Source: an uncultured Pseudomonadales bacterium (lineage in GTDB: Bacteria; Pseudomonadota; Gammaproteobacteria; Pseudomonadales; UBA7239). Taken from it: a DNA stretch of 64,000 bases. The notes under the pieces were generated by a model, which had not been told where the DNA came from, made no database searches, and saw nothing but the letters and a program-made list of their open reading frames with translations. Shown here one piece after another: positions 1-64,000 of this stretch (position 1 is the first letter of the stretch; each line of letters begins with the position of its first letter). The stretch is from contig CAZDWC010000009.1 of NCBI GenBank assembly GCA_964509075.1, positions 63,842 through 127,841 on the forward strand, in the 5' to 3' direction. A program made the position numbers and the translations under genes.

Positions 1-441
1 CTGGCCATGACCACGGTCGCCTATTGCAGCATGGCGGTGGGTATTGCAGAAAAAATGACACGCATGGCTGCCGATTACACCACGCAACGGCAACAATTCG
101 GCGTGCCGATTGCGACGTTTCAGGCGCTTGCACATCGCCTGGCCGATTGCTACATCGACACCGAATGCCTGCGCATCATTACGCAGAAGGCCGCAAGCGA
201 TGTCTGTGAGGGCAACTACAGCAGTGAGAGCATTGGCATGGCAAAAATCTGGTGCGGCAATGTGATGGCGCGCGTGAGCCAGGCGGCGCAGCACGTACAC
301 GGCGGCGCGGGCATTGATCGCGATTATCCGTTGTTCCGTTATTGCCTGTGGGCCAAACACCTTGAACTTGCACTCGGTAACAGTCGTGTGCATCTGGCGG
401 CACTGGCTGATCGTCTGGCAGAACAATATTGTGCACAATGA
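1..441 (+). CDS. acyl-CoA dehydrogenase, C-terminal part (5' end lies outside the window)
   Basis: Frame +1 is open from nt 1 to TGA 439-441. The tail (QRQQFGVPIATFQALAHRLAD ... HVHGGAGIDRDYPLFRY) resembles the C-terminal helical ACAD domain. Confidence 0.85.
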   Translation: MAMTTVAYCSMAVGIAEKMTRMAADYTTQRQQFGVPIATFQALAHRLADCYIDTECLRIITQKAASDVCEGNYSSESIGMAKIWCGNVMARVSQAAQHVHGGAGIDRDYPLFRYCLWAKHLELALGNSRVHLAALADRLAEQYCAQ

Positions 442-2642
442 GGCCAAGCATGACGACGTTAACGAATACTGCCATCTGCCGTGTGTGCACGGCGCTCTGT
501 CCTATTCTGGTGGAAACCGAAAACAGTCGCGTAACACGCGTCAGTGGTGATCCGGATAACGCGTTGTATCAGGGTTATACCTGTCCGAAGGGCCGCGCAC
601 TCACCGAGCAGCACAACAGCCCGCAGCGTTTGCTGCACACACAGAAGCGCGGCAGTGATGGCCTGTTCACGGCCATTGGCAGCGAGCAGGCGATGGATGA
701 AATTGCGGCGAAGGTGAGCGCGTTGATTGCGCAATACGGTCCGCGTTCGGTTGCCTTGTACACGGGCACCAATTCGTTCGCTTATCCCACGGGGCCGTTG
801 ATGGCGAATGCCTGGTTGCGCGGCATTCAGTCGCCGATGTTTTTTACCTCAGGCACGGTGGATCAGCCCGGTAAACACGTGGCGATGGCGCTGCATGGTA
901 CGTGGTCGGCTGGTGAACATGTTTTTGAAGAGTCGGATGTGTTCATGCTGATCGGCTTGAATCCGGTCATTGCCAAATCCACCGGTATCCCCACGCAGAA
1001 TCCGGGGCAAAAACTGAAAGATGCCGTCGAGCGCGGCATGAAGTTGATCGTGATTGATCCGCGACGCACGGAAACCGCACGCAAGGCTCATCATCATCTG
1101 GCCATTCGCCCGGGTGAAGATGCTGTGCTGCTGGCGGGTTTTATAAACATCATCATTCAGGAACAGTTATTCGATCGCGATTTTTTGCTGCATAACGCCG
1201 AAGGTTTCGAGCAATTGCGCGAAGCTGTTTTGCCATTCACGCCGTCATTTGTTGCGCAGCGTAGCGGTGTGGATGAGGCGAGTATCGTCGTGGCAGCGCG
1301 CACATTTGCGCAAGGGCGGCGCGGTGCTGCTGTGTGTGGCACCGGGCCGAATATGTCGCCACAGGGAACCTTGGTGGAGTATTTATCACTCTGCTTGAAT
1401 ACCTTGTGCGGGCGTTGGCGCCGTGAAGGCGAACCGGTGATGCGCCCCAATGTGATGATGCCGGCGTTCACGCCGCGCGCGCAGCCGAATAAACCGGTGA
1501 AAGCATTTGGTTACGGTGAAAAATTGCGGGTAAAAAATCTCACCGACGCCGCCTGCGGTCTGCCAACCACGGCCTTGCCCGACGAAATATTGCTGGAAGG
1601 CGAAGGGCAGGTGAAAGCGCTGTTTGTGGTGGGTGGCAATCCGATGATGGCGTGGCCCGATCAGGAAAAAACTTTTAAAGCCTTGTCGTCGCTGGAGCTG
1701 TTGGTGACGATAGATCCGTTCATGTCGGCTACAGCAGAGTTGGCGCACTATGTCATTGCGCCGAAATTGACACTTGAAACACCGGGTATGACCTTGCCGT
1801 ATGAATTGTTGAAGTTTTTCGGGCCGGGCATGGGGTATGCCTTGCCGTATGCACAGTATGCCGAGCGTGTGGCGTCACCACCGGCAGGTGCCGATGTGCT
1901 GGAAGAGTGGGAGTTTTTCTACGGGCTTGCGCAGCGTATGCAGGCTGCCTTGTGGTTTGTGGTGTACTACGGTTGGGGCAAGCACATGGAGTCGCCGCCC
2001 ATTTATTTTGAAATGGATTTGCACAACAAGCCGACGACGGAAATATTGCACGAGCGCATGCTGGAGTCTGCGCGCATTCCTTTGGCAACCATCAAGCAGT
2101 ATCCGCATGGCCATGTGTTCGAACTGGAAGATGATTTATGTGTGCTGCCGCGTGCAGACGATTGCACCTGGCGTTTGCAGGTGGGTGTGCCGATGATGAT
2201 GGAACAGTTGTCGGCATTACTGCAGCGCGATGTGACGGCACCGGAAGCCAGTGCCGAGCGACCGCTGTATCTGACCAGTCGCCGTCTGAATCACGTCAAT
2301 AATTCTTCCGGCCGCACTTTGCCGAGTTTGATGGAAAAGCAACCCTACAACCCGGCGTATATGCATTCGTCATTGATGCAGCAGTTGGGTGTTGCAGAAA
2401 AGCAGAAAGTAGAGATTCGCTCAGCCTACGGCGCTATTGAGGGAATTGTGCATGCCGATGACAGTTTGCGTGTTGATGTGGTGTCGATGAGTCATGCCTT
2501 TGGCAGCAATCCCGGTCGCGATTTGCCGGTGGAGCAAGTGGGCAGTAATACCTCGCGTTTGGTGAGCGTGGATGCGGAGAGCGATCCAGTGACTAATATG
2601 CCGCGGATGTCGTCGATTCCAGTGAAAGTCGCTGCGATCTGA
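438..2642 (+). CDS. molybdopterin (MopB/DMSO-reductase superfamily) oxidoreductase
   Basis: 734-aa ORF. The N-terminal C-x2-C-x3-C-x27-C cluster (CRVCTALCP...YTCPKG) is typical of the 4Fe-4S domain of molybdopterin enzymes. ATG 438 overlaps the upstream stop as ATGA; TTG 429 is an alternative start. Confidence 0.85.
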   Translation: MRPSMTTLTNTAICRVCTALCPILVETENSRVTRVSGDPDNALYQGYTCPKGRALTEQHNSPQRLLHTQKRGSDGLFTAIGSEQAMDEIAAKVSALIAQYGPRSVALYTGTNSFAYPTGPLMANAWLRGIQSPMFFTSGTVDQPGKHVAMALHGTWSAGEHVFEESDVFMLIGLNPVIAKSTGIPTQNPGQKLKDAVERGMKLIVIDPRRTETARKAHHHLAIRPGEDAVLLAGFINIIIQEQLFDRDFLLHNAEGFEQLREAVLPFTPSFVAQRSGVDEASIVVAARTFAQGRRGAAVCGTGPNMSPQGTLVEYLSLCLNTLCGRWRREGEPVMRPNVMMPAFTPRAQPNKPVKAFGYGEKLRVKNLTDAACGLPTTALPDEILLEGEGQVKALFVVGGNPMMAWPDQEKTFKALSSLELLVTIDPFMSATAELAHYVIAPKLTLETPGMTLPYELLKFFGPGMGYALPYAQYAERVASPPAGADVLEEWEFFYGLAQRMQAALWFVVYYGWGKHMESPPIYFEMDLHNKPTTEILHERMLESARIPLATIKQYPHGHVFELEDDLCVLPRADDCTWRLQVGVPMMMEQLSALLQRDVTAPEASAERPLYLTSRRLNHVNNSSGRTLPSLMEKQPYNPAYMHSSLMQQLGVAEKQKVEIRSAYGAIEGIVHADDSLRVDVVSMSHAFGSNPGRDLPVEQVGSNTSRLVSVDAESDPVTNMPRMSSIPVKVAAI

Positions 2643-2646
2643 TTGT

Positions 2647-3057
2647 TTACACCAGCCCCACGCCCTTCATGCAATGCGGCCCGCCCCAGTGTTCGACTAC
2701 CTTGCCGTTTTCAAAACGCAGGATGGCGGTGCCGTTGATGACTACGTGCTTGCCTGAAGGTGGCACATCGTAGAAAAAACCGCCGCTGTGGGTGCCGCTG
2801 AGTGTCCAGTTGGACACAATGTGTTCGCCGCTTTCCAGCACCAGATTGACGTCGAATTTCATGTCGGGAAAAGCCTGCTTGGCGTTCTCCCAGAAATCTT
2901 TTTCGTGGCCGCGAATGTCGGTGCCCACGCGCTCAGGCACCACGCGTTCGGTGACGTGGCTCATGAATGTGTCGGCAAAATATTCATACACGGCGTCGTA
3001 ATCGCCTTTGGCCATGCGGTCGGAGTAAATGGCGAGGTTATGCAGGTTCTGGCTCAT
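2647..3057 (-). CDS. SnoaL-like / ester cyclase family protein
   Basis: 136-aa product starting MSQNLHNLAIYSDRMAKGDYDAVYEYFADTF..., with an NTF2/SnoaL-like pattern. ATG at 3057 is preceded by GGAGA. The longer 190-aa ORF to 3219 would overlap tusE and is rejected. Confidence 0.75.
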   Translation of the reverse strand: MSQNLHNLAIYSDRMAKGDYDAVYEYFADTFMSHVTERVVPERVGTDIRGHEKDFWENAKQAFPDMKFDVNLVLESGEHIVSNWTLSGTHSGGFFYDVPPSGKHVVINGTAILRFENGKVVEHWGGPHCMKGVGLV

Positions 3058-3086
3058 GTCAGGTCTCCGCTGATGAAGATGCAAGC

Positions 3087-3419
3087 TTACAGGCAGTTGT
3101 CGGGTTTGGGCAGCCCGGCGATTCTGGCCGCCACTTTGGCGGGGCTGCCGGGAAAGTGTTGCAGTAAATAGATGCTGGTGGATTTTCCCGGGCCGAGTTT
3201 TTCTTTCAGGTATTTGCACAGTGGGCGCATGGCCGGCGACAAGCCGAACTGTGCATGGAACTCGCGCAGAGCGTTCAGGATTTCCCAGTGCGTATCCGTC
3301 AGGTCAATGCTGTCTTCCTCTGCCAGCAATACGGCAATTGCGGGTGACCAGTCCTGCAAGTTGCAGAGATAACCTTCGGCATCGCGTGCAGGGTTTGCGG
3401 GTGAGCCAGTCGTATTCAT
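3087..3419 (-). CDS. tusE: sulfurtransferase TusE (DsrC family)
   Basis: 110 aa. DsrC/TusE-like sequence ending in ...GLPKPDNCL with the penultimate conserved Cys. ATG 3419 overlaps the tusB stop (ATGA). Confidence 0.85.
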   Translation of the reverse strand: MNTTGSPANPARDAEGYLCNLQDWSPAIAVLLAEEDSIDLTDTHWEILNALREFHAQFGLSPAMRPLCKYLKEKLGPGKSTSIYLLQHFPGSPAKVAARIAGLPKPDNCL

Positions 3420-3739
3420 GCGCACCAGTTAAGTACTTTGTGATGCTGGCAGCAAAGCTGGACAAAGCCGGCGTCATCCACTGCCGTGCATCGATAATCT
3501 TTGCTGGTCAGTAATTCGCTTTCATTGATGCGGAGGCCGCGCGCTTCGAGATCCGGTTGCAATGCGTACAGTGCAAGCCCGAGTGCATGCGCGGCGCGCA
3601 GCGCGTGTGCGTCAGTAATGCAGTAGACGCCATTTTCCAGCAGCAGCAGGCTGTCGCCCGGCGAGGCGAAGCGAATCAGGCGTTCGAACATCACGCGCTG
3701 TTCGCGTGAGGAGGCGTTAAAAGTGTGCAAGGTTTTCAT
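3416..3739 (-). CDS. tusB: sulfurtransferase complex subunit TusB (DsrH family)
   Basis: 107 aa (MKTLHTFNASS...). Small DsrH-like protein in the position following tusC. Its start overlaps the tusC stop (ATGA). Confidence 0.8.
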   Translation of the reverse strand: MKTLHTFNASSREQRVMFERLIRFASPGDSLLLLENGVYCITDAHALRAAHALGLALYALQPDLEARGLRINESELLTSKDYRCTAVDDAGFVQLCCQHHKVLNWCA

Positions 3740-4104
3740 AAGTTGATCACGCAATCGGCATCGCGTACCAGTTCGCGCAGTGTGGAAGCCTCCAGTGGCG
3801 TCACCGGTATTGCCAGTGTTTCGGCAGACAGCTGGCGTGCATCCAGCGAATAGCGATCTGCAAACACTGCATGGATGTCGTAGTAGGCGAGTGCGCCCAG
3901 CATCTTGCTAATATCCTTGCTACCGATGCCGGATGGCTTCTGCTCTGCGAGCAGTTGCCAGACACCATCACCGGTAAACAACAATTGCACGTTCTGCTCG
4001 AAGGCGGCGCAGGCGAGTGCGGCGTCCAGCGTTTCACGCGCCGTTGATGTGCCATGCGGTGCGCGCTGAAGGATGAAGAGGATTTTTTTGCGCGACGCTT
4101 CCAT
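3736..4104 (-). CDS. tusC: sulfurtransferase complex subunit TusC (DsrF family)
   Basis: 122 aa (MEASRKKILFILQRAPHGTSTARETLDAALA...), a typical DsrF/TusC N-terminus. It lies between tusD and tusB. Confidence 0.85.
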   Translation of the reverse strand: MEASRKKILFILQRAPHGTSTARETLDAALACAAFEQNVQLLFTGDGVWQLLAEQKPSGIGSKDISKMLGALAYYDIHAVFADRYSLDARQLSAETLAIPVTPLEASTLRELVRDADCVINL

Positions 4105-4108
4105 GGTG

Positions 4109-4498
4109 TCAACCAAAGGTGAGAACGCGGTCGGCGTTGATGATGGCGTCACTCAGCTGGCCGAGACCGGCAATCACCATGGATGCCGCTACATTGCAGG
4201 CAGGCAATGTGTGGCGCTCGGCTTCGCGATTGTCGACCACGCCGCGTTTCACGGCGGCAGAAACACAGACCACGGCATCAATACTGTGGTTGTCACAGAA
4301 CAGTTGCCATTCCGCAGGAATATTGTGTTCATCTTGTGGTGCGATGGCGAGCTGGCTGGCGTTGTGCACGCCGTCGCGGAAGAAAAAAATGCGTTCGATC
4401 GTGTGATCTTTTGCCAGTGCGGCACGCGCAAAGCGCAGTGCGGTCGCCGAGCCTTGTGAACTGAACGGTGCGGCAGTGACCAGTAGCGCAAATTTCAT
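4109..4498 (-). CDS. tusD: sulfurtransferase complex subunit TusD (DsrE family)
   Basis: 129 aa ([28 protein letters not shown]...VCVSAAVKRG), a DsrE/TusD pattern with the conserved Cys. ATG 4498 overlaps the hflD stop (ATGA). Confidence 0.85.
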   Translation of the reverse strand: MKFALLVTAAPFSSQGSATALRFARAALAKDHTIERIFFFRDGVHNASQLAIAPQDEHNIPAEWQLFCDNHSIDAVVCVSAAVKRGVVDNREAERHTLPACNVAASMVIAGLGQLSDAIINADRVLTFG

Positions 4499-5118
4499 GC
4501 GGCGAGCAGGGCCAGTGTGGTGTTGTAGATGGCCTTGCGCTTGAAGATGAAATCCAGGCGCGAGCCACCCATCTGCCGCCACAGGGTTACGGCGCGAATG
4601 CCGCCCAGCAGCACGGTGCGGATCTGGTTGGCGATGGTGTCCTGCTGCAGGATTTGCGGATTGCCATTGACCTGGATGCGGAAGCGGAAGGTGCTGATGG
4701 TATCGAGATACAGCGCGGCAATACTGCTGATGATATTGCTGTGTGTTTCACTGCCGTTGATGCCAACCTGTTTCTGGATTTGCTGAATGCGTTTGCCGAG
4801 CGTGTCCAGCATTTCGCTGTTGCGAATCAGTCGGCGTTGCAGGTGCAGCATGCTGGCGCAGTAACGCAGGATATCGCTCCGCGTGTTGCCGTTGCTTTCA
4901 AAGGCATCGCGCAGGGTTTGCAGGCCCAGCTGCAGGTGTTTGCGGTCGATGAAGATACTTTCACAATTGTCGGCATCCAGCATCAGGATGCTGTGCACGG
5001 TGCCTTCCATTGCTGTCGGGTTGCCGGCGCCTTCGCGGGCAATCTGGTCGGCCAGTGCGGCTGCCTGCACCACGCCAGCCAGTGCCAGCACGCGATCATT
5101 GAGGGAATGTTTGCTCAT
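4495..5118 (-). CDS. hflD: high-frequency-of-lysogenization protein HflD
   Basis: 207 aa. By eye it is collinear with E. coli HflD (LALAG..Q.A.L, RIQV.G.P..LQ, GIRA..LW.Q.GG.RL). It sits immediately downstream of mnmA, as in enterobacteria. Confidence 0.85.
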
Positions 5119-6233
5119 GCCTGGGGTTCCATTAATGCCTGGGAAGATAGGGCTTGTTCAATGATAGCGCCGCCGAGGCAGATGTCGCCATCATAGAAGA
5201 CGATGGACTGGCCGGGTGTGATTGCCCGCTGTGCCTCGGCAAAGTTCACCAGCAGTTGATCGGGTGCGAGCTGGGTAATGGCGCAAGCCTGACCCTGCTG
5301 CCGGTAGCGAATCTTGCAGTGCAATGCTGCGGTGTTGGCCGGTGGCGTGTCGGCGATCCAGTGGACCTGCGAGCAGCACAGGGAGGGAGCGTAGAGGGCA
5401 GGGTGTTCGCCTTGCGCCACGATCAACACATTGCGTTCGAGATCCTTGCCGGCTACATACCAGGGCTCCTCGCTGGCATTTTTCACGCCGCCGATGCCCA
5501 GCCCCTGACGCTGGCCGATGGTGTAGTACATCAGTCCGCTGTGCGTGCCGATGGCGCTACCGTCAACGGTTTCCATTACGCCGGGCTGCGCCGGCAGGTA
5601 GCGTTCCAGGAAATCCTTGAAACGGCGTTCGCCGATGAAGCAGATGCCGGTGGAATCCTTCTTGCGCGCGGTGGCCAGCCCGTATTGCTCGGCCAGTGCA
5701 CGCACTTGCGGTTTTTCCAGCTCGCCGATGGGGAACAGCGTGCGTGCCAGTGCCGCTTCGCTCACTGCGTGTAGGAAATAGCTCTGGTCCTTGTTCGGGT
5801 CCAGACCCTTCAGCAGTTGTGTGCGGCCATCGAGGGTGCGCACACGGCAGTAGTGGCCGGTGGCGATCTTGTCGGCGCCGAGCAGGGTGGCGTAGTCGAG
5901 GAAGACCTTGAACTTGATTTCGCGGTTGCAGAGGATGTCCGGATTCGGCGTGCGCCCGGCCTGGTATTCGGCGAGAAAATGCTCGAAAACGTTGTCCCAG
6001 TATTCGCTGGCAAAATTGGCGGTGTGCAGGGTGATGCCCAGCTTGTCGGCCACCGCCTGCGCGTCTGCCAGGTCGGCCTTGGCAGTGCAGTATTCGCTGC
6101 CGTCATCCTCATCCCAGTTCTTCATGAACAGGCCTTCCACGGCATAGCCCTGCTGTTGCAACAACAGGGCAGTGACGGAGGAATCCACGCCGCCGGACAT
6201 GCCGACGATGACTTTTTCTGAGGGTCTGCTCAC
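5115..6233 (-). CDS. mnmA: tRNA 2-thiouridine(34) synthase MnmA
   Basis: Contains the PP-loop [13 protein letters not shown] and the MnmA body. A GTG start at 6233 gives [15 protein letters not shown], matching the E. coli [15 protein letters not shown] spacing. In-frame ATGs at 6269 and 6329 are possible but give atypical N-terminal extensions. Confidence 0.9.
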
Positions 6234-6363
6234 GAGGTAGACAAAGTAGGCTGAAAACCGGGCGGCCATGCTAGGCCGGGCGGGGCTGTGGTGCAAGTTT
6301 TGTGAATGCCGGTGGGAGGGTGCTACCATTCGATATAGCTAATAGATTTGAAAGGAATTCACC

Positions 6364-7779
6364 TTGAAACTTTTCCTTGCGCGCCATATTGGCTACTGCT
6401 TGTGTTTGATCATGATGGCTTTACCTGAGTTGTCATGGGCGATTGCTGCGGGTGAGCTGGATACCTCGTTTTCAGTAGGCAACGGCCCCAACATTACTAA
6501 TGACATCTCCATTCTTGATGTAAGGGGCATGGCATTGCAGCCAGATGGCAAGCTTGTGGTCGTTGGTGGATTTACGGAGTTCAATGGCGTGCCCAGGCAG
6601 CATATCGTGCGATTGCTGGCGGACGGCAGTGTGGATTCGAGTTTTGATGCCGGTTCCGCGGTAAACGCAAATGTTACGGAAGTTGCGATTACTCCTGATG
6701 GAAAAATATTGGTCGCAGGTGGAATGTTGGAATGGGATACTTCTGGTGAACCCTATGGGAATGGGGGTAGATATGTGTTGCGCTTGCATGCTGATGGTAC
6801 CCGCGATAACTCGTTTCGCGTTGGATTTGCAGGTGATTCCTCTAGAATCGTGGGCGGGTTAATTGTCCAGCCTGACGGGAAAATTCTAGTGAGTGGAGAT
6901 TTTTACTGTCGTTTGTATCGATTGAACGCCAACGGTGAGCTGGATGATTCTTTTCTTGTAAATCAGCAATGTTATTGGTACTCGAACTCAGTCAATGCTA
7001 TGGCAGTGCAAGCGGACGGCAAACTGGTTATTGCCAGTGATGAGGGATTATTGCGGCTTAATTCCGATGGTTCTCAAGATGTGTCCTTTTCACAGTATGT
7101 GCAGCTCTCGGGGGATGCAGCCTTTTATCAGGTTTTTGGGGATGGCAATGGATCGTTATATGCCGTTGGTAGCTTGGAAAATGCGGGGGAGCCCTATCCG
7201 GGAATGGTATTTAAATTTTCTGCGTCGGGAGAGTTTCAGGATAATTTTTTCATTACTGTTTTCGATGGCTGGGATGGCACGGGAATAGAGAAGATATTGG
7301 TTCAACCTGATGGCAAGCTGATTGTGGCGCGCAATTTCTATTGCTATGGGTTTGGGCCTACAACTGGCTTGATGCGCTTCAATGCCGATGGATCAGTGGA
7401 TGAAAGTTTTAATTCCGCCATTGAAGATCTCAAGATGGTAACGGATATGGAGATACAGCCAGATGGCCGCTTGGTGATTGTGGGTGAGTTTACCCAATAT
7501 GGTGGTGTTGCAGTGAATGGCGTCGCGCGGGTGCATACAGGGGATAGTGATGGTGATGGCATTCAGGATGCTGCTGATGCTTTTTCCCTCGATCCCTCTG
7601 AAACCCTTGATACGGATCGCGACGGTATCGGCAATGTCGCCGATCTTGATGATGATGGGGATGGTGTGCCGGATTATATAGATGCAGATCCGCTTAACCC
7701 GTCGGTGTCTATCGAAAGACCCCTGTTGCTTGATGCGGAATTCAGGGGGGCTGGTGTTCGAGAGGGGGTAGAGGGATAG
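6364..7779 (+). CDS. secreted delta-60 repeat protein with C-terminal thrombospondin type-3-like Ca-binding repeats
   Basis: TTG start after AAAGGA. Signal-peptide-like N-terminus (MKLFLARHIGYCLCLIMMALPELSWA). At least 6 repeats have a [QT]PDGK[IL][LV]V.G core. The C-terminus has D-rich DxDxDG motifs (DSDGDGIQDAAD, DTDRDGIGNVADLDDDGDGVPD). Confidence 0.75.
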   Translation: MKLFLARHIGYCLCLIMMALPELSWAIAAGELDTSFSVGNGPNITNDISILDVRGMALQPDGKLVVVGGFTEFNGVPRQHIVRLLADGSVDSSFDAGSAVNANVTEVAITPDGKILVAGGMLEWDTSGEPYGNGGRYVLRLHADGTRDNSFRVGFAGDSSRIVGGLIVQPDGKILVSGDFYCRLYRLNANGELDDSFLVNQQCYWYSNSVNAMAVQADGKLVIASDEGLLRLNSDGSQDVSFSQYVQLSGDAAFYQVFGDGNGSLYAVGSLENAGEPYPGMVFKFSASGEFQDNFFITVFDGWDGTGIEKILVQPDGKLIVARNFYCYGFGPTTGLMRFNADGSVDESFNSAIEDLKMVTDMEIQPDGRLVIVGEFTQYGGVAVNGVARVHTGDSDGDGIQDAADAFSLDPSETLDTDRDGIGNVADLDDDGDGVPDYIDADPLNPSVSIERPLLLDAEFRGAGVREGVEG

Positions 7780-7802
7780 AGCTTGTATCCTTGATTTCCT
7801 AG

Positions 7803-7830
7803 AAAAATCCCGCCCGGTGCGGGATTTTTT
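7803..7830 (+). terminator. rho-independent terminator
   Basis: AAAAATCCCGC-ccggt-GCGGGATTTTTT: a GC-rich stem followed by a T-run, 24 nt after the stop at 7779. Confidence 0.7.
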
Positions 7831-7907
7831 ATGGGAGTTGTGTGAGGGTTGATTGCCGTGACGAGAGTCAGAAAAAAAGCGCCAGAAAAAAAATTGACGC
7901 CACAGAT

Positions 7908-7936
7908 TTGACCTTTTGCAGATCGCTGTCTTTACT
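7908..7936 (+). promoter_or_regulatory. candidate sigma70 promoter for fleQ
   Basis: TTGACC, a 17-nt spacer, then TTTACT, about 110 nt upstream of fleQ. Motif match only. Confidence 0.25.
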
Positions 7937-8048
7937 GAGCTCAGGGTAGTCAAGGAACTGACTGCAAGCTCTCTCGGCAGAGTCAGGAAGTTGAAGGATC
8001 TGACAACAATCAGTGTGGAACAGCAAGCAGTCTCAGGAGTAGCAGTAT

Positions 8049-9545
8049 ATGTGGCGCGATATTCAAGTACTGGTGATTGATGACAATGCAGAACGCCAGC
8101 ACGATCTCAAGGTGATTCTCGATTTTCTCGGCGAAGCTTCGGTATGCACACCCTGCCAGGGTTGGCAGCAGGTGGCCAGCCAGCAGGCGCGCGACGGTCA
8201 GGATTTTGTCGCGGTGATGCTGGGCGATTGCTGTAACAGCGAGACCACGCTGACCGAGCGTATTGCCGAGCTGCACCAGTGGGATCCTTCCGTGCCGGTC
8301 ATCCTGCTGGGCCAGCGCCAGGCTGATGCCGGTCTGGAGCTCGAATTGCGCTACAAGATCATTGCCTCGCTGGTGATACCGCCCAGCTACAACAAATTGC
8401 TGGATACCTTGCACCGCTGCCAGGTGTACCGCGAGCAGTATGCATTGAGCCAGCGCGGCGGCTTGCAACAAAAGGAACCGCTGTTGTTCCAGAGTCTGGT
8501 CGGTTCCAGCGCCGGTATCGTGCAGGTGCGCGAAATGATGGCGCAAGTGGCGGATCGCGATGTAACGGTGTTGATCACAGGAGAATCCGGCACTGGCAAG
8601 GAAGTGGTGGCAAAAAACCTGCACGACAATTCCTCGCGTCGCGACAAGCCGTTCGTGCCTGTCAACTGCGGTGCCATTCCGCCGGAACTGCTGGAAAGCG
8701 AATTGTTCGGTCATGAGAAAGGTGCGTTTACCGGGGCCATTGCCAGCCGTGCCGGTCGCTTTGAAATGGCCGAGGGCGGCACGCTGTTTCTGGATGAAAT
8801 CGGCGACATGCCACTGCACATGCAGGTAAAGATCCTGCGCGTGTTACAGGAGCGCAGTTACGAGCGTGTCGGCGGCAATAAAACCTTGAAAACCGATGTG
8901 CGCATCATCGCTGCCACACACAAGAATCTCGACGAGATGATCGAGAAAGGCGAATTCCGCGAAGATCTGTACTATCGCCTCAATGTATTTCCCATCGAAA
9001 TTCCGCCGTTGCGCGAACGCACGGAAGATATTCCGTTGCTGGTCAATGAACTGGTGGCGCGGCTGGAGCGCGAGCGTCGCGGTTCCATCCGCTTCAATTC
9101 CGCTGCGGTGATGTCGTTGTGTCGTCACGAGTGGCCGGGCAATGTGCGCGAGCTGGCCAATCTGGTGGAACGCATGGCCATCATGTATCCGTACGGTGTT
9201 GTCGGTGTGCGTGAATTGCCGAAAAAATTCCGCCATGTCGATGAGCATGATGAAGATGCTGTGCTGATTCCGCAGGAGGCGCTGGCCTCTGCACAAGCTT
9301 CGTTGCCGGGCTTGCAGCGTACAGACAACATGGCTGGTGGATTGCCGGAAAATGTCCTGTTGCCACTCAATGGTGTCAATCTCAAGGACTATCTCAGCAA
9401 TTTGGAAGTCAGTTTGATCGAGCAGGCGCTGGGCGATTGCAACGGCATCGTGGCGCGTGCAGCAGACAAGCTACAGATACGTCGCACCACGCTGGTGGAA
9501 AAAATGCGGAAGTACGGCATTGAGCGCGGCGAAGAATTGATGTAA
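8049..9545 (+). CDS. fleQ: sigma54-dependent flagellar master regulator FleQ/FlrA
   Basis: 498 aa, near-collinear by eye with P. aeruginosa FleQ. It has [13 protein letters not shown]..., a GESGTGKE Walker A, GAFTGA and a C-terminal HTH ([13 protein letters not shown]). Confidence 0.92.
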
Positions 9546-9572
9546 TCCCTTCAATCGATGTAATTCTTGCAC

Positions 9573-9588
9573 AGGCACGGTCCTTGCT
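9573..9588 (+). promoter_or_regulatory. candidate sigma54 (-24/-12) promoter for fleSR
   Basis: AGGCACGGTCCTTGCT compared with the consensus TGGCACG-N4-TTGCW. The GG and GC elements are correctly spaced. It lies about 60 nt upstream of the fleS ATG. Confidence 0.6.
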
Positions 9589-9646
9589 GCATACCGGGTA
9601 CGATCAATTTTTTGACGGCCCGGTATGTCGTCAAGCCTGAGGTGCC

Positions 9647-10951
9647 ATGGAACTCCTGACAACGTTTGATCCTGCAGACAGTGCTGCAGCCAATGCCAAT
9701 GCGGCAGCTGCCGCCATGCGTGCGGCCAGCGTGTACGCGGATGATTTTCTGGACAATGATTTCTCTCGCGTGGAAGCCGGATTGCAGCAGTCTTCGCAGT
9801 TGCTGGAGGCGCGCATCCATCATCTCGCCGATGCACTGGCGCGTGCAGATCATCAGCGGCAGCGCGAGCAGCAGGCACATGACCAGATCGCGGTGCGGCT
9901 GGAAACCTTGCTGGATGTGTTGCCGGCAGCCGTGATTGTGCTCGATACCCGAGGTCGTGTGTGTCAGCACAATCCCGCCGCATTGGCATTGCTGGAATGT
10001 GAGCTACTTGGAGAAAGCTGGAGTGGCATCATTCGCAAGATTTTTGTGCCGCGTTCGGATGATGGCCATGAGATTTCACTGGCTAACGGGCGGCGGGTGC
10101 GTGTGGCGACAGCATCACTGCCGGATCACAGTGGGCAGCTGGTATTGCTCACGGATCTCACCGAAACCCGCAGTCTGCAACAGCAACTGGCGCGCGACCA
10201 GCGTCTGCGTGCTCTGGGAGAAATGGTGTCGGCGCTTGCGCACCAGATTCGCACGCCATTGTCGGCAGCGATGCTCTATGCCAGCCAGTTGTCACAGCAG
10301 GCGTTAACCGGCAACAAGGCGATGTCGCCGGAAAAACAACAGACATTCCTGGCCCGATTACTGGATCGCCTGCACAACATGGAGAGCCAGATTCGCGACA
10401 TGCTGTTGTTTGTGCGCGGTGAAGTGCCTTGCAATGACCAGATAAACCAGCGCCAGCTGTTGTCTGCACTGCGCAGCACGCTGACGCCGATATTGCAGCA
10501 ATACAGTGCAGATTCCGATAGTGCTCAATGCCGTTATCACGGTTTCAGTGACGCCATCCTGTTGCGTTGCCATCGCGATGCCTTGACGGGAGCAATCGCC
10601 AATCTGGTACACAATGCCCTGGAAGCCGGCGCATCACTTGTTGATATCACTGCGACACTGCAGGGTGCGCAATTGTTGCTGTGCATAACAGACAATGGTT
10701 CAGGTATGGATCACGAGACACTTGCCAAGGCGCAGGATGTTTTTTTTACGCGCAAGGCGGGCGGCACCGGTTTGGGGCTGGCCATCGTCAATACCGTGGT
10801 GCAGGCGCATGGCGGACGCTGGCAGCTGTCCTCCGTGCCTGGAGCTGGAACCTCGGTGCAAATCCTGTTGCCGCTTGTCGTTGCTGAAGGCGATCGTGTT
10901 TCTAAAGATGATTTCGATTCTGACAAACACAATGAAGCGGGAGAACTGTGA
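9647..10951 (+). CDS. fleS: flagellar two-component sensor histidine kinase FleS/FlrB
   Basis: 434 aa. PAS-like region, H-box (SALAHQIRTPLS) and HATPase motifs (NLVHNALEA, DNGSGM, GGTGLGLA). The start codon choice is uncertain. Confidence 0.85.
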   Translation: MELLTTFDPADSAAANANAAAAAMRAASVYADDFLDNDFSRVEAGLQQSSQLLEARIHHLADALARADHQRQREQQAHDQIAVRLETLLDVLPAAVIVLDTRGRVCQHNPAALALLECELLGESWSGIIRKIFVPRSDDGHEISLANGRRVRVATASLPDHSGQLVLLTDLTETRSLQQQLARDQRLRALGEMVSALAHQIRTPLSAAMLYASQLSQQALTGNKAMSPEKQQTFLARLLDRLHNMESQIRDMLLFVRGEVPCNDQINQRQLLSALRSTLTPILQQYSADSDSAQCRYHGFSDAILLRCHRDALTGAIANLVHNALEAGASLVDITATLQGAQLLLCITDNGSGMDHETLAKAQDVFFTRKAGGTGLGLAIVNTVVQAHGGRWQLSSVPGAGTSVQILLPLVVAEGDRVSKDDFDSDKHNEAGEL

Positions 10952-12321
10952 TGACAGCGAAACAGCCGCGTATCCTGATTGTGGAAGATGATCGCGATTT
11001 GCGCGAGGCACTACAGGACAGTCTGTCGATTGCCGATATTGATGTCTGTGTTGCAGCTTCTGCTGAAGATGCATTGCAGCATATGCAGCGCGATGTTGTC
11101 GACATGGTCGTGTCAGACGTCAACATGCCTGGCATGGATGGCCATGAATTGCTCGGATTGCTGCGTCAGCGTTATCCGCAAGTGCCGGTATTGTTGATCA
11201 CCGCACATGGCAGTATCAACAAATCGGTGGCGGCGATGCGTGCCGGTGCTGTCGATTATCTTGTAAAACCGTTTCCGGCCGGCATGCTGATTGACGCTAT
11301 CCACAAGCACACCGGTCACCAGCTGCCTGCAGGGAATCATGCCGACGGAGAACCTGTGGCTGTTGCCGCCAGCAGCCGCGACATGCTCGCACTGGCGCGG
11401 CGTGTGGCAGCAACGGATTCCAGTGTATTGATTTGCGGCGAATCCGGCACCGGCAAGGAAGTGTTGGCGCGTTATATTCATCAGCATTCCCCGCGCGCGG
11501 CACAGCCGTTCATTGCCATCAACTGTGCCGCCATTCCGGAAAATATGCTGGAAGCAACATTGTTTGGCTATGAGAAGGGCGCTTACACCGGCGCGGTGGC
11601 TGCCATGCCGGGCAAATTCGAACAGGCGAATGGCGGCACCTTGCTGCTCGATGAAATCTCGGAAATGCCTCCACCCTTGCAGGCAAAATTGTTGCGGGTG
11701 TTGCAGGAGCGTGAAGTGGAAAGATTGGGGGCACGCCGTTTGATTGCGCTGGATGTACGCGTTATTGCTACCAGCAATCGCGATCTGCGCGAAGCGGTTC
11801 GCCTTGGTCAATTTCGTGAGGATCTGTATTTCCGTCTCTGCGTGTTGCCGTTGCAGTGGAAGCCTTTGCGCGAACGGGTAGAAGATATTCTGCCGCTCGC
11901 CACGCAGCTGTTGGCGCGGCATGCGCTGCGACAGCACCGCGGTCCGGTCACTTTTGCCGCCGATGCGAAAGCGGCGCTGCTGGCGTATCACTTTCCCGGC
12001 AATGTCAGGGAGTTGGACAACATCGTCCAGCGTGCACTGATTCTGCAGCCTGGCTTGTCAATCACGGCGGAAGACCTGTATCTGGAAATGTCCTTGTCAC
12101 ATTTGCATGCACAATCTCCTGTGTCCATCGACGATGGGCATGGAGAAGGCCCCGCACTGCAGCGCGACATGAAAAGCCATGAATACCAGATCATCATGGA
12201 TACCCTGCAACACGCACGCGGTAGCCGCAAGACAGCCGCCGAACGGCTGGGTATCAGCCCGCGTACTCTGCGCTACAAGTTGGCACAGATGCGTGAGCAC
12301 GGTGTGGCGGTTGACGCCTGA
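10948..12321 (+). CDS. fleR: sigma54-dependent response regulator FleR/FlrC
   Basis: 457 aa. Receiver (ILIVEDD...VVSDVNMPGMDG), an AAA+ domain with GESGTGKE and GAYTGA, and a C-terminal Fis-type HTH. The ATG overlaps the fleS stop (ATGA). Confidence 0.9.
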   Translation: MMTAKQPRILIVEDDRDLREALQDSLSIADIDVCVAASAEDALQHMQRDVVDMVVSDVNMPGMDGHELLGLLRQRYPQVPVLLITAHGSINKSVAAMRAGAVDYLVKPFPAGMLIDAIHKHTGHQLPAGNHADGEPVAVAASSRDMLALARRVAATDSSVLICGESGTGKEVLARYIHQHSPRAAQPFIAINCAAIPENMLEATLFGYEKGAYTGAVAAMPGKFEQANGGTLLLDEISEMPPPLQAKLLRVLQEREVERLGARRLIALDVRVIATSNRDLREAVRLGQFREDLYFRLCVLPLQWKPLRERVEDILPLATQLLARHALRQHRGPVTFAADAKAALLAYHFPGNVRELDNIVQRALILQPGLSITAEDLYLEMSLSHLHAQSPVSIDDGHGEGPALQRDMKSHEYQIIMDTLQHARGSRKTAAERLGISPRTLRYKLAQMREHGVAVDA

Positions 12322-12416
12322 AAAAAACCGCGCTAATTTTTGCACCGTCAGGGTTTGGGCGGTATGTGCAAACCTGTCAGTGATGTCTGTATCAACAAAT
12401 ATTCGGGGGAATATTT

Positions 12417-12599
12417 ATGGGCAAACTGGATATCGACAGCAGTCTTGCAGAAGAAGAATTTGAATCGGATCAGGAAGTTGAGCAGCTCTCGGAAAAGCTG
12501 ACGACGATCAGCAAGGATATGCGCAGGCGTCTCGAAGACCGGCTCGATGAAGCGCGACTGAGCCGTGAATTGCGCGAGTACGATTTTCGCGATCTTTGA
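12417..12599 (+). CDS. small acidic hypothetical protein (60 aa)
   Basis: GGGGGA lies about 7 nt upstream of the ATG. The product is highly charged and helix-prone (MGKLDIDSSLAEEEFESDQEVEQLSEKL...RRRLEDRLDEARLSRELREYDFRDL). I cannot assign a family. Confidence 0.55.
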   Translation: MGKLDIDSSLAEEEFESDQEVEQLSEKLTTISKDMRRRLEDRLDEARLSRELREYDFRDL

Positions 12600-12633
12600 T
12601 TTTTCAGCCGCACTGTTATGGTAGTTTTTAATC

Positions 12634-12786
12634 CCTCATCCGGCCTGCGGCCACCTTCTCCCATTCATGGGAGAATGGAAAAAACAGTGCAAAAGCACCG
12701 TCAGCATTAGGTCTTCGGTCACATTCTCACATTCGCACCATCTCCCTCTCCTGAATCAGGAGAGGGTGGCCGCAGGCCGGGTGAGG
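12634..12786. repeat. composite REP/MITE-like palindromic element
   Basis: A 22-bp inverted repeat with 1 mismatch: CCTCATCCGGCCTGCGGCCACC (12634-12655) pairs with GGTGGCCGCAGGCCGGGTGAGG (12765-12786). Each arm also carries its own hairpin: TTCTCCCA-ttca-TGGGAGAA (12656-12675) and CCCTCTCCT-gaatc-AGGAGAGGG (12744-12766). Confidence 0.7.
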
Positions 12787-12788
12787 TT

Positions 12789-12804
12789 TGGCCCACAAAA
12801 TGCA
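12789..12804 (+). promoter_or_regulatory. candidate sigma54 (-24/-12) promoter for fliE-fliJ
   Basis: TGGCCCACAAAATGCA compared with TGGCAC-N5-TTGCA: one mismatch per element and correct spacing. It lies about 89 nt upstream of the fliE ATG. Confidence 0.6.
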
Positions 12805-12892
12805 TTTGTCCCTGCACGAAAGGTATCGGCAACAAATCCGACAGATTTCTGTCAGCTTTCTGCGCGATGCCAATGGCAGCCGGGACCGGTAT

Positions 12893-13255
12893 ATGCGTAC
12901 AGAACGGGCAGACATCAATCAGGTACTGGAGCAGATGCGCGCCATGCGCAGTCAGGTGCAGCAGCCTTCCGGGCGGCTCGCAGAACTGGATCGCGCTGGC
13001 AGTGGCATCGGTGGTGTGTCCAACACACCCGGCGTCGATTTCTCGCGCCTGTTCCAGAACGCCGTCAATCAGGTCAATCAGGTACAGCAAAGTGCCAATA
13101 CCTTGGCGGATGCCTATGAAAGTGGCGCACCGGGTGTCGATGTTACCCAGGTGATGATTGCCAGCCAGAAAGCGGCGGTGTCTTTCCAGACTGCCGTGCA
13201 GGTGCGCAACAAACTGGTGAGTGCCTACCAGGACATCATGAACATGCCCATCTGA
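12893..13255 (+). CDS. fliE: flagellar hook-basal body complex protein FliE
   Basis: 120 aa ([21 protein letters not shown]...[34 protein letters not shown]), a typical FliE C-terminus. An internal ATG was chosen over the 155-aa ORF start because that start lies inside the promoter/repeat region. Confidence 0.9.
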
Positions 13256-13299
13256 TTAACACGCAATTCTGAAAGCAGGTTTTAAAAAGGATTACCAAC

Positions 13300-15006
13300 A
13301 TGGCAGAAACAATTGATGGCGCACTGATCACCCACGCTCCGGCCGAGAGTGCGCTGCTGAGTGGCATCTCCGGTTTGCAGGCCTTGCGACAAATAGGCCT
13401 CATGCTGGGGCTGGCAGCCAGTGTCGCCATTGGTGTGGCGGTTGTTATGTGGGCGCAGGGCAAGGATTACCAGCCGCTGGGAGGCGGGCTGGAACGTGCA
13501 GACATGGTCAGCATTGCGCAGGTGCTGGATCAGCAGCAAATTGCCTACAAGGTGGATACCGCCAGTGGCACGGTGTTGGTAGACAGCACACAACTCGAAA
13601 AGGCGCGCATGAAACTTGCCGAAGCCGGCATCAGTGCCGAACGCGGTTTCGGTTTTGAATCGCTGGACAAGGATCAGCCGTTGGGCAGCAGTCAGTTCAT
13701 GGAAAACGCGCGCTATTTGCGCAGTCTGGAAGGTGAGCTGGCGCGTACCATCATGAGCATCAATGGAGTGCGTAATGCGCGTGTACACATCGCCATTCCC
13801 AAAGCTTCGGTGTTTCTGCGCGATCGCCGCGATGTGCATGCGTCGGTATTGGTGGAACGCAGCGCCGGTCGCGAAATCGATCCGGGACAGGTGCGCGCCA
13901 TTACCAATCTGGTGGCATCCAGCGTGCCGGAACTGGATGCCGGCAATGTTGCTGTTATCGACCAGAACGGCAAATTGCTGTCACAGGATGGCAAGAATAC
14001 CGAGCTGGCGCTGGCCAACCAGCAACTGGAACACCAGCGTGCGTTTGAAGAAGAAATGGCGCGACGCGTCGAGAGTATTCTGTTGCCGATTCTGGGGCCG
14101 GACAAATTCCGCGCCGAAGTGAGTGCCGACATGGATTTCTCGCAGGTCGAGCAAGCGGATGAACAATTCAATCCGGACGCGCCAGCCACACGCAGTGAAC
14201 AGACGGTGCAGGAGCAGAGCGGCTCAGGTTCGCAGGCGGCAGGTATCCCCGGTGCCTTGTCCAACCAGCCACCGGCAAGCGGGGCAGCACCGGAAGTTGT
14301 CAATGGTGGCGCCGGTGGTGGAAGTGCAGCGGGCGGCGCAGCGGGCACTGCTGGCGCCGCGCGCAGCCAGGCCACGCGCAATTTCGAGCTGGATCGCACC
14401 GTGAGCTATACCAAACACCAGACAGGCCGTCTGTTGCGTTTGTCGGTAGCTGTGGTGCTGGACGATCAGATGAAAGCGGATGCCGAAGGCAAGATGCAAC
14501 GCACGCCGTGGAGCGACGCCGATATCGAGCGCATGACCAATCTGGTGCGCAATGCCGTCGGTTTTTCCGCGGCCCGTGGCGATTCCGTGAATGTCATCAA
14601 TTCTGCATTTGTGCCGCCGGTTGAGCAGGAAATCGAAAAAATGCCGGTGTGGGAGCAGCCGTGGCTGCGCGACATGTTGCGACCGGTTGTTGGCGGGCTG
14701 GTGGTGCTGAGTTTGCTGTTCGGTGTCTTGCGCCCTGTGTTGAAAAAAATTGTGGAGGGTGGCCAGCAGCTGCGTGAAGAGCGTATGCGCCACGAAATGG
14801 CACTGCTGGGTGTGCCTGCCGGTGGCGGTGGCAGTGGAGAACATGGTGGCCACGAAGCTGGCGGTGCCGGCAATGGCATGGCATTGATGTTGCCCAGCCC
14901 TGAAGAGAGTTATGAACACCAGTTATCAGCAGTCAAAGGTTTGATCGCACAAGATTCTGAGCGTGTGGCGCAAGTGGTGAAAAAATGGGTGAACGAAGAA
15001 AGTTGA
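13300..15006 (+). CDS. fliF: flagellar M-ring protein FliF
   Basis: 568 aa. Has the FliF/YscJ-like region (EGELARTI...V.NARVHIAIPK.SVF) and a C-terminal TM segment, with a Gly/Ala-rich insert. Confidence 0.95.
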   Translation: MAETIDGALITHAPAESALLSGISGLQALRQIGLMLGLAASVAIGVAVVMWAQGKDYQPLGGGLERADMVSIAQVLDQQQIAYKVDTASGTVLVDSTQLEKARMKLAEAGISAERGFGFESLDKDQPLGSSQFMENARYLRSLEGELARTIMSINGVRNARVHIAIPKASVFLRDRRDVHASVLVERSAGREIDPGQVRAITNLVASSVPELDAGNVAVIDQNGKLLSQDGKNTELALANQQLEHQRAFEEEMARRVESILLPILGPDKFRAEVSADMDFSQVEQADEQFNPDAPATRSEQTVQEQSGSGSQAAGIPGALSNQPPASGAAPEVVNGGAGGGSAAGGAAGTAGAARSQATRNFELDRTVSYTKHQTGRLLRLSVAVVLDDQMKADAEGKMQRTPWSDADIERMTNLVRNAVGFSAARGDSVNVINSAFVPPVEQEIEKMPVWEQPWLRDMLRPVVGGLVVLSLLFGVLRPVLKKIVEGGQQLREERMRHEMALLGVPAGGGGSGEHGGHEAGGAGNGMALMLPSPEESYEHQLSAVKGLIAQDSERVAQVVKKWVNEES

Positions 15007-15077
15007 GGCCGGTCGGATGATAGACAGCATGCAGGAAATCCATCGCGACAATGAAACGTTATACGAGGTTGTAAAAC

Positions 15078-16121
15078 ATGGCTGAAGCGCCTGCCAAAGC
15101 ATCGCCACAAGCGCCTGCGGTGCCGGATGTCAAACTGAGCCGCCTGCAGCAGGCCGCGATTCTGTTGATGAGTATTGGTGAAGTGGATGCCGCCACTGTG
15201 CTCAAACACATGGGGCCAAAAGAAGTGCAGCGTGTCGGTGTGGCCATGGCGCAGCTCGCCACCGTGCAACAGAAAGAAGTTGAAGTTGTGCTGAAAAATT
15301 TTGTCGATGAAGTCAGCACGCTCACTGGTCTTGGCATCGGCAATGACGGCTATATCCGCAAGATGCTGGTGTCAGCACTGGGTGAGGATCGCGCCAACAG
15401 TCTGGTGGATCGTATCCTGATGGGCGGCAATACCACCGGGATTGATACGTTGAAATGGATGGAGCCGCGTGCAGTGGCTGATCTCATCCGCAACGAACAT
15501 CCGCAAATCCAGACACTGGTGATCGCTTATCTCGATGCAGACCAAGCGGCAGAAATTCTCTCTTATCTGCCGGACAAGATGCGCATCGAAATCATGATAC
15601 GCGTCGCAACGCTGGATACTGTACAGCCCAGTGCCTTGCAGGAACTCAACGATATTCTGGAAAAACAGTTTTCCGGAAACGCCGGTTCGCAAACCAAGGC
15701 CATGGGTGGCTACAAGGTGGCAGCGGAAATCATGAACCAGCTGGATTCTTCTCTGGAAGAAGCCTTGATGACGGCGATCAAGGAAACCGATGATGATCTC
15801 GGCAACAAGATTGCCGATCTCATGTTCGTGTTTGAAAACCTCAAAGGTGTGGATGACAAGGGCATACAGGTCATCCTGCGCGAAGTGTCATCCGATGTGC
15901 TGATTCTTGCGCTCAAGGGCTCGGATGACGAGATGAAAGAGAAAGTGTTCAAGAACATGTCCAAACGTGCCGGTGAACTCCTGCGTGACGACATGGAAAC
16001 CCGCGGGCCGGTACGTGTGTCTGAAGTGGAAGCGGCGCAGAAGGAAATTCTCAATACCGCGCGCAGATTGGCCAATGCCGGTGAAATTATTCTGGGCGGC
16101 AGCGGTGAGGCCATGGTCTGA
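15078..16121 (+). CDS. fliG: flagellar motor switch protein FliG
   Basis: 347 aa, a typical FliG (EHPQIQTLVIAYL, MFVFENL, EILNTARRLANAGEI). Confidence 0.95.
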   Translation: MAEAPAKASPQAPAVPDVKLSRLQQAAILLMSIGEVDAATVLKHMGPKEVQRVGVAMAQLATVQQKEVEVVLKNFVDEVSTLTGLGIGNDGYIRKMLVSALGEDRANSLVDRILMGGNTTGIDTLKWMEPRAVADLIRNEHPQIQTLVIAYLDADQAAEILSYLPDKMRIEIMIRVATLDTVQPSALQELNDILEKQFSGNAGSQTKAMGGYKVAAEIMNQLDSSLEEALMTAIKETDDDLGNKIADLMFVFENLKGVDDKGIQVILREVSSDVLILALKGSDDEMKEKVFKNMSKRAGELLRDDMETRGPVRVSEVEAAQKEILNTARRLANAGEIILGGSGEAMV

Positions 16122-16149
16122 TCATGAACCAGCAGACAGGTAGTGCAGC

Positions 16150-16920
16150 ATGAGTGCAAAACTGGAAGAGCGGATTCCTGCCGAACAGGCGCAAAAATTT
16201 TCCGCGTGGACCATGCCGCGTATCGATGCCCATGGCAACATACTGCCCAGTTTCGAAAAAGAGCAGCGCTCGCGTCAGGCTTCGCCGAATGAATCCGTTG
16301 AAACCGTAGAAAAAATGCCGCGCAAGCCGCAGGCTCTTACGGCCGAGTTGCTGGAAAGAATGCGCGAGGAAGCGAGCCGTGAAGGCTACAAGGCCGGATT
16401 CCAGCAAGGTTTACAGGAAGGCAGGCAGCGTGGTCACGATGATGCCTGGTCGCAGGCGGTTGATGACATTGAGCAGCGCCAGCAACATCTACAGCAGTTA
16501 TGTGCTCGTCTGTTGCAACCGCTGCATGATGAGCAGGTGCAGCTTATCGCCTTGATGCAGGAACAGGTCGAACAGATTGCGCGCGCAGTCATCGGCCGCG
16601 AGTTGCAAGTCGACAGCAGCATCATTTTGCGTCTGGTTGAAGAGTCCATCGCAGCACTGCCCAACGGTGCCCAGCATTTGCGTATCTATATCCATCCCCA
16701 GGATAGTGATCTCATCAATACCTGGCTTGAAAGCAATGGCATGGATGCACGCGTGATAGCAGACGAGCGCTTGCAGCCCGGCGGCTGTCGCATTGAATCC
16801 GAACACAGCACGGTTGATTACAGTGTCGAGGCCAGATTGCAGGGCCTGCTCGCACAGAGCCAACAGGAAATCGCGGTGACAGACCATGTCGGTGGCGACA
16901 TCCCGCAAGCAGAATTCTGA
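16150..16920 (+). CDS. fliH: flagellar assembly protein FliH
   Basis: 256 aa. Position between fliG and fliI, with the charged coiled-coil plus C-terminal domain pattern of FliH. Confidence 0.85.
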   Translation: MSAKLEERIPAEQAQKFSAWTMPRIDAHGNILPSFEKEQRSRQASPNESVETVEKMPRKPQALTAELLERMREEASREGYKAGFQQGLQEGRQRGHDDAWSQAVDDIEQRQQHLQQLCARLLQPLHDEQVQLIALMQEQVEQIARAVIGRELQVDSSIILRLVEESIAALPNGAQHLRIYIHPQDSDLINTWLESNGMDARVIADERLQPGGCRIESEHSTVDYSVEARLQGLLAQSQQEIAVTDHVGGDIPQAEF

Positions 16921-18315
16921 GTGGAGCGTGACAACATGTTGCAGAATCTGGCGCACACAATGCCGCCCACGATTTTTGAACAACTGCAAGCGCGCTGGCA
17001 CAAACCGGTGATGCTGCCACCATGTGCCGTCGGACATGTCATTCGCCAGATCGGCCTGACACTGGAGGCTGCCGGACTGCAGGTGGCCATTGGCGATTAC
17101 TGTCGAGTTGCCATTAACGCACAGCATCATGTCGTCGCCGAGGTAATCGGTTTTTCCGGCAATACCGTGTCGCTGATGCCACTGGAGCGCATTGAAGGAT
17201 TGCCGCTGGGTGCTCGCGTCTGGCCGGCGCCTGATATCGCACAGCAAGTACCGGTCGGCAACGGTTTGCTGGGGCGTGTCATCGACGGTCTGGCTCGGCC
17301 GCTAGATGATCGTGGCCCGCTGCAAGTGACCGAGAGCATCTGTTTCAGTGCACAGGTGATCAATCCGCTGCATCGCAAACCCATACGTGAAACGCTGGAT
17401 GTCGGCATACGTGCCATCAACGGTTTGCTCACTGTAGGCCGCGGCCAGCGCATGGGACTGTTTGCCGGTTCCGGTGTCGGTAAAAGCGTGCTGATGGGCA
17501 TGATGACCAAATTTACCGAGGCGGATGTGGTGGTGGTGGGATTGATTGGTGAGCGCGGGCGGGAAGTGCGCGAGTTCATCGAAGATATTCTTGGCGAAGC
17601 CGGATTGCGCAAGGCCGTGGTGGTCGCTTCACCGGCTGACGATGTGCCGCTGATGCGTTTGCGTGCCTCATGGCTTGCCACACGTATTGCCGAATATTTT
17701 CGTGATCGCGGCAAGAGTGTATTGTTGTTGATGGATTCGCTCACGCGATTTGCCCAGGCGCAACGCGAAATTGCACTGGCGGCGGGAGAGCCTCCGGCAA
17801 CACGAGGTTATCCACCGTCGGTGTTTGCGAAACTGCCGGATCTGGTGGAGCGCGCCGGCAATGGTCGTGAAAATAATGGTCGTGACAGCAATGGCCAGTG
17901 CGGTTCAATAACAGCTTTTTACACGGTATTGACCGAGGGTGATGACCTGCAGGATCCGGTAGCGGACTCGGCGCGTGCGATACTGGACGGCCATGTGGTG
18001 TTGTCGCGGCGTCTGGCAGAAGAGGGCATTTATCCTGCCATTGATATCGAAGCCTCCATCAGTCGCGCCATGCCGGCCATCGTGGCGGATGAGCAGATGG
18101 GTATGGCGCAACGATTCAAGAAAATCTATGCCTGCTATCAACAGAACAGTGATCTGATCAATATCGGTGCCTACACGGCTGGCAGCAGTGCTGATATTGA
18201 TACGGCGATAGAGCGCATGCCGCATCTGAAAGCCTATGTCACACAGCATCGACTGGAGCCTGTCAATGCTGCTGCCGCACAGTTGCAACTGAAGAAGGTG
18301 CTAAATGTCGCGTGA
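16921..18315 (+). CDS. fliI: flagellum-specific ATPase FliI
   Basis: Walker A GSGVGKSVL and the F1/T3SS ATPase body. The GTG 16921 start abuts the fliH stop; ATG 16936 is an alternative. Confidence 0.93.
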   Translation: MERDNMLQNLAHTMPPTIFEQLQARWHKPVMLPPCAVGHVIRQIGLTLEAAGLQVAIGDYCRVAINAQHHVVAEVIGFSGNTVSLMPLERIEGLPLGARVWPAPDIAQQVPVGNGLLGRVIDGLARPLDDRGPLQVTESICFSAQVINPLHRKPIRETLDVGIRAINGLLTVGRGQRMGLFAGSGVGKSVLMGMMTKFTEADVVVVGLIGERGREVREFIEDILGEAGLRKAVVVASPADDVPLMRLRASWLATRIAEYFRDRGKSVLLLMDSLTRFAQAQREIALAAGEPPATRGYPPSVFAKLPDLVERAGNGRENNGRDSNGQCGSITAFYTVLTEGDDLQDPVADSARAILDGHVVLSRRLAEEGIYPAIDIEASISRAMPAIVADEQMGMAQRFKKIYACYQQNSDLINIGAYTAGSSADIDTAIERMPHLKAYVTQHRLEPVNAAAAQLQLKKVLNVA

Positions 18316-18775
18316 TCGAGCCGCGCGCATGGGGATTGTCCTGAAACTGGCAGTGGCAAAGCAGCAGCAGGCAGCAGCAGCACTGGCTGCCCTGAGTGCA
18401 CGCATTGCCAGTGAACAGGAGCGGCTCACGCAATTACAACAATTGCGGGAAGAGTATCTGGATAATTTGCGGGTGAAGCCGGGTACATGTCGCAGTGTGC
18501 AGGGTTTGCAGCACGGCATGACCGTCATCCTGCAGCTGGATAATCTCGCAGGCAATCAGGATCGCATGTTGAAACAATTGCTTATACAGCAGGCTGGTCT
18601 GCGTCAAAAACTTGAACAGTGCTGGTTGCGCTGCAGGAATCTGGAAAGATTGCAGCAGCAGTTTCGGCAGCAACAGGAAGCCGAGCAGGAAAAGCGCAGT
18701 ATGAAAATCATGGAGAATGACCGGCTGGCGCGTTCACATTCTGCCAGTTTGCAGCCAGATGGCAGCCCTCGATAG
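18305..18775 (+). CDS. fliJ: flagellar export chaperone FliJ
   Basis: 156 aa, a Q/L-rich coiled-coil protein. It overlaps the fliI end by 11 nt and occupies the canonical position. Confidence 0.8.
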   Translation: MSRDRAARMGIVLKLAVAKQQQAAAALAALSARIASEQERLTQLQQLREEYLDNLRVKPGTCRSVQGLQHGMTVILQLDNLAGNQDRMLKQLLIQQAGLRQKLEQCWLRCRNLERLQQQFRQQQEAEQEKRSMKIMENDRLARSHSASLQPDGSPR

Positions 18776-18954
18776 TCCTTAGCTATTAACCGGATTTTAT
18801 AGCGCTGTTTAATTACTAAAAAATATACATCGCCGACCCAACTTGCAGTTGGGCGGAATAATGGCGTCTACACTTTCCCATAGAAAGGCACGCACCATCA
18901 TGTGCGGTGTGAGAAATAAGCGTCAGTGACGCGTGTTTCATCCAGAGGTGAGCG

Positions 18955-19233
18955 ATGGAAGCAACAACTGTCAGTGATCTTGGGTCCCGGTTGACCATTG
19001 CGGAGGTCGAGGCCTATCAGCGTGAGCTTGAAACTGTGCTGGCCGGCAATAAGAACCTTTGCATCAACGCTTCTGCGTTGCAGAAAATTGATTGTGCGGG
19101 AGTCCAATTGTTGTGCAGCCTCAAGAAGACCTTGCTTATTGGCGAGGGTGATCTTTACTGGAAAGAGGTTTCACCGGTGCTGGCAAGTGCGGCCGGCATG
19201 CTGGGTGTTGATGGGTATTTGGGATTGGCTTGA
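18955..19233 (+). CDS. STAS-domain protein (anti-sigma-antagonist fold, non-phosphorylatable variant)
   Basis: 92 aa. Has the STAS pattern (LCINASALQKIDCAGVQLL), but the SpoIIAA phospho-Ser position (DSSG) reads DCAG. Confidence 0.75.
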   Translation: MEATTVSDLGSRLTIAEVEAYQRELETVLAGNKNLCINASALQKIDCAGVQLLCSLKKTLLIGEGDLYWKEVSPVLASAAGMLGVDGYLGLA

Positions 19234-19269
19234 TGGGCAAGCATGGCAGTAAACAGGGTGGAGTAGTGT

Positions 19270-19635
19270 ATGGCAAAGATCCTCGCAGTTGATGATTCTG
19301 CATCCATGCGCCAGATGGTGGCGTTTACCTTGCAGGGGGCCGGGCATCAGGTTTCACAGGCCTGTGATGGTATGGATGCCATGAAGGTGGCTCAGGCACA
19401 AGGTGCTTTTGATCTGGTGATTTCCGATATCAACATGCCAAACATGGATGGTATCGAACTGGTCAAGCAGCTGAGAGCGATGAGTAATTTTCGCTTTACC
19501 CCGATATTGATGTTGACGACGGAGTCTGCGGCCGACAAGAAAGTTGAAGGCAAGGCTGCCGGCGCCACAGGCTGGATTGTCAAGCCGTTCAATCCTGAGC
19601 AGTTGCTGGCGACGATCAACAAAGTACTGGGTTGA
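19270..19635 (+). CDS. cheY: chemotaxis response regulator CheY (CheY2-like)
   Basis: 121 aa single-domain receiver: ILAVDDS, VISDINMPNMDG, LMLTTES, IVKPF. Confidence 0.9.
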   Translation: MAKILAVDDSASMRQMVAFTLQGAGHQVSQACDGMDAMKVAQAQGAFDLVISDINMPNMDGIELVKQLRAMSNFRFTPILMLTTESAADKKVEGKAAGATGWIVKPFNPEQLLATINKVLG

Positions 19636-19679
19636 TACAGCCTGCCTGACAGTGTGCAGCACTTCTGAGGGATGGTTCA

Positions 19680-21755
19680 GTGTCTATTGATATTTCGCAA
19701 TTTCATCAGGTTTTTTTCGAGGAAAGTCTCGAAGGTCTTGATGGCATGGAACAGGGATTGATGAATCTGGCGCTGGATGCCGTTGACAGCGAAACCATTA
19801 ATGCCATCTTTCGTGCAGCCCATTCCATCAAGGGCGGCAGTGCCACATTCGGCTTCTCGGCGATTGCCACATTTACCCATGTGCTGGAAACTTTGCTGGA
19901 CCAGATTCGCAATGGTCAGCGGCAAATCACACAGGCGCATGTCGATCTGTTTTTGCAGTCAGTGGATTGCCTGCGGCAGATGCTGGGAAGTTACCAGCAA
20001 CAACAGGAACCGGCTCCTGGTCTTTCCGCAAACCTGCAGTCGCAATTTGAGCAGATACTCAGTGGTGCAGAGCCGACAGCGGCAAAAGCGATATCCGTGC
20101 AAGATGCACAAGTCGTGTCCGGCTGGAATATCCGTTTCGTGCCCGAAAAACAAATGCTGGCTACTGGCAATGATCCCTTGCGCATGTTCCGTGAGTTGTC
20201 GGCAATGGGTGATACCCGTGTGCTGGCGCAGCTCGACAAATTGCCAACGCTGGATGAGTTGCACAGCGAGGATTGTTACCTGAGCTGGAATGTCGTCTTG
20301 CACGGAAACATTGATCATGATGCTGTCAGAGATGTTTTTGAATGGGTGACGGATGATGCCGAGGTTGTCATTGAAGCAATGCATGATGCCGGGATCGCTC
20401 AGGACCTTCCAAAGCCGCAGGTAGCAGAGCTGGATGCAGCTGCGCACGCATCACCAATACCGGTTTCAAAGCCAAAAGATATTTCACCCACAACAGCTTC
20501 AGCAAGCGCCGAGTCTTCATCCATCCGTGTGGCGATAGACAAGATTGATGCCCTGATCAATATGGTTGGCGAGCTGGTGATAACCCAGTCCATGTTGGGT
20601 GAATTGGGGAATGGCGATTTCGATATTTCCCGTTTACCAAAGCTTCAGGAAGGTTTGAGCCAGCTTGAGCACAATACGCGAGAGCTGCAGGAAAGTGTCA
20701 TGCGTATACGCATGTTGCCTATCAGTTTTGCTTTCAGTCGATTTCCGCGCATGGTGCGCGATCTTTCGCAAAGACTGGACAAGAAAATTGATCTGGTGAT
20801 GGTGGGTGAGAATACCGAACTCGACAAGACCGTGATGGAAAAAATCGGAGACCCACTGGTGCATCTGGTGCGCAATTCGGTGGATCACGGTATCGAGTCG
20901 CCGGAAATGCGTCGTGCTTCCGGCAAGGCGGAAACCGGCAGGATAACGTTGAATGCTTTTCATCAAGGTGGCAACGTCATGATCCAGATCTGTGACGATG
21001 GCGCAGGTCTCAATGTTGACAAGATACTCTCGAAAGCGATCGAGAAGGGGCTGGTTGGACATGATGAATCTCTCAGCCGGGAACAGATCCACGACCTCAT
21101 CTTTGCCCCGGGATTCTCAACGGCCGATGCCGTCAGTGATCTCTCCGGACGGGGCGTCGGCATGGATGTGGTACGAAGAAATATTCGCGATCTTGGCGGA
21201 ACCGTGGATGTGCGATCAGAGCCTGGCAAAGGTTCAACCTTCACCGTCCGTCTACCACTGACGCTGGCCATATTGGACGGTCAATTGGTGCGAGTGGGTG
21301 AGCAGACCTACATCCTGCCGTTGGTGTCTATTGTGGAGTCCCTGCAGGTTGATAGTGCCATGGTGAATGCTGTTGGCGGCGGCTGCAACGTGTTGCGTTT
21401 ACGCAATGAATACATTCCGATTGTTCGTCTCTACGAAGCTTTCAATATTGAGGCAGAGCATCGCGATCTGGAAGAAGGGTTGCTGGTTGTTGTTGAAAGT
21501 GCCGGCGAAAAAATTGGCCTTTTGGTTGATGATTTACAGGCGCAGCAACAAGTTGTCATTAAAAGTCTTGAGCAAAATTACCAACGGGTGGAAGGTGTTT
21601 CAGGAGCGACTATCCTTGGTGATGGCACGGTTGCGCTGATTCTGGATGTCACCGGTATCGTCCGTATTTCCGGGGTTCAACATCAGCAGCTACAGGATAC
21701 GCTGGTTTTCAGGAATCAGAGTCAGGCAATTTCGCACTCGGCTTCGATGGCCTGA
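19680..21755 (+). CDS. cheA: chemotaxis histidine kinase CheA
   Basis: 691 aa, GTG start. Hpt domain (RAAHSIKGGSATFG), HATPase (DDGAGL, GRGVGMDVV) and a C-terminal CheW-like domain. Confidence 0.93.
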   Translation: MSIDISQFHQVFFEESLEGLDGMEQGLMNLALDAVDSETINAIFRAAHSIKGGSATFGFSAIATFTHVLETLLDQIRNGQRQITQAHVDLFLQSVDCLRQMLGSYQQQQEPAPGLSANLQSQFEQILSGAEPTAAKAISVQDAQVVSGWNIRFVPEKQMLATGNDPLRMFRELSAMGDTRVLAQLDKLPTLDELHSEDCYLSWNVVLHGNIDHDAVRDVFEWVTDDAEVVIEAMHDAGIAQDLPKPQVAELDAAAHASPIPVSKPKDISPTTASASAESSSIRVAIDKIDALINMVGELVITQSMLGELGNGDFDISRLPKLQEGLSQLEHNTRELQESVMRIRMLPISFAFSRFPRMVRDLSQRLDKKIDLVMVGENTELDKTVMEKIGDPLVHLVRNSVDHGIESPEMRRASGKAETGRITLNAFHQGGNVMIQICDDGAGLNVDKILSKAIEKGLVGHDESLSREQIHDLIFAPGFSTADAVSDLSGRGVGMDVVRRNIRDLGGTVDVRSEPGKGSTFTVRLPLTLAILDGQLVRVGEQTYILPLVSIVESLQVDSAMVNAVGGGCNVLRLRNEYIPIVRLYEAFNIEAEHRDLEEGLLVVVESAGEKIGLLVDDLQAQQQVVIKSLEQNYQRVEGVSGATILGDGTVALILDVTGIVRISGVQHQQLQDTLVFRNQSQAISHSASMA

Positions 21756-21779
21756 GTTATTTCGCAAGAGGATCATGCA

Positions 21780-22340
21780 ATGTCAACAGTAGAGATGCAA
21801 TCGCAAGCGTCGACACGCGAGCTGGATATGCCGGTGACTGGCATGTTGTCAGACAGTGATCAATATCTCACCTTTATCATGAACAATGAAGAATACGGTG
21901 TGGATATTCTCTGTGTACAGGAAATTCGGGGCTGGGATAATGCCACGCCCTTGCCGAACGCGCCGCCACATATCAAGGGAGTGATCAATCTGCGTGGCAC
22001 AATTGTGCCTATCGTGGATTTACGCCAGTGCTTTGGTATGCAGTCGATTGAATATACAGCGGTGACCGTGGTTATCGTTTTGAAAATAAGGACAGAGGCA
22101 GGAAGTCGCACTGTGGGTATTGTGGTAGATGCGGTATCTGATGTGTATTCGCTATCGGATAACGAAATGAAAATGCCCCCGGATCTAGGCGAATCAGTTG
22201 ATGTTTCCTACATCAAGGGTCTTGTGACAGTAAACGGCAAGATGGTCATTCTGTTGCGTTTGGAAAAGCTGTTGGAAAGTAGCGCCTTACATCAGGAAGA
22301 AATGGGGGCCGCACTTGGCGGCTTGCGTCAATTGCATTGA
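21780..22340 (+). CDS. cheW: chemotaxis coupling protein CheW
   Basis: 186 aa. CheW-like domain (YLTFIMNNEEYGVDILCVQEIRGW...IKGVINLRGTIVPIVDLR). Confidence 0.9.
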   Translation: MSTVEMQSQASTRELDMPVTGMLSDSDQYLTFIMNNEEYGVDILCVQEIRGWDNATPLPNAPPHIKGVINLRGTIVPIVDLRQCFGMQSIEYTAVTVVIVLKIRTEAGSRTVGIVVDAVSDVYSLSDNEMKMPPDLGESVDVSYIKGLVTVNGKMVILLRLEKLLESSALHQEEMGAALGGLRQLH

Positions 22341-22384
22341 TTGGTTTTTTAACGTAGAGCCGAAATCTTAGGAGAGGTATCATC

Positions 22385-25300
22385 ATGAAGCTTCAGAAAG
22401 GAAAAGGTGATTTGCTGCGCAATATTCCTATTGCGTACAAAATGGGTGCGTTACTGCTTGTTGCTGCTGTGGCGGTGATTTTTCTCAGTATGAAGACTGT
22501 CAGCGCCATCAACGACAGTATCAGACTGACGCGCAGCGAGATGGGGGGGGCAAATTACATGCGCTCCATTCTCAAGATAACAAACGATTTTATGCCTGAA
22601 TATCGCGAGCATTTGGCTAGCTACCATTCGGGGTATGCGCCAGCGGCTAATGATTTGGGTAAAGTGCGTGCAGAAATTGATGCTCTGCAGAAAGAAGTGG
22701 TGTCGGCTAATGAGCAATACGGTGGTGTTATTGATGCATCAAGTGAGGTAAATCTCTTTCTGGATCAGTGGGAGAGTGTCAAGCGTGATGGTGCCGGGTG
22801 GAGCGTCAAGGAAGCGGAGGAAAATGTATCTGCTGCCATTATCACTGGTCAAAAAGCAGTGAAGAAAATTGCGGACAAGTCAGGATTGTCTTTGGATCCG
22901 CAGTCAGATACCTATTTTCTAATGGCAACACTAGTGGATGTATTGCCGGTGTCGATGGACTCGGCTGGTCATATCAAGGCAATTTCATCGCGAATTGAAT
23001 CTCTGTCAGAGGGTGCTCAGATTGCTTACTCTGAAGTTGGTTGGTTGGCTGGGTCGGCTAAATTATTGGAGGCCAACAATATTAATTTGTTGCGTTATCT
23101 TGGTACGGCCGCCCTGGAGAATGTTGCGCTCAAGGGTATTGCTGAAAATGCAGATAAATCTGTAAATAGCTCTAATGAGTTAATTGCTGTGGTGGGTAAC
23201 TTTCTTGAGGTTCAGAAAAAAAACACCAATATGAAAACCCTCGCAAGTAGTACCTATGATGAGCTTGATTTTTTGCATGACGAAGCTGATGGTATGCTTT
23301 ATAAGTTGCTTCAAGAAAGAGAACAGTCGCTGGTTTATGAGAGGAATGTATTGGTTTTTGAAATGGCATCTGTGCTGATATTCATGGTCGTCGTCTGCTA
23401 TATGGTGGCTATCGGTACAATCAGGCCTATACGTAGAATGACAGAAATATTCAAATTAATTTCACAGGAAAAGTACGATAACGAAATTACAGAGCAGCGA
23501 AAAGATGAAATGGGGGAGTTGTTGTGCGAGCTGGTTGGTATGCAGAACATGCTGAGGCAGTCTCGTGATGCAATGGTTGAGCAGATGCGTGAGACTACTC
23601 GGATCAAGCAGGGGCTTGATGCCGTAAATGCAAATGCCATGATTGCTGATCCGGATGGAAATATTGTCTATCTCAATAAATCGGTTTCTGAAATGCTCAA
23701 GGTGGCAGAAAGCGATATTCGCAAGGATTTGCCGAAGTTTGATACCGGAAAATTGATGGGGGCTAATATTGATGTCTTCCATAAGAATCCTTCGCATCAG
23801 CGCAATATGCTGGGTGCATTGAAGGACACTTATCGAGCCCAGATTGTAGTAGGCGGTCGCACGTTCTCGCTGATTGCGAATCCTATTTTTAATGAGGCCA
23901 ATGAGCGTTTGGGTACCATTGTCGAGTGGGCTGATCGCACGGAAGAGCTGGCTAAGCTTGAGCGTGAGCGCGTGGCCAATAACGCCAATGCCCGGACCAA
24001 ACAGGCGCTGGATTCCGTTACGGCCAACGCGATGATTGCTGACCCGGATGGCAACGTGGTTTATATGAACAATGCGGTGGAGAGCATGCTGCGCAATGTT
24101 GAAGCTGACCTGCGTAAGGCGCTTCCGCATTTCAGTGTTGATAAGGTTGTCGGTGCCAATATTGATATTTTTCACAAGAATCCTTCGCATCAGCGCAATC
24201 TTTTGGCTAACTTGACTACTACTTATCGGGCGCAAATTGAAGTGGCAGGAAAGACTTTTGCCTTGATCGCCAATCCTGTGAGCAATGAGCAGGGCGAGCG
24301 TATCGGCACGGTGGTTGAGTGGAACGACCGCACTGCTGAAGTCGCCATTGAAAAAGAAATTGATGTTCTGGTTGATGCTGCTTCGAGTGGTGACTTTACG
24401 CGTCAGGTTTCTCTGGACGGAAAAGTTGGTTTCTTCCTTAATCTGGCTAAAGGCTTGAACAAGCTGGTGGAGACTACGGAGTTAGGCATCAATGATGTGT
24501 TGCGCACTTTGGGTGCAATGGCCAAAGGCGATATGACCGTTCGTATTACTCGTGAATATCAAGGCGCATTTGAACAATTAAAGATTAACTCGAATGCCAC
24601 TGCAGAAAAACTCACCGAAATCATCAGTGAGATTAACCAGGCGGCAGCAACTATTTCTAACGGTGCCAATGAAATTGCGCAGGGCAATACCGATTTGAGC
24701 CAGCGTACGGAAGAGCAGGCTTCAAGTCTTGAGGAAACCGCGTCGAGCATGGAACAAATGACCAGCACTGTTAAACAAAGTGCCGAAAATGCCAAACACG
24801 CGAATAGTCTTGCGCAGGAGGCTCAGCAGAAAGCGCGCAGTGGTGGCGAAGTGGTGTCGAAAGCAGTGTCTGCGATGCAGGCGATCAACAGTGCTAGCAA
24901 GAAAATTGCCGACATCATTGGTGTCATTGATGAAATTGCTTTCCAGACCAACTTGCTCGCGCTCAATGCAGCGGTAGAGGCGGCGCGCGCGGGTGAACAG
25001 GGCCGGGGATTTGCTGTGGTGGCAGGTGAGGTGCGCAATCTCGCGCAGCGCTCGGCAGATGCGGCAAAAGAAATCAAAGGGCTGATTCAGGACAGTGTTG
25101 TCAAGGTTGAAGATGGTAGCAAGCTGGTCAATGAGTCAGGCTATACCTTGCAGGAAATTGTGGAAGCGGTGCAGAAAGTCAGTTCGATGATGCAGGATAT
25201 TGCCTCCGCTGCTGCTGAGCAGACTGCCGGCATCGAGCAGGTTAATACGGCTGTGACACAAATGGATGCAATGACGCAGCAAAATGCTGCGCTGGTGGAA

Positions 25301-25507
25301 GAGGCCTCGGCTGCCGGTGAAGCAATGGCCGAACAGGCATCCAATCTTGCGAAGATGATGCGCTTTTTTACGGTCGCAGGTATGGAGTCTTCTGCATTGA
25401 CAGCGCCAACCATGCGCGCGCCTCGCTCTGCACCAGCCAGGCAGATTTCTGCTCGTGCCACCAGTCGTTCCTCAGATTCTGCTGATGATGACTGGAATGA
25501 ATTCTAG
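22385..25507 (+). CDS. methyl-accepting chemotaxis protein with periplasmic domain, two tandem PAS domains and a C-terminal xWxxF pentapeptide
   Basis: 1040 aa. Two TM segments flank a periplasmic region of about 300 aa. These are followed by a HAMP domain, a duplicated PAS module (..[10 protein letters not shown].. twice), a second HAMP domain and the MCP signalling domain ([43 protein letters not shown]). The protein ends in ...DDDWNEF. Confidence 0.93.
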
Positions 25508-25572
25508 GCTTTTATGGCGGATAGTTTACGAGTGCGCGGATTGTTTTGATCGTTCATTTGAGAGTGGCAAGC

Positions 25573-26430
25573 ATGTTGCAGGACAGCAATTCGCATGAAC
25601 AGCGTGAATTTCCCATGTCGGAAGCCAATTTTTCGGCATTGAGCAAGCGCATTTATCACTTGGCTGGTATTAGTCTCAGTCCACATAAGAAACAATTGGT
25701 ATACAGCCGTATCGCAAAACGCATTCGCACGCTCGGACTGCGTTCATTTGATGATTATTGCCAGGTGGTAAATGATGATGATTCGCCAGAGATAACCGAA
25801 TTTATCAATGCTATCACAACTAACCTTACTTCTTTTTTCAGAGAGAATCATCATTTCGATTTTCTGAAAAGCCATGTGATTCCGGAGCTGAAGCAAGTGC
25901 ACCGTACAGACAGGCGCATACGCGTCTGGTCTGCAGGCTGCTCCACCGGTGAAGAGCCGTATTCCATCGCTGCGACCATGAATTCGCAATTAGCCAATGA
26001 GAATTGGGATTTGCGCATTCTGGCTACAGATCTGGACAGCAATGTACTTGCCCATGCCAGGCAGGGCATCTATGCCTCTGACAAGGTTGAGTCACTGGAT
26101 GACGTGCAAAAAAAACTTCTGTTCGAACGTCGCAATCAGGATGGAGCTATGGCGGTCAAGCAGTCTCTGCGACAGCTGATCACTTTCAATCAGCTGAACC
26201 TGATGCAAAATTGGCCGATGTCAGGTCCATTCGATGTTATTTTCTGTCGGAATGTGATGATCTATTTTGACAAGCCGACTCAGAAGCAGTTATTTGAAAA
26301 ATTCCACAGTCTTTTATCGAACAGCGGCTATTTGCTAATCGGGCACTCGGAGTCCATGCATGGCATGGACAGGAAGTTTCGCAATCTGGGCAAGACCATG
26401 TATCAGAAGGCAGCTACATGGAGCGCCTGA
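25573..26430 (+). CDS. cheR: chemotaxis protein methyltransferase CheR
   Basis: CheR N-terminal helical domain plus a SAM-MTase domain (RVWSAGCSTGEEPYSIA, FCRNVMIYFD). ATG 25573 is chosen over the upstream TTG 25546. Confidence 0.9.
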   Translation: MLQDSNSHEQREFPMSEANFSALSKRIYHLAGISLSPHKKQLVYSRIAKRIRTLGLRSFDDYCQVVNDDDSPEITEFINAITTNLTSFFRENHHFDFLKSHVIPELKQVHRTDRRIRVWSAGCSTGEEPYSIAATMNSQLANENWDLRILATDLDSNVLAHARQGIYASDKVESLDDVQKKLLFERRNQDGAMAVKQSLRQLITFNQLNLMQNWPMSGPFDVIFCRNVMIYFDKPTQKQLFEKFHSLLSNSGYLLIGHSESMHGMDRKFRNLGKTMYQKAATWSA

Positions 26431-27092
26431 TTGCTGGAAGGGAGATGCGTTCGGCCATGCCGCCGTGGCCTCCAGTGCGTCAGGAATTTCTGCACGTCAA
26501 CCGATATTGGGATAACCAGAACCAGTGTTTTGTGGCCAAGATACTTCCCGGTGAGTTTTTTGTATCGGAGCATGGCGAGGCAGTCGCCACGACGCTGGGC
26601 TCCTGTATATCTGCATGCGTCCGTGATCCGTTCCGCGGTGTTGGTGGCATGAATCACTTCATGTTGCCTATCCAGGGAGAAGGCAATGAATGTTGGCAGA
26701 AGGATTTCAACAGTTTGCCGTCGCGTTACGGCAACTGGGCGATGGAATACCTGATTAATGAGGTCATGAAATATGGCGGCAAGAAGCACAATCTAGAAGT
26801 GAAAGTTGTCGGTGGCGGGCATGTGCTGAGCGGCATGAGACAGAATCCTGTCGGCGAGAGAAATATTGAATTTGTTTTTGACTGGTTGAAGAAAGAGGGT
26901 TTTACCATTTCCGGTTCAGATGTGGGTGACAAGTATCCACGTAAGGTGATGTATTTTCCTGAAACAGGTGCGGTGAGAGTCAAGAAGCTGCGTACCTTGT
27001 CCAATGAGACAATCGCCCAGCGTGAGACTGCATATCAACGTACTATCGAGAAAGATTCAGGTAAGGATGCTGGAAATGTCGAATTGTTCTGA
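26418..27092 (+). CDS. cheD: chemoreceptor glutamine deamidase CheD
   Basis: 224 aa. CheD pattern (TTLGSCISACVRDP, GGMNHFMLP). It overlaps the cheR end by 13 nt. Confidence 0.85.
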   Translation: MERLIAGREMRSAMPPWPPVRQEFLHVNRYWDNQNQCFVAKILPGEFFVSEHGEAVATTLGSCISACVRDPFRGVGGMNHFMLPIQGEGNECWQKDFNSLPSRYGNWAMEYLINEVMKYGGKKHNLEVKVVGGGHVLSGMRQNPVGERNIEFVFDWLKKEGFTISGSDVGDKYPRKVMYFPETGAVRVKKLRTLSNETIAQRETAYQRTIEKDSGKDAGNVELF

Positions 27093-27115
27093 TAACTGGA
27101 GTTGAGGTGTAACTC

Positions 27116-28189
27116 ATGGAACAGGCTAAGAGCAGGGCTTCAGGACAGACGATCAGGGTTGTTGTGGTCGATGATTCTGCTGTCATACGTGCTGTATTGA
27201 AGGAAATTCTGGAATCGGATACCCGTATTGAAGTGGTGGCTGTGGCTGTCGATGCTCATGATGCCCGTGAAAAAATCAAGCAGTTCAATCCGGATGTCAT
27301 CACTCTGGATATTGAAATGCCGCGCATGGATGGCATCACGTTCCTGCGCAATATCATGCGCCTGCGGCCAATGCCGGTTGTGATGGTATCCACACTGACA
27401 GCGGCGGGTGCGCCTGTGACGCTGGAAGCGCTGGAAATTGGTGCCATTGACTACATAGCCAAGCCGCAGGCGGGTAATGGTGATCTCAGAGACTATAGTG
27501 CGACTATCATTCACAAGGTGGTGGGAGCTGCGCGTGCGAATGTGCGCGCGATGGATGACGTTCGCGCCCAGCAAGGCCAGCACACCCAGTTGACTTTGCC
27601 GGCCGGTAAAAAGTTACGGCATAACTACCTGTGCGCGATTGGTGCATCTACGGGTGGCACAGAAGCAATCATGCAAGTGGTTTCAATGTTGCCGGCCAAT
27701 TCACCGCCTGTCGTGATAACCCAGCATATTCCTGAAGCATTCAGTACCTCTTTTGCACAACGGCTCAATTCTCGCTGTGCCATTACTGTCTATGAGGCCA
27801 AGGATGGACAACTTGTTGAACCGGGCTGTGCCTATCTCGCTCCCGGTGATGACCATCTGTTGATCCGCAAGTCTGCGCGCGGATATGTCTGTGTGCTTGA
27901 AAAGTCGGAGAAGGTGAATCGGCACAGGCCGTCTGTCGATATGTTATTTGATTCGGTTGTTCAGGCAGCGGGGGATAATGCCTGCGGCATATTGTTGACC
28001 GGCATGGGAGCCGACGGCGCGAAAGGTTTGCTGAACATGCGCATGGCCGGTGCAATAACCGTGGCGCAGGATGAGTCTACCAGTGTGGTATGGGGTATGC
28101 CCGGTGCTGCAGTCAAGATGGACGCTGCCTGCAAGGTGTTGCCCTTGCACAAGGTGGCGCAGTTTATCCTGCATGATGCATTTGTATGA
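27116..28189 (+). CDS. cheB: chemotaxis methylesterase/response regulator CheB
   Basis: 357 aa. Receiver (VVVDDS, ITLDIEMPRMDG) plus a methylesterase domain (IGASTGG, MGADGA). Confidence 0.92.
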   Translation: MEQAKSRASGQTIRVVVVDDSAVIRAVLKEILESDTRIEVVAVAVDAHDAREKIKQFNPDVITLDIEMPRMDGITFLRNIMRLRPMPVVMVSTLTAAGAPVTLEALEIGAIDYIAKPQAGNGDLRDYSATIIHKVVGAARANVRAMDDVRAQQGQHTQLTLPAGKKLRHNYLCAIGASTGGTEAIMQVVSMLPANSPPVVITQHIPEAFSTSFAQRLNSRCAITVYEAKDGQLVEPGCAYLAPGDDHLLIRKSARGYVCVLEKSEKVNRHRPSVDMLFDSVVQAAGDNACGILLTGMGADGAKGLLNMRMAGAITVAQDESTSVVWGMPGAAVKMDAACKVLPLHKVAQFILHDAFV

Positions 28190-28317
28190 TGAACAAATTT
28201 GCAAACTTTTATGCAAGGCTGGATAGCTTGTCTATAGTTAGAAAAGAGGATCAACGCCGTCAGGTGCTGATCATGGCACAACCCGGTTTTGAACAGCAAT
28301 GTTGAAAAGAGGATGTT

Positions 28318-28623
28318 ATGAGCTTTACAACTGATTATTCGAATGCAAGTCACGAGCTTAAAATCAACATTGAGGGGCGTTTCGATTTCAGTGCCCATCA
28401 GGAATTTCGCAATTGCTATGAAAGCCTGAATGACAAGCCGGGTGCATATTGTCTTGATATGGCTTCTGCAACGTATCTGGACAGTTCTGCACTGGGTATG
28501 CTTCTGCTGCTCAGGGATCATGCCGGTGGCGACAAGGCGAATATCCGTATCGTGAATTGCAACCCGGATGTCAAAAAAATACTTACGATTTCCAACTTCC
28601 AGCAGTTGTTTACTATCCAGTAG
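28318..28623 (+). CDS. STAS-domain anti-sigma-factor antagonist (HsbA/SpoIIAA-like)
   Basis: 101 aa. Has the canonical phosphorylatable motif YLDSSALGMLLLL. AGAGGA lies upstream of the ATG. Confidence 0.85.
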   Translation: MSFTTDYSNASHELKINIEGRFDFSAHQEFRNCYESLNDKPGAYCLDMASATYLDSSALGMLLLLRDHAGGDKANIRIVNCNPDVKKILTISNFQQLFTIQ

Positions 28624-28635
28624 CCTGGATGAACC

Positions 28636-30351
28636 ATGTTCAGATCGGCGCGGTTGCCGGATGCCAACCCTTCGATACTGCTGGTATCGAATTCGGAGGC
28701 GGACTCCGGTTATATAGGCGAAATTGTCAAGGCTGACCGATACTCACTGGTGTCGTGCAGTGATGCAGAAAGGGCGTTGGGGCTTTTCGAGATCAATGCC
28801 TATGACATCGTCTTGCTTAATGAGACCTTCACGGCTGACTGTATCGTCGATTTGATATCACGATTGCGGCAGGCTGCGGCAGAGCGTTTTGTACCTGTAG
28901 TCCTGTTGCTGAAAGATCAGGACAGTTATTACCTCTCCGATTACATCAATGCCGGCGCTGATGATTTTCTCTCATGGCCCATCCAACCGGATATCCTGCT
29001 GGCAAAGTTGCGTCTGTCCAACCAGATGCGCTTGATGCAGGCGACACTTCAGCATCAGCGCGACCAGATCCGTTTGCACAATGATCACTTGCTGCAGGAG
29101 CAGCAGGTGGCCAAACGCATTTACGACAATATCACCAGCAGTGGTTGTTTGAGCGCTGAAAATATCCGCTATTTCATGTCGCCGATGGCCATGTTCAATG
29201 GCGACATACTGGTTGCCGCGATGCGTCCATCAGGCAATATGCTCATCTTGCTGGGCGATTTCACCGGCCACGGTTTGCCGGCTGCTATCGGCGCGATCCC
29301 GCTGTCTTCCGCATTTTATGGCATGGTACACAAGGGTTTTGAGTCTGAAGATATTCTTCGTGAAATCAACCAGAAGGTGAAGGCGGCGTTGCCTGTGGGA
29401 TTTTTTTGTTGTGCCTGCATGGTTGAACTGGACTTGTACGAGCAGACAGTTATGGTCTGGAACGGCGGCATGCCGGATGCTTACCTGCTGCATGAAGATT
29501 CGACTATTGAAACCATTGCCTCCAGTCATGTTGCATTGGGCGTGCTCGACAATCGGCAGTTTGATGCGAGATTCCAGCGCTATGCGATGCAGACGGGCGA
29601 CAGGCTTTTTCTGTGGACGGACGGCATTATTGAAGCGACCAATGCCGACGGCAGTATGTTTGGGGAGGACAAGCTGCGCAAGGTTTTTGACACAGGTATT
29701 GCCTCTGACGATTTGATGCGTGATGTCTGTGTGGCTGTTGATGAATTTATCGGTGATGGCAGCAGCAGTGATGATGTGTCTATCGTCGAAATCAGCATGG
29801 TCAATCCGGAAAGTGTCAACATCCAGGAAAACAGCTCTCTGGCACAAACCACCCAGACAGCGCCAACGGACTGGTCAATGAGTTTTGAAATATCGCCGGC
29901 TGCCGCAAGGGCTGGCAGCCCGATTCCCATGATGATGAACTTGCTGCTAGAGGTGCCGGGTTTGCGCCAACACAGCAGTTCTATTTTCACTATCCTGACA
30001 GAGCTGTATTCGAATGCACTGGAGCATGGCATTCTTGGTCTCGACTCGGCCGCCAAGCATTCTGCCAATGGCTTTCTCGACTATTACACGGAGCGTGACA
30101 GACGCCTTGCCGAAGTGGAGGGTGGCAGCATCGCTTTTCATATGCGTCATGTTGCCGATGCGGAAGGTGGTCAGCTGACAATCTCTGTGCATGATTCCGG
30201 CCCTGGCTTCGATTACGAAAAGTGCCATAAAGCATCCAACAGTTTCAGTGGTCGCGGCATCATGCTGCTGGAGCAGCTGTGTGAATCCCTGCATTATTGT
30301 GGTAACGGCAACCAGGTCGAAGCCGTTTATCGCTGGCGTGATTATCGCTGA
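28636..30351 (+). CDS. HsbR-like fusion: degenerate receiver + PP2C (SpoIIE) phosphatase + RsbW-type Ser kinase (HATPase)
   Basis: 571 aa. An N-terminal REC-like fold lacks the conserved acidic/Thr/Lys residues. PP2C motifs are present (GDFTGHG, WTDGIIEA, DDVSIVEI). The C-terminus has a GHKL ATPase (LYSNALEHG, HDSGPGFD, GRGIMLL). Confidence 0.85.
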   Translation: MFRSARLPDANPSILLVSNSEADSGYIGEIVKADRYSLVSCSDAERALGLFEINAYDIVLLNETFTADCIVDLISRLRQAAAERFVPVVLLLKDQDSYYLSDYINAGADDFLSWPIQPDILLAKLRLSNQMRLMQATLQHQRDQIRLHNDHLLQEQQVAKRIYDNITSSGCLSAENIRYFMSPMAMFNGDILVAAMRPSGNMLILLGDFTGHGLPAAIGAIPLSSAFYGMVHKGFESEDILREINQKVKAALPVGFFCCACMVELDLYEQTVMVWNGGMPDAYLLHEDSTIETIASSHVALGVLDNRQFDARFQRYAMQTGDRLFLWTDGIIEATNADGSMFGEDKLRKVFDTGIASDDLMRDVCVAVDEFIGDGSSSDDVSIVEISMVNPESVNIQENSSLAQTTQTAPTDWSMSFEISPAAARAGSPIPMMMNLLLEVPGLRQHSSSIFTILTELYSNALEHGILGLDSAAKHSANGFLDYYTERDRRLAEVEGGSIAFHMRHVADAEGGQLTISVHDSGPGFDYEKCHKASNSFSGRGIMLLEQLCESLHYCGNGNQVEAVYRWRDYR

Positions 30352-30526
30352 TCGTTCTGGTTTGAATTCCTGGCAATTTTAATCCGTTGCCGGCAATATC
30401 TTGCCGTATTCCCCGAATACATATTACAAGCCCTGTATTCTTTCAGTGTGTTGCATTGTGCTGCCTTTTGGCAGCATTCTTGCTTTATATGCCTCGATTG
30501 TTTTGATTGCTGTCGAGGATATGACG

Positions 30527-32065
30527 ATGGAATTGTTGCCTTTACCCGTATTTTCTCCTGTTGGTGCTGCAGGCAATGATCGATCGTCTGCATTTCAGGG
30601 CGAAATGCATGAACAGCCGGACACCGGTTTTGCCAGTTTGTTTCACGAGCGCCTTTCAGCTGCGCCATCGTCGCAACATTTTCAAACTTCAATATCTTCT
30701 GCAGCCCGCGATTATCATCGTGAGCGTCCGCTGGATTCTTCCAGAGCTTTGGATGAGCCGGATTGCAGTGGCACGCGCGATAGCGGGATTGAATCTGGCG
30801 GGTATGATCTGCCACGCGAAGCCGGCCGTGACGAAGTGTCTCTTGCGGCTAGCGGTGAATCTTCTTCTCAGCCACTGCGTGAAGACGGATATGAAAAGGA
30901 AAATGAGCACGAGACACATGGTGCTGATTCCATGTTGCAGGGTAACAAGACTGATGAAGACACAACTATCCCTGTCAGTCTTGGTGTTGTAGAGATGGAA
31001 GACATGTCGGGGGAAAAATCATTGGCGACTGACTTCGCTGTATTCGAAGGTAGCGATGCTGATTCACTTTCTCTGCTGGAGATGTCGTTGATTCCGTTGG
31101 GTTCGCAGTTCGCTGCGGATGTAGGCGAGGATGTCGAAGGACTTGTCGAAGAACTCGCGGCAGATGCAGGCGACTCGGACGATGCGATGCTGCTCGATGA
31201 TGCAGACCTCGCGTTGCCTGTGTGGATCGCCCAGGCATTCATCGCACCGGCAGCAGCTGGGGCAGTTGCCGGTGATGCTACTGATACTGTGTCATTGCTG
31301 CCAGGCACTGCAGATGCTGCGCTCGGCAAGGCCCTTCAGGCTTGGCTGGCACAGGATGAGGTTATACAAAGCAGCTCCGCAGGCATTGATGCGGATGCGA
31401 ACGCTCCGTCATCGCCAGCTTTCGCGGTTGCAACACAGGTGTTGCAGACGGGTAATTCATCCGCATTGCGCGAGGCTATTTCGGCTGCGGTATTGCAATT
31501 ACAGTCCGTGCCGGCGCGGACGGCGGATACGGCGCCAGTGGCGATGGGCGAGTTCGATGAGGGTGTTGACGTTGCTACATCCTTGACGGGTATCGCGCAC
31601 AACACAGCTGCAATGCGTGTGCAGGCAATGACGCCGCAGCAGGCGCTGCAGCAGGCCGGCGTGATGGCGGAAAAGCTCGCGGCACAGATCGTCTGGATGC
31701 AGTCCCAGCATATTCAGCGCGCGGAAATGCGTTTGTCGCCGGAAAATCTGGGGCCGTTGCAGATTCAGCTGGATATCCAGCGCGACCAGGCCAGTGTCAG
31801 TGTCAGTTCTGCTCATCAGCAGGTGCGTGAGTGGCTTGATGCCGGTCAGTTCCGTCTGCGCGATTTACTGGGCCAGAGTGGTCTGCAATTGTCTTCCTAT
31901 TCGGTGTCGGATCACGGCAGTCATAATGCCCAGCAACAGCAGGGTGAAGAAGGTGCGCGGCAGCAGGCCACTGGAACTGGCATCGCACAGCCTGATAACC
32001 ATGATGAGCCTGAGGCCATTGTGCCGCTGCGCATGGGAATTGGCTTGGTGGATAATTACGCCTGA
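30527..32065 (+). CDS. fliK: flagellar hook-length control protein FliK
   Basis: Acidic, low-complexity central region. C-terminal Flg_hook domain (MRLSPENLGPLQIQLDIQRDQASVSVSSAHQQVREWL). GAGGA lies 7 nt upstream of ATG 30527; ATG 30521 and TTG 30401 are alternative starts. Confidence 0.8.
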   Translation: MELLPLPVFSPVGAAGNDRSSAFQGEMHEQPDTGFASLFHERLSAAPSSQHFQTSISSAARDYHRERPLDSSRALDEPDCSGTRDSGIESGGYDLPREAGRDEVSLAASGESSSQPLREDGYEKENEHETHGADSMLQGNKTDEDTTIPVSLGVVEMEDMSGEKSLATDFAVFEGSDADSLSLLEMSLIPLGSQFAADVGEDVEGLVEELAADAGDSDDAMLLDDADLALPVWIAQAFIAPAAAGAVAGDATDTVSLLPGTADAALGKALQAWLAQDEVIQSSSAGIDADANAPSSPAFAVATQVLQTGNSSALREAISAAVLQLQSVPARTADTAPVAMGEFDEGVDVATSLTGIAHNTAAMRVQAMTPQQALQQAGVMAEKLAAQIVWMQSQHIQRAEMRLSPENLGPLQIQLDIQRDQASVSVSSAHQQVREWLDAGQFRLRDLLGQSGLQLSSYSVSDHGSHNAQQQQGEEGARQQATGTGIAQPDNHDEPEAIVPLRMGIGLVDNYA

Positions 32066-32075
32066 GGCGTTTTTA
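32058..32075 (+). terminator. weak candidate terminator after fliK
   Basis: ACGCC-tga-GGCGT followed by TTTTT. The stem is only 5 bp and the stop codon sits in the loop. Confidence 0.3.
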
Positions 32076-32076
32076 C

Positions 32077-32105
32077 TTGCAATCGCGGGCAAAATCTCAA
32101 TACTT
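32077..32105 (+). promoter_or_regulatory. candidate sigma70 promoter for sodB
   Basis: TTGCAA, a 17-nt spacer, then ATACTT, about 40 nt upstream of the sodB ATG. Motif match only. Confidence 0.3.
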
Positions 32106-32143
32106 GGCAGCGCCTATCAGTAACCCTTTTACGGAGATTTCCC

Positions 32144-32722
32144 ATGGCTTTTGAATTGCCTGCGCTGCCCTACGCCAAAGATGCTCTCGCCCCACACATT
32201 TCTGCTGAAACGCTGGAGTTCCACTACGGCAAACATCACCAGGCCTATGTCACCAATCTGAACAATCTGGTACCGGGCACTGAATTTGAAGGCAAGAGCC
32301 TGGAAGAGATCATCAAATCTTCCAGTGGTGGTATTTACAACAACGCTGCACAAATCTGGAATCACACCTTTTACTGGAATTGCCTGACACCGAATGGCGG
32401 TGGCGAGCCTACGGGTGCGCTGGCGGATGCCATCAACAAGGCTTACGGTTCTTTCGCGGCGTTCAAGGAAAAATTCAGCACGATGGCAGTAGGCAATTTC
32501 GGTTCTGCCTGGACCTGGCTGGTGAAAAATGCCGATGGTTCGGTCGAGATTGTCAACATGGGGGCTGCCGGTTGCCCGATGGTAGATGGCAAGAAAGCGC
32601 TGCTGACTTGCGATGTATGGGAACATGCCTACTACATCGACTACCGCAACTTGCGTGCAAAGTATGTCGAGTCATTCTGGAATCTGGTCAACTGGGATTT
32701 TGTGGCCAAAAATTTCGGCTGA
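32144..32722 (+). CDS. sodB: iron superoxide dismutase
   Basis: 192 aa, near-collinear with E. coli SodB (AFELPALPYAKDALAPHISAETLEFHYGKHHQAYVTNLNNL ... DVWEHAYYIDYRN). Confidence 0.95.
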   Translation: MAFELPALPYAKDALAPHISAETLEFHYGKHHQAYVTNLNNLVPGTEFEGKSLEEIIKSSSGGIYNNAAQIWNHTFYWNCLTPNGGGEPTGALADAINKAYGSFAAFKEKFSTMAVGNFGSAWTWLVKNADGSVEIVNMGAAGCPMVDGKKALLTCDVWEHAYYIDYRNLRAKYVESFWNLVNWDFVAKNFG

Positions 32723-32740
32723 GATTCACGGTGAAAGTCA

Positions 32741-32767
32741 GGCGCCCCGTTTTGCGGGGCGTTTTTG
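32741..32767 (+). terminator. rho-independent terminator of sodB
   Basis: GGCGCCCCG-tttt-GCGGGGCG followed by TTTTTGTTT, about 20 nt after the stop. Confidence 0.75.
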
Positions 32768-32806
32768 TTTGGGTCGGATTGGCCTGTTTTAAAAGAGTAC
32801 CTTGCA

Positions 32807-33655
32807 ATGATCAAACCCCGACGTTCCGTGCTGTACATGCCGGCCAGCAATGCACGCGCGCTGGAAAAAGCCAGAGGCTTGCCGGCAGATTGCGTGATCC
32901 TGGATCTGGAGGATGCCGTGGCGCCGGCGCAGAAAGCAGCAGCGCGCGAGCAGGCGGTGCAGGCTGTCAGGGCCGGCGGTTATGGCCAGCGTGAGCTGGC
33001 CATTCGCATCAATGCCGAAGGCAGCGAGTGGTTTGCCGAGGATTTTGCCGCTGTGGCGAAAAGTGGTGCGGATGCCATTGTGCTCCCCAAGGTGGAGAGT
33101 GCGGCGACCGTGCAGCGTGTAGCTGATCAATTGCCCGAGGGCATGGCGGTATGGGCTATGATCGAAACGCCCTTGGGGGTCATGCAGGTTGACGAGATCG
33201 TATTCGCACACCGTCGCTTGCAGGTGCTGGTAATGGGAACTTCCGATCTCGCCAAGGAATTGCGCGTGCCGCATCGGGTCGATCGACTGGGATTTTTGTA
33301 CAGCCTGGGTCGCTGTGTGGTGGCAGCCCGCGCTGCGGGGCTCGATATTATTGATGGTGTTTATCTGGACCTGGCAGATGGCGAGGGTTTTGCTGCCATG
33401 TGCGAGCAGGGATTGGCGCTTGGCTTTGATGGCAAATCGCTGATCCATCCGGATCAGATTGCTGTTGCCAACAAGGTGTTTGCGCCATCGGCTGCAGACG
33501 TCGCCCAGGCCGAGCGTATTTTGCAAGCATGGTTTGAGGCGGAGCAGGCTGGCAGTGGGGTGGCGGTGCTGGACGGCAAACTGGTGGAGAATCTGCATGC
33601 GGCTGAGGCGGAGCGCCTGTTGGTCCTGGCGGCTGCCATTGCTGAGAGGGGCTGA
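32807..33655 (+). CDS. HpcH/HpaI aldolase / citrate lyase beta (CitE)-like acyl-CoA lyase
   Basis: 282 aa (RRSVLYMPASNARALEKA..DCVILDLEDAV...LPKVES). CitE/malyl-CoA lyase-type signature. Confidence 0.85.
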   Translation: MIKPRRSVLYMPASNARALEKARGLPADCVILDLEDAVAPAQKAAAREQAVQAVRAGGYGQRELAIRINAEGSEWFAEDFAAVAKSGADAIVLPKVESAATVQRVADQLPEGMAVWAMIETPLGVMQVDEIVFAHRRLQVLVMGTSDLAKELRVPHRVDRLGFLYSLGRCVVAARAAGLDIIDGVYLDLADGEGFAAMCEQGLALGFDGKSLIHPDQIAVANKVFAPSAADVAQAERILQAWFEAEQAGSGVAVLDGKLVENLHAAEAERLLVLAAAIAERG

Positions 33656-33788
33656 CCGTTTGTCCGTTGCCGGCCGGGCTTTGTCTTGCTGGGGTTTATC
33701 CGTGCCGACAGGCTGCTAAGGTTAAAGAAGGAAGATAATGTGAGAGGGAGGCTCTGGTCGTCCCGACTCGTTGAGGAGGAATACAGCC

Positions 33789-34082
33789 ATGGGCAATGCC
33801 ACAGAATTACTGGATGTGATCGCGGTCAGCCTGCCGGTATCGGATCGGTTGGAGCAGCATCGAAGGGAATTGGTCGGCAAAGTGGAGGTGCGCTTTCAGG
33901 GCATGCCGGATCGTTCGGAGAAGCTGGCTCAGGCGCTGACTGATTTACTGGTGGAAGAAGGCGTGGTGTTGTCCGATACCGATACGCTGCGAGATCTGGT
34001 TCTGGAGTATCTGGAGATCAACAAGAAGCAGTCGGCACTGGGGCAGGATGAAATGGATTTTCTTAATGAATTCCTCAAGTAA
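33789..34082 (+). CDS. hypothetical protein (97 aa)
   Basis: GAGGAGGA lies about 9 nt upstream of ATG 33789. The product is acidic and helical. No motif recognised. Confidence 0.5.
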   Translation: MGNATELLDVIAVSLPVSDRLEQHRRELVGKVEVRFQGMPDRSEKLAQALTDLLVEEGVVLSDTDTLRDLVLEYLEINKKQSALGQDEMDFLNEFLK

Positions 34083-34179
34083 AACCTATAACTAATTGAT
34101 AATTAACACAATTAATTTTTTTGCGTGTTGCTGATATTTTAGATTATCCAGCATTAATAATGCGATGTATCTATTTGAT

Positions 34180-34875
34180 TTATTTGAAATTGTATTCGCT
34201 GGTTGGCAGTCTGTCCATTTTGTCAAAATCAATGAAGCGTTTGCAGCTGGCATACATCTGTTTCTGGTTGCTGGCGAGTTCTTCAGGGCTGTTGCGCCGG
34301 TAGAAGGCGTTCTGGTCTGTCATGGCATCCGGGGGGAAATTTTCTTCGACGATGGCGTCAATCTGTGGTGCGTCAGGGGTTAGCGCCCGCACCACGATAT
34401 TCTGCCGGTAGCCGAAGGTTTCCTGGGTGTCTATGGCAATCGGGGTGTGTTGCTGCAACCACAGCTCCAACCACTGTTCGCGCGTCAATCGCGGCGGGAT
34501 TTGCAGCAATACGATGTGATTCATGCCGTAAACACGCTCTCCCTCTGCTGCGGGGTGGCGGGTGTTCGGCAAGGGTTCGGATTCGCAGACACTGTAGCCG
34601 GCGAGTCGTTCGCAGTGCCCGGCCAGCAGTTCTTCTGCTGGTGGGGATTGGCTGGCGCTGTCCAGCCAGAAGCTCAGCACCGCATCTGCCGAAGGCGCAA
34701 GCTGGCTAAGGCGCATGTTGGTAGCGGGCAGCACTGCTTCATCGGCGAGGTTGAGACGAAAGCGCTGTGCACCGGCGGCGCGCAAGCTGGCCAGCAGGGG
34801 ATCACGCAGCCTCTCATGCCAGTGGCTGCTTGGCAGTGCAGAGGGTTTCCATAACAGGTAGGTCAGTTTTTCCAT
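34180..34875 (-). CDS. hypothetical protein, possibly tandem EthD-like (dimeric alpha/beta barrel) domains
   Basis: 231-aa ORF. Two segments begin like EthD domains (MEKLTYLLWKPSALPSSHWHERL and MNHIVLLQIPPRLTREQWLELW). The functional call is weak. Confidence 0.6.
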   Translation of the reverse strand: MEKLTYLLWKPSALPSSHWHERLRDPLLASLRAAGAQRFRLNLADEAVLPATNMRLSQLAPSADAVLSFWLDSASQSPPAEELLAGHCERLAGYSVCESEPLPNTRHPAAEGERVYGMNHIVLLQIPPRLTREQWLELWLQQHTPIAIDTQETFGYRQNIVVRALTPDAPQIDAIVEENFPPDAMTDQNAFYRRNSPEELASNQKQMYASCKRFIDFDKMDRLPTSEYNFK

Positions 34876-35017
34876 GGCGGCGAGTCTGTCGAATAGGTAG
34901 TGTGAACTGGGTCAGGTTTACGCAGATCCATTCTGCTTGCAAGGGTATACGGGCTTTTTTGCGGTAGATACTTGGAGTAAATTGCTGGAGACGGAATTGT
35001 TCGCAGAAGGGCAGCGC

Positions 35018-36685
35018 ATGCATGTACAGGAAAGACCCGACGTGACAGTGGTGCCAGCGTCTACAGCCAATTCTCCACAAGACATGAAAAAGTGGTTGCG
35101 CACGGCCACGCCCAAAACCCTCGCTGAATGGACTGACAAACTGCCGCGCAGCAATCTATCGGCCGTGGCGCACAGCCAGATGCAGGCGCTGAAAGCACTG
35201 GATGAAGTGGATATGCAGCCGATGCAGAAATTTGCGTTGCTGGATGTCTTGCGCGCCGGCGCCTATCACACGGTCGAAAGCCTCACCAGCGGCTTCATGG
35301 GCAATGCCTCCGGTTTCAGCGACGAGTTCAAGAACATCATAAACCAGGCCATGCTGTTGCAGGGGCAGTTGGCATCGTCTTATACCAATGTTGCCATCAG
35401 TGCGCGTCTACTGGGTCCACAGCAGCTATTCATCATGGGTAGTGCCGTGCATCGCGCCATTGTTGATCAGTACAGCATGTTGTCGTTCTACCTGCAGCTC
35501 TATCTGCCGGTACCGCAGCAGTTGTGGCGACAGTTGCATCGCTTGTTCAAGGTGGCCGAAGAGGCGCAGCTGCTGGCGCATGTCATGGGTGACAACGTTT
35601 TTGTCAGCGAACAGATGCTGACCATCAAACAGATCTATCTGGCGGCGTTGTTGCTGGGTTGTGCGCGCTGCAACCAGATGCAGGCCGAAGATGTGGCAGC
35701 CACGGCCAAGGCGCTGAAAAAATGGGCTTTACACGCCGATCTGGGAAAACAGCAGGAAACCGGACACTCTCATCAGCTGGCGGTGGATGTAGACAGTGGC
35801 AGCAGCCCGTGCTTCGAGCCTCTTGAATCATTGGCCCAGGGCAACTGGCGTTACTTGCATACACGAAAACTGGTGGCACACCTGCAGAAACAATCCGGGC
35901 TCTCGGTGAAAATCGGCGAGCGCAATATCACGATTGGCGATGATTTGCTCAAGCATCTGGTGTCAGCCTGGAGTGAGTACGTCGAGCGCGACAACACCCG
36001 CCATGAACGAGAAGATGCGGTGACGTCCAGCATCGGCCTGGATGCACTGCATTATTATCTGACCGGAGCCTTGGCGGTTGAGGATTTCATAGGTGAGTTG
36101 CAGCCGGCTGCTCCAGTTCCATCGCCCAGGAAACTGGTTATGGGTGATATTCCGGAAGAATTCAATTTCCGCGCCTATTTGCCCGCGGATATCAACAATC
36201 TCGAGCAGGCACGTTTCCCGTGCCATGACGTGCGTGTGATTAATGAAAGTGTCGGCGGCTATTGCCTGGAATGGCCACAGGATATTCAGGAGTCGATGCT
36301 GGTTGGCGAAATTATTGGTATCAAGGAGTCATACGCGCCGTACTGGAAAGTGGGTGAAGTTGTGTGGATGAAAAAAACCGAGGATAACCGTATCCGTGTC
36401 GGGATTCGCACGCTCAGCAATGAAGCTATTCCGCTGGTTGCCAAGGTGCCGCAGACCATGGGGCAGCGTGGAGACAAGTTGCCAAGCCTGTTGCTGCCCA
36501 AGGATCGTGATCTCGGCAATGACAAGACCACATTCCTGGTGCCCAATGTGAAGTTGCGTATGGGTGAGCAACTGCGGGTTGTACAGGAGGGCAATGAGCA
36601 GTCTATCCAGCTGCTGGAGCCGGTGAAAGAAACCAGCGCCTATAGCCAGTTTGATTGTGCCTATCTGGTCGTGCAGAAAACCTGA
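35018..36685 (+). CDS. hypothetical protein with C-terminal PilZ-like barrel (NxSxxG present, RxxxR absent)
   Basis: 555 aa from ATG 35018; the ORF is open from 34937. The C-terminus reads ...[21 protein letters not shown]...[11 protein letters not shown], which resembles the second half-motif of PilZ. Confidence 0.65.
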
Positions 36686-37317
36686 TGAAAATGCTGCAAT
36701 TACCGACAGTAGCCCAGGCCTTGCCCGGACGTGATCAGCCCATGCCGGTGCCTGCTGAACATGCGGTATTGCATACACCCTTGCTGCCACCATTTCCGAA
36801 GGGTATGGCTGTGGCCATGTTCGGCATGGGCTGCTTCTGGGGGGCAGAGCGCAAGTTCTGGAAAGTATCAGGCGTTTACAGTACAGCGGTGGGTTATGCC
36901 GGCGGCTTGACGCCTAACCCGACCTACGAAGAAGTCTGTTCGGGCCTGACCGGACATAACGAAGTGGTGCAGGTGGTATTTGATCCCGCTCTGGTCAATT
37001 TTGAGGATTTGCTGAAAGTTTTCTGGGAAGGCCATAACCCGACTCTGGGCATGCGTCAGGGCAATGATATCGGCACCCAGTATCGTTCAGGCATTTATTG
37101 CGTCACACATCAGCAACTCGAAGAGGCTGCTGTGAGCCGGGCGCGCTACCAACAGGCTCTCGATACACAGGGCTTGTGTATCACAACGGAAATCCTGCCG
37201 GCACCGGTGTTTTACTATGCCGAACCCTACCACCAACAGTATCTGTACAAGAATCCTGATGGTTATTGCCCGGCCATCGGTTACGAAGCCTGCGGATTGC
37301 CTGCGTTTCCTGCCTGA
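36685..37317 (+). CDS. msrA: peptide-methionine (S)-S-oxide reductase MsrA
   Basis: [13 protein letters not shown] active-site motif. The ATG overlaps the upstream stop (TGATG). Confidence 0.93.
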
Positions 37318-38144
37318 ATTATCTCGAAAGCGCGCAGGCACTGCTCAAGGTGCTGGCGTCTTGCTGGTGGTGAGTTCTCTATAAATTCAGGTTGATAGAC
37401 GCGTCCGCCACTCATGGGCAGGAAGTCATTGGTGAGTTTGGCCAGGGTAGGCATGTCTTCTTCGGCAAATGCTTCGGAAGCACAGATACTGAACATGCGT
37501 CGTGGTTTGCTGGTGTGGCTAGTGGCGTGTTTGAGACGGTAGTCGAAGATCACGGCATCGCCGGGCTGTGTCGGAATTGTCACCGACGGTACCTCTTCTT
37601 TCTTCAGGCCATAATGTTCCTCGTGCTTCCAGACTTTGCCTTCCAGCTGGTTGGCAAATTTGTCACCGAAAAGGTGGCTGCCGGGTATGGCCTGAAAGGC
37701 GCCGGAGTCGGCATCCAGCGGTTCGAGATAGAAAAGAATCTTGATGTGCTGGTACTTGAAGAAAGCGCCATAGAGATCCGAGTGCCAGTAGGTATCACCT
37801 GTGAAAATATTGGCATCGCTGGCGCGGTACTGGTAATCCTTTCCCAGCAGGGCGGAGAAGGCGCCATCAATGCGGGGATCATCCAGCAGCGAACTCAGCT
37901 CCGGTTGTCTCTCGATGAATTGCATCAGGATAAAGCGTGATTGCATGTAGTGTGCTTCGTGCAGCCAATCGATCACCTCCGGCTTGCTTTGCTGCATTAC
38001 CGTATCAAACCGCGAGCTGATGTCTTCAATACGGTCTTTCAGTAACCCCTCCAGCTTCAGGTAACCAAAGGTCTTGAAGAAGTTCTTCTGTTGCTGGGTG
38101 AGGACGGGGCCGATTTTCTGGGGATTGTTGTTATGGGTGCTCAT
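37281..38144 (-). CDS. phytanoyl-CoA dioxygenase (PhyH) family Fe(II)/2-oxoglutarate oxygenase
   Basis: 287 aa from ATG 38144. PhyH-like pattern with YWHSD (HxD) and a distal His (RLKHATSH). Its 3' end overlaps the msrA 3' end by 37 nt. Confidence 0.8.
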
Positions 38145-38339
38145 GCGCAGGAAGCCAGTGAAAGAATTATGGAGATTCTGTAGCGGAATCCGGTTGTCGG
38201 TATTGATAGTTGTCAACGATGCCCGCAGGCCAAACTATCATGAAGGACGGGCGCCTACCAAGTGCAGCGGGCACAATTGCTGGTCCTGTGCTAGATATAA
38301 AAGGTATGCCGAATATATGGCTGCTATAAAGTGACGAGA

Positions 38340-38603
38340 ATGGACGATAAGAAAGGGGCTGTGCGCACGCGCATCGCTCTGAGAGTCAAGGTCAGCAACC
38401 ACAGCAGCCACTGGTACTTCAGGACGGTTGACCTGTCCGATATGGGAATTTTTATTGCGGCAGATACCCCGGTACTGGCTGTTGACGATGTGGTTGACGT
38501 CCAGGTCCAGGATTTGCCTGGTGACGCTCCTGTCTTGCCCATGCGTGTTGTACAGGCAACGGCAGAGGGCTACGACCTCGTATTTGTTAGTGTTGCCGGC
38601 TGA
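38340..38603 (+). CDS. single-domain PilZ protein (c-di-GMP receptor candidate)
   Basis: 87 aa. Has RxxxR (RTRIALR) and DxSxxG (DLSDMG) with normal spacing. GTG 38331 is an alternative start. Confidence 0.75.
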   Translation: MDDKKGAVRTRIALRVKVSNHSSHWYFRTVDLSDMGIFIAADTPVLAVDDVVDVQVQDLPGDAPVLPMRVVQATAEGYDLVFVSVAG

Positions 38604-38644
38604 TCATTTTCGGTAAGTCGTTGTATTTATGCGGTGTTTTCGGC

Positions 38645-39625
38645 ATGATTGCCCGGTTTGTCAGGGCGTATATTCATTTGTCTATTTCATTGCAAAGCCG
38701 AATTGTCATTACAGGTGCCGCCGGTCTGGTTGGCCAGAACCTGCTTTTGCTGCTGCGCGAGCGCGGCTATCGCAATCTGTTGGCTATAGACCGCCACGAG
38801 GGGAATCTGGCGATTGCAGCAGGCCTGAATCCCGGATTGCAAACCTTGTGCACCGATCTGGCTGTGCCTGGAGAATGGCAGACTGCATTTGTGGGCGCGG
38901 ATGCCGTGATTCAGTTACACGCACAGATCACCGGCCTGTTTGAAAATGAATTCGAGCGCAACAATATAGCGGCGACCAGCCATGTACTTCAGGCCTGCCA
39001 GCAAAACAAGGTGCCCTATTTATTGCACATCAGTTCATCTGTGCTGAATTCCGTGGCAGATGATGCTTATACGCGTACCAAACGCGCACAAGAAATGTTG
39101 GTGCGGGAATCGGGCCTGAACTGGTGCATCCTGCGCCCGACACTCATGTTTGGTTGGTTCGATCCCAAACATTTCGGCTGGCTGTCGCGTTTTATGGCTC
39201 GCGTGCCGGTGTTTCCCATTCCAGGTGACGGGCGGTTTTTGCGCCAGCCGCTCTACAACCGTGATTTTTGTCGCGTGATTATTGCCTGTCTGGAGAGCGG
39301 CAGCTGCGGGCAGACGCATGATATAGTGGGAGCTGAAGACGTAGATTACATTGACATCATAAAAACGATCAGAGAAATCAAAGAGTTGAATACAGTGATC
39401 CTGCATATCCCCATGAGTTTTTTCGATCTGTTGCTGCGCATTTATGCCTGTTTTTCTTCGAAGCCGCCTTTCACCAGTTCGCAACTCCACGCTTTGGCTG
39501 CCGGCGACTATTTCACAGGTGTGGATATCGAAAAAGAGTTTGGCGTCAAGCCGACACCGTTTGCGGAAGCCATGCGTGAGACGTTCAGGCATCCGCAGTA
39601 TGCAAGTATTGTGGTTGATCGCTAG
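38645..39625 (+). CDS. NAD-dependent epimerase/dehydratase (extended SDR)
   Basis: IVITGAAGLVGQNL Rossmann motif and YTRTK (YxxxK). The stop abuts the next ATG. Confidence 0.85.
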   Translation: MIARFVRAYIHLSISLQSRIVITGAAGLVGQNLLLLLRERGYRNLLAIDRHEGNLAIAAGLNPGLQTLCTDLAVPGEWQTAFVGADAVIQLHAQITGLFENEFERNNIAATSHVLQACQQNKVPYLLHISSSVLNSVADDAYTRTKRAQEMLVRESGLNWCILRPTLMFGWFDPKHFGWLSRFMARVPVFPIPGDGRFLRQPLYNRDFCRVIIACLESGSCGQTHDIVGAEDVDYIDIIKTIREIKELNTVILHIPMSFFDLLLRIYACFSSKPPFTSSQLHALAAGDYFTGVDIEKEFGVKPTPFAEAMRETFRHPQYASIVVDR

Positions 39626-40924
39626 ATGAACGACGTTGCCAGCAAACATATTGCAGTACTGGGCGGAGGGCCGATGGGGCTTGCCGCAGCCTGGCGCTTG
39701 CTCAAGGCAGGTCACCGAGTCAGTGTTTTTGAAGCCGGTGATCGCCTTGGCGGCATGAGTGCATCATTTGATTTTGATGGATTGAGAATCGAGCGTTTTT
39801 TTCATTTTCTCTGCGCAACCGATTATGACTATTTTGATTTATTGAAAGAGCTGGGTATTGATGATCGGCTGCGCTGGGTCAATACGCGCATGGGCGTTTT
39901 TTATGACGGCAAACTGCACAACTGGGGCGAACCCTTTGCGTTGCTGAAATTTCCCGGTTTGAATCTCATAGAAAAAATTCGCTATGCCTGCAAGGTGTTG
40001 TATTGCAAAAACCTGAAAAACTTTGATGCACTGGATCAGCAGTTGGCGACAAGCTGGTTGAAGAAATGGCTGGGAGAGCGTGCCTACAAGGTATTGTGGG
40101 ATCCACTGATGTCCTTGAAATTCTACCAGTTGCAGCACGAAGTTTCGGCGGCTTGGATCGCTGCGCGCGTGCAGCGCGTGGCGTTCAGTCGCGAAAGTTT
40201 GTTCAAGGAGAAACTCGGTTATCTGGAAGGTGGTTCCGATTTGCTGCTGGATACATTGGATGCCGCCCTGCGCGCCAAAGGTGGTACCGTGCATTTGCAG
40301 GCTCCGGTGGATGAAGTTCTGATTCACGATGGGCGTGTGCAGGGTCTGCGAGTCAAAGGCGAAGAGATGCCGTTTGATGCCGTGATTTCCACCATTCCGC
40401 TGCCTTATGTGGCGCCTATGGTGCCCGGTTTGCCGGCAGAAGATTTGCAGAAGCTGCGCAACATTCGCAACGTCGGTGTAGTGACCGTCAAGCTCAAACT
40501 CAAGCAGCAGCTCACGCCGTATTTCTGGCTCAATTTTACTGATACCTCTTTTGGTATTCCGGGCATCATTGAATACAGCAACCTGAATCCGTTGCCTGAT
40601 ACAGTGGTCTATGTGCCATATTACATGCCCCAGGATCAAGTGAAATTTTCCTGGGACAATGAGCAGTTTCGCGCGGAGACAGTGCGCTGCCTCAAGGCGC
40701 TCAACCCGGCTTTCGATGAGAGCTGGATAAAGGCTATGCACATTTCGCGCTATTTCTATGCGCAGCCGGTATGTGTGCCGGGTTATCTCGACACCTTGCC
40801 GCCCATGCAGAGCCCGGTTGCCGGCTTTTATATGGCTGATACCAGTTATTACTATCCGCAGGATCGCTCAGTCACGGAAAGTATCAAAGTCGGCAATCAG
40901 CTGGCCGATATGGCAGGCGCTTGA
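39626..40924 (+). CDS. NAD(P)/FAD-dependent oxidoreductase (amine-oxidase/phytoene-desaturase-type fold)
   Basis: 432 aa. N-terminal dinucleotide motif [35 protein letters not shown]. Confidence 0.85.
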
Positions 40925-40925
40925 C

Positions 40926-41366
40926 GTGGATAAGGCAGCAAGGCGATTGCTGGATGAATTCCTTTCCCTGGAGTTCCTGAAATTTTTCTGTTCTGCATTG
41001 TTGGCAGCGGCGGTGAACTTCGTTGCGCGTTACTTGCTTGATCCGTATATCGGCTATGACAAGGCTATTGTCCTGGCGTATCTCATCGGAACCGTGGCTG
41101 CTTTCTTTCTGTATCAGCGGGAAGTCTTTGGTAAGGGAGCCAGACCGATGTGGCAGGAAATTGGCCTGTTTGCGTTTGTTACCATGGCTGCGATTGCGCA
41201 AACACTCATTGTCAGCATCCTGCTTGTCGAGCATGTATTTCCGGCAGTGGAGTGGAGCTGGTATCCAAAGGAATTGGGGCATGTCATCGGCATGGGAGTG
41301 CCCATGTTCAGCAGTTTTCTCGGTCACAAGTATCTGACATTCAGTCACGAGCCTGTTGCCGACTGA
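40926..41366 (+). CDS. GtrA-family membrane protein
   Basis: 146 aa from GTG 40926, one nt after the upstream stop. Four hydrophobic segments, with the GtrA-like start (FLKFFCSALLAAAVNFVARYLL) and end (GHKYLTF). Confidence 0.7.
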   Translation: MDKAARRLLDEFLSLEFLKFFCSALLAAAVNFVARYLLDPYIGYDKAIVLAYLIGTVAAFFLYQREVFGKGARPMWQEIGLFAFVTMAAIAQTLIVSILLVEHVFPAVEWSWYPKELGHVIGMGVPMFSSFLGHKYLTFSHEPVAD

Positions 41367-41397
41367 TAGTTTTGAATTTTCTAGCAGGAGAGTTGTT

Positions 41398-42948
41398 ATG
41401 TTGCACCCCTATTTTCATGCCCAGGCCAGACCAGAGCAGCCTGCCATCATCATGGCAGCCACCGGTGAAACCATCACCTATGAGCAACTCGATCAACGTT
41501 CCTGTCAGGCGGCACAACTGTTTCGCCAGCAGGGCCTGCAGCGCGGTGATCACATCGCTTTCCTGTTTGACAACCATCCGCGTTTTTTCGAAGTGGTGTG
41601 GGGCGCACAGCGCGCCGGCCTATATTACACGCCGATCAGTTATTACCTGCAGCCGGATGAAATTGAATACATCGTTGATAACTGCGGCGCCAAAATTCTG
41701 ATTGTCGCAGCGAAGTTTGCAGACAAGGTGCGCCCGTTGCTGTCGCGCCTGTCGGGTGTAAAAACCATTTACGCAGTGGATGAATCTTTTGATGGTCTAA
41801 CTCAGTGGGAAACCGCTGCGGCTGCGATGCCAGTGACGCCGATTGCCGATGAATCGGAAGGCCGCGAGATGCTGTATTCCTCTGGTACCACCGGTAGACC
41901 CAAGGGCATCAAGTTTCCGTTGAGCGAAGGTGGACTGGGTGAGCCGCAGGATATCGTGCGTTCAATTGGTCTTGCCCAGTTCATGGGTGTAAACCCGGAC
42001 ACCATCGCACTGTCGACGTCACCGCTGTACCACTCGGCGCCGCTGGGTTTTGTGGTGGGCTGCCATCGTCTGGGTGCCAGCGTAGTCATCATGGAAAAAT
42101 TCGATGAAGAAAAGGCACTGGCATTGATCGAGAAATACAAGGTGAGCTACAGCCAGTGGGTGCCGACCATGTTTGTGCGTCTGCTGAAATTGCCGGAAGA
42201 TATTCGCAACAAATACGATGTTTCGAGTATGAAGCTTGCCATCCACGGTGCTGCACCGTGCCCGATGGAAGTGAAGGAAAAAATCATCCAGTGGTGGGGG
42301 CCTGTGTTGTGGGAGTTCTATTCCGGCTCCGAGCGCAATGGCATTTTCATGATCAGCTCACCGGAGTGGTTGGCGCACAAAGGCTCCGTCGGCAAGTGTG
42401 TTGATGCACAGGTGCATATTGTCGATGATGAAACCGGTGAGGAGTTGCCCGTTGGCCAAATCGGCACCATTTATTGCTCGAAAGGCATGCAGTTTGATTA
42501 CCACGGCGATGCCGAAAAGAAAAAATCCATCACTATTCGCGATGGTTGGACAACCATTGGTGATGTCGGCTATCTGGATGCCGACGGCTATCTGTATCTG
42601 ACCGATCGCAAGTCCTACATGATTATTTCCGGTGGCGTGAATATTTATCCGCAGGAAACCGAAGATTGTCTGATCGGACATCCGAAGGTATACGACGTCG
42701 CTGTATTTGGTGTGCCGCACCCGGAAATGGGCGAGGAAGTGAAAGCCGTGGTGCAGCCACGTGACTTTGCGGAAGCGGGTCCTGAACTGGAAAAGGAACT
42801 GATCGAATACTGCCGCAGCCGTATCAGCCCGATCAAATGTCCGCGCAGTGTTGATTTCGAGCGTGAATTGCCGCGCGAGGAAACCGGCAAACTGAAGAAG
42901 CGTCTGATCAAGGATCGCTACTGGCAGGACGGAAAATCCATCAACTGA
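41398..42948 (+). CDS. acyl-CoA synthetase / AMP-dependent ligase
   Basis: AMP-binding motifs (MLYSSGTTGRPKG, GDVGYLDADGYLYLTDRK). AGGAGA lies upstream of ATG 41398. Confidence 0.9.
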   Translation: MLHPYFHAQARPEQPAIIMAATGETITYEQLDQRSCQAAQLFRQQGLQRGDHIAFLFDNHPRFFEVVWGAQRAGLYYTPISYYLQPDEIEYIVDNCGAKILIVAAKFADKVRPLLSRLSGVKTIYAVDESFDGLTQWETAAAAMPVTPIADESEGREMLYSSGTTGRPKGIKFPLSEGGLGEPQDIVRSIGLAQFMGVNPDTIALSTSPLYHSAPLGFVVGCHRLGASVVIMEKFDEEKALALIEKYKVSYSQWVPTMFVRLLKLPEDIRNKYDVSSMKLAIHGAAPCPMEVKEKIIQWWGPVLWEFYSGSERNGIFMISSPEWLAHKGSVGKCVDAQVHIVDDETGEELPVGQIGTIYCSKGMQFDYHGDAEKKKSITIRDGWTTIGDVGYLDADGYLYLTDRKSYMIISGGVNIYPQETEDCLIGHPKVYDVAVFGVPHPEMGEEVKAVVQPRDFAEAGPELEKELIEYCRSRISPIKCPRSVDFERELPREETGKLKKRLIKDRYWQDGKSIN

Positions 42949-42969
42949 TTTTATTGTCGAGATAATCGC

Positions 42970-43617
42970 ATGTCGCGTTCGATTGATCTGGTGCTGTTTG
43001 ATTTCGGTGGTGTATTCACTGCGTCGCCTTTTGGCGCTGTCGAAGCCATGGCCCGCGATCTTGGTCTTGATGTGGAGACTTTCGCCGAGCTGATGTTCGG
43101 CGCCTATCACCTCGATACCGATCACCCGTGGCACCGTCTTGAGCGCGGCGAAGTGAGTTTTGACGAAGCGCGTGAAGGCATTATGGCGCTGGGTCGAGAC
43201 GCGGGGATGCCGGTAGATCCGGTAGATCTGCTGATGCGCATGGCAGGCGGCAATCTGGTCAACGAAGCCATGGTCAGCACGCTGCGCGACATAAAAGCCG
43301 CGGGCTACCCAACGGCCATCATCACCAACAACGTAAAAGAATTTCGCGACGGCTGGCGTGCACTGATTCCGGTCGATGAGCTGATCGACCGTGTGTTCGA
43401 TTCCAGCGAACTCGGTGTGCGCAAACCCGATGCGAATATTTTTACACAGGCGCTGCAGGGCATGGGTGATGTGGCGCCGGCGCGCGCGGTATTTCTCGAC
43501 GATGTGCCGGCGAATGTTGATAGCGCACGTGCCCTTGGCATGCACGGCATTCAAGTGAACGAGGATGCCGATCCCGCCATTCGTGAACTGCGAGCATTAT
43601 TGCGTTTGCCAGTTTGA
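42970..43617 (+). CDS. HAD-superfamily hydrolase
   Basis: The DLVLFDFGGV motif I and later HAD motifs (ITNN, FLDD). Confidence 0.85.
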   Translation: MSRSIDLVLFDFGGVFTASPFGAVEAMARDLGLDVETFAELMFGAYHLDTDHPWHRLERGEVSFDEAREGIMALGRDAGMPVDPVDLLMRMAGGNLVNEAMVSTLRDIKAAGYPTAIITNNVKEFRDGWRALIPVDELIDRVFDSSELGVRKPDANIFTQALQGMGDVAPARAVFLDDVPANVDSARALGMHGIQVNEDADPAIRELRALLRLPV

Positions 43618-44889
43618 TCAGTGTTTTGCCCAGCGTGAAAAATAGGCCGGTTCAGCATTGATGCCTGATGCTTGTCGTCTCACCGCATCCAGCGCAATCG
43701 CCGCCACTAGTTGTTGAAAGCGTTTGCGCGGGCCGCTGATGTTGAAACGCTGAACTTGCTGGGACAAGTTGTCCCCCCACGCAATGCACACGGTGCCTAC
43801 CGGTTTGTCTGCGCTGCCGCCATCGGGGCCGGCGATGCCGGTGACGGCAACGGCATAATCAGAGCCACTTTTTTGCAATGCACCTTGCAACATGGCGCGC
43901 GCAGTTTCTTTGCTGACGGCGCCATGCTGCGCCAATATTGCTTCATCCACGCCAAGCATTTTGGATTTCATCGCATTGGAATAGGTGATAAAGCCTGCGG
44001 TGAAAACGCGTGAAGAGCCGGGGATTTCCGTGAGCAGGCTACTGATCAGCCCGCCGGTGCAAGATTCCGCACAGGCCAGTGTCTTGCCTTGTGCAGCGAG
44101 CAGGTCCAGCAAAGCAGCAGCCATGTTCTGATCATTCAGGGCGACGATGCTGTCGGCAAAAATCTGCTTAAGTTTTTCGAAAAGTGTATTGCCAGCACTT
44201 TGCGCATGCTTGGCGACAAACAGCTTGATCTCGACCGTCGGCATGCCGGCGCGAAAGCCGAGTGTGACGCCTTGTGGCCATTGGGGAATCTGCGCGTCGA
44301 TCATTTCCTGCGCCTGCGATTCGCCTACGCCGAAAAGATGCATGCGCAACACGTGCTGTTTTTCGGCGGCAGGAAATTGCTGTTGTAGCAGTGGCAATAT
44401 CTGTTCGGTGAGCATGGCTTCCAGTTCACGCGGCACACCGGGTGTGCACAGCACCAGCGCCTTGCCCAGATCGATACCGAAACCCACGGCACTGCCGATG
44501 CGATTGGGAATAACAAATGCAGAAGCCGGCAGCATGGCCTGTTTGCGATTCGCAGCATTCAATGGATAGCCGCGTTCTTGGCACCATTGCTCAAGATGAG
44601 CTATGGCGGTTGCGTTTTCAGACAGGTTTTCACCTTTCGCTGCTGCGAGTGCTTCTGCGGTGAGATCATCACTCGTCGGCCCCAATCCGCCGTTGACGAT
44701 AATCACGTCACTGTCATTGGCGAGTGTCTGCAATTCGTGAATCAATAATGCCTTGTCATCGCCGACGGTGACTTTGCGGTAAACAGCGAGCCCCAGCGTG
44801 GCAAGTGCATCGGCGATGCGCGCGGAATTGCTGTCTACCGTGGTTCCGCTCATCAATTCGCTGCCGGTCATCAACAGTTGTATGCGCAT
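43618..44889 (-). CDS. cinA: CinA-family protein (MoCF-like domain + nicotinamide-nucleotide amidase PncC domain)
   Basis: 423 aa. N-terminus (MRIQLLMTGSELMSGTTVDSNS) and a C-terminal CinA/PncC domain (ACAESCTGGL...VAVTGIAGPDGG). Confidence 0.9.
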   Translation of the reverse strand: MRIQLLMTGSELMSGTTVDSNSARIADALATLGLAVYRKVTVGDDKALLIHELQTLANDSDVIIVNGGLGPTSDDLTAEALAAAKGENLSENATAIAHLEQWCQERGYPLNAANRKQAMLPASAFVIPNRIGSAVGFGIDLGKALVLCTPGVPRELEAMLTEQILPLLQQQFPAAEKQHVLRMHLFGVGESQAQEMIDAQIPQWPQGVTLGFRAGMPTVEIKLFVAKHAQSAGNTLFEKLKQIFADSIVALNDQNMAAALLDLLAAQGKTLACAESCTGGLISSLLTEIPGSSRVFTAGFITYSNAMKSKMLGVDEAILAQHGAVSKETARAMLQGALQKSGSDYAVAVTGIAGPDGGSADKPVGTVCIAWGDNLSQQVQRFNISGPRKRFQQLVAAIALDAVRRQASGINAEPAYFSRWAKH

Positions 44890-44897
44890 GCAGACTC

Positions 44898-46073
44898 CTA
44901 ATTTGTGATGGACTCATCCGCAAACGCGGATTCCGGCAAATAACGCCAGCTGACAGCGAAAGCCAGCAGGCATACCACTGCCGAACAGAGAAAGAGCAGG
45001 GCGGGGCTGATAGCCCACAGCCAGCCGCTGCTCAAGGCGCCGATTGCATTGCCGGCGCCATAGCCGACTGCGCTGTAGAACGCCTGCGCTTTGCCGGCAT
45101 GATGATGTGAAAACAAGCGACGCACCGCTTCAATGGCGGCGGAATGAAAGGCACCAAAACTGAAGGCGTGCAGGCATTGCGCAAACAACATCACCGGCAG
45201 TTGTTGCGGGAAAAATGCGAGCAGTACCCAACGCAGTGCGGTTGCCAGCAGACTCACCAGAATCAGATTGCGCAAACCGTGTTGCGGTAACAAGCGGTGC
45301 ATGAACCAGAAGATGATAATTTCCGCGACGACTCCCAGACTCCACAATAAACCGATCGTCGTGCGTGTATGTTGGTGCTGTTCCATCAATACCGAAAAAA
45401 ACGTGTAGTAGGGCCCGTGTGACAACACCATCAGAAAGCAGACGGAAAACAAAGCCAGCACAGGAGGGTGCAATAGCCGTTTGGTAAACGCTGGCTCGTT
45501 TTGCAAATGACGGTTTGGCGCATTCCGTTGTGGCGAATCGGCGACAAACCAACTGCTGATAAAAATAATCAGCAAGCCGGCCGCAATCACATAAGGAAAG
45601 ATGCGCAGCGAAACGTGATCAAACAGCAATCCCAAACCGGCAACGGCAACAATGAAGCCGATGGAACCCCACAAGCGAATACGGCTGTAAAATTCGGGTT
45701 GATTGCCGAGATAGGCGAGGGTGACGGCCTCGAATTGCGCCAGCACTGCGTTCCAGAAAAAACTGTAGAGAAAAATGATCAGTGCCAGCGCGGCAACACT
45801 GTGCCACCAGAAGCTCAGCGAAAAACACAGCACCGCCATCAGACAGCCCATGCGGATAATCATCATGCGCTGTTGGGTGCGATCGGCGAGCCAGCCCCAG
45901 ATATTCGGCGCCACAATTTTGGTGCCCACCATCACCGAGGTGAGCAAACCGATATGCCAGGCATCCAGCCCGAGGCTCTGCAGGTACAACGGCAGGTACG
46001 GCACCATGGTGCCGAGCACAATGAAATAGAAAAAATAGAAACCGGACAGCCGCCAGTACAGCTGGCCTTGCAT
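44898..46073 (-). CDS. MFS transporter (HcaT/PPP-like subfamily)
   Basis: 391 aa with about 12 hydrophobic segments. The N-terminus (YFFYFIVLGTMVPYLPLYL) is typical of MFS_1-like transporters. Confidence 0.85.
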   Translation of the reverse strand: MQGQLYWRLSGFYFFYFIVLGTMVPYLPLYLQSLGLDAWHIGLLTSVMVGTKIVAPNIWGWLADRTQQRMMIIRMGCLMAVLCFSLSFWWHSVAALALIIFLYSFFWNAVLAQFEAVTLAYLGNQPEFYSRIRLWGSIGFIVAVAGLGLLFDHVSLRIFPYVIAAGLLIIFISSWFVADSPQRNAPNRHLQNEPAFTKRLLHPPVLALFSVCFLMVLSHGPYYTFFSVLMEQHQHTRTTIGLLWSLGVVAEIIIFWFMHRLLPQHGLRNLILVSLLATALRWVLLAFFPQQLPVMLFAQCLHAFSFGAFHSAAIEAVRRLFSHHHAGKAQAFYSAVGYGAGNAIGALSSGWLWAISPALLFLCSAVVCLLAFAVSWRYLPESAFADESITN

Positions 46074-46077
46074 GGGG

Positions 46078-47181
46078 TTATTCCTGTACGCGCGCTGGAA
46101 TGACCGGCGAAGGCATCACCACATCGGCGTTCTGCGCGCGATGGCGCAAGGCGTGATCCATCAATACCAGTGCCAGCATGGCTTCGGCAATCGGTGTGGC
46201 GCGGATGCCGACGCAGGGATCGTGGCGACCTTTGGTGATGACTTCAATCGGGTTGCCACTGCTGTCGATGCTGCGTCCCGGCAGGTGCAGGCTGGACGTG
46301 GGTTTCAGCGCAATGTTGACGACGATGTCCTGACCGCTGGAAATGCCGCCCAAAATGCCGCCGGCATTGTTGGAGAGAAAACCCTGCGGCGTCATTTCGT
46401 CGCGGTGTTCACTGCCGCGCTGGGTTACCGAAGCAAAACCGGCACCGATTTCCACGCCTTTCACCGCATTGATCCCCATCATGGCGTGGGCGATATCGGC
46501 GTCGAGGCGGTCGAAAATCGGTTCGCCCCAACCCGGCGGCAGACCTGCGGCCACTACCGTGATGCGGGCACCGATGGAATCGCCATCCTTGATCAGTTTC
46601 TGCATGTATTCCTCAAGCGCGGGCACGGCACCAGGGTCGGGGCAGAAAAACGCGTTCTGCTCGACGCAATCCCATTGCTTGAAATCGACGTTGATGGGCC
46701 CGAGTTGGCTCAGATAGCCGCGCACGCTGACACCAAAGCGCTCGTGCAGGTATTTCTTAGCGATGGCGCCGGCCGCCACGCGCATGGCGGTTTCACGCGC
46801 CGAGGAACGGCCGCCACCGCGATAGTCGCGGAAACCGTATTTCTGGGTGTAGGTGTAGTCGGCGTGTGCTGGGCGGAACGTGTCCTTGATATTGCCGTAA
46901 TCCTTGGAGCGCTGGTCGGTGTTCTCGATCAACAGGCCGATTGGCGTGCCGGTAGTCTTACCTTCAAACACGCCGGAGAGGATGCGCACGGCATCTTCTT
47001 CCTTGCGCTGTGTGGTGTAGCGCGAAGTGCCGGGCTTGCGGCGGTCGAGGTCTATCTGCAGGTCCGCTTCACAGAGAGACAGGCCGGGAGGGCAGCCATC
47101 GACAATGCAACCCAGCGCAGGGCCGTGGCTTTCGCCAAAGGTCGTTACCGTGAACAATTTGCCGAAAGTATTGCCGGACAT
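46078..47181 (-). CDS. aroC: chorismate synthase
   Basis: [33 protein letters not shown]..., a canonical AroC. ATG 47181 is chosen over the 9-codon-longer ORF. Confidence 0.95.
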
Positions 47182-47267
47182 GTGTTTCCCCCCGAGATGC
47201 GCGCGCATTATAAGGGATAGTGGTATCCTTGCCGCCGCTTTTTCCTACCTGAATTCAGACCTGCGCC

Positions 47268-48023
47268 ATGTTGAAAACCTGGTTCCATCGCTGGGGTTCT
47301 CCACCCTGGTTTTATCGCATGAGTGGTGTGCTGCTGCCGTGGCTGGCCGCGCTGGCTTTTGCTTTGATCGCCGCCGGCACCGTCTGGGGGCTGGCGTTTG
47401 CGCCGGAAGATGCACGTCAGGGCAACAGTTTTCGCATCATTTATCTGCATGTACCGTGTTCCTTCCTGGCGCTGGCCGGCTATTACCTGATGGCGATTGC
47501 CGGCTGCGTCGGTCTGATCTGGCGCATGAAGCTGGCCTTCTGGGCCATGCGTGCCGCGGCCCCACTGGGCGCGGCGCTGACATTTATCGCGCTGGTCACC
47601 GGTTCCATCTGGGGCAAACCGACCTGGGGGACATGGTGGGAGTGGGATGCGCGCATCACCTCCATGCTGATTCTGTTCTTCCTTTACCTTGGCGTCATGG
47701 CGCTGGCGAATGCTTATCAAAATAGCGACAGCGGCCAGCGTGCCTCGGCCATTCTGGCGATTGTCGGCATGGTGAACATTCCGATCATTTACAAGTCTGT
47801 GGACTGGTGGAACACGCTGCATCAGGGCGCATCACTCAAACTGACATCGGCGCCTACGATACACGGCAGCATGCTGTACCCGCTGCTGATCATGATTGCC
47901 GGTTTTTATCTGTTTTATGCCGTGGTGCTGTTGCTGAATATTCGCTGTGAAATTGTCGCCAGCGAGCGCAAGAGCCGCTGGTTGCACGATCACCTGTCAC
48001 AAGAATTGTTGCAAGGTAAGTGA
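47268..48023 (+). CDS. ccmC: heme exporter protein CcmC
   Basis: 251 aa with the WWD motif WGTWWEWDARIT. Confidence 0.93.
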   Translation: MLKTWFHRWGSPPWFYRMSGVLLPWLAALAFALIAAGTVWGLAFAPEDARQGNSFRIIYLHVPCSFLALAGYYLMAIAGCVGLIWRMKLAFWAMRAAAPLGAALTFIALVTGSIWGKPTWGTWWEWDARITSMLILFFLYLGVMALANAYQNSDSGQRASAILAIVGMVNIPIIYKSVDWWNTLHQGASLKLTSAPTIHGSMLYPLLIMIAGFYLFYAVVLLLNIRCEIVASERKSRWLHDHLSQELLQGK

Positions 48024-48026
48024 GTG

Positions 48027-48197
48027 ATGTATTTTGAATCCGTGCACGACCTGTTGTTCATGAACGGGCATGGTGTTTATGTCTGGGGTGCCTATGGCAT
48101 CGGTTTCGTCGTGTTGGTGGCGCTGGTGTGGCAGCCCCTGGCAAGACACGCACAGCTGCGCCAGCAAATCCTGCGTCAACTGCAACAGGAGCAATAA
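48027..48197 (+). CDS. ccmD: heme exporter protein CcmD
   Basis: 56-aa ORF, below the ORF-track cutoff: MYFESVHDLLFMNGHGVYVWGAYGIGFVVLVALVWQPLARHAQLRQQILRQLQQEQ. A single TM segment in the canonical slot between ccmC and ccmE. Confidence 0.75.
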   Translation: MYFESVHDLLFMNGHGVYVWGAYGIGFVVLVALVWQPLARHAQLRQQILRQLQQEQ

Positions 48198-48200
48198 GCC

Positions 48201-48647
48201 ATGCATCCGGTTCGCAAACAGCGCCTGTTGGTGATTCTGGCTATCGTGATTACATCCAGTGCTGCCGTTGGTTTGCTGGTGTATTCGTTGCGCCAGAACA
48301 TGAATCTTTTCTTTCCGCCGGCAGACATGTTGAACGGCAAGGCTCCGCTGAATCGTGAAATCCGTCTCGGTGGTTTTGTCGACAAAGGCAGCGTACAGCG
48401 CACTACTGCCAATCTTGAAGTGCGCTTTGCCATCGGTGACGGCAACCACAGTGTGCCGGTGCTGTATACCGGCATCCTGCCGGATCTGTTTGCAGAAGAG
48501 CAGGCCGCGATTGCCAAGGGCAAATGGGATGGCAAGATTTTTGTCGCGACAGAAGTGCTGGCCAAGCATGATGAAAACTACACGCCGCCCGAAATTCTCG
48601 ATAGCATGAAAAAAATGGGGCCGAAACCGGCCATGCATCGTCAGTGA
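48201..48647 (+). CDS. ccmE: cytochrome c maturation heme chaperone CcmE
   Basis: 148 aa. N-terminal anchor, OB-fold and the heme-binding LAKHDENY motif. Confidence 0.93.
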   Translation: MHPVRKQRLLVILAIVITSSAAVGLLVYSLRQNMNLFFPPADMLNGKAPLNREIRLGGFVDKGSVQRTTANLEVRFAIGDGNHSVPVLYTGILPDLFAEEQAAIAKGKWDGKIFVATEVLAKHDENYTPPEILDSMKKMGPKPAMHRQ

Positions 48648-48657
48648 TTATTTCTGA

Positions 48658-48763
48658 GCTGTCTTGCGGGAATGTTTACGTGACACGCAGCAAGTACATC
48701 CCTGTATGCTCGTACGCCGACTTCCTGTCGGCGACGGTCACTCCAACACACCCGCAAGACAGC
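48658..48763. repeat. structured intergenic element between ccmE and ccmF
   Basis: A perfect 13-bp inverted repeat, GCTGTCTTGCGGG (48658-48670) and CCCGCAAGACAGC (48751-48763), encloses 80 nt. These include an inner hairpin CGCCGAC-ttcct-GTCGGCG (48715-48733). Confidence 0.6.
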
Positions 48764-48777
48764 CATAGACGATATCC

Positions 48778-50739
48778 ATGATTCCAGAACTCGGTCTTTA
48801 CTGCCTTATCCTCGCTTTCTGTCTCGCCATTGCGCAAGCAATATTGCCGATGGCGGGCAGTTTCCTGCAAGTGCAACGCTGGATGCGCTTGTCAGTACCG
48901 CTCGCATTGCTGATGTGTGCATTGCTGTCATTGAGTTTTGCCGCGCTGGTTTACAGCTTTGTCAGTGATGATTTTTCAGTGGCTTATGTCGCGGCCAATT
49001 CCAACACGCAGTTGCCGGTGTACTACAAGATCAGCGCCACCTGGGGTGCACACGAAGGCTCGCTGTTGTTGTGGGTGTTGATACTCACCTTGTGGATGGC
49101 GGTATTTGCACTCACATCATCAGCCCTGCCGCTGGTATTGCGCGCGCGCATTTTGTCAGTGCTGGGTATGGTCGGCTCCGGCTTTACGGCTTTCACTCTG
49201 TTCACTTCGAATCCATTTGCGCGCGAACTGCCATTCACGCCGCAGGAAGGCGCCGATCTCAATCCGCTGCTGCAGGATTTTGGTTTGATTATTCATCCGC
49301 CTGTTTTATACGCGGGTTATGTCGGCTTTGCGGTGCCATTTGCCTTTGCCATCGCCGCCTTGCTGCAAGGTTCGATTGATAATTCCTGGACGCGCTGGAT
49401 ACGTCCATGGGTCAACACGGCATGGGCATTTCTCACCATAGGCATTGCCCTCGGCAGCTGGTGGGCGTATTACGAACTGGGTTGGGGCGGCTGGTGGTTC
49501 TGGGATCCGGTGGAAAATGCGTCTTTCATGCCGTGGCTGGCAGGTACGGCCTTGTTGCACGCGCTGGCGGCGACGGACAAACGCAAGCTGTTCGGCAACT
49601 GGACTTTGTTGCTTGCTATTTTTGCATTTTCACTGAGTTTGCTAGGTACTTTTCTGGTGCGCTCGGGCGTACTGACGTCTGTGCACGCGTTTGCCAGTGA
49701 CCCGTCGCGCGGTTATTTCATTCTGGTATTTCTGGCGATAGTCGTCGGCGGTTCACTCACTTTGTTTGCCTTGCGTGCACCGACGCAGCCGACATCAAGC
49801 TACAACTTTTTTTCGCGTGACATGTTCATGCTGCTGGTCAGTAGCGCAATGACATTGATTCTGGCAACGGTCTGTCTGGGTACCTTGTATCCGCTGATTG
49901 CCGATGCACTGGATCTTGGGAAAATTTCCGTCGGGCCTCCGTATTTCAACCGCTTTTTCCTGCCGTTGATGGGCGGTGTGCTGTTGCTATTGCCTCTGGG
50001 CAATCACCTGCATTGGCAGGATGAGAGCAAATGGCCTGCATTGTTGTTATGGGCAAGGCAGCCTGCAGTGTTTGCGTTGTTGATTGCGCCATTGCTGTTG
50101 CTGGCACTGGCGCTACCATTCACGCTGTTGGGTGTGATGGGTGCATGGGTCGGCTTGTGGGTCATCATCAGCACCTTGCTGGATATTCGTCACAAGACGC
50201 GTAATGCGCATTCATTTGTTTCAGGTCTGCGTCATCTGCGTGCAAGCTACTGGGGCATGTGTATTGCACACGTCGGCATTGCTGTCAGTGCACTGGGGAT
50301 TGTCTTGACATCCATCGGTAGTGAGCAGCGTGAATTGCGTCTTGCTCCCGGTGAAACAGCAAGCGTCGCCGGTTACGATTTTCGTTTTGACTCTATGCAG
50401 AAGAAAATTGGCCCCAATTATGTTTCCAGCGCGGCAGCTTTTTATATTTCATCGCCTGGTGGCGACTTGTTTGTGTTGCATCCGGAGAAACGTCGCTATC
50501 TGGCCAGAAACAGCATGATGACCGAGGCGGGCATACAACCAGGCTTTACGCGTGATCTCTATGTGTCATTGGGTGAGGCGCTGGAGCCCGAACTCGGAGA
50601 GCGCAGTGCCTGGTCGGTGCGGATGCATGTGAAACCCGCCGTGCGCTGGATCTGGTTGGGCGCCATCCTCATGGCATTGGGCAGTACGCTGTCGGTGCTC
50701 GACAAACGCTATCGCCATAAATCACTCGTCGCTGAATAG
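48778..50739 (+). CDS. ccmF: cytochrome c-type biogenesis heme lyase subunit CcmF
   Basis: 653 aa polytopic protein with the WWD-type motif (WGGWWFWDPVENASF). Confidence 0.95.
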   Translation: MIPELGLYCLILAFCLAIAQAILPMAGSFLQVQRWMRLSVPLALLMCALLSLSFAALVYSFVSDDFSVAYVAANSNTQLPVYYKISATWGAHEGSLLLWVLILTLWMAVFALTSSALPLVLRARILSVLGMVGSGFTAFTLFTSNPFARELPFTPQEGADLNPLLQDFGLIIHPPVLYAGYVGFAVPFAFAIAALLQGSIDNSWTRWIRPWVNTAWAFLTIGIALGSWWAYYELGWGGWWFWDPVENASFMPWLAGTALLHALAATDKRKLFGNWTLLLAIFAFSLSLLGTFLVRSGVLTSVHAFASDPSRGYFILVFLAIVVGGSLTLFALRAPTQPTSSYNFFSRDMFMLLVSSAMTLILATVCLGTLYPLIADALDLGKISVGPPYFNRFFLPLMGGVLLLLPLGNHLHWQDESKWPALLLWARQPAVFALLIAPLLLLALALPFTLLGVMGAWVGLWVIISTLLDIRHKTRNAHSFVSGLRHLRASYWGMCIAHVGIAVSALGIVLTSIGSEQRELRLAPGETASVAGYDFRFDSMQKKIGPNYVSSAAAFYISSPGGDLFVLHPEKRRYLARNSMMTEAGIQPGFTRDLYVSLGEALEPELGERSAWSVRMHVKPAVRWIWLGAILMALGSTLSVLDKRYRHKSLVAE

Positions 50740-50764
50740 CCTGTTACTGAATAATTTGCTGATC

Positions 50765-51286
50765 ATGAATCGTCTGAAACTGTTTTTGCCGCTTATTGTT
50801 TTTGCCGTGATTGCATTGTTCCTGATGCGCGGCCTGAAACTCGATCCTGCAGCCATGCCCAGTGCCTTGTTGAACAAACCGTGGCCGGTGTTTTCCTTGC
50901 CGGATTTGCAGACGGGCAATGTGCTCACGGAGAAAAACCTGCAGGGTCGCAAGGCGCTGGTCAATGTCTGGGCGACCTGGTGTGTCACCTGCCGTGTCGA
51001 GCATCCGTACCTGATGCAATTGGCGCAGCAGGGCGTGATCATTTACGGCGTGAGTTACAAGGACAACAACAGCGAAGCGCAAAAATGGCTACAGGAAAAA
51101 GGCAATCCCTTCCAGTTCACGATTGTGGATGCCGATGGGCGTCTGGGAATTGATCTCGGCGTATTTGGTGCACCGGAAACCTATTTCGTGGATGCAAAAG
51201 GCGTTATCCGTTACAAGCATGTCGGCGACCTTAACGCCCGTGTCTGGAGTGAAAAGCTGAAGGCTGTCTGGGACGGGATGCCTTGA
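50765..51286 (+). CDS. ccmG: thiol:disulfide interchange protein DsbE/CcmG
   Basis: N-terminal anchor and a thioredoxin fold with WATWCVTCRVEHP (WCxxC). TTG 50756 is an alternative start. Confidence 0.9.
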   Translation: MNRLKLFLPLIVFAVIALFLMRGLKLDPAAMPSALLNKPWPVFSLPDLQTGNVLTEKNLQGRKALVNVWATWCVTCRVEHPYLMQLAQQGVIIYGVSYKDNNSEAQKWLQEKGNPFQFTIVDADGRLGIDLGVFGAPETYFVDAKGVIRYKHVGDLNARVWSEKLKAVWDGMP

Positions 51287-51291
51287 GTTGC

Positions 51292-51364
51292 CTGTAGCAG
51301 GTCGGGCTCTGGACAAACCTACGCACAATTCTGTAGTGGACAGCCTCGGGGCAAATCCCTACGC
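51292..51364. repeat. two tandem REP-like units
   Basis: CTGTAG-N20-CAAACCTACGC (51292-51324) and CTGTAG-N18-CAAATCCCTACGC (51331-51364). The termini are shared and the cores have diverged. They lie just after the ccmG stop. Confidence 0.45.
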
Positions 51365-51519
51365 TAGCGGCCACCTGAAAACTGGCCAATGTGGCCATTT
51401 TCCTTGACAGAATAGGGTCTTTGCCGAGTCGGAGTTGTATCGCGTACAGATCACTAACATTTTGATTCTATTGGATTTTCATTAACCTGCAGTTTTTCAT
51501 TAACCAGAGGAGATAACGC

Positions 51520-51984
51520 ATGGCTAACTCGCCTGCCGCAGCCCAGCACGATGACGACGTGTTGCGCGACGGCTTTGAACTGGGTTTCACCTATACGCGT
51601 TCCACCGGCCCCGTGATCGGCGCCTTTCTGACCGGCCTGCGCGACGGCAAGATCGTCGGCATCAAGGGCAGCAATGGCAAAGTGATCTGCCCACCGACCG
51701 AGTACGACCCGCAAACGTCTGAAGAACTGACCGAGATGGTCGATCTGCCGTCTACCGGCACGGTCAAGACCTGGAGCTGGATCAGCAAGCCACACGCCAA
51801 GCATGTGCTGACCCAGCCATTCGCCTGGGCTCTGATCCAGATCGACGGTGCCGACACCAGCCTCCTGCACAAAGTGGATGCAGGCTCTGAAGCCAACATG
51901 AAAACCGGCATGAAAGTGAAAGTGCGTTGGGCTGCGGATCGTCGCGGTTTCATCACTGACATTGAATGCTTTGAACCGGCTTGA
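51520..51984 (+). CDS. DUF35 OB-fold protein (degenerate Zn-ribbon)
   Basis: 154 aa. DUF35 pattern (FLTGLRDGKIVGIKGSNGKVICPP...TGTVKTWSWI...MKTGMKVKVRW). Only one Cys lies in the ribbon region. Confidence 0.8.
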   Translation: MANSPAAAQHDDDVLRDGFELGFTYTRSTGPVIGAFLTGLRDGKIVGIKGSNGKVICPPTEYDPQTSEELTEMVDLPSTGTVKTWSWISKPHAKHVLTQPFAWALIQIDGADTSLLHKVDAGSEANMKTGMKVKVRWAADRRGFITDIECFEPA

Positions 51985-51995
51985 GGAGAGTAGCA

Positions 51996-52523
51996 ATGAG
52001 CGAACAAAAGCCTGTAGAAATCATTGATTCACCGGTGTACATGCAATACAGCTTTGCTGCCGGCCGTGCCACCTCCAACTTCCTGCGTTCCATCAAGGAA
52101 GGCAAACTGGTAGGTCAGCGTTCGTCAGTCACGGGAAAAGTGATCGTGCCACCACGCGGCGCAGATCCTGAAACCGGCACGCCGACGACAGAAGAAGTGT
52201 CCTTGCCTGAAACTGCGACGGTTATCAGCTTCACCGTGGTCTACATCCCGATTCCGAACTCCAAAGTTCAGCCTCCATTCATCGTCGCCAATATGGTGCT
52301 CGATAATTCGGACCAGACTTTTATCCACCTTGTCTCTGGTTGCGACAACAAGGATGTAAAAATTGGCACGCGCGTGAAAGCGGTGTGGCGTGACAAGAGC
52401 GAGTGGGAATACAGCTTCAACAACATCGAATACTTCCAGCCGATTGAAGGTGAAGCCCCGATCAATATCGATGAATTGAAGGCCAAGCGCCTGAAAGAAG
52501 TGGAGGCATTCAAACATGCGTGA
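51996..52523 (+). CDS. DUF35 OB-fold protein, second paralog (no Zn-ribbon Cys)
   Basis: 175 aa after GAGGAGA. The pattern is (FLRSIKEGKLVGQRSSVTGKVIVPP...ATVISFTVVY...VKIGTRVKAVW). Confidence 0.8.
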   Translation: MSEQKPVEIIDSPVYMQYSFAAGRATSNFLRSIKEGKLVGQRSSVTGKVIVPPRGADPETGTPTTEEVSLPETATVISFTVVYIPIPNSKVQPPFIVANMVLDNSDQTFIHLVSGCDNKDVKIGTRVKAVWRDKSEWEYSFNNIEYFQPIEGEAPINIDELKAKRLKEVEAFKHA

Positions 52524-53583
52524 GATTGCGATTATTGCCTATCACCAGACACCGATGGTGCGTGATGCTGGCGCAAAAAATGATGTCGAACTGGTTATGG
52601 AGGCGGTACAAGGCGCCAAGGACCAGATCGGCTTTACCAAAGACGATATCGAGTTCACCTGCTCCGGCAGCTGTGACTATCTCGGCGGTGCAGCATTTGC
52701 ATTCGTCGGCGCACTCGATGCACTCGGCGCCGTACCACCTATTTCAGAATCGCACGTGGAAATGGATGCGGCCTGGGCACTGTACGAAGCCTGGCTGAAA
52801 ATGCAGACCGGTCATTTCAACACAGCACTGATCTACGGTTTCGGTAAAAGTTCGCACGGCCCGATGCACGAAGTCCTGGCACTGCAACTGGATCCGTACT
52901 ACACACAACCGCTGTGGCCCGACCAGATCAGCATGGCAGCGCTGCAAGCGCGTGCGATGCTGGATGCCGGCAAAATCACCGAAAAACAGATGGCAGAAAT
53001 CGTGGCAAAAAGCCGTAAGAATGCCAAAAACAATCCGAATGCACAGCTGAAAGGTGATTACACGGTTGAGCAATTGCTCGCACAGCCGATGTTGTCATCA
53101 CCACTGCGCAAGCACGATTGCCCGCCGATCACCGATGGCGCTTCTGCATTGATTCTTGCCACGAAAGAAGTGGCAGAAAAAGTGCTGGCCGGCACCGGCA
53201 AACGCCCGGTGTATATCACCGGTCTCGATCACCGCATCGAATCGCACCAGCTCGGCACACGCGATCTCACGTCTTCCATGTCTACCCGCATTGCCGGTGA
53301 ACAGGCTGGCGTGAAAAAGGGCAAGGTGGATATCGCCGAACTGCACACACCGTTCAGTCACCAGGAAGTGTTGATCAAAGAGGCGCTCGGTCTCGATGAC
53401 AGCACCGTGATCAACCCGTCAGGTGGCCCGCTCGCCGGCAACATTTTCATGTCTGCCGGTCTGGATCGCATTGGTGAAGTTGCCACGCGCATCATGAAAG
53501 GCGAAGCGAATCGTGGTGTTGCTCACGCAACCAGCGGCGCTTGTCTGCAGCAAAACCTGGTCGCCGTATTGGAGGGCAAATAA
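52516..53583 (+). CDS. thiolase-fold protein (SCP-x/Ltp-like), apparently without nucleophilic Cys
   Basis: 355 aa. Thiolase-like N- and C-terminal halves (DCPPITDGASALILA, NPSGGPLAGN). The position expected for the acyl-accepting Cys reads EMDAAWAL. It overlaps the upstream gene by 8 nt. Confidence 0.8.
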   Translation: MREIAIIAYHQTPMVRDAGAKNDVELVMEAVQGAKDQIGFTKDDIEFTCSGSCDYLGGAAFAFVGALDALGAVPPISESHVEMDAAWALYEAWLKMQTGHFNTALIYGFGKSSHGPMHEVLALQLDPYYTQPLWPDQISMAALQARAMLDAGKITEKQMAEIVAKSRKNAKNNPNAQLKGDYTVEQLLAQPMLSSPLRKHDCPPITDGASALILATKEVAEKVLAGTGKRPVYITGLDHRIESHQLGTRDLTSSMSTRIAGEQAGVKKGKVDIAELHTPFSHQEVLIKEALGLDDSTVINPSGGPLAGNIFMSAGLDRIGEVATRIMKGEANRGVAHATSGACLQQNLVAVLEGK

Positions 53584-53584
53584 G

Positions 53585-54754
53585 ATGGGTAATCCTTGTG
53601 CCATCGTCGGTATCGGCCAAACTGCCAAATACCGTTCCAAAATCAAGAAATCCATGGCCGGTCTCGTACGTGAAGCCGCGCAAAATGCACTGACTGATGC
53701 TGGCTGCACCTGGGCCGACATTGATGCAGTCATCATCGGCAAAGCACCAGACTTTTTCGAAGGTGTGGTGATGCCGGAACTGTATCTGGCGGATGCACTG
53801 GGCTGCGTCGGCAAGCCGATGTTGCGTGTACACACTGCCGGTTCCGTGGGTGGTTCTACCGCAATTGTCGCCGCATCTTATATCCAGAGCGGCATGTTCA
53901 AGCGCGTGTTGACACTGGCGTATGAAAAACAGTCCGAGTCGAATGCGATGTGGGCGCTGTCTTCACAGCAACCGTTCTCGCCACACTTGAACGCCGGTGC
54001 TGGCGGTTTCTTCGCACCGATCATTCGCGAATACATGCGCCGCACCGGGGCACCGGATGACATCGGCTGTAAAGTCGCACTGAAAGATCGACGTCACGCA
54101 CTGAAAAACCCGCACGCGCACATGCATGAGCCGGAAGAAAACCTGGATCTGAAAAAATACATGGACGCGATGATGCTGTGGGAGCCACTGCGCTTCTCGG
54201 AAGTGTGCCCGTCATCCGACGGCGCCTGTGCGATGATTCTGTGCAACGAAGAACTCGCGAAAAAAGCGCCCAACAAACCGGCGTGGATTCACGGCACCGC
54301 GATGCGTTCCGAGCCAACCATGTATCCATGGCGCGAGGAAGTAAACCCGCAAGCCGGTATCGACTGCGCGAAAGATGTCTACTCACAAGCAGGCATTACC
54401 AATCCGCGCAAAGAGCTGGACATGGCGGAAGTGTACGTACCGTTTTCATGGTACGAGCCTATGTGGCTGGAGAACCTGGGCTTCGCGGAAGTCGGCGAAG
54501 GCTGGAAACTCACCGACAGCGGCGCAACCTCTCTCGATCAGGGCGGCGATATCCCTTGGAACTGCTCGGGCGGTGTATTGTCCACCAACCCGATCGGCGC
54601 ATCAGGCATGATCCGCTTTGCCGAATCCGCACTGCAGGTGCGCGGTATGGCCGGTGACCGTCAGGTGCCGGGTGCGAAGAAGGCGCTGGGCCACGCTTAC
54701 GGCGGTGGTGCGCAGTTCTTCTCCATGTGGGTGGTGGGTTCAGACAAGCCCTGA
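53585..54754 (+). CDS. thiolase-fold protein (SCP-x/Ltp-like), apparently without nucleophilic Cys
   Basis: 389 aa, with its ATG 1 nt after the upstream stop. Thiolase body (VCPSSDGACAMIL, NCSGGVLSTNPIGASG). The expected CxSG position reads HTAGSVGG and the GHP position reads TNP. Confidence 0.85.
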   Translation: MGNPCAIVGIGQTAKYRSKIKKSMAGLVREAAQNALTDAGCTWADIDAVIIGKAPDFFEGVVMPELYLADALGCVGKPMLRVHTAGSVGGSTAIVAASYIQSGMFKRVLTLAYEKQSESNAMWALSSQQPFSPHLNAGAGGFFAPIIREYMRRTGAPDDIGCKVALKDRRHALKNPHAHMHEPEENLDLKKYMDAMMLWEPLRFSEVCPSSDGACAMILCNEELAKKAPNKPAWIHGTAMRSEPTMYPWREEVNPQAGIDCAKDVYSQAGITNPRKELDMAEVYVPFSWYEPMWLENLGFAEVGEGWKLTDSGATSLDQGGDIPWNCSGGVLSTNPIGASGMIRFAESALQVRGMAGDRQVPGAKKALGHAYGGGAQFFSMWVVGSDKP

Positions 54755-54775
54755 TCGGCCTCACCCGTCTCAGAG

Positions 54776-54799
54776 AGCCCGGCAATGCCGGGCTTTTTT
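54776..54799 (+). terminator. rho-independent terminator (between convergent operons)
   Basis: AGCCCGGC-aat-GCCGGGCT followed by TTTTTT, about 20 nt after the stop at 54754. It abuts the stop of the minus-strand gene at 54798. Confidence 0.7.
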
Positions 54800-56507
54800 A
54801 TTGTGGTGTATAACGCTCGGTACAATGCATTGCCGCCAGATACCCGAACGTCATCGCCGGACCCAGGGTAGAGCCGGGGCCAGGGTAAGTGGGCAGAATC
54901 GCCGCCGCGCAGTTGCCACAAGCATACAGTCCCTCAATTGCTGAGCCGTCTTCTCGCAACACCTGCCCATGTTCGTTTATCGCCATGCCGCCCTGGGTGC
55001 CGAAATCGCCCGGATCGAGTCGCACGGCGTAAAACGGGGCTTCAATTAATGGTGCGAGGCAGGGGTTTGGCGTGACGGACGGATCGCCGTAGTAGCGGTC
55101 GTACACCGAACTGCCGCGTTGCAATTCTTCATCCACGCCTTTTGCTGCGAAGCCATTGAAACGCGCTACGGTGTTGGCAAGCCCTTGCGCGTTGATGCCT
55201 GTTTTTTGTGCGAGCAGCTCCAGTGTGTCGGCGCGTTGCAAAAACTGTTCGCCGAGAAACTCTTTCGGCAGTGACCAGTCCGGTTGCATGGATTTGTTCA
55301 TTACCGGGCCGACGATGTAGCGGGAGCGGAAACGGTTATCGAACACCATCCACGCCGGATAGCACGGGTTCTGTTCGCTATGGCGCGAAAAAAATTCCAG
55401 TTGATACGCCATGTAGTTCTGCGATTCATTGCTGATGCGCTTGCCTTGAGGATCAACTACCACGCAACCAGGTAGCGATTTTTCCATGATGCTCAGACGC
55501 GGCAGTGGTTCGCCTGGCACTTTCAGCGTCGTGCACCACCAGGCGCCGTGCATCAGGCGTGTGGCGGCACCGAGTGACTGCGCTGCGCGAATTGCGTCGC
55601 CGGTATTGCCGGGATGCGCTGCACTCCACGACGTGTTGGTCGGTTGCGGCAAATACTGTTCACGCATCGCCTGATTGTGTTCGAAACCACCGGCAGCGAG
55701 AATCACGCCGCGTGCAGCGTTCAGCGAGACTTTTTTACCGTCGCGGATTGCGGTGATGCCGCGGACGCGACCGTTTGTAACAACGAGCGATTGCAACGCG
55801 GTGTTGCGCCACAACGGGATGCCGAGATCCATCATCGACAGGCGCAAGCGTGCCACGCCGGCAGAACCGCAGGTGAGTCGACGCCCGCGTTTATTGTTTT
55901 TCCACCACGAGATATCTTTCCAGTAATCCCACAACATGCCGAGCATAGTTTTGATCCAGCCTGGGCTGCGGCTCATCAACACTTGCGCTTCTACTTGCGT
56001 GATGCCGATGCGATCAAACAGATACATCATCTGGTGATTGAGTTGCAGGAATCGCGCTTCGTCGCCGAGTTCGGAGTGGGCGAGTGGCGAGGGTTCCAGC
56101 GAGCGGTGGCCGGATCTGGCGCCGGGTCTGTCGGTGTAGTAATCCGGGTAGTGATCGAGGGATTCATAACGCACGCGTGTGTTGTCGTGCAGAAACTTCA
56201 TCATCTGCGGGGCTTGTTCAAGGTATACATCCAGCAGATGTTCCGGCACATCGCCGGTAGGAATCGTCTGGCGCAGATATTCGCGTGCATCAGCGAGTGA
56301 GTCATCCGCACCAGCCGCTTTGGCGTAGTGGTTGTTGGGGATCCACACGCCGCCACCAGACAGCGCACTGGTGCCGCCGAACTTTTCACATTTCTCGATC
56401 AGTAGTACGCGCTGTGCGCCGCTCAGTTTGGCGGTGATCGCGGCTGTCATACCGCCGTTGCCGGAGCCGACAACAATCACATCCCAGTCTGTTTGTTCTG
56501 CACTCAT
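54798..56507 (-). CDS. FAD-dependent oxidoreductase, 3-ketosteroid-delta1-dehydrogenase (KstD)-like
   Basis: 569 aa. DVIVVGSGNGGMTAA FAD motif, FGGTSALSGGGVWIPNN and a C-terminal GLYACGNCAA. Fumarate reductase/KstD-type flavoprotein. Confidence 0.85.
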   Translation of the reverse strand: MSAEQTDWDVIVVGSGNGGMTAAITAKLSGAQRVLLIEKCEKFGGTSALSGGGVWIPNNHYAKAAGADDSLADAREYLRQTIPTGDVPEHLLDVYLEQAPQMMKFLHDNTRVRYESLDHYPDYYTDRPGARSGHRSLEPSPLAHSELGDEARFLQLNHQMMYLFDRIGITQVEAQVLMSRSPGWIKTMLGMLWDYWKDISWWKNNKRGRRLTCGSAGVARLRLSMMDLGIPLWRNTALQSLVVTNGRVRGITAIRDGKKVSLNAARGVILAAGGFEHNQAMREQYLPQPTNTSWSAAHPGNTGDAIRAAQSLGAATRLMHGAWWCTTLKVPGEPLPRLSIMEKSLPGCVVVDPQGKRISNESQNYMAYQLEFFSRHSEQNPCYPAWMVFDNRFRSRYIVGPVMNKSMQPDWSLPKEFLGEQFLQRADTLELLAQKTGINAQGLANTVARFNGFAAKGVDEELQRGSSVYDRYYGDPSVTPNPCLAPLIEAPFYAVRLDPGDFGTQGGMAINEHGQVLREDGSAIEGLYACGNCAAAILPTYPGPGSTLGPAMTFGYLAAMHCTERYTPQ

Positions 56508-56508
56508 C

Positions 56509-57444
56509 TCAAGGCTCCCGGGGTGTGGTCGTGTTTAGCGTCTGCAGCCACTGTTCTGTTTGCTGCCAGAGTTTTGCGGCGCTTTCTGCGTCGAGTGCTT
56601 CTGTACTCGGCGTGGTATCGGTACAGTTATCGTAATAGCGACCACCGGGTAAATGCGCCGCAGTAGCGCAGTACAACGAGGTCTGTGCACCTTGCTCCGG
56701 CGACAACAGGAAAAATGCTTCCACCGGTGCGAGTATCTTGCGCAGCAGGCCGATGAACCCATGCCCCGCGAGACCTTTGTCGGCAATGCGCGTGTACACG
56801 GCACCGGGATGCAAACTGTACGAAGACAAACCCTGCGCGTCGTAGCGGCGTTGCAGCTCGTTGTTCATGTGCATCACGGCGAGTTTGGATGTGCCGTAAG
56901 CGCGCCAGGAATTGTACGGTTCGAGCGGCGAAAACAATGCACTGTTGCGACCTTTGCTGTGAAGTTGCGATACAACGTTGACAACGCGCGCCTCGCCGTG
57001 TTGTTGTGCGGTTTTCAGTAACAGCGGCAGTAGGGCGTGCGTCAATTGAAACGTGCCGAGATAATTGGTGCGCCAGTGAATTTCGAATCCGTCGGGTGTT
57101 AGCTGTGGTGTTTGCCATTCCGAGCGTAGGTCGAGGTGAATCCCCGCGTTGTTGATCAGCACATCCAGCCTGTCGCCGTGTGTTTGTTGATGCCAGCGTA
57201 CAAAGGCGGCTACCGATGCAGCGTCGGTCAGATCCATGTCGCAGCCGTCGATCTTTTTACTGCCGCTGGCCTGCTTTAGTTGGTTGACGGTTGCCTGTGT
57301 GTGGTGGCGGGTGGTGATGCTGACCTGCACGCCCCAGCGCGCCAGTTGCAGCGCAGTGCTGAAACCCAGTGACTGTGCGCTGGCACCGGTGACGATGATG
57401 TGTTTGCCGTTCAGGTCTGTCGGTTTGGCTCGCTGCTTTTTCAT
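56509..57444 (-). CDS. short-chain dehydrogenase/reductase (classical SDR)
   Basis: 311 aa. The cofactor motif IIVTGASAQSLG and the catalytic YGTSKLA (YxxxK). Confidence 0.88.
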   Translation of the reverse strand: MKKQRAKPTDLNGKHIIVTGASAQSLGFSTALQLARWGVQVSITTRHHTQATVNQLKQASGSKKIDGCDMDLTDAASVAAFVRWHQQTHGDRLDVLINNAGIHLDLRSEWQTPQLTPDGFEIHWRTNYLGTFQLTHALLPLLLKTAQQHGEARVVNVVSQLHSKGRNSALFSPLEPYNSWRAYGTSKLAVMHMNNELQRRYDAQGLSSYSLHPGAVYTRIADKGLAGHGFIGLLRKILAPVEAFFLLSPEQGAQTSLYCATAAHLPGGRYYDNCTDTTPSTEALDAESAAKLWQQTEQWLQTLNTTTPREP

Positions 57445-57454
57445 CAGGGTGCGC

Positions 57455-57880
57455 TTACATGAAACCGAGCTTCTTCAACTGTGCTTCCATTTCCGCCCAG
57501 CTCCAGTACGCGCTCATCTCGATGATTTTTCCCGCATCGTTGACCTTGTAGATCGCGATCATGTCGACTTCGGTTTTGCCCTTGCCGAAATTGTTCACGG
57601 CTGTTTGATGCACGGCCACGGCGTGCGTGCCGCTGGGAATGCGCGTGTGCACGGTGATAGTGAGATTCGAAGGGCCAATCACGTTGTCCCAGAATTTGGC
57701 AATGGCTTCCTTGCCGCGGTGGCCGTCGCCTGTCATGTCGAACGGCGATACGCCGACGGGATCACTCACCACGGCATTGTCGTCATACAGCGCGAGCCAG
57801 CCTTCGCGGTCGCCTTTCATCGCGAGAGTGACGGAGTTGATATTGGCCTGGATGGCGAGATGGTTGCTGATATCGCTCAT
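57455..57880 (-). CDS. NTF2/SnoaL-fold protein, ketosteroid-isomerase-like
   Basis: 141 aa. The LYDDNAVVSDPVGV...GKEAIAKFWDN segment parallels the KSI segment MYADDATVEDPFG...GREQIAAFY, which contains the catalytic Asp. Confidence 0.8.
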   Translation of the reverse strand: MSDISNHLAIQANINSVTLAMKGDREGWLALYDDNAVVSDPVGVSPFDMTGDGHRGKEAIAKFWDNVIGPSNLTITVHTRIPSGTHAVAVHQTAVNNFGKGKTEVDMIAIYKVNDAGKIIEMSAYWSWAEMEAQLKKLGFM

Positions 57881-58920
57881 GATTTTATCTCGTTGGTTGA
57901 TGGTAATTGCTGTGGTGATTGCGGATGACTGGCGAGAATCATCGCTGTTGCCGTGATGATGGCCATGCTGGCAGCGAGTAGATTGCCGACGGCCAGGCCC
58001 TTCGCGTTCATGCCGTCAGCGTTGACGCTCCACAGCATGTCAAATTTGGCGATGTAGAGAAACAGCAGGCCGGCAATCCACAGCACCGGAAAGAACATCA
58101 GCCAGTTGTCGCGCGCAGCGGGTTTGCGGTATGCCAGCAGAAACCAGTAGCCGGCGGCGAAGAAACTGACAGCGTGAATCAACGCGGCGATATAAGGTTG
58201 GTGGAACACGAACAGAAACACATCGTAGGGAATGAACAGCAAGCAGCCGAGGGTGATGGTGAGCAGGGGCATGCACGCTACCCCGATTTGCGCCTTGCGC
58301 AACTGTCCGGCAGCCATGGCATCCCACGCGAATTTGCGCAGACAGTAAGCCAGCGCGCCGCTGAACAGGAACATCCAGTGGTAGCTGGTGAGCGGCACGC
58401 TGTTGAGGAAAGGCTGGTTGTAGATGACGTCGCGGTTCCACGTCCACCAGTTCAGTGCCGGGCCTAGGTTGTCGAAAATCAGGTAAAGCGTGCCAGTAAG
58501 AAAGGCAGTGCAGATGGCTTCGGTGACTGGCGGGAAATCGTAGCGGCGGATGGTCATGTAGCTGTGGTAGAGCAATGCTGGGTAGAGCAGGGCGATGTAG
58601 AGCGGTAGCCGGTTCCACACCAGCATCACGGAGAATTCGCCGTGCCAGAAACTCACCAGGGTGTAGTAAGAGCCGATATCCATTACCAGCCCAAACAGGA
58701 AAATACCGGCAAAGGTGTAAAGCGGTGAGCGATTACCTAACTGCCTGCTGTGGCGAATGGCGTGCAGTAAAGCCAGCACGGCACCACACAGCATGATGGC
58801 TTCAATGGCGAGAAAGCTCCAGTCCAGCAGCGCCTGCGGGGCATTGAAGGAGATGAAATGCTCGCGCGCCTCGGCGTTGCGCATGGCGTAGGAGAGCTGT
58901 TCCGCAACGGAAGTATCCAT
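57877..58920 (-). CDS. polytopic membrane protein of unknown function
   Basis: 347 aa with at least 8 hydrophobic segments by eye and aromatic-rich loops (GPALNWWTWNRD). It is the first gene of the operon, and its stop overlaps the next start by 4 nt. Confidence 0.7.
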   Translation of the reverse strand: MDTSVAEQLSYAMRNAEAREHFISFNAPQALLDWSFLAIEAIMLCGAVLALLHAIRHSRQLGNRSPLYTFAGIFLFGLVMDIGSYYTLVSFWHGEFSVMLVWNRLPLYIALLYPALLYHSYMTIRRYDFPPVTEAICTAFLTGTLYLIFDNLGPALNWWTWNRDVIYNQPFLNSVPLTSYHWMFLFSGALAYCLRKFAWDAMAAGQLRKAQIGVACMPLLTITLGCLLFIPYDVFLFVFHQPYIAALIHAVSFFAAGYWFLLAYRKPAARDNWLMFFPVLWIAGLLFLYIAKFDMLWSVNADGMNAKGLAVGNLLAASMAIITATAMILASHPQSPQQLPSTNEIKS

Positions 58921-59093
58921 GAGTTACCTCTTTCATCAACAGGCGCAGACTCTGTCATACCAATCCTTGTAGCGGCAATCACGTAATTGCCGAGGGAGGT
59001 GTTTAGGTGGGCCATCTCCCGGCAAAGCGTTAGATCACTGCTACAGTTGAAGTGTCAGTTGTTGGTCTAGGTTTGCCCATGGGAGCTGTTGCC

Positions 59094-59504
59094 ATGCATG
59101 AACGTCGCCGCTATGTGCGGGTAACTCCGGAAGAGGGAGCTCCTGTGCGTGTGGACATCAACGGGGAAAATTTTCTCGATATCCTCTGCGCTTGCGACAT
59201 CAGCGAGGGCGGTGTGGGTTTCCAGGTTGAGCATTGTTTCACTGGCTGCATGATCGACAAGCCGGTACATTTCATCGTCCAGTTGCCTCCGCCAGTCAAT
59301 GCCTTGATCAGTGCGGAGGGACGCATTCGTCATGTGGCCGGGCAGTCTTTCGGCATAGAATTTGAAATCCTGACGCGGGAAGCGCGACACAATCTGTTCG
59401 ACTACGTGCACCACCGCCTGCGCAATGCGCCGTTACTTACCCGCGTGGCGCACAGCCTGCACCTGAGCGGTGTGCTGCCGGGTACAGCCTCGCAGTTGCA
59501 TTGA
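59094..59504 (+). CDS. PilZ-domain protein (c-di-GMP receptor candidate)
   Basis: MHERRRYVRV (RxxxR) and DISEGG (DxSxxG) with normal spacing. ATG 59079 and GTG 59052 are alternative starts. Confidence 0.75.
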   Translation: MHERRRYVRVTPEEGAPVRVDINGENFLDILCACDISEGGVGFQVEHCFTGCMIDKPVHFIVQLPPPVNALISAEGRIRHVAGQSFGIEFEILTREARHNLFDYVHHRLRNAPLLTRVAHSLHLSGVLPGTASQLH

Positions 59505-59513
59505 AGGGGCGTA

Positions 59514-60155
59514 TCAGGGCGCCAGGCGTTCAATGCACCAGTTACTGTCTGCCAGACGGGTATAGACAAACCGGTCATGCAGGCGATTGGGCCGGCCCTG
59601 CCAGAATTCAAAGCGTTCCGGCAACACACGGTAACCGCCCCAGTGCGGTGGGCAGGGGATAGGGCCTTCACCGAAACGAGCAGCCTGCTCGGCAAAAGCA
59701 ATGTCCAGCGCCTCACGTGTTTCCAGAATATGGCTCTGCTGTGAAGCCCAGGCACCGAGCTGGCTCTCGCGCGGTCGGCTGGCGAAATAACGCTCGTCGA
59801 CTTCGCGCGTGGTGTGCTCAACACGGCCACACACCATCACCTGCCGGCTCAGGGGCAGCCACTGGAACAGCAGAGAGACATGTGTGTTGGCCTGCATGTC
59901 GTGGGCCTTGGCACTCTGCCGGTTGGTAAAAAAGGTGAATCCCTCCGCGCCATGGTCTTTCAGCAGCACCGTGCGCTGGTGGGGCTGACCTTCTTCATTC
60001 ACGGTAGCCAGTACCATCGCTGTGGGATCGGGGATATTCGGTTCCGCCAGTGCATGTGCCAGCCACTGTTCAAACTGCGAAAAAGGCTCCCCAGCCAGGT
60101 CTTCGCGCTTCAGTTCACCGTACTGGTAATCGCGGCGTATATCGGCGGTTTTCAT
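59514..60155 (-). CDS. pdxH: pyridoxamine 5'-phosphate oxidase
   Basis: 213 aa (MKTADIRRDYQYGELKREDL ... RFEFWQGRPNRLHDRF.Y), a canonical PdxH. Confidence 0.93.
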   Translation of the reverse strand: MKTADIRRDYQYGELKREDLAGEPFSQFEQWLAHALAEPNIPDPTAMVLATVNEEGQPHQRTVLLKDHGAEGFTFFTNRQSAKAHDMQANTHVSLLFQWLPLSRQVMVCGRVEHTTREVDERYFASRPRESQLGAWASQQSHILETREALDIAFAEQAARFGEGPIPCPPHWGGYRVLPERFEFWQGRPNRLHDRFVYTRLADSNWCIERLAP

Positions 60156-60285
60156 GCGTGTGTCATCCGGGAAACTTGTGCCGGCATGGTAACATTCATG
60201 GGGTTTGCCAGACGTCGACAAGATCAACGATATCAAGCCTAAATAAAACGGTAACGCAGGATCAGAGGTGTCTCACCTATGCAAT

Positions 60286-60311
60286 GGGATGTTGGCAACT
60301 GCCAACATCCC
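60286..60311. promoter_or_regulatory. 26-bp perfect palindrome in the pdxH/trpF divergent region (operator or RNA hairpin candidate)
   Basis: GGGATGTTGGCA-ac-TGCCAACATCCC, with 12-bp perfect arms. No gene ends here, so it is not a terminator of the flanking CDSs. Confidence 0.4.
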
Positions 60312-60372
60312 GAAAATGTCACTCTGGCGCCGATTTCCCGTAGAATTGGCGACTGATTTGTATAGGTTTGCC

Positions 60373-61014
60373 ATGTCTTCCATCTCCCCAGCACCCACAC
60401 GCACCAAGATCTGCGGCTTGACCAGCGTTGATGACGCCGAGGCTGCGGTTGCTGCCGGTGTTGATGCCATTGGTCTGGTGTTCTATCCGAAGAGCCCACG
60501 CCATGTGTCTATTGCCAATGCGGCGGTCATTGCGCGGGCGGTCGGGCCGTTTGTGACGGTGGTGGGACTTTTTGTGGATGCCGCGGCTGACGAGATTGAT
60601 CGTGTGCTGGCGCAGGTGCCGCTGCATGTCCTGCAGTTTCACGGTAACGAAACCCCGGCTTTCTGTGCCAGCTTTCAGCGCCCGTTTGTGAAGGCGATCC
60701 GCATGGCCGAGGGCACAGACTTGCCAGCGCTGGAGCAGACCTACACAGACGCAGGTGCCTTAGGCTTGCTGCTCGACAGCTACAGCCCGGCAGCACCCGG
60801 CGGCACCGGCGAGACCTTCAACTGGGAGCGCATTCCACGCGAGCGGCGGCTTCCCCTGATACTGGCGGGCGGGCTCTCGCCGGATAATGTTGTAGCAGCC
60901 GTGACACAGGTTAGACCGTATGCAGTGGACGTCAGCAGCGGGGTGGAAATCGCCCCTGGCCGCAAGGATTCCGCTAGAATGGCCGCCTTTGTTCACGCAG
61001 CACGCAATGCCTGA
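60373..61014 (+). CDS. trpF: phosphoribosylanthranilate isomerase
   Basis: 213 aa (TRTKICGLTSVDDAEAAVAAGVDAIGLVFYPKSPR...LAGGLSPDNV). Confidence 0.9.
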   Translation: MSSISPAPTRTKICGLTSVDDAEAAVAAGVDAIGLVFYPKSPRHVSIANAAVIARAVGPFVTVVGLFVDAAADEIDRVLAQVPLHVLQFHGNETPAFCASFQRPFVKAIRMAEGTDLPALEQTYTDAGALGLLLDSYSPAAPGGTGETFNWERIPRERRLPLILAGGLSPDNVVAAVTQVRPYAVDVSSGVEIAPGRKDSARMAAFVHAARNA

Positions 61015-61059
61015 ACCGCCCCTGTTTACGTTTTGAAGTCATTGACCCGGAGTATTGTT

Positions 61060-62283
61060 GTGGCCCAGACCAACTGGAAAGATTTCAATTTTGCTGCCTA
61101 TCCGGATGCTCGCGGGCATTTCGATCAGTTCGGTGGCAAGTTTGTTTCCGAAACCTTGATGGCAGCGGTGAGCGAGCTGGAAAAGAGCTACGCGAAGCTG
61201 TCGAAGGATCCGGACTTCCACGCCGAATTCGACCGCGACATGGCGCACTACGTCGGTCGTCCGTCACCGCTGTATTTTGCGGAGCGTTGGAGCCGTGAAC
61301 TGGGCGGCGCACGCATTTTCCTGAAGCGCGAAGACCTGAACCACACTGGCGCGCACAAGGTGAACAACACCATCGGTCAGGCACTGCTCGCCAAGCATTC
61401 CGGCAAGACACGCATCATCGCCGAAACCGGTGCCGGCCAGCACGGCGTGGCCACGGCCACGGTCGCGGCGCGCCTCGGCATGGAGTGCGTGGTATACATG
61501 GGCGAAGACGATGTGAAGCGCCAATCGCTCAATGTCTATCGCATGAAATTGCTGGGGGCTACCGTGGTGCCGGTGACATCCGGTTCCAAAACGCTGAAAG
61601 ACGCGATGAACGAAGCGATGCGCGACTGGGTGACCAATGTCGACAACACGTTCTACATTATCGGCACCGTGGCCGGCCCGCATCCATACCCGATGCTGGT
61701 GCGTGATTTCCAATCGATTATCGGTCGCGAAGCGCGTCGCCAGTGTCTGGAGCAAACGGGCCAATTGCCGAGCGCTCTGATTGCCTGCGTTGGCGGTGGC
61801 TCCAATGCCATCGGCTTGTTTCATCCCTTTCTTGCCGATGATGGCGTGGCTATGTACGGCGTGGAAGCGGGCGGTGACGGCGTTGCAACCGGTCGTCACG
61901 CGGCACCACTGAATGCAGGCCGCCCCGGTGTATTGCACGGCAATCGCACCTATTTGATGGACGACGACAACGGCCAGATCATCGAAACGCATTCGGTGTC
62001 TGCCGGTCTGGATTATCCCGGTGTCGGCCCTGAACATTCGTGGCTGAAAGATATAGGCCGCGTAAATTATGTGGCAATCAATGACACCGAAGCACTGGCA
62101 GGCTTCCGTCGCCTGACGCGCACCGAAGGCATCATGCCGGCACTGGAATCCAGTCACGCCGTCGCCTATGCCGAAAAACTGGCACCGACACTGACACCGG
62201 AAGACATCATCATTGTCAATTTGTCCGGCCGTGGTGACAAGGATATTCTGACCATTGCTGCCATTGACGGCATCAAGGTCTGA
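61060..62283 (+). CDS. trpB: tryptophan synthase beta chain
   Basis: [20 protein letters not shown] and the PLP-Lys motif [15 protein letters not shown] 61060 start follows GGAG; TTG 61033 is an alternative. Confidence 0.95.
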
Positions 62284-62294
62284 ACGGAGTATTC

Positions 62295-63236
62295 ATGTTT
62301 TCACGTCTGGTTGTGGATGTTGAATTGACCAATCGGTGCAATGCAACCTGCACGTTTTGTCCGCGCGACAATATGCCGCAAATGGGACATATGAGCCGTG
62401 AAAATTTTTACTCAACGGTGAAGCGCATTGCAGATGCAGGGCCTGATCATGTCATCAGTTTCTGTGGAACAGGTGAGCCATCGATACATCCACATTTTGG
62501 TGAATTCGTTGAATACGCTGCCAAATCAGGTTTGCAGACCCAGTTGACCACAAACGCCAGTCGCTTGACGCGTGATATCTCGGAAAAAATTGTTTCCGCA
62601 GGTATCAAACGTATCAATTTCAGCATAACTGGCATTGATGATGTCTACGAACGCATCTACGGTTTGTCATTTGCTCCTGTCAGGAAAAACATTCTGGATT
62701 TTGTTGAAGCAGCAGATGGTCGCTGCATCATCAATATAAATCTTGTTGATTATGAAAAATATGAGGCTGACCTTGATCTCAAGGCAGTGCGCCAGTACTG
62801 GAAAGACCTGGGAATAGAAAAGTTCTCTGTCATGCGCATAACCAACAGGGCAGGCGCCATCAGTATGGCAGGCGGCACAGGAGAGTCTTATGCCGAAGCC
62901 GTGACAGCAAACCAAGCAATTCTTGCCAAACATGATCTTAATGGTTTGTGCGCTATAGCGTTTGATACTTTTCATATTGGATGGGATGGACAGTACTTTT
63001 TATGTTGCCATGACTGGAAGCATGAGGCGCCGTTTGGTCATGTTGCAACGCACAGCATTGCTGAAGTTTATGAAATGAAAAAAAGATATTTTTCTGAAAA
63101 AGAAATGATATGTCATCGCTGTATGCACTATCCGGCAAACATTCTGAGGCACTCGCCTGCATACAAGGTGAACAAAGTTGTCTATGAAGGTGAAGACCTT
63201 GTAAGACTTTTTCGTGAATCCGAGCAAAAAATCTGA
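62295..63236 (+). CDS. radical SAM protein with partial SPASM/twitch-like C-terminal Cys motif
   Basis: 313 aa. CNATCTFC (C-x3-C-x2-C) near the N-terminus, C-x12-G-x4-CC and CHRC near the C-terminus. GGAG lies 5 nt upstream of the ATG. It is noticeably AT-richer than the flanking trp genes. Confidence 0.88.
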   Translation: MFSRLVVDVELTNRCNATCTFCPRDNMPQMGHMSRENFYSTVKRIADAGPDHVISFCGTGEPSIHPHFGEFVEYAAKSGLQTQLTTNASRLTRDISEKIVSAGIKRINFSITGIDDVYERIYGLSFAPVRKNILDFVEAADGRCIININLVDYEKYEADLDLKAVRQYWKDLGIEKFSVMRITNRAGAISMAGGTGESYAEAVTANQAILAKHDLNGLCAIAFDTFHIGWDGQYFLCCHDWKHEAPFGHVATHSIAEVYEMKKRYFSEKEMICHRCMHYPANILRHSPAYKVNKVVYEGEDLVRLFRESEQKI

Positions 63237-63266
63237 CACCCGCTTCATTAAACAGGCCTTTTACGC

Positions 63267-64000
63267 ATGTCACGTATCTCAAGCTGTCTCACGCAATTGA
63301 ACGCCGCAAACCGCAAGGCGCTGATTCCCTACATCGTCGCTGGTGATCCGGACAGAGTTACCACGCTCGCCACACTACGCGCCATGGTAAAAGCCGGCGC
63401 CGACATTCTGGAAATCGGCGTGCCGTTTTCCGACCCGATGGCGGAAGGCCCGGTGATCCAGAAAGGCCATGAACGTGCATTGGCATCCGGCATGTCACTC
63501 AAGCAAGTGCTGGAACTGGTGCGTGAATTTCGCACAAGCGACAACTCGACACCGATTGTGTTGATGGGCTATGCCAATCCGGTCGAACGCATGGGGTATG
63601 CACAGTTTGCCGATGCAGCAGTTGCTGCTGGTGTCGACGGTTTGCTCACGGTGGATATCCCCCCCGAAGAAGCGCACGACCTGAATGCCGAACTGAAGCG
63701 TGTCGGAATCGACAATATTTTCCTGCTGGCACCGACCACCACTGACGAGCGCGCCAGACAGATTTGCGCACTGGCCACCGGCTATTTGTACTACGTGTCG
63801 CTGAAAGGTGTGACGGGTGCCGGCCATCTCGATACTGCAGAAGTGCGTGCAAAACTCGCGCATTTTCGCACTTACACGCAGTTGCCGCTGTGTGTCGGTT
63901 TCGGCATCAAGGATGCAGAGTCTGCACGTGCGATTTCAGAGACCGCTGATGGCGTTGTTGTCGGCAGTGTGCTGGTAGATAAAATGGCGCAACTGGGCAA
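63267..64000 (+). CDS. trpA: tryptophan synthase alpha chain (3' end lies outside the window)
   Basis: The frame is open from ATG 63267 to the window end. It is missing from the ORF track because there is no stop in the window. Product: MSRISSCLTQLNAANRKALIPYIVAGDPD...LEIGVPFSDPMAEGPVIQ...YYVSLKGVTG. Confidence 0.93.
   Translation, partial: MSRISSCLTQLNAANRKALIPYIVAGDPDRVTTLATLRAMVKAGADILEIGVPFSDPMAEGPVIQKGHERALASGMSLKQVLELVREFRTSDNSTPIVLMGYANPVERMGYAQFADAAVAAGVDGLLTVDIPPEEAHDLNAELKRVGIDNIFLLAPTTTDERARQICALATGYLYYVSLKGVTGAGHLDTAEVRAKLAHFRTYTQLPLCVGFGIKDAESARAISETADGVVVGSVLVDKMAQLG

Follow-up and report, generated by a model that had tools for sequence, protein, structure and literature searches.

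What does a chemosensory operon lodged between the flagellar genes fliJ and fliK control, and is it coupled to the partner-switching genes that follow it? We addressed this question in a stretch of 64,000 nucleotides from an uncultured Pseudomonadales bacterium (hereafter, the window). The locus combines a known, non-motor and oxygen-sensing type of chemosensory operon with known HsbA/HsbR genes, and is no new kind of system. What is unusual is the switch protein, which has neither a phosphorylation site nor the gene of its usual phosphodonor next to it.

Gene order between fliJ and fliK

Pfam profiles confirmed all the genes, from fleQ through fliK, that had been named in a preliminary description of this DNA, at the positions given below. 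The flagellar genes upstream are fleQ (8049-9545), fleS (9647-10951), fleR (10948-12321), fliE (within 12788-13255), then fliF, fliG, fliH and fliI, and finally fliJ (18305..18775, + strand, FliJ profile with E = 9.6e-7). The block starts after fliJ and contains, in this order, a STAS gene (STAS1), cheY, cheA, cheW, the gene of a 1040-residue PAS receptor, cheR, cheD, cheB, a second STAS gene (STAS2), and a gene encoding a receiver-PP2C-kinase protein, all on the + strand. It is followed by fliK (30527..32065, +, Flg_hook profile, 69 bits), so the order fliJ-[STAS-che-STAS-fusion]-fliK stands as first described. The separation of fliK from fliJ, initially regarded as an oddity, is normal for the group: the place is occupied by hsbA-hsbR-hptB in Pseudomonas (P. 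putida, P. fluorescens, P. syringae), and the che insertion recurs in 30 further loci spread over many genera (about 30 marine gammaproteobacteria besides this one).

The start of fliK had been placed at a TTG (30401) and is most likely at 30527 instead, which gives 512 residues, as does the gene call. The 175-bp spacer between the receiver-PP2C-kinase gene and fliK contains a predicted sigma54-like -24/-12 element, TGGCAGcattcTTGC (30469..30483, +), and no other intergenic sequence of the flagellar region matches this pattern. The 179-bp spacer between fliJ and STAS1 (18776..18954, +) gave neither a sigma54-like nor a sigma28-like match, and no strong sigma70-like one. The flagellar region ends with fliK, since the next ORF (32144-32722) encodes a Fe/Mn superoxide dismutase. 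Unlike in the Pseudomonas hsbAR-hptB locus, fliLMNOPQR do not follow fliK, and none of them is found in the 64-kb window.

Could the block be a recent foreign island, or the product of mis-assembly? Its GC content (0.495-0.51) is lower than that of the flanks (0.55). Yet, a similar but smaller dip is found in most related loci with a che block, where it extends over the resident hsbAR genes, and the nearest relatives of CheA, CheB and HsbR are in all three cases the same Cellvibrionales loci. From cheR to fliK, three contigs assembled from different sequencing runs are identical, and the gene order is conserved in the contig of a 67%-identical relative. This rules out the assembly artefact that had been feared, and we regard either version of this explanation as extremely improbable.

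The chemosensory operon and its receptor

The operon starts with STAS1 (18955..19233, +), a 92-residue protein of the STAS_2 type (41.3 bits) for which we found no relative in the PDB and no matching NCBIfam model. Its Cys47, in the motif D-C-A-G, aligns with the position of the phosphorylated serine of HsbA. In 16 orthologues encoded 5' of an F7 cheY the motif invariably reads D-T/S, i.e., the cysteine is specific to this lineage. CheY (19270..19635, +, Response_reg profile, 96.5 bits) has an intact active site (D8, D9, D53, T83, K105) and is 66-75% identical to the CheYs of related che-block loci. Its best match in the PDB is CheY4 of Vibrio cholerae (4h60/4hnr, 152 bits), whereas motor CheYs score at most 89.5 bits. 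VcCheY4 does not bind FliM (PMC3774744).

CheA (19680..21755, +) has the Hpt, dimerisation, HATPase and CheW-like domains, with the phospho-His motif HSIKG and the N, G1, F and G2 boxes. There is a single CheW (21780..22340, +, 128.8 bits). CheR (25546..26430, +, matched by CheR and CheR_N) possibly starts at 25573, as a separate gene call gives 285 residues. CheD (26418..27092, +) is matched by its Pfam profile and by NCBIfam NF010013 (246 bits, above the cutoff of 223), and CheB (27116..28189, +, Response_reg and CheB_methylest) has an intact receiver. No cheZ was found between 18955 and 30351. We used NCBIfam models as a proxy for the class of the system: those of E. coli (F7) were the best for CheA, CheW and CheR, albeit all below their cutoffs (for CheA, PRK10547 scored 648 bits for a cutoff of 793).

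The receptor (22385..25507, +, 1040 residues) was annotated from Pfam HAMP, PAS and MCP matches and from hydropathy. It has two predicted transmembrane segments (residues ~14-40 and ~320-345, 19-residue mean hydropathy above 2), with a predicted periplasmic region of ~280 residues between them. These are followed by a HAMP domain, two haem-type PAS domains (405-521 and 535-650), a HAMP_2, a signalling domain of the 36H class, which aligns without gaps to that of E. coli Tsr (36H) over ~300 residues, and a C-terminal DWNEF pentapeptide. The PAS domains match the structures of P. aeruginosa Aer2 PAS (3vol, 4hi4) with E-values from 1e-42 to 1e-69. The hallmarks of Aer2 are a haem-ligating E-eta histidine, an I-beta tryptophan and a C-terminal DxT motif (PMC10107281). 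When aligned to PaAer2 (4hi4/3vol) and VcAer2 (6ceq), both PAS domains keep them (the histidine of FHKNP, the tryptophan of veW, and DRT), and by analogy with Aer2 they probably bind O2. The NCBIfam equivalog model of Vibrio Aer2 (NF041847) matched only residues 483-1040, with 634.6 bits for a cutoff of 1200. Characterised members of the Aer2 family are soluble and lack a periplasmic domain, whereas this receptor is predicted to be membrane-anchored and to have one. N-terminal transmembrane segments are also found in several receptors of related clusters.

The preliminary description matched these genes to cluster II of P. aeruginosa. The Che2/F7 order and features are indeed there (36H, Aer2 haem-PAS, cheD, no cheZ), but the stage 1 clusters typified by V. 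cholerae fit better. P. aeruginosa Che2 (stage 2 F7, with Aer2/McpB) shares the order cheY-cheA-cheW-aer2-cheR-cheD-cheB, the Aer2-type PAS-haem and a C-terminal xWxxF pentapeptide. It differs from the window in having a soluble Aer2 with one PAS, and no STAS gene at the 5' end; its cluster is presumably far from both the flagellar genes and hsbAR. Stage 1 F7 clusters are organised as STAS-cheY-cheA-cheW(x2)-aer2-cheR-cheD-cheB-mcpA-STAS-Ser phosphatase (Ortega et al. 2020, PMC7184735). Those of V. cholerae (cluster III) and Methylomicrobium alcaliphilum resemble our locus in the 5' STAS, the order of the che core, the Aer2-like 36H haem-PAS receptor, the second STAS with a Ser phosphatase, the lack of cheZ and, for V. 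cholerae, the CheY closest to that of the window. They have two cheW and an mcpA-like receptor, whereas the window has one cheW and no mcpA (cheB and STAS2 are 128 bp apart). The membrane anchor and periplasmic domain of the receptor, the location between fliJ and fliK, and the pseudo-receiver on the phosphatase protein also distinguish the window from stage 1.

Hence, the first module (18955-28189) would be a stage 1-type F7 operon of the Aer2/Che2 kind, in which the haem-PAS receptor would control CheA, and CheA would phosphorylate the VcCheY4-like CheY and CheB. Adaptation would involve CheR, CheB and CheD, with CheR probably tethered through the pentapeptide.

The HsbA/HsbR switch and its altered receiver

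STAS2 (28318..28623, +, Pfam STAS) is the orthologue of HsbA. Its identity to the STAS proteins encoded just before hsbR in 82 related loci is 57-78% (58-61% in Pseudomonas), and the Ser56 of its D55-S56-S57 motif aligns with the phosphorylated Ser56 of P. aeruginosa HsbA. The HsbR-like protein is encoded 12 bp downstream (28636..30351, +, 571 residues, Response_reg(weak)-SpoIIE-HATPase_c_2). It consists of a receiver-like domain (~12-130), a long helix, a PP2C domain (~196-390) and a kinase/anti-sigma domain of the RsbW type (~436-571). It had been described as an RsbU/RsbW fusion, which accounts for the SpoIIE and HATPase_c_2 domains and leaves out the N-terminal one. The locus thus resembles the HptB-HsbR-HsbA system of Pseudomonas in its position after fliJ and before fliK, in Ser56 of HsbA, and in the three-domain architecture and PP2C/kinase motifs of HsbR. 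It differs from it by the lack of hptB, by a receiver that cannot be phosphorylated, and by the 9.4-kb F7 che operon between fliJ and hsbA.

The five residues involved in receiver phospho-chemistry are D/E-D-D-T-K in 82 of 82 other orthologues and S-N-N-L-W in the window. The receiver of the 67%-identical relative, which is not one of these 82, is also degenerate (S-S-S-L-Y), and these two divergent sequences are all we have of the pseudo-receiver. In a search of 1.84 billion representative proteins, nothing beyond its own cluster was closely related to it. No domain is better conserved than the receiver among normal orthologues (0.65), and none is more diverged here (0.27). The PP2C (0.49 vs 0.55) and kinase (0.47 vs 0.50) domains show normal divergence, and their catalytic residues are invariant with those of 23 orthologues (D208, D329, D379 and D380 in the PP2C; N460, D520/G522/G524 and G539/G541, i.e., the N, G1 and G2 boxes, in the kinase). 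In an AF2 model, residues 13-125 adopt a (beta-alpha)5 fold (pLDDT ~84-93); normal receivers dominate the input alignment, which biases the prediction towards that fold. The gene hptB, present in 82 out of 82 other loci, is absent from this one and from that of the 67% relative. In the window, the only significant match to two HptB queries was the Hpt (P1) domain of CheA. A copy of hptB could lie elsewhere in the genome, and would in any case be unable to use this receiver. The absence of hptB from the locus and the loss of the receiver site are, like the cysteine of STAS1, lineage-specific; both escaped the preliminary description.

These losses might mean that the hsbR gene is decaying after the loss of hptB and that the switch no longer works in this lineage. 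The five lost active-site residues and the lost Thr/Ser of STAS1 would agree with this. However, the ORF is intact at 571 residues and has a 588-residue counterpart in the 67% relative, the two proteins are 80% identical in the PP2C domain and 66% in the kinase domain with invariant catalytic motifs, and HsbA kept Ser56. We regard decay as very improbable.

Partner switching had been proposed as the output of the che pathway, in control of flagellar gene expression. A link between such clusters and partner switching has been published (Ortega et al. 2020; CrsR/CrsA of Shewanella oneidensis), and this part of the proposal holds. Could it involve phosphotransfer, with CheA phosphorylating the HsbR-like receiver, or driving a phospho-cascade through the STAS proteins, such that FliA is freed from FlgM? 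The block is inside a flagellar cluster, the unphosphorylated HsbA of P. aeruginosa binds FlgM, and the Hpt of CheA is the only one recognisable in the window. Nevertheless, without the acceptor aspartate, the acidic pair, the threonine and the lysine, phosphotransfer is chemically excluded: CheA cannot phosphorylate this HsbR, and therefore any coupling between them must be non-covalent. If CheA were a significant phosphodonor, the loss of hptB should not have led to the decay of the site while CheA remained intact. In a preprint on P. putida, an extensive search revealed no HsbA-FlgM interaction, and neither FliA-dependent transcription nor swimming was affected by hsbA, hsbR or hptB. Finally, we saw neither fliA nor flgM among the annotated ORFs of the window, which cover small ORFs in part. 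This agrees with the previous remark that no sigma or anti-sigma gene is present, except that HsbR itself ends in a domain of the anti-sigma (RsbW-like) type. The model as a whole is quite improbable. Control of flagellar gene expression by the block is unproven, given the conflict between the reports on HsbA-FlgM in P. aeruginosa and P. putida.

Conservation of the arrangement and possible coupling

We surveyed the fliJ-fliK interval across related genomes, as the preliminary description suggested. Among 83 orthologous loci, 31 (including the window) have a che block 5' of hsbA, in 41 hsbA comes straight after fliJ, and the other 11 were not long enough to be assigned to either form. The surveyed loci (80) represent the top matches to the query rather than a random sample, so 31:41 does not estimate a frequency. 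In ten related che-block loci the C-terminus of FliI is encoded just 5' of the first STAS, at a distance that fits the size of fliJ. The two forms are interspersed in a neighbour-joining tree of HsbR (built without support values), which suggests an ancestral arrangement followed by repeated loss. Hence, the joint che-hsb arrangement between fliJ and fliK is probably ancestral and common to many Pseudomonadales genera, the two modules are probably old neighbours, and the che genes were apparently lost from the genomes with hsbAR-hptB alone. The distances of CheA and CheB track those of HsbR (rho ~0.64).

Are the two modules functionally linked, or just neighbours? They might be independent sets of stationary-phase, RpoS-regulated genes sharing a permissive flagellar junction, where the F7 pathway has another output or its CheY is a phosphate sink, and where the Hsb switch responds to its expression level or to ATP/ADP alone. 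In 41 of the surveyed genomes hsbAR-hptB occurs with no che block, so the switch can do without one. In Pseudomonas, insertions are known to favour the hsbA-fliJ junction. RpoS dependence is reported for the F7 systems of P. aeruginosa and V. cholerae and for the hsbAR-hptB of P. putida, including an RpoS-dependent promoter of P. putida hsbA (preprint). The 128-bp spacer preceding hsbA (28190..28317, +) contains TGTCTATAGTTAG, whose likeness to an RpoS/extended -10 element makes it a putative promoter element, although our sigma70 scan of the spacer did not detect it. On the other hand, STAS and PP2C genes flank F7 che genes outside flagellar clusters in Vibrio, Methylomicrobium and Shewanella, the adjacency was kept across deep clades, the che and hsb proteins co-diverge, and the che operon is headed by STAS1, STAS proteins having no known role in chemotaxis. 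We consider independence rather unlikely.

We favour, on balance, the view that two known modules were joined, with the switch set non-covalently by CheY~P and/or STAS1 and with sigma-factor availability or c-di-GMP as the output. In the second module (28318-30351), the C-terminal kinase of HsbR would phosphorylate Ser56 of HsbA and the PP2C domain would reverse it. The phosphorylation state of HsbA would then determine its choice of partner, which in other species can be FlgM, the anti-sigma domain of HsbR (which holds RpoS), or diguanylate cyclases. In this lineage, the phosphorelay input from HptB has been removed, and the receiver, predicted to be a folded pseudo-receiver, cannot accept phosphoryl groups. 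With this receiver and no hptB at the locus, the switch must be set in some other way.

In Bacillus subtilis, the binding of RsbT to the non-catalytic N-terminal domain of RsbU, which is not a receiver fold, activates the PP2C acting on the STAS antagonist without phosphorylating that domain. The most likely route here would be similar: CheY~P and/or STAS1, the two products of the cluster that have no role assigned to them, may tilt the kinase/phosphatase balance of HsbR by binding to it. The analogy concerns only the mechanism, as there are no RsbT-like kinase or stressosome genes in this locus. The evidence for this putative link between the che proteins and HsbR/HsbA is the adjacency of their genes. 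The output would probably be sigma-factor availability or the level of c-di-GMP, and not direct motor control.

A precedent is the Che1 (stage 2 F7) locus of S. oneidensis, which contains the CrsR/CrsA switch regulating RpoS. As in the window, a REC-PP2C-kinase protein and a STAS antagonist share a locus with an Aer2-containing F7 system, and the proposed output is the post-translational control of RpoS. P. aeruginosa HsbR is ~25% identical to CrsR (a value for that protein, not for the one of the window). In Che1, crsA and crsR are 5' of cheY together with mcpA, outside any flagellar cluster, and the receiver of CrsR is functional according to the literature. A broader reading is that the Hsb switch is the ancestral output of non-motor Aer2/Che2 (F7) pathways, and that the che pathway is here its sole sensory input, CheY~P and/or the non-phosphorylatable STAS1 docking on the pseudo-receiver. 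We find this unlikely; if true, a signal combining O2 and a periplasmic ligand, with adaptation, would feed directly into sigma-factor or c-di-GMP control. Like stage 1 clusters, the related locus of Ketobacter retains an mcpA-like ORF between cheB and STAS2.

Gene content of the fliJ-fliK interval

The gene list and coordinates of the preliminary description were borne out by the ORF map and the Pfam scans. Upstream of the block the flagellar genes follow the order fleQ, fleS, fleR, fliE, fliF, fliG, fliH, fliI, fliJ, with fliJ at 18305-18775. Next come the genes of a 92-aa STAS protein (STAS1, 18955-19233), CheY (19270-19635), CheA (19680-21755), a single CheW (21780-22340), a HAMP/PAS/MCP receptor of 1040 aa (22385-25507), CheR (25546-26430), CheD (26418-27092), CheB (27116-28189), a second STAS protein of 101 aa (HsbA, 28318-28623), and a 571-aa HsbR-like protein with a weak Response_reg match followed by SpoIIE and HATPase_c_2 domains (28636-30351). 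FliK, recognised by its Flg_hook domain, ends at 32065. All genes from fliJ to fliK are on the plus strand and separated by short gaps, save for three longer spacers 5' of STAS1 (179 bp), HsbA (128 bp) and fliK (ca. 175 bp). Within the cheB-hsbA spacer (28189-28305), the gene caller reported a 38-aa ORF on independent contigs, which matches no family and is probably spurious.

This arrangement is not an assembly artefact, because three contigs assembled from different sequencing runs are identical from cheR to fliK, and because the gene order is the same in GCA_041447075.1, a relative with 67% identity in the HsbR-like protein (hereafter the 67% relative). The GC content is 0.495-0.51 in the block, hsbAR included, versus 0.55 in the flanks. 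We ruled out a recent foreign island: most related loci show a milder version of the dip, the dip spans the resident hsbAR genes, and the CheA, CheB and HsbR of the window have their nearest relatives in the same Cellvibrionales loci.

The stage 1 cluster is the oldest form of the F7 chemosensory cluster, with examples in Vibrio cholerae and M. alcaliphilum; its function, like the output of Aer2/Che2-type F7 systems, has been stated as unknown (Ortega et al. 2020, PMC7184735). In most Pseudomonas, hsbA-hsbR-hptB lie between fliJ and fliK and are co-transcribed with fliK onwards, and insertions are known to occur at the hsbA-fliJ junction (bioRxiv 10.1101/2021.08.29.457346). Already published are the cluster type, the location of the Hsb genes between fliJ and fliK, and the proposal that the output is a partner switch. 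In the literature we searched, no paper names HsbR together with Aer2 or an F7 system, and a V. cholerae review does not mention the STAS and phosphatase genes of the cluster. What is new here is a lineage-specific variant. By its sequence, it would combine a pseudo-receiver HsbR lacking HptB, a STAS1 that cannot be phosphorylated, and an Aer2-like di-haem receptor anchored in the membrane.

Distribution of the che-hsb arrangement

The 571-aa protein has its closest homologues in Cellvibrionaceae and relatives, where they carry the annotation HsbR or fused response regulator/phosphatase; their identity is ca. 47%, save for a single sequence at 67%. The protein matched no NCBIfam HMM for HsbR, so its membership rests on synteny and identity. 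In Marinimicrobium the context is fliEFGHIJ-STAS-HsbR-Hpt-fliK-fliLMN, and in Aurantivibrio STAS-cheY-cheA-cheW-PAS MCP-cheR-cheD-cheB-STAS-HsbR-Hpt, then fliK-fliLMN further on. We scanned species-representative genomes with an HsbR alignment, retained 80 loci as the best matches of at least 595, and mapped them with the window proteins. The counts below take in these loci, the window, Marinimicrobium and Aurantivibrio, and thus refer to best matches rather than to loci drawn at random.

The nesting of the che operon between fliJ and fliK, noted in the preliminary description, is common in genomes. In 31 loci including the window the che block lies directly upstream of hsbA, whereas in 41 hsbA lies directly 3' of fliI-fliJ; another 11 loci were too short to tell. 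The first group includes Aurantivibrio, Maricurvus, Bacterioplanoides, Thalassolituus, Oleispira, Bermanella, Ketobacter and Oceanobacter, as well as members of the Hahellaceae, Oleiphilaceae and Saccharospirillaceae, and the second includes Cellvibrio, Marinimicrobium, Gilvimarinus, Marinobacter and Pseudomonas. For ten che-block loci, the C-terminus of FliI falls within the 10-kb flank, just 5' of the first STAS gene, and these therefore share the same insertion point. The window carries a stage-1-type F7 operon with hsbA and hsbR behind it, an arrangement kept across many genera, and the survey shows che and hsb as one contiguous, co-inherited block in many marine Pseudomonadales.

In a neighbour-joining tree of HsbR (receiver excluded, no support values) the che-block and hsbA-only forms intermingle, and do so even among the Oleispira loci. 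The distances between pairs of CheA and of CheB sequences correlate with the HsbR distances (Spearman rho ca. 0.64) almost as strongly as CheA does with CheB (0.71). The simplest reading of these best-match loci and this unsupported tree is that the joint arrangement is old in the order, with repeated loss of the che genes. In the main rival model, two independent modules lie side by side and have stationary-phase expression in common, which fits the 41 genomes that carry hsbAR-hptB without the che block. This model agrees less well with the finding that, outside flagellar clusters too, STAS and PP2C genes recur next to F7 che genes, in Vibrio, Methylomicrobium and Shewanella. For example, the Che1 (stage 2 F7) locus of S. 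oneidensis encodes CrsR (REC-PP2C-kinase) and its STAS partner CrsA, which control RpoS.

Some che-block loci differ in content. A Ketobacter MAG (L024) has a 272-aa ORF between cheB and hsbA (8651-9469) with an MCP-hairpin-like motif, ELGRGFVTVAKEM, which is probably the short mcpA-like receptor found at the same position in the stage 1 cluster. A Bermanella locus (L051) has a porin-like ORF at that place. In five loci (L025, L030, L048, L058, L062) cheW is followed directly by cheR and there is no cluster receptor gene. The receptors of the other che-block loci have zero to four haem-PAS motifs, with or without N-terminal transmembrane segments, and all end in an xWxEF pentapeptide.

The HsbR receiver and the absence of hptB from the locus

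In P. aeruginosa, HptB phosphorylates the HsbR receiver, which shifts HsbR from kinase to phosphatase on Ser56 of HsbA; unphosphorylated HsbA binds FlgM, and the phosphorylated form binds HsbR and HsbD (PMC6482189). A Hpt gene follows hsbR in all 82 other loci; one of them, L050, seemed to lack it by tblastn, but its ORF listing shows a divergent Hpt gene. We found no hptB in the window, where the spacer between hsbR and fliK measures 175 bp and the only significant match to two HptB query sequences was the P1 domain of CheA. The 67% relative also lacks the gene. A copy elsewhere in the genome would alter the statement that hptB was lost, but would not restore phosphotransfer.

The receiver itself has changed in the same two genomes. 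At the five sites of receiver phospho-chemistry (acidic pair, acceptor Asp, Thr/Ser and Lys), all 82 other HsbR orthologues have D/E-D-D-T-K, the window has S-N-N-L-W and the 67% relative S-S-S-L-Y. This domain is the most conserved one among normal orthologues (mutual identity 0.65, against 0.55 for PP2C and 0.50 for the kinase) and the most diverged in the window (0.27 to the orthologues, 0.47 to the 67% relative). The PP2C (0.49 and 0.80, respectively) and kinase domains (0.47 and 0.66) diverge normally, and the orthologues have exactly the same metal-binding Asp residues in the former and the same N, G1 and G2 boxes in the latter. Judged by these residues, the window lineage has a receiver that cannot be phosphorylated, a locus without hptB, and catalytic domains that have been maintained.

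The pseudo-receiver (28636-29055) looks still folded in an AlphaFold model, which gives residues 13-125 a (beta-alpha)5 fold (pLDDT ca. 84-93) and then a long helix that leads into PP2C, from an alignment dominated by normal receivers that biases the result. A search of 1.84 billion representative proteins with this domain on its own returned only its own cluster below E 1e-30, all other matches having at most 37% identity and nearly all at most 30%. Its best NCBIfam alignment is to positions 153-284 of the PleD model, which we take to be the second, non-phosphorylated adaptor receiver of PleD. This hints that the domain is converging on an adaptor-type receiver.

That hptB and the acceptor site have both been lost beside a CheA that is fully intact (HSIKG phospho-His motif and all kinase boxes) argues that HptB, and not CheA, was the donor for the HsbR receiver. 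The same losses rule out phosphotransfer from this CheA to the HsbR-like receiver, one of the targets considered in the preliminary description. With the HptB input deleted and the receiver disabled, any remaining regulation of HsbA must come by another route. HsbA itself keeps D55-S56-S57. In STAS1, which matched nothing in PDB or NCBIfam, the position aligned with Ser56 of HsbA is Cys47, versus Thr/Ser in all 16 recovered orthologues.

Sensing, output and surroundings of the block

The signalling domain of the receptor aligns gaplessly with Tsr, which places it in the 36H class. The two PAS domains, at residues 405-521 and 535-650, match PAS structures of Aer2 from P. aeruginosa (E 1e-42 to 1e-69). 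Each retains the hallmarks of Aer2 (PMC10107281), namely the His that ligates haem (FHKNP), the Trp that stabilises O2 (veW) and the DxT motif (DRT). The C-terminus, DWNEF, conforms to the xWxxF pentapeptide of Aer2 receptors. However, characterised Aer2 proteins are soluble, whereas this receptor has two strongly hydrophobic, predicted transmembrane segments flanking a predicted periplasmic region of ca. 280 aa. This region had no Pfam match, and a homologue search with residues 1-345 (22385-23419) recovered neither matches nor the query protein itself; it may be an unclassified ligand-binding domain.

CheY has its active-site residues (D8, D9, D53, T83, K105). Among solved structures it is closest to V. 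cholerae CheY4 (4h60/4hnr, 152 bits), against at most 89.5 bits for the E. coli and Salmonella proteins and VcCheY3. Counted by eye, W102 and T115 are shared with VcCheY4 (W101 and T114 there), a cluster III protein that, even in its activated state, fails to bind FliM (PMC3774744). This likeness argues against direct motor control. The receiver of CheB is intact and CheD passes the NCBIfam equivalog cutoff, while the closest NCBIfam models of CheA, CheW and CheR are those of E. coli (F7), all below their cutoffs.

The receptor would sense O2 through haem together with some periplasmic signal, and CheA would phosphorylate CheY and CheB, with adaptation through CheR, CheB and CheD. HsbR would phosphorylate and dephosphorylate Ser56 of HsbA, its balance being set without receiver phosphorylation. 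RsbT binds the N-terminal domain of RsbU. CheY~P and STAS1, the cluster products without an assigned chemotaxis role, are the candidates left for the coupling and, by analogy, may dock on the pseudo-receiver or on the kinase domain. The hypothesis that Che2 signalling alters HsbA phosphorylation follows from the survey and is testable even in P. aeruginosa. The main value of the finding is that this lineage is a natural experiment on the output of F7/Aer2 pathways; if there is no coupling, what is left is an ordinary example of a cluster type already published, with a lineage-specific pseudo-receiver.

Control of flagellar gene expression, as had been proposed, may run through FlgM, but this is unsupported. 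We found no flgM or fliA gene in the window, and a P. putida preprint, in which hsbAR-hptB is RpoS-dependent, HsbA inhibits a diguanylate cyclase and FliA activity is unaffected by these genes, argues against extending the P. aeruginosa result to other species. For the che operon, no usable promoter emerged from scans for sigma70-, sigma54- and sigma28-type sites; an RpoS-like -10 candidate upstream of hsbA was read by eye. The sole intergenic sigma54-like site in the scan, a -24/-12 element (TGGCAGcattcTTGC, 30469-30483), lies in the hsbR-fliK spacer. It suggests that fliK, which probably starts downstream of it at 30527, has its own FleQ/FleR-type promoter; this would fit the internal promoter reported upstream of fliK in P. 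putida. The element (region 30458-30483) overlaps a hairpin flagged as terminator-like by the scan.

Directly after fliK, the ORF at 32144-32722 was considered as fliL and rejected, since Pfam identifies it as a Fe/Mn superoxide dismutase; the flagellar region of the window therefore stops at fliK. No fliLMNOPQR or flhB was found in the window, and the 67% relative has the same break. The methionine sulfoxide reductase gene msrA (36655-37317) lies 4 kb beyond the dismutase gene, and the presence of oxidative-stress genes beside an O2-sensing pathway may be a coincidence. At the other end, a gene for a DUF5122 beta-propeller protein (6364-7779) lies directly upstream of fleQ, where Pseudomonas has fliS/fliT. 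Further downstream are cytochrome c maturation genes (47268-51286), i.e., a ccmC-like gene, ccmF and a thioredoxin-like ccmG.

Follow-up and report, generated by a model that had tools for sequence, protein, structure and literature searches.

In the HptB-HsbR-HsbA system of Pseudomonas (PA3345-PA3347 in P. aeruginosa; the hsbAR-hptB-fliK operon in P. putida), unphosphorylated HsbR is a kinase, and phosphorylated HptB turns it into a phosphatase (PMC6482189, PMC5085249, bioRxiv 10.1101/2024.11.25.625174). The HsbA partner switch sets the availability of FlgM/FliA and of RpoS in these organisms. In Shewanella oneidensis, the RpoS partner switch CrsR-CrsA likewise pairs a three-domain regulator with a STAS antagonist and is linked to a cheY/A/W/R/D/B cluster with an Aer2-type receptor, the che1 locus (PMC9855816), but CrsR is distant from HsbR (25.5% identity; PMC6482189) and no flagellar context has been described for it. 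RssB and the RsbU-type PP2C regulators join an N-terminal sensor to the PP2C domain by a long signal-carrying helix, and crossing linker helices carry signals to PP2C dimers (PMC12143880).

Receivers that keep a recognizable fold without the phosphotransfer residues make up the aspartate-less or pseudo-receiver class (ALR/PsR). Such domains are often constitutive, or form dimers through the α4-β5-α5 face (PMC12632262, PMC4395418), and a 2015 survey found them enriched on modules that combine a Ser/Thr kinase with a phosphatase (PMC4395418). It is not yet understood how pseudo-receivers are turned on and off (PMC12632262).

An HsbR-type regulator between fliJ and fliK

The window, by which we mean the whole 64-kb stretch of DNA analyzed here, is matched base for base by three Logan contigs. 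It contains the following features around the gene of interest:

18305..18775, + strand: fliJ, the 5′ flank of the conserved fliJ...fliK slot
18955..28189, + strand: chemosensory cluster with a STAS-like ORF, cheY, cheA, cheW, a HAMP/PAS MCP, cheR, cheD, and cheB (Pfam)
28318..28623, + strand: hsbA-like STAS anti-sigma-factor antagonist (Pfam STAS, TIGR00377), with the codon for the phosphorylatable Ser56 at 28483-28485
28636..30351, + strand: hsbR-like gene encoding a fusion of pseudo-receiver, PP2C phosphatase, and HATPase (RsbW-type kinase, anti-sigma) (ORF, translation, Pfam)
30352..30526, no strand: hsbR-fliK spacer, the site of hptB in canonical relatives
30469-30484: sigma54-like motif TGGCAGCATTCTTGCT in this spacer
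30527..32065, + strand: fliK (hook-length control), the 3′ flank (Pfam Flg_hook; public gene call on an identical contig); the maximal ORF starts at 30401

The assignment of fliJ is based on a TIGR02473 match of 31.7 bits, which is below the curated cutoff of 50.45, together with the position of the gene directly after fliI. The hsbR-like gene occupies the orthologous slot between fliJ and fliK, the same placement as that of hsbAR-hptB-fliK in P. putida (bioRxiv 10.1101/2024.11.25.625174). It encodes 571 amino acids from an ATG start, with the same boundaries in public gene calls on identical contigs and with no frameshifts or stops, and the protein is 41-47% identical to proteins named HsbR by NCBI. 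Its third-position GC content (GC3) is 0.60, that of hsbA 0.51, that of cheY 0.615, and that of most che genes 0.50-0.56, compared with about 0.59-0.63 for flagellar genes (fleQ, 0.68; fliK, 0.53). As a test of whether the che-hsbA-hsbR block is foreign by composition, this contrast gives too little ground to propose transfer.

Downstream of the receiver, the protein consists of three segments:

28987..29205, + strand: α5 and long linker helix (residues 118-167, region extended to 190), joining the receiver to PP2C (AlphaFold model)
29206..29799, + strand: PP2C (SpoIIE/RsbU-type) phosphatase domain, residues 191-388, with its metal-binding aspartates intact (Pfam, alignments)
29926..30342, + strand: HATPase_c_2 (RsbW/SpoIIAB-type Ser kinase, anti-sigma) domain, residues 431-569, with N, G1, and G2 boxes intact (Pfam, alignments)

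The first-pass annotation had described an HsbR-like REC-PP2C-HATPase protein with intact enzyme motifs, next to its STAS partner, and this description is borne out in every part. Pfam places a SpoIIE/PP2C domain at residues 199-386 (132 bits) and a HATPase_c_2 domain at residues 454-563, and the order REC-PP2C (SpoIIE)-HATPase_c_2 in one polypeptide, which fold matches also support, is that of the HsbR/CrsR-type three-domain regulators. All catalytic positions fall in invariant columns of alignments of 15 and 65 sequences: D190, D208-x-x-G-H-G, D329-G, and D379-D380 in PP2C, and, in the kinase, E456/N460/H464-G465 (N-box), D520-x-G-x-G (G1), and G539-R-G (G2). Both sets of motifs are intact, as in the Pseudomonas system, where the three-domain protein is also encoded directly after a Ser56 STAS gene. 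The adjoining STAS protein is 56-78% identical to those encoded beside canonical hsbR genes, and its HsbA motif L-D-S56-S-A-L-G-M-L-L is invariant in all 84 sequences compared (Y53 in 83 of them).

In the AlphaFold model, the linker is one continuous helix from residue 118 to 167, and α5 and linker form the most conserved segment of the protein. The best structural matches to the model were RssB (P. aeruginosa, 3EQ2/3F7A, REC-helix-PP2C; E. coli) and RsbU-type PP2C regulators, including the RsbU+RsbW protein Rv1364c. RssB differs in that its receiver is phosphorylatable and in that it has no C-terminal kinase domain. The degenerate part also differs: PP2C in E. coli RssB, the receiver in the window protein.

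A receiver without phosphotransfer residues

28672..29016, + strand: pseudo-receiver domain, residues 13-127 (alignments, predicted (βα)5 fold, PF00072 score)
28687-28689 (S18), 28690-28692 (N19), 28819-28821 (N62), 28909-28911 (L92), 28975-28977 (W114), + strand: codons at the receiver signature positions

We placed the receiver by an ungapped HMMER alignment to PleD D1, by MAFFT alignments with 14, 64, and 199 homologues, and on the AlphaFold model. All alignments concur that S18-N19 stand in place of the DD pair, N62 in place of the acceptor aspartate, L92 in place of the threonine, and W114 in place of the lysine, as the first-pass annotation had read by hand; the proper alignment it called for finds Asn62, and no aspartate, at the acceptor position. 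The proline at D+4 and the glycine at D+8 are likewise replaced (T66 and I70), in keeping with the trends in the ALR/PsR class, which also retains α4-β5-α5 (PMC12632262). In the model, residues 13-127 form a regular (βα)5 fold with pLDDT above 90 and the signature positions lie at the C-terminal ends of β1, β3, β4, and β5, although the model was built on an alignment dominated by canonical receivers and the fold is to be read as a prediction.

The Response_reg family (PF00072; gathering score, 30.2) matches residues 14-125 at 29.6 bits when the whole protein is scored and at 32.9 bits when the domain is scored by itself, values on either side of the threshold, compared with 89-94 bits for canonical HsbR receivers. 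Among the best 200 family members, 194 carry DDDTK and four EDDTK at the signature positions, so that [D/E]D-D-T-K is present in 198. The two exceptions are the window protein (SNNLW) and a 67% identical relative, P0002 (SSSLY; 21.2 bits to PF00072). The window domain is recognizable as a receiver but has no acceptor aspartate, the mark of an ALR, and a PsR is one in which any of the five conserved positions is lost; it fits both definitions (PMC12632262). Judged by its residues, it is a pseudo-receiver, and acceptance of phosphate on an aspartate should be impossible.

Could the alignment mislead, with a nearby acidic residue still being phosphorylated? Position D+1 is indeed acidic in both orthologues (E63 in the window protein, Asp in P0002). 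However, the placement is the same in three independent alignments and in the structure model, with no gaps around β3, and the metal-binding DD pair, the threonine, and the lysine are all missing, as is hptB. We rejected the D+1 residue as the true acceptor on these grounds and regard this reading as exceedingly improbable.

Loss of hptB from a conserved site

Among the matches listed, 79 of 80 canonical loci carry hptB directly 3′ of hsbR, and the contig of the 80th ends at that point. At both degenerate loci, those of the window and of P0002, hptB is missing and hsbR abuts fliK. An HptB HMM found no hptB across the 64-kb window, its single match being the P1 domain of CheA (E = 0.11), and tblastn found no remnant of the gene in the spacer at 30352-30526, which corroborates the earlier remark that no hptB is adjacent. 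In the window lineage, hptB is gone from an otherwise near-universal position; its loss from this conserved site, at both degenerate loci, is new here, as is the uneven divergence described below. The HptB search covered the 64-kb window, and a copy of the gene, or another partner, may lie elsewhere in the genome.

The first-pass annotation had concluded that aspartate phosphorylation cannot drive the switch between phosphatase and kinase. The missing signature already supported this, and the inference gains strength because hptB has been lost from a site at which 79 of the 80 listed canonical relatives keep it. The lack of DD, D, T, and K and the missing hptB set the locus apart from the Pseudomonas system. 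It also departs from the ALR/PsR class at large in that five residues are replaced at once and the gene for the cognate phosphodonor has visibly been lost from a syntenic site.

Uneven divergence of the two degenerate orthologues

The window protein and P0002 are the two known members of the degenerate clade, and their loci have in common the gene order mcp-cheR-cheD-cheB-STAS-X-fliK. Scans of metagenomes with a clade-specific degenerate DNA pattern (verified on the window) and with an alignment of the two N-terminal regions yielded no further members. We compared segment identities between the two proteins with those of 235 canonical pairs of equal PP2C divergence. Identity was 0.20 for residues 13-56 (canonical pairs, 0.81), 0.41 for residues 57-85 (0.91), and 0.71 for residues 86-127 (0.95), compared with 0.87 for the linker (0.91) and 0.67 for the HATPase domain (0.74); the PP2C domains are 81% identical, and α5 and linker together 87-90%. 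The receiver has evolved about 5 times faster than expected, with a gradient from N to C terminus, and the α5/linker helix, PP2C, the kinase domain, and the Ser56 motif of HsbA have kept their normal constraint.

As far as these two sequences tell, the N-terminal half of the receiver now evolves almost without constraint, and the α4-β5-α5 face, the α5/linker helix, PP2C, the RsbW-type kinase, and Ser56 of HsbA are still conserved. The open frame across the fast-evolving half is no proof of function, as it may persist simply because the domains behind it have to be translated. One might take the strongly eroded receiver, the loss of hptB, and the fact that fliLMNOPQR do not follow fliK in either the window or the related P0002 contig as signs that the module as a whole is degenerating and survives as a non-functional relic in a lineage that is rearranging its flagellar region. 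We consider this very unlikely, since PP2C, linker, and kinase identities between the orthologues lie in the range of canonical pairs, no catalytic residue is lost, the Ser56 motif of HsbA is intact, and the uninterrupted hsbR-like frame is flanked by full-length flagellar and che genes.

An uncoupled but active regulator as the favored explanation

Because the receiver signature and hptB have been lost and the linker, PP2C, kinase, and Ser56 remain constrained, the protein is probably an HsbR orthologue that has given up its phosphorelay input but retains both of its enzyme domains, with the receiver serving as a scaffold and the balance of activities either fixed or set by supply. Its conserved slot reads fliJ-(che cluster)-hsbA-hsbR-[hptB]-fliK, and the HptB input would have been lost in a small lineage of uncultured Pseudomonadales. 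The protein would still phosphorylate and dephosphorylate HsbA and so still run the partner switch. Its receiver would now be solely a structural scaffold, probably dimerizing, that keeps the linker helix in a single register, and the kinase/phosphatase balance would be fixed, or would depend on the level of expression and on how much ATP or metal is available rather than on a phosphoryl signal. Many derived residues common to both orthologues, around the former pocket and on α4-β5-α5, suggest that one conformation was locked in their ancestor and then kept, bearing in mind that in a clade of two members such shared residues amount to a single evolutionary event. The fully conserved PP2C domain argues that the locked state may still permit phosphatase activity, though judged by sequence it may be biased either toward kinase or toward phosphatase.

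Residues of the reshaped pocket (S18, [E/D]63, T64, F65, L92, [K/R]93, D94, [W/Y]114) could alternatively form a site for a small ligand, as for c-di-GMP in the ShkA pseudo-receiver, or for another Ser/Thr modification. They are derived and identical or conservatively shared in both orthologues, whereas elsewhere the N-terminal half drifts, and precedents for inputs of this kind have been reviewed (PMC4395418, PMC12632262, PMC7010744). Against this, we recognized no ligand-binding motif, the comparison comprises two sequences, and the differences at the acceptor position (N versus S) and at the lysine position (W versus Y) suggest tolerance rather than a precise site. A sensing pocket thus seems rather improbable to us.

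The chemosensory genes as an unlikely replacement input

The first-pass annotation had further held that the switch must use another input, possibly contact with the neighboring Che proteins. The first part does not follow, since a constitutive or locked pseudo-receiver fits the data equally well. For the second we found no specific support. The gene content and order of the cluster, judged from Pfam matches, fit a putative F7-type (Che2/Che1-like) system, with cheY-cheA-cheW-soluble HAMP/PAS receptor-cheR-cheD-cheB. These seven genes and a STAS-like ORF, which separate fliJ from hsbA, distinguish the locus from the Pseudomonas system. However, in 32 of the 80 canonical loci among the matches listed, cheY-cheA-cheW-mcp-cheR-cheD-cheB also immediately precedes hsbA-hsbR, and all 32 have a DD-D-T-K receiver and hptB. 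The linkage is ancestral, not a replacement, because the same block precedes these hptB-bearing loci, and we rejected it as compensation for the loss of HptB.

A re-purposed pseudo-receiver might still take chemosensory input by protein contact (CheY~P, CheA, or the array), so that Che would govern the HsbA switch with no transfer of a phosphoryl group. The che genes share their orientation with hsbA and hsbR, and the spacing between all of them is tight; the S. oneidensis che1 locus holds crsA/crsR, and Che1 has been suggested to act in RpoS regulation (PMC9855816); and an independent acceptor-less variant with Thr at the acceptor position (P0277) also stands beside cheR-cheD-cheB-mcp-STAS. 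On the other hand, the che linkage is older than the degeneration and independent of it, the receivers of CheY and CheB in the window are ordinary, and residues 13-56, which include the usual docking face α1, are only 20% identical between the degenerate orthologues, which would be unexpected for a newly selected interface. We judge input by contact to be unlikely. In a more specific proposal, the degenerate receiver was re-wired once HptB was lost, and the neighboring Aer2-like array took control of the HsbA switch independently of phosphorylation, for instance through bound CheY~P or CheA. This, too, appears unlikely; if true, it would tie a chemoreceptor signal directly to FliA/RpoS availability without phosphotransfer.

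Comparison with other acceptor-less regulators

The favored explanation, an uncoupled HsbR with active enzymes, makes the locus a clean natural before-and-after comparison: close canonical relatives keep the gene order and a working HptB input, and two orthologues have lost the donor gene and every acceptor residue and kept phosphatase, kinase, and substrate site. Comparing the two groups would reveal the state that an uncoupled HsbR-type receiver locks in, and would separate the receiver surfaces needed for structure from those needed for signaling. It is a clear case of a lost input and a kept enzyme, though one with precedents, and it implies no new principle: earlier work has already catalogued kinase/phosphatase modules with acceptor-less receivers. 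Nor is the case as unusual as first implied, since the class has been surveyed (PMC4395418) and such receivers recur in the REC-PP2C-HATPase architecture, where the best 150 matches include at least eight further clusters, at 50% identity, that have them.

A degenerate receiver fused to conserved phosphatase and kinase domains

The open reading frame at 28636–30351 (+) is genuine and encodes the 571-residue HsbR-like protein; three public contigs of identical sequence bear the same gene call. Its domains (Pfam) and the gene adjoining it are as follows:

Residues 14–125: receiver, weak (29.6 bits; gathering score 30.2)
Residues 199–386: SpoIIE/PP2C, strong (132 bits)
Residues 454–563: HATPase_c_2
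28318–28623: STAS anti-sigma antagonist, adjoining the hsbR-like gene on its upstream side

In an ungapped HMMER alignment with the phosphorylatable receiver PleD D1, S18-N19 occupy the position of the DD pair, N62 that of the acceptor aspartate, L92 that of the threonine and W114 that of the lysine; MAFFT alignments with 14 and with 64 homologues return the same five columns. Among the closest family members, a 200-sequence alignment reads DDDTK in 194 proteins and EDDTK in four (hereafter canonical), SNNLW in the window protein and SSSLY in P0002, its sole close relative (67% identity). The AlphaFold model (mean pLDDT 86.8), which leans on canonical homologues, shows a regular (βα)5 receiver with the five signature residues at the C-terminal ends of β1, β3, β4 and β5, and an α5 that continues as a single long helix (118–167) into PP2C. 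Since these independent lines agree, the first-pass annotation's observation that all five signature positions are replaced is confirmed in full, and no aspartate is found at the acceptor position. Scored as an isolated domain against PF00072, the receiver reaches 32.9 bits and that of P0002 21.2, compared with 89 and 94 for two canonical relatives. Also missing are Pro D+4 and Gly D+8, which working receivers typically carry (PMC12632262).

The PP2C metal-binding residues D190, D208 (in GDFTGHG), D329 and D379–D380 lie in invariant alignment columns, as do the N, G1 and G2 boxes of the kinase, so these motifs are indeed intact, as had been noted. In the HsbA-like STAS protein, D55-S56-S57 form part of Y-L-D-S-S-A-L-G-M-L-L, a motif that is invariant in 84/84 STAS genes beside hsbR homologues, bar one histidine at the tyrosine. 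In P. aeruginosa HsbA, Ser56 is the phosphorylated residue (PMC6482189).

Loss of the phosphodonor gene

A scan of species-representative genomes returned at least 80 loci with canonical relatives (40–47% identity); the hosts of those listed include Cellvibrionaceae, Marinimicrobium, Thalassolituus, Oceanobacter, Marinobacter and Hahella, among others. The gene order in the window is fleQ-fleS-fleR … fliF-G-H-I-J, a small STAS-like ORF, cheY, cheA, cheW, a chemoreceptor (1040 residues, HAMP/PAS), cheR, cheD, cheB, STAS, the hsbR-like gene, fliK and sodB. Searched with the window proteins, the 80 canonical loci listed show two layouts, each flanked by fliI/fliJ and fliK:

fliJ-hsbA-hsbR: 35 of 80
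fliJ-(STAS)-cheY-cheA-cheW-mcp-cheR-cheD-cheB-hsbA-hsbR, the window layout: 32 of 80
Too short for a layout call: 13 of 80

With an HMM made from the small ORFs just 3′ of hsbR, a gene for HptB, the Hpt phosphodonor of HsbR, was found directly 3′ of hsbR in 79 of these 80 loci, the exception being a 2.1-kb contig that ends there. In the 64-kb window, the same HMM matched nothing but the CheA P1 domain (E = 0.11), and the 175-bp hsbR–fliK spacer holds no hptB remnant, which bears out the earlier remark that no hptB is adjacent. The P0002 contig, ordered mcp-cheR-cheD-cheB-STAS-hsbR-like-fliK as in the window, is likewise without hptB. The gene is thus present at 0/2 degenerate loci versus 79/79 informative canonical loci listed: loss of the acceptor residues coincides with loss of the donor gene, which we regard as the strongest argument that this receiver is really no longer phosphorylated.

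Relaxed constraint confined to the receiver

Identity between the window protein and P0002 was compared, segment by segment, with that in 235 canonical pairs of equal PP2C divergence.

Segment identity in the degenerate pair and in canonical pairs
Segment; window protein vs P0002; canonical mean; canonical minimum
REC 13–56; 0.20; 0.81; 0.66
REC 57–85; 0.41; 0.91; 0.72
REC 86–127; 0.71; 0.95; 0.83
Linker 128–190; 0.87; 0.91; 0.78
PP2C 191–388; 0.81; 0.81; 0.78
HATPase 431–569; 0.67; 0.74; 0.63

The receiver is the best-conserved domain in canonical HsbR but the worst in the degenerate pair, and the relaxation is limited to it, graded from N- to C-terminus. P0002 has, in addition, a 16-residue insertion in the α1 region. 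At 44 receiver positions conserved in at least 95% of canonical proteins, the window protein keeps 15 and P0002 14, most of them in β4–α5. Many derived residues common to both proteins, the two sequences that define the clade (S18, T64, F65, L92, K/R93, D94, Y103, W/Y114, P118, D119, L122 and others), sit around the former pocket and on α4-β5-α5.

Pseudomonas HsbR phosphorylates HsbA on Ser56 when it is itself unphosphorylated, and HptB~P turns it into a phosphatase; HsbA is then shared between FlgM, so that FliA is freed, and HsbR, so that RpoS is freed (PMC6482189, PMC5085249, bioRxiv 10.1101/2024.11.25.625174). The AlphaFold model best matches P. aeruginosa RssB (REC-helix-PP2C), M. tuberculosis Rv1364c (its RsbU and RsbW domains) and the PP2C domain of SiaA. 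Work on RsbU and RssB indicates that crossing linker helices carry the effect of N-terminal sensor domains to PP2C dimers (PMC12143880), and constitutive α4-β5-α5 dimers are common among solved pseudo-receivers (PMC12632262). The window protein most likely still runs the HsbA switch, without phosphoryl input; its receiver would be kept as a scaffold that probably dimerises and fixes the register of the conserved α5/linker helix. The normal conservation of PP2C argues that such a locked state would still permit phosphatase activity.

Recurrence of acceptor-less receivers and the role of the che genes

From a full HMMER search against 1.84 billion cluster representatives, the best 150 clusters at 50% identity were examined. 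A receiver is detectable in 137, with DDDTK, EDDTK or DDDSK in 107 and a departure at one or more signature positions in about 30; the remaining 13 have no recognisable receiver. On inspection of the alignments, the acceptor aspartate is missing in at least eight other clusters among these 150 (G, S, S, T, R, G, E or N). An STAS gene lies upstream in all four acceptor-less variants with readable context (P0239, P0225, P0188 and P0277); the contig of a fifth, P0279, begins at the gene. No HptB-like gene was found near any of the five, two of whose contigs are short. Aspartate is missing in about 2% of all PF00072 domains (PMC12632262), and aspartate-less receivers are enriched on modules that combine a Ser/Thr kinase with a phosphatase (Maule et al. 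2015, PMC4395418). Given this recurrence, the kind of system is already known and the window protein is a further case; it is especially useful because synteny lets the states before and after degeneration be compared, and because every one of the five residues is replaced. The clade is rare: of 5.8 billion clusters at 90% identity, two belong to it, and the JGI metagenome collection yielded no further members.

The first-pass annotation suggested that the neighbouring Che proteins feed the receiver by contact. P0277, an acceptor-less variant independent of the window clade, also lies beside che genes and is thus a second che-linked pseudo-receiver; moreover, the Shewanella che1 locus includes crsA/crsR, and Che1 is suspected of acting on RpoS regulation (PMC9855816). 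However, che linkage is common in canonical, HptB-dependent relatives (32 of the 80 loci listed) and is therefore older than the degeneration rather than a replacement for HptB, and the window protein and P0002 differ most in the part of receivers through which docking most commonly takes place. Che contact is thus possible but unsupported.

P0277 (Thr at the acceptor position; gene 4427–6184 of L089, an ENA ERZ23495177 scaffold) has the REC-PP2C-HATPase architecture in the order cheR-cheD-cheB-mcp-STAS-hsbR-like, after which come a hybrid histidine kinase and a protein with two receivers.

Further features of the locus

Between fliJ and cheY lies a second STAS-domain ORF (18955–19233, +, 92 residues). 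Several che-linked canonical loci (e.g., L017, L019, L027 and L054) have a homologue in the equivalent position. The product of the window ORF is probably not phosphorylatable, since cysteine replaces Ser56 of HsbA (K-I-D-C-A-G).

The flagellar operon ends after fliK: 32144–43617 holds sodB, an HpcH/HpaI aldolase gene, msrA and other metabolic genes, not fliLMNOPQR-flhB, whereas fliL follows fliK in the canonical loci examined. The break seems common to the degenerate clade, as fliK is followed by non-flagellar genes on the P0002 contig too.

In the hsbR–fliK spacer (30352–30526), a good σ54-type promoter motif, TGGCAG-N5-TTGCT (30469–30484), precedes the fliK start by about 40 bp, in agreement with what is described for P. 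putida, where PfliK depends on FleQ and σ54; a hairpin from a terminator scan (30458–30477) overlaps it. In the cheB–hsbA spacer (28190–28317), the sequence CTATAGT (28232–28238), −10-like with C at its upstream end, resembles σS-type promoters as a pattern match. Transcription of P. putida hsbA is reportedly RpoS-dependent.

Across 19680–28623, most che genes and hsbA have a G+C of 0.45–0.54 and a GC3 of 0.50–0.56 (cheY being the exception, GC3 0.615), with the lowest windowed value in the receptor gene (45.6% over 22–24 kb); the flanking flagellar genes are higher (about 0.54–0.59 and 0.59–0.63; fleQ, GC3 0.68). A gap of this size does not justify a call of horizontal transfer. Unrelated to the receiver, 6364–7779 (+) encodes a 471-residue protein in which six DUF5122 β-propeller repeats occur together with a thrombospondin type 3 repeat, in a local low-GC stretch (50% versus about 56–60% in adjacent 2-kb windows).
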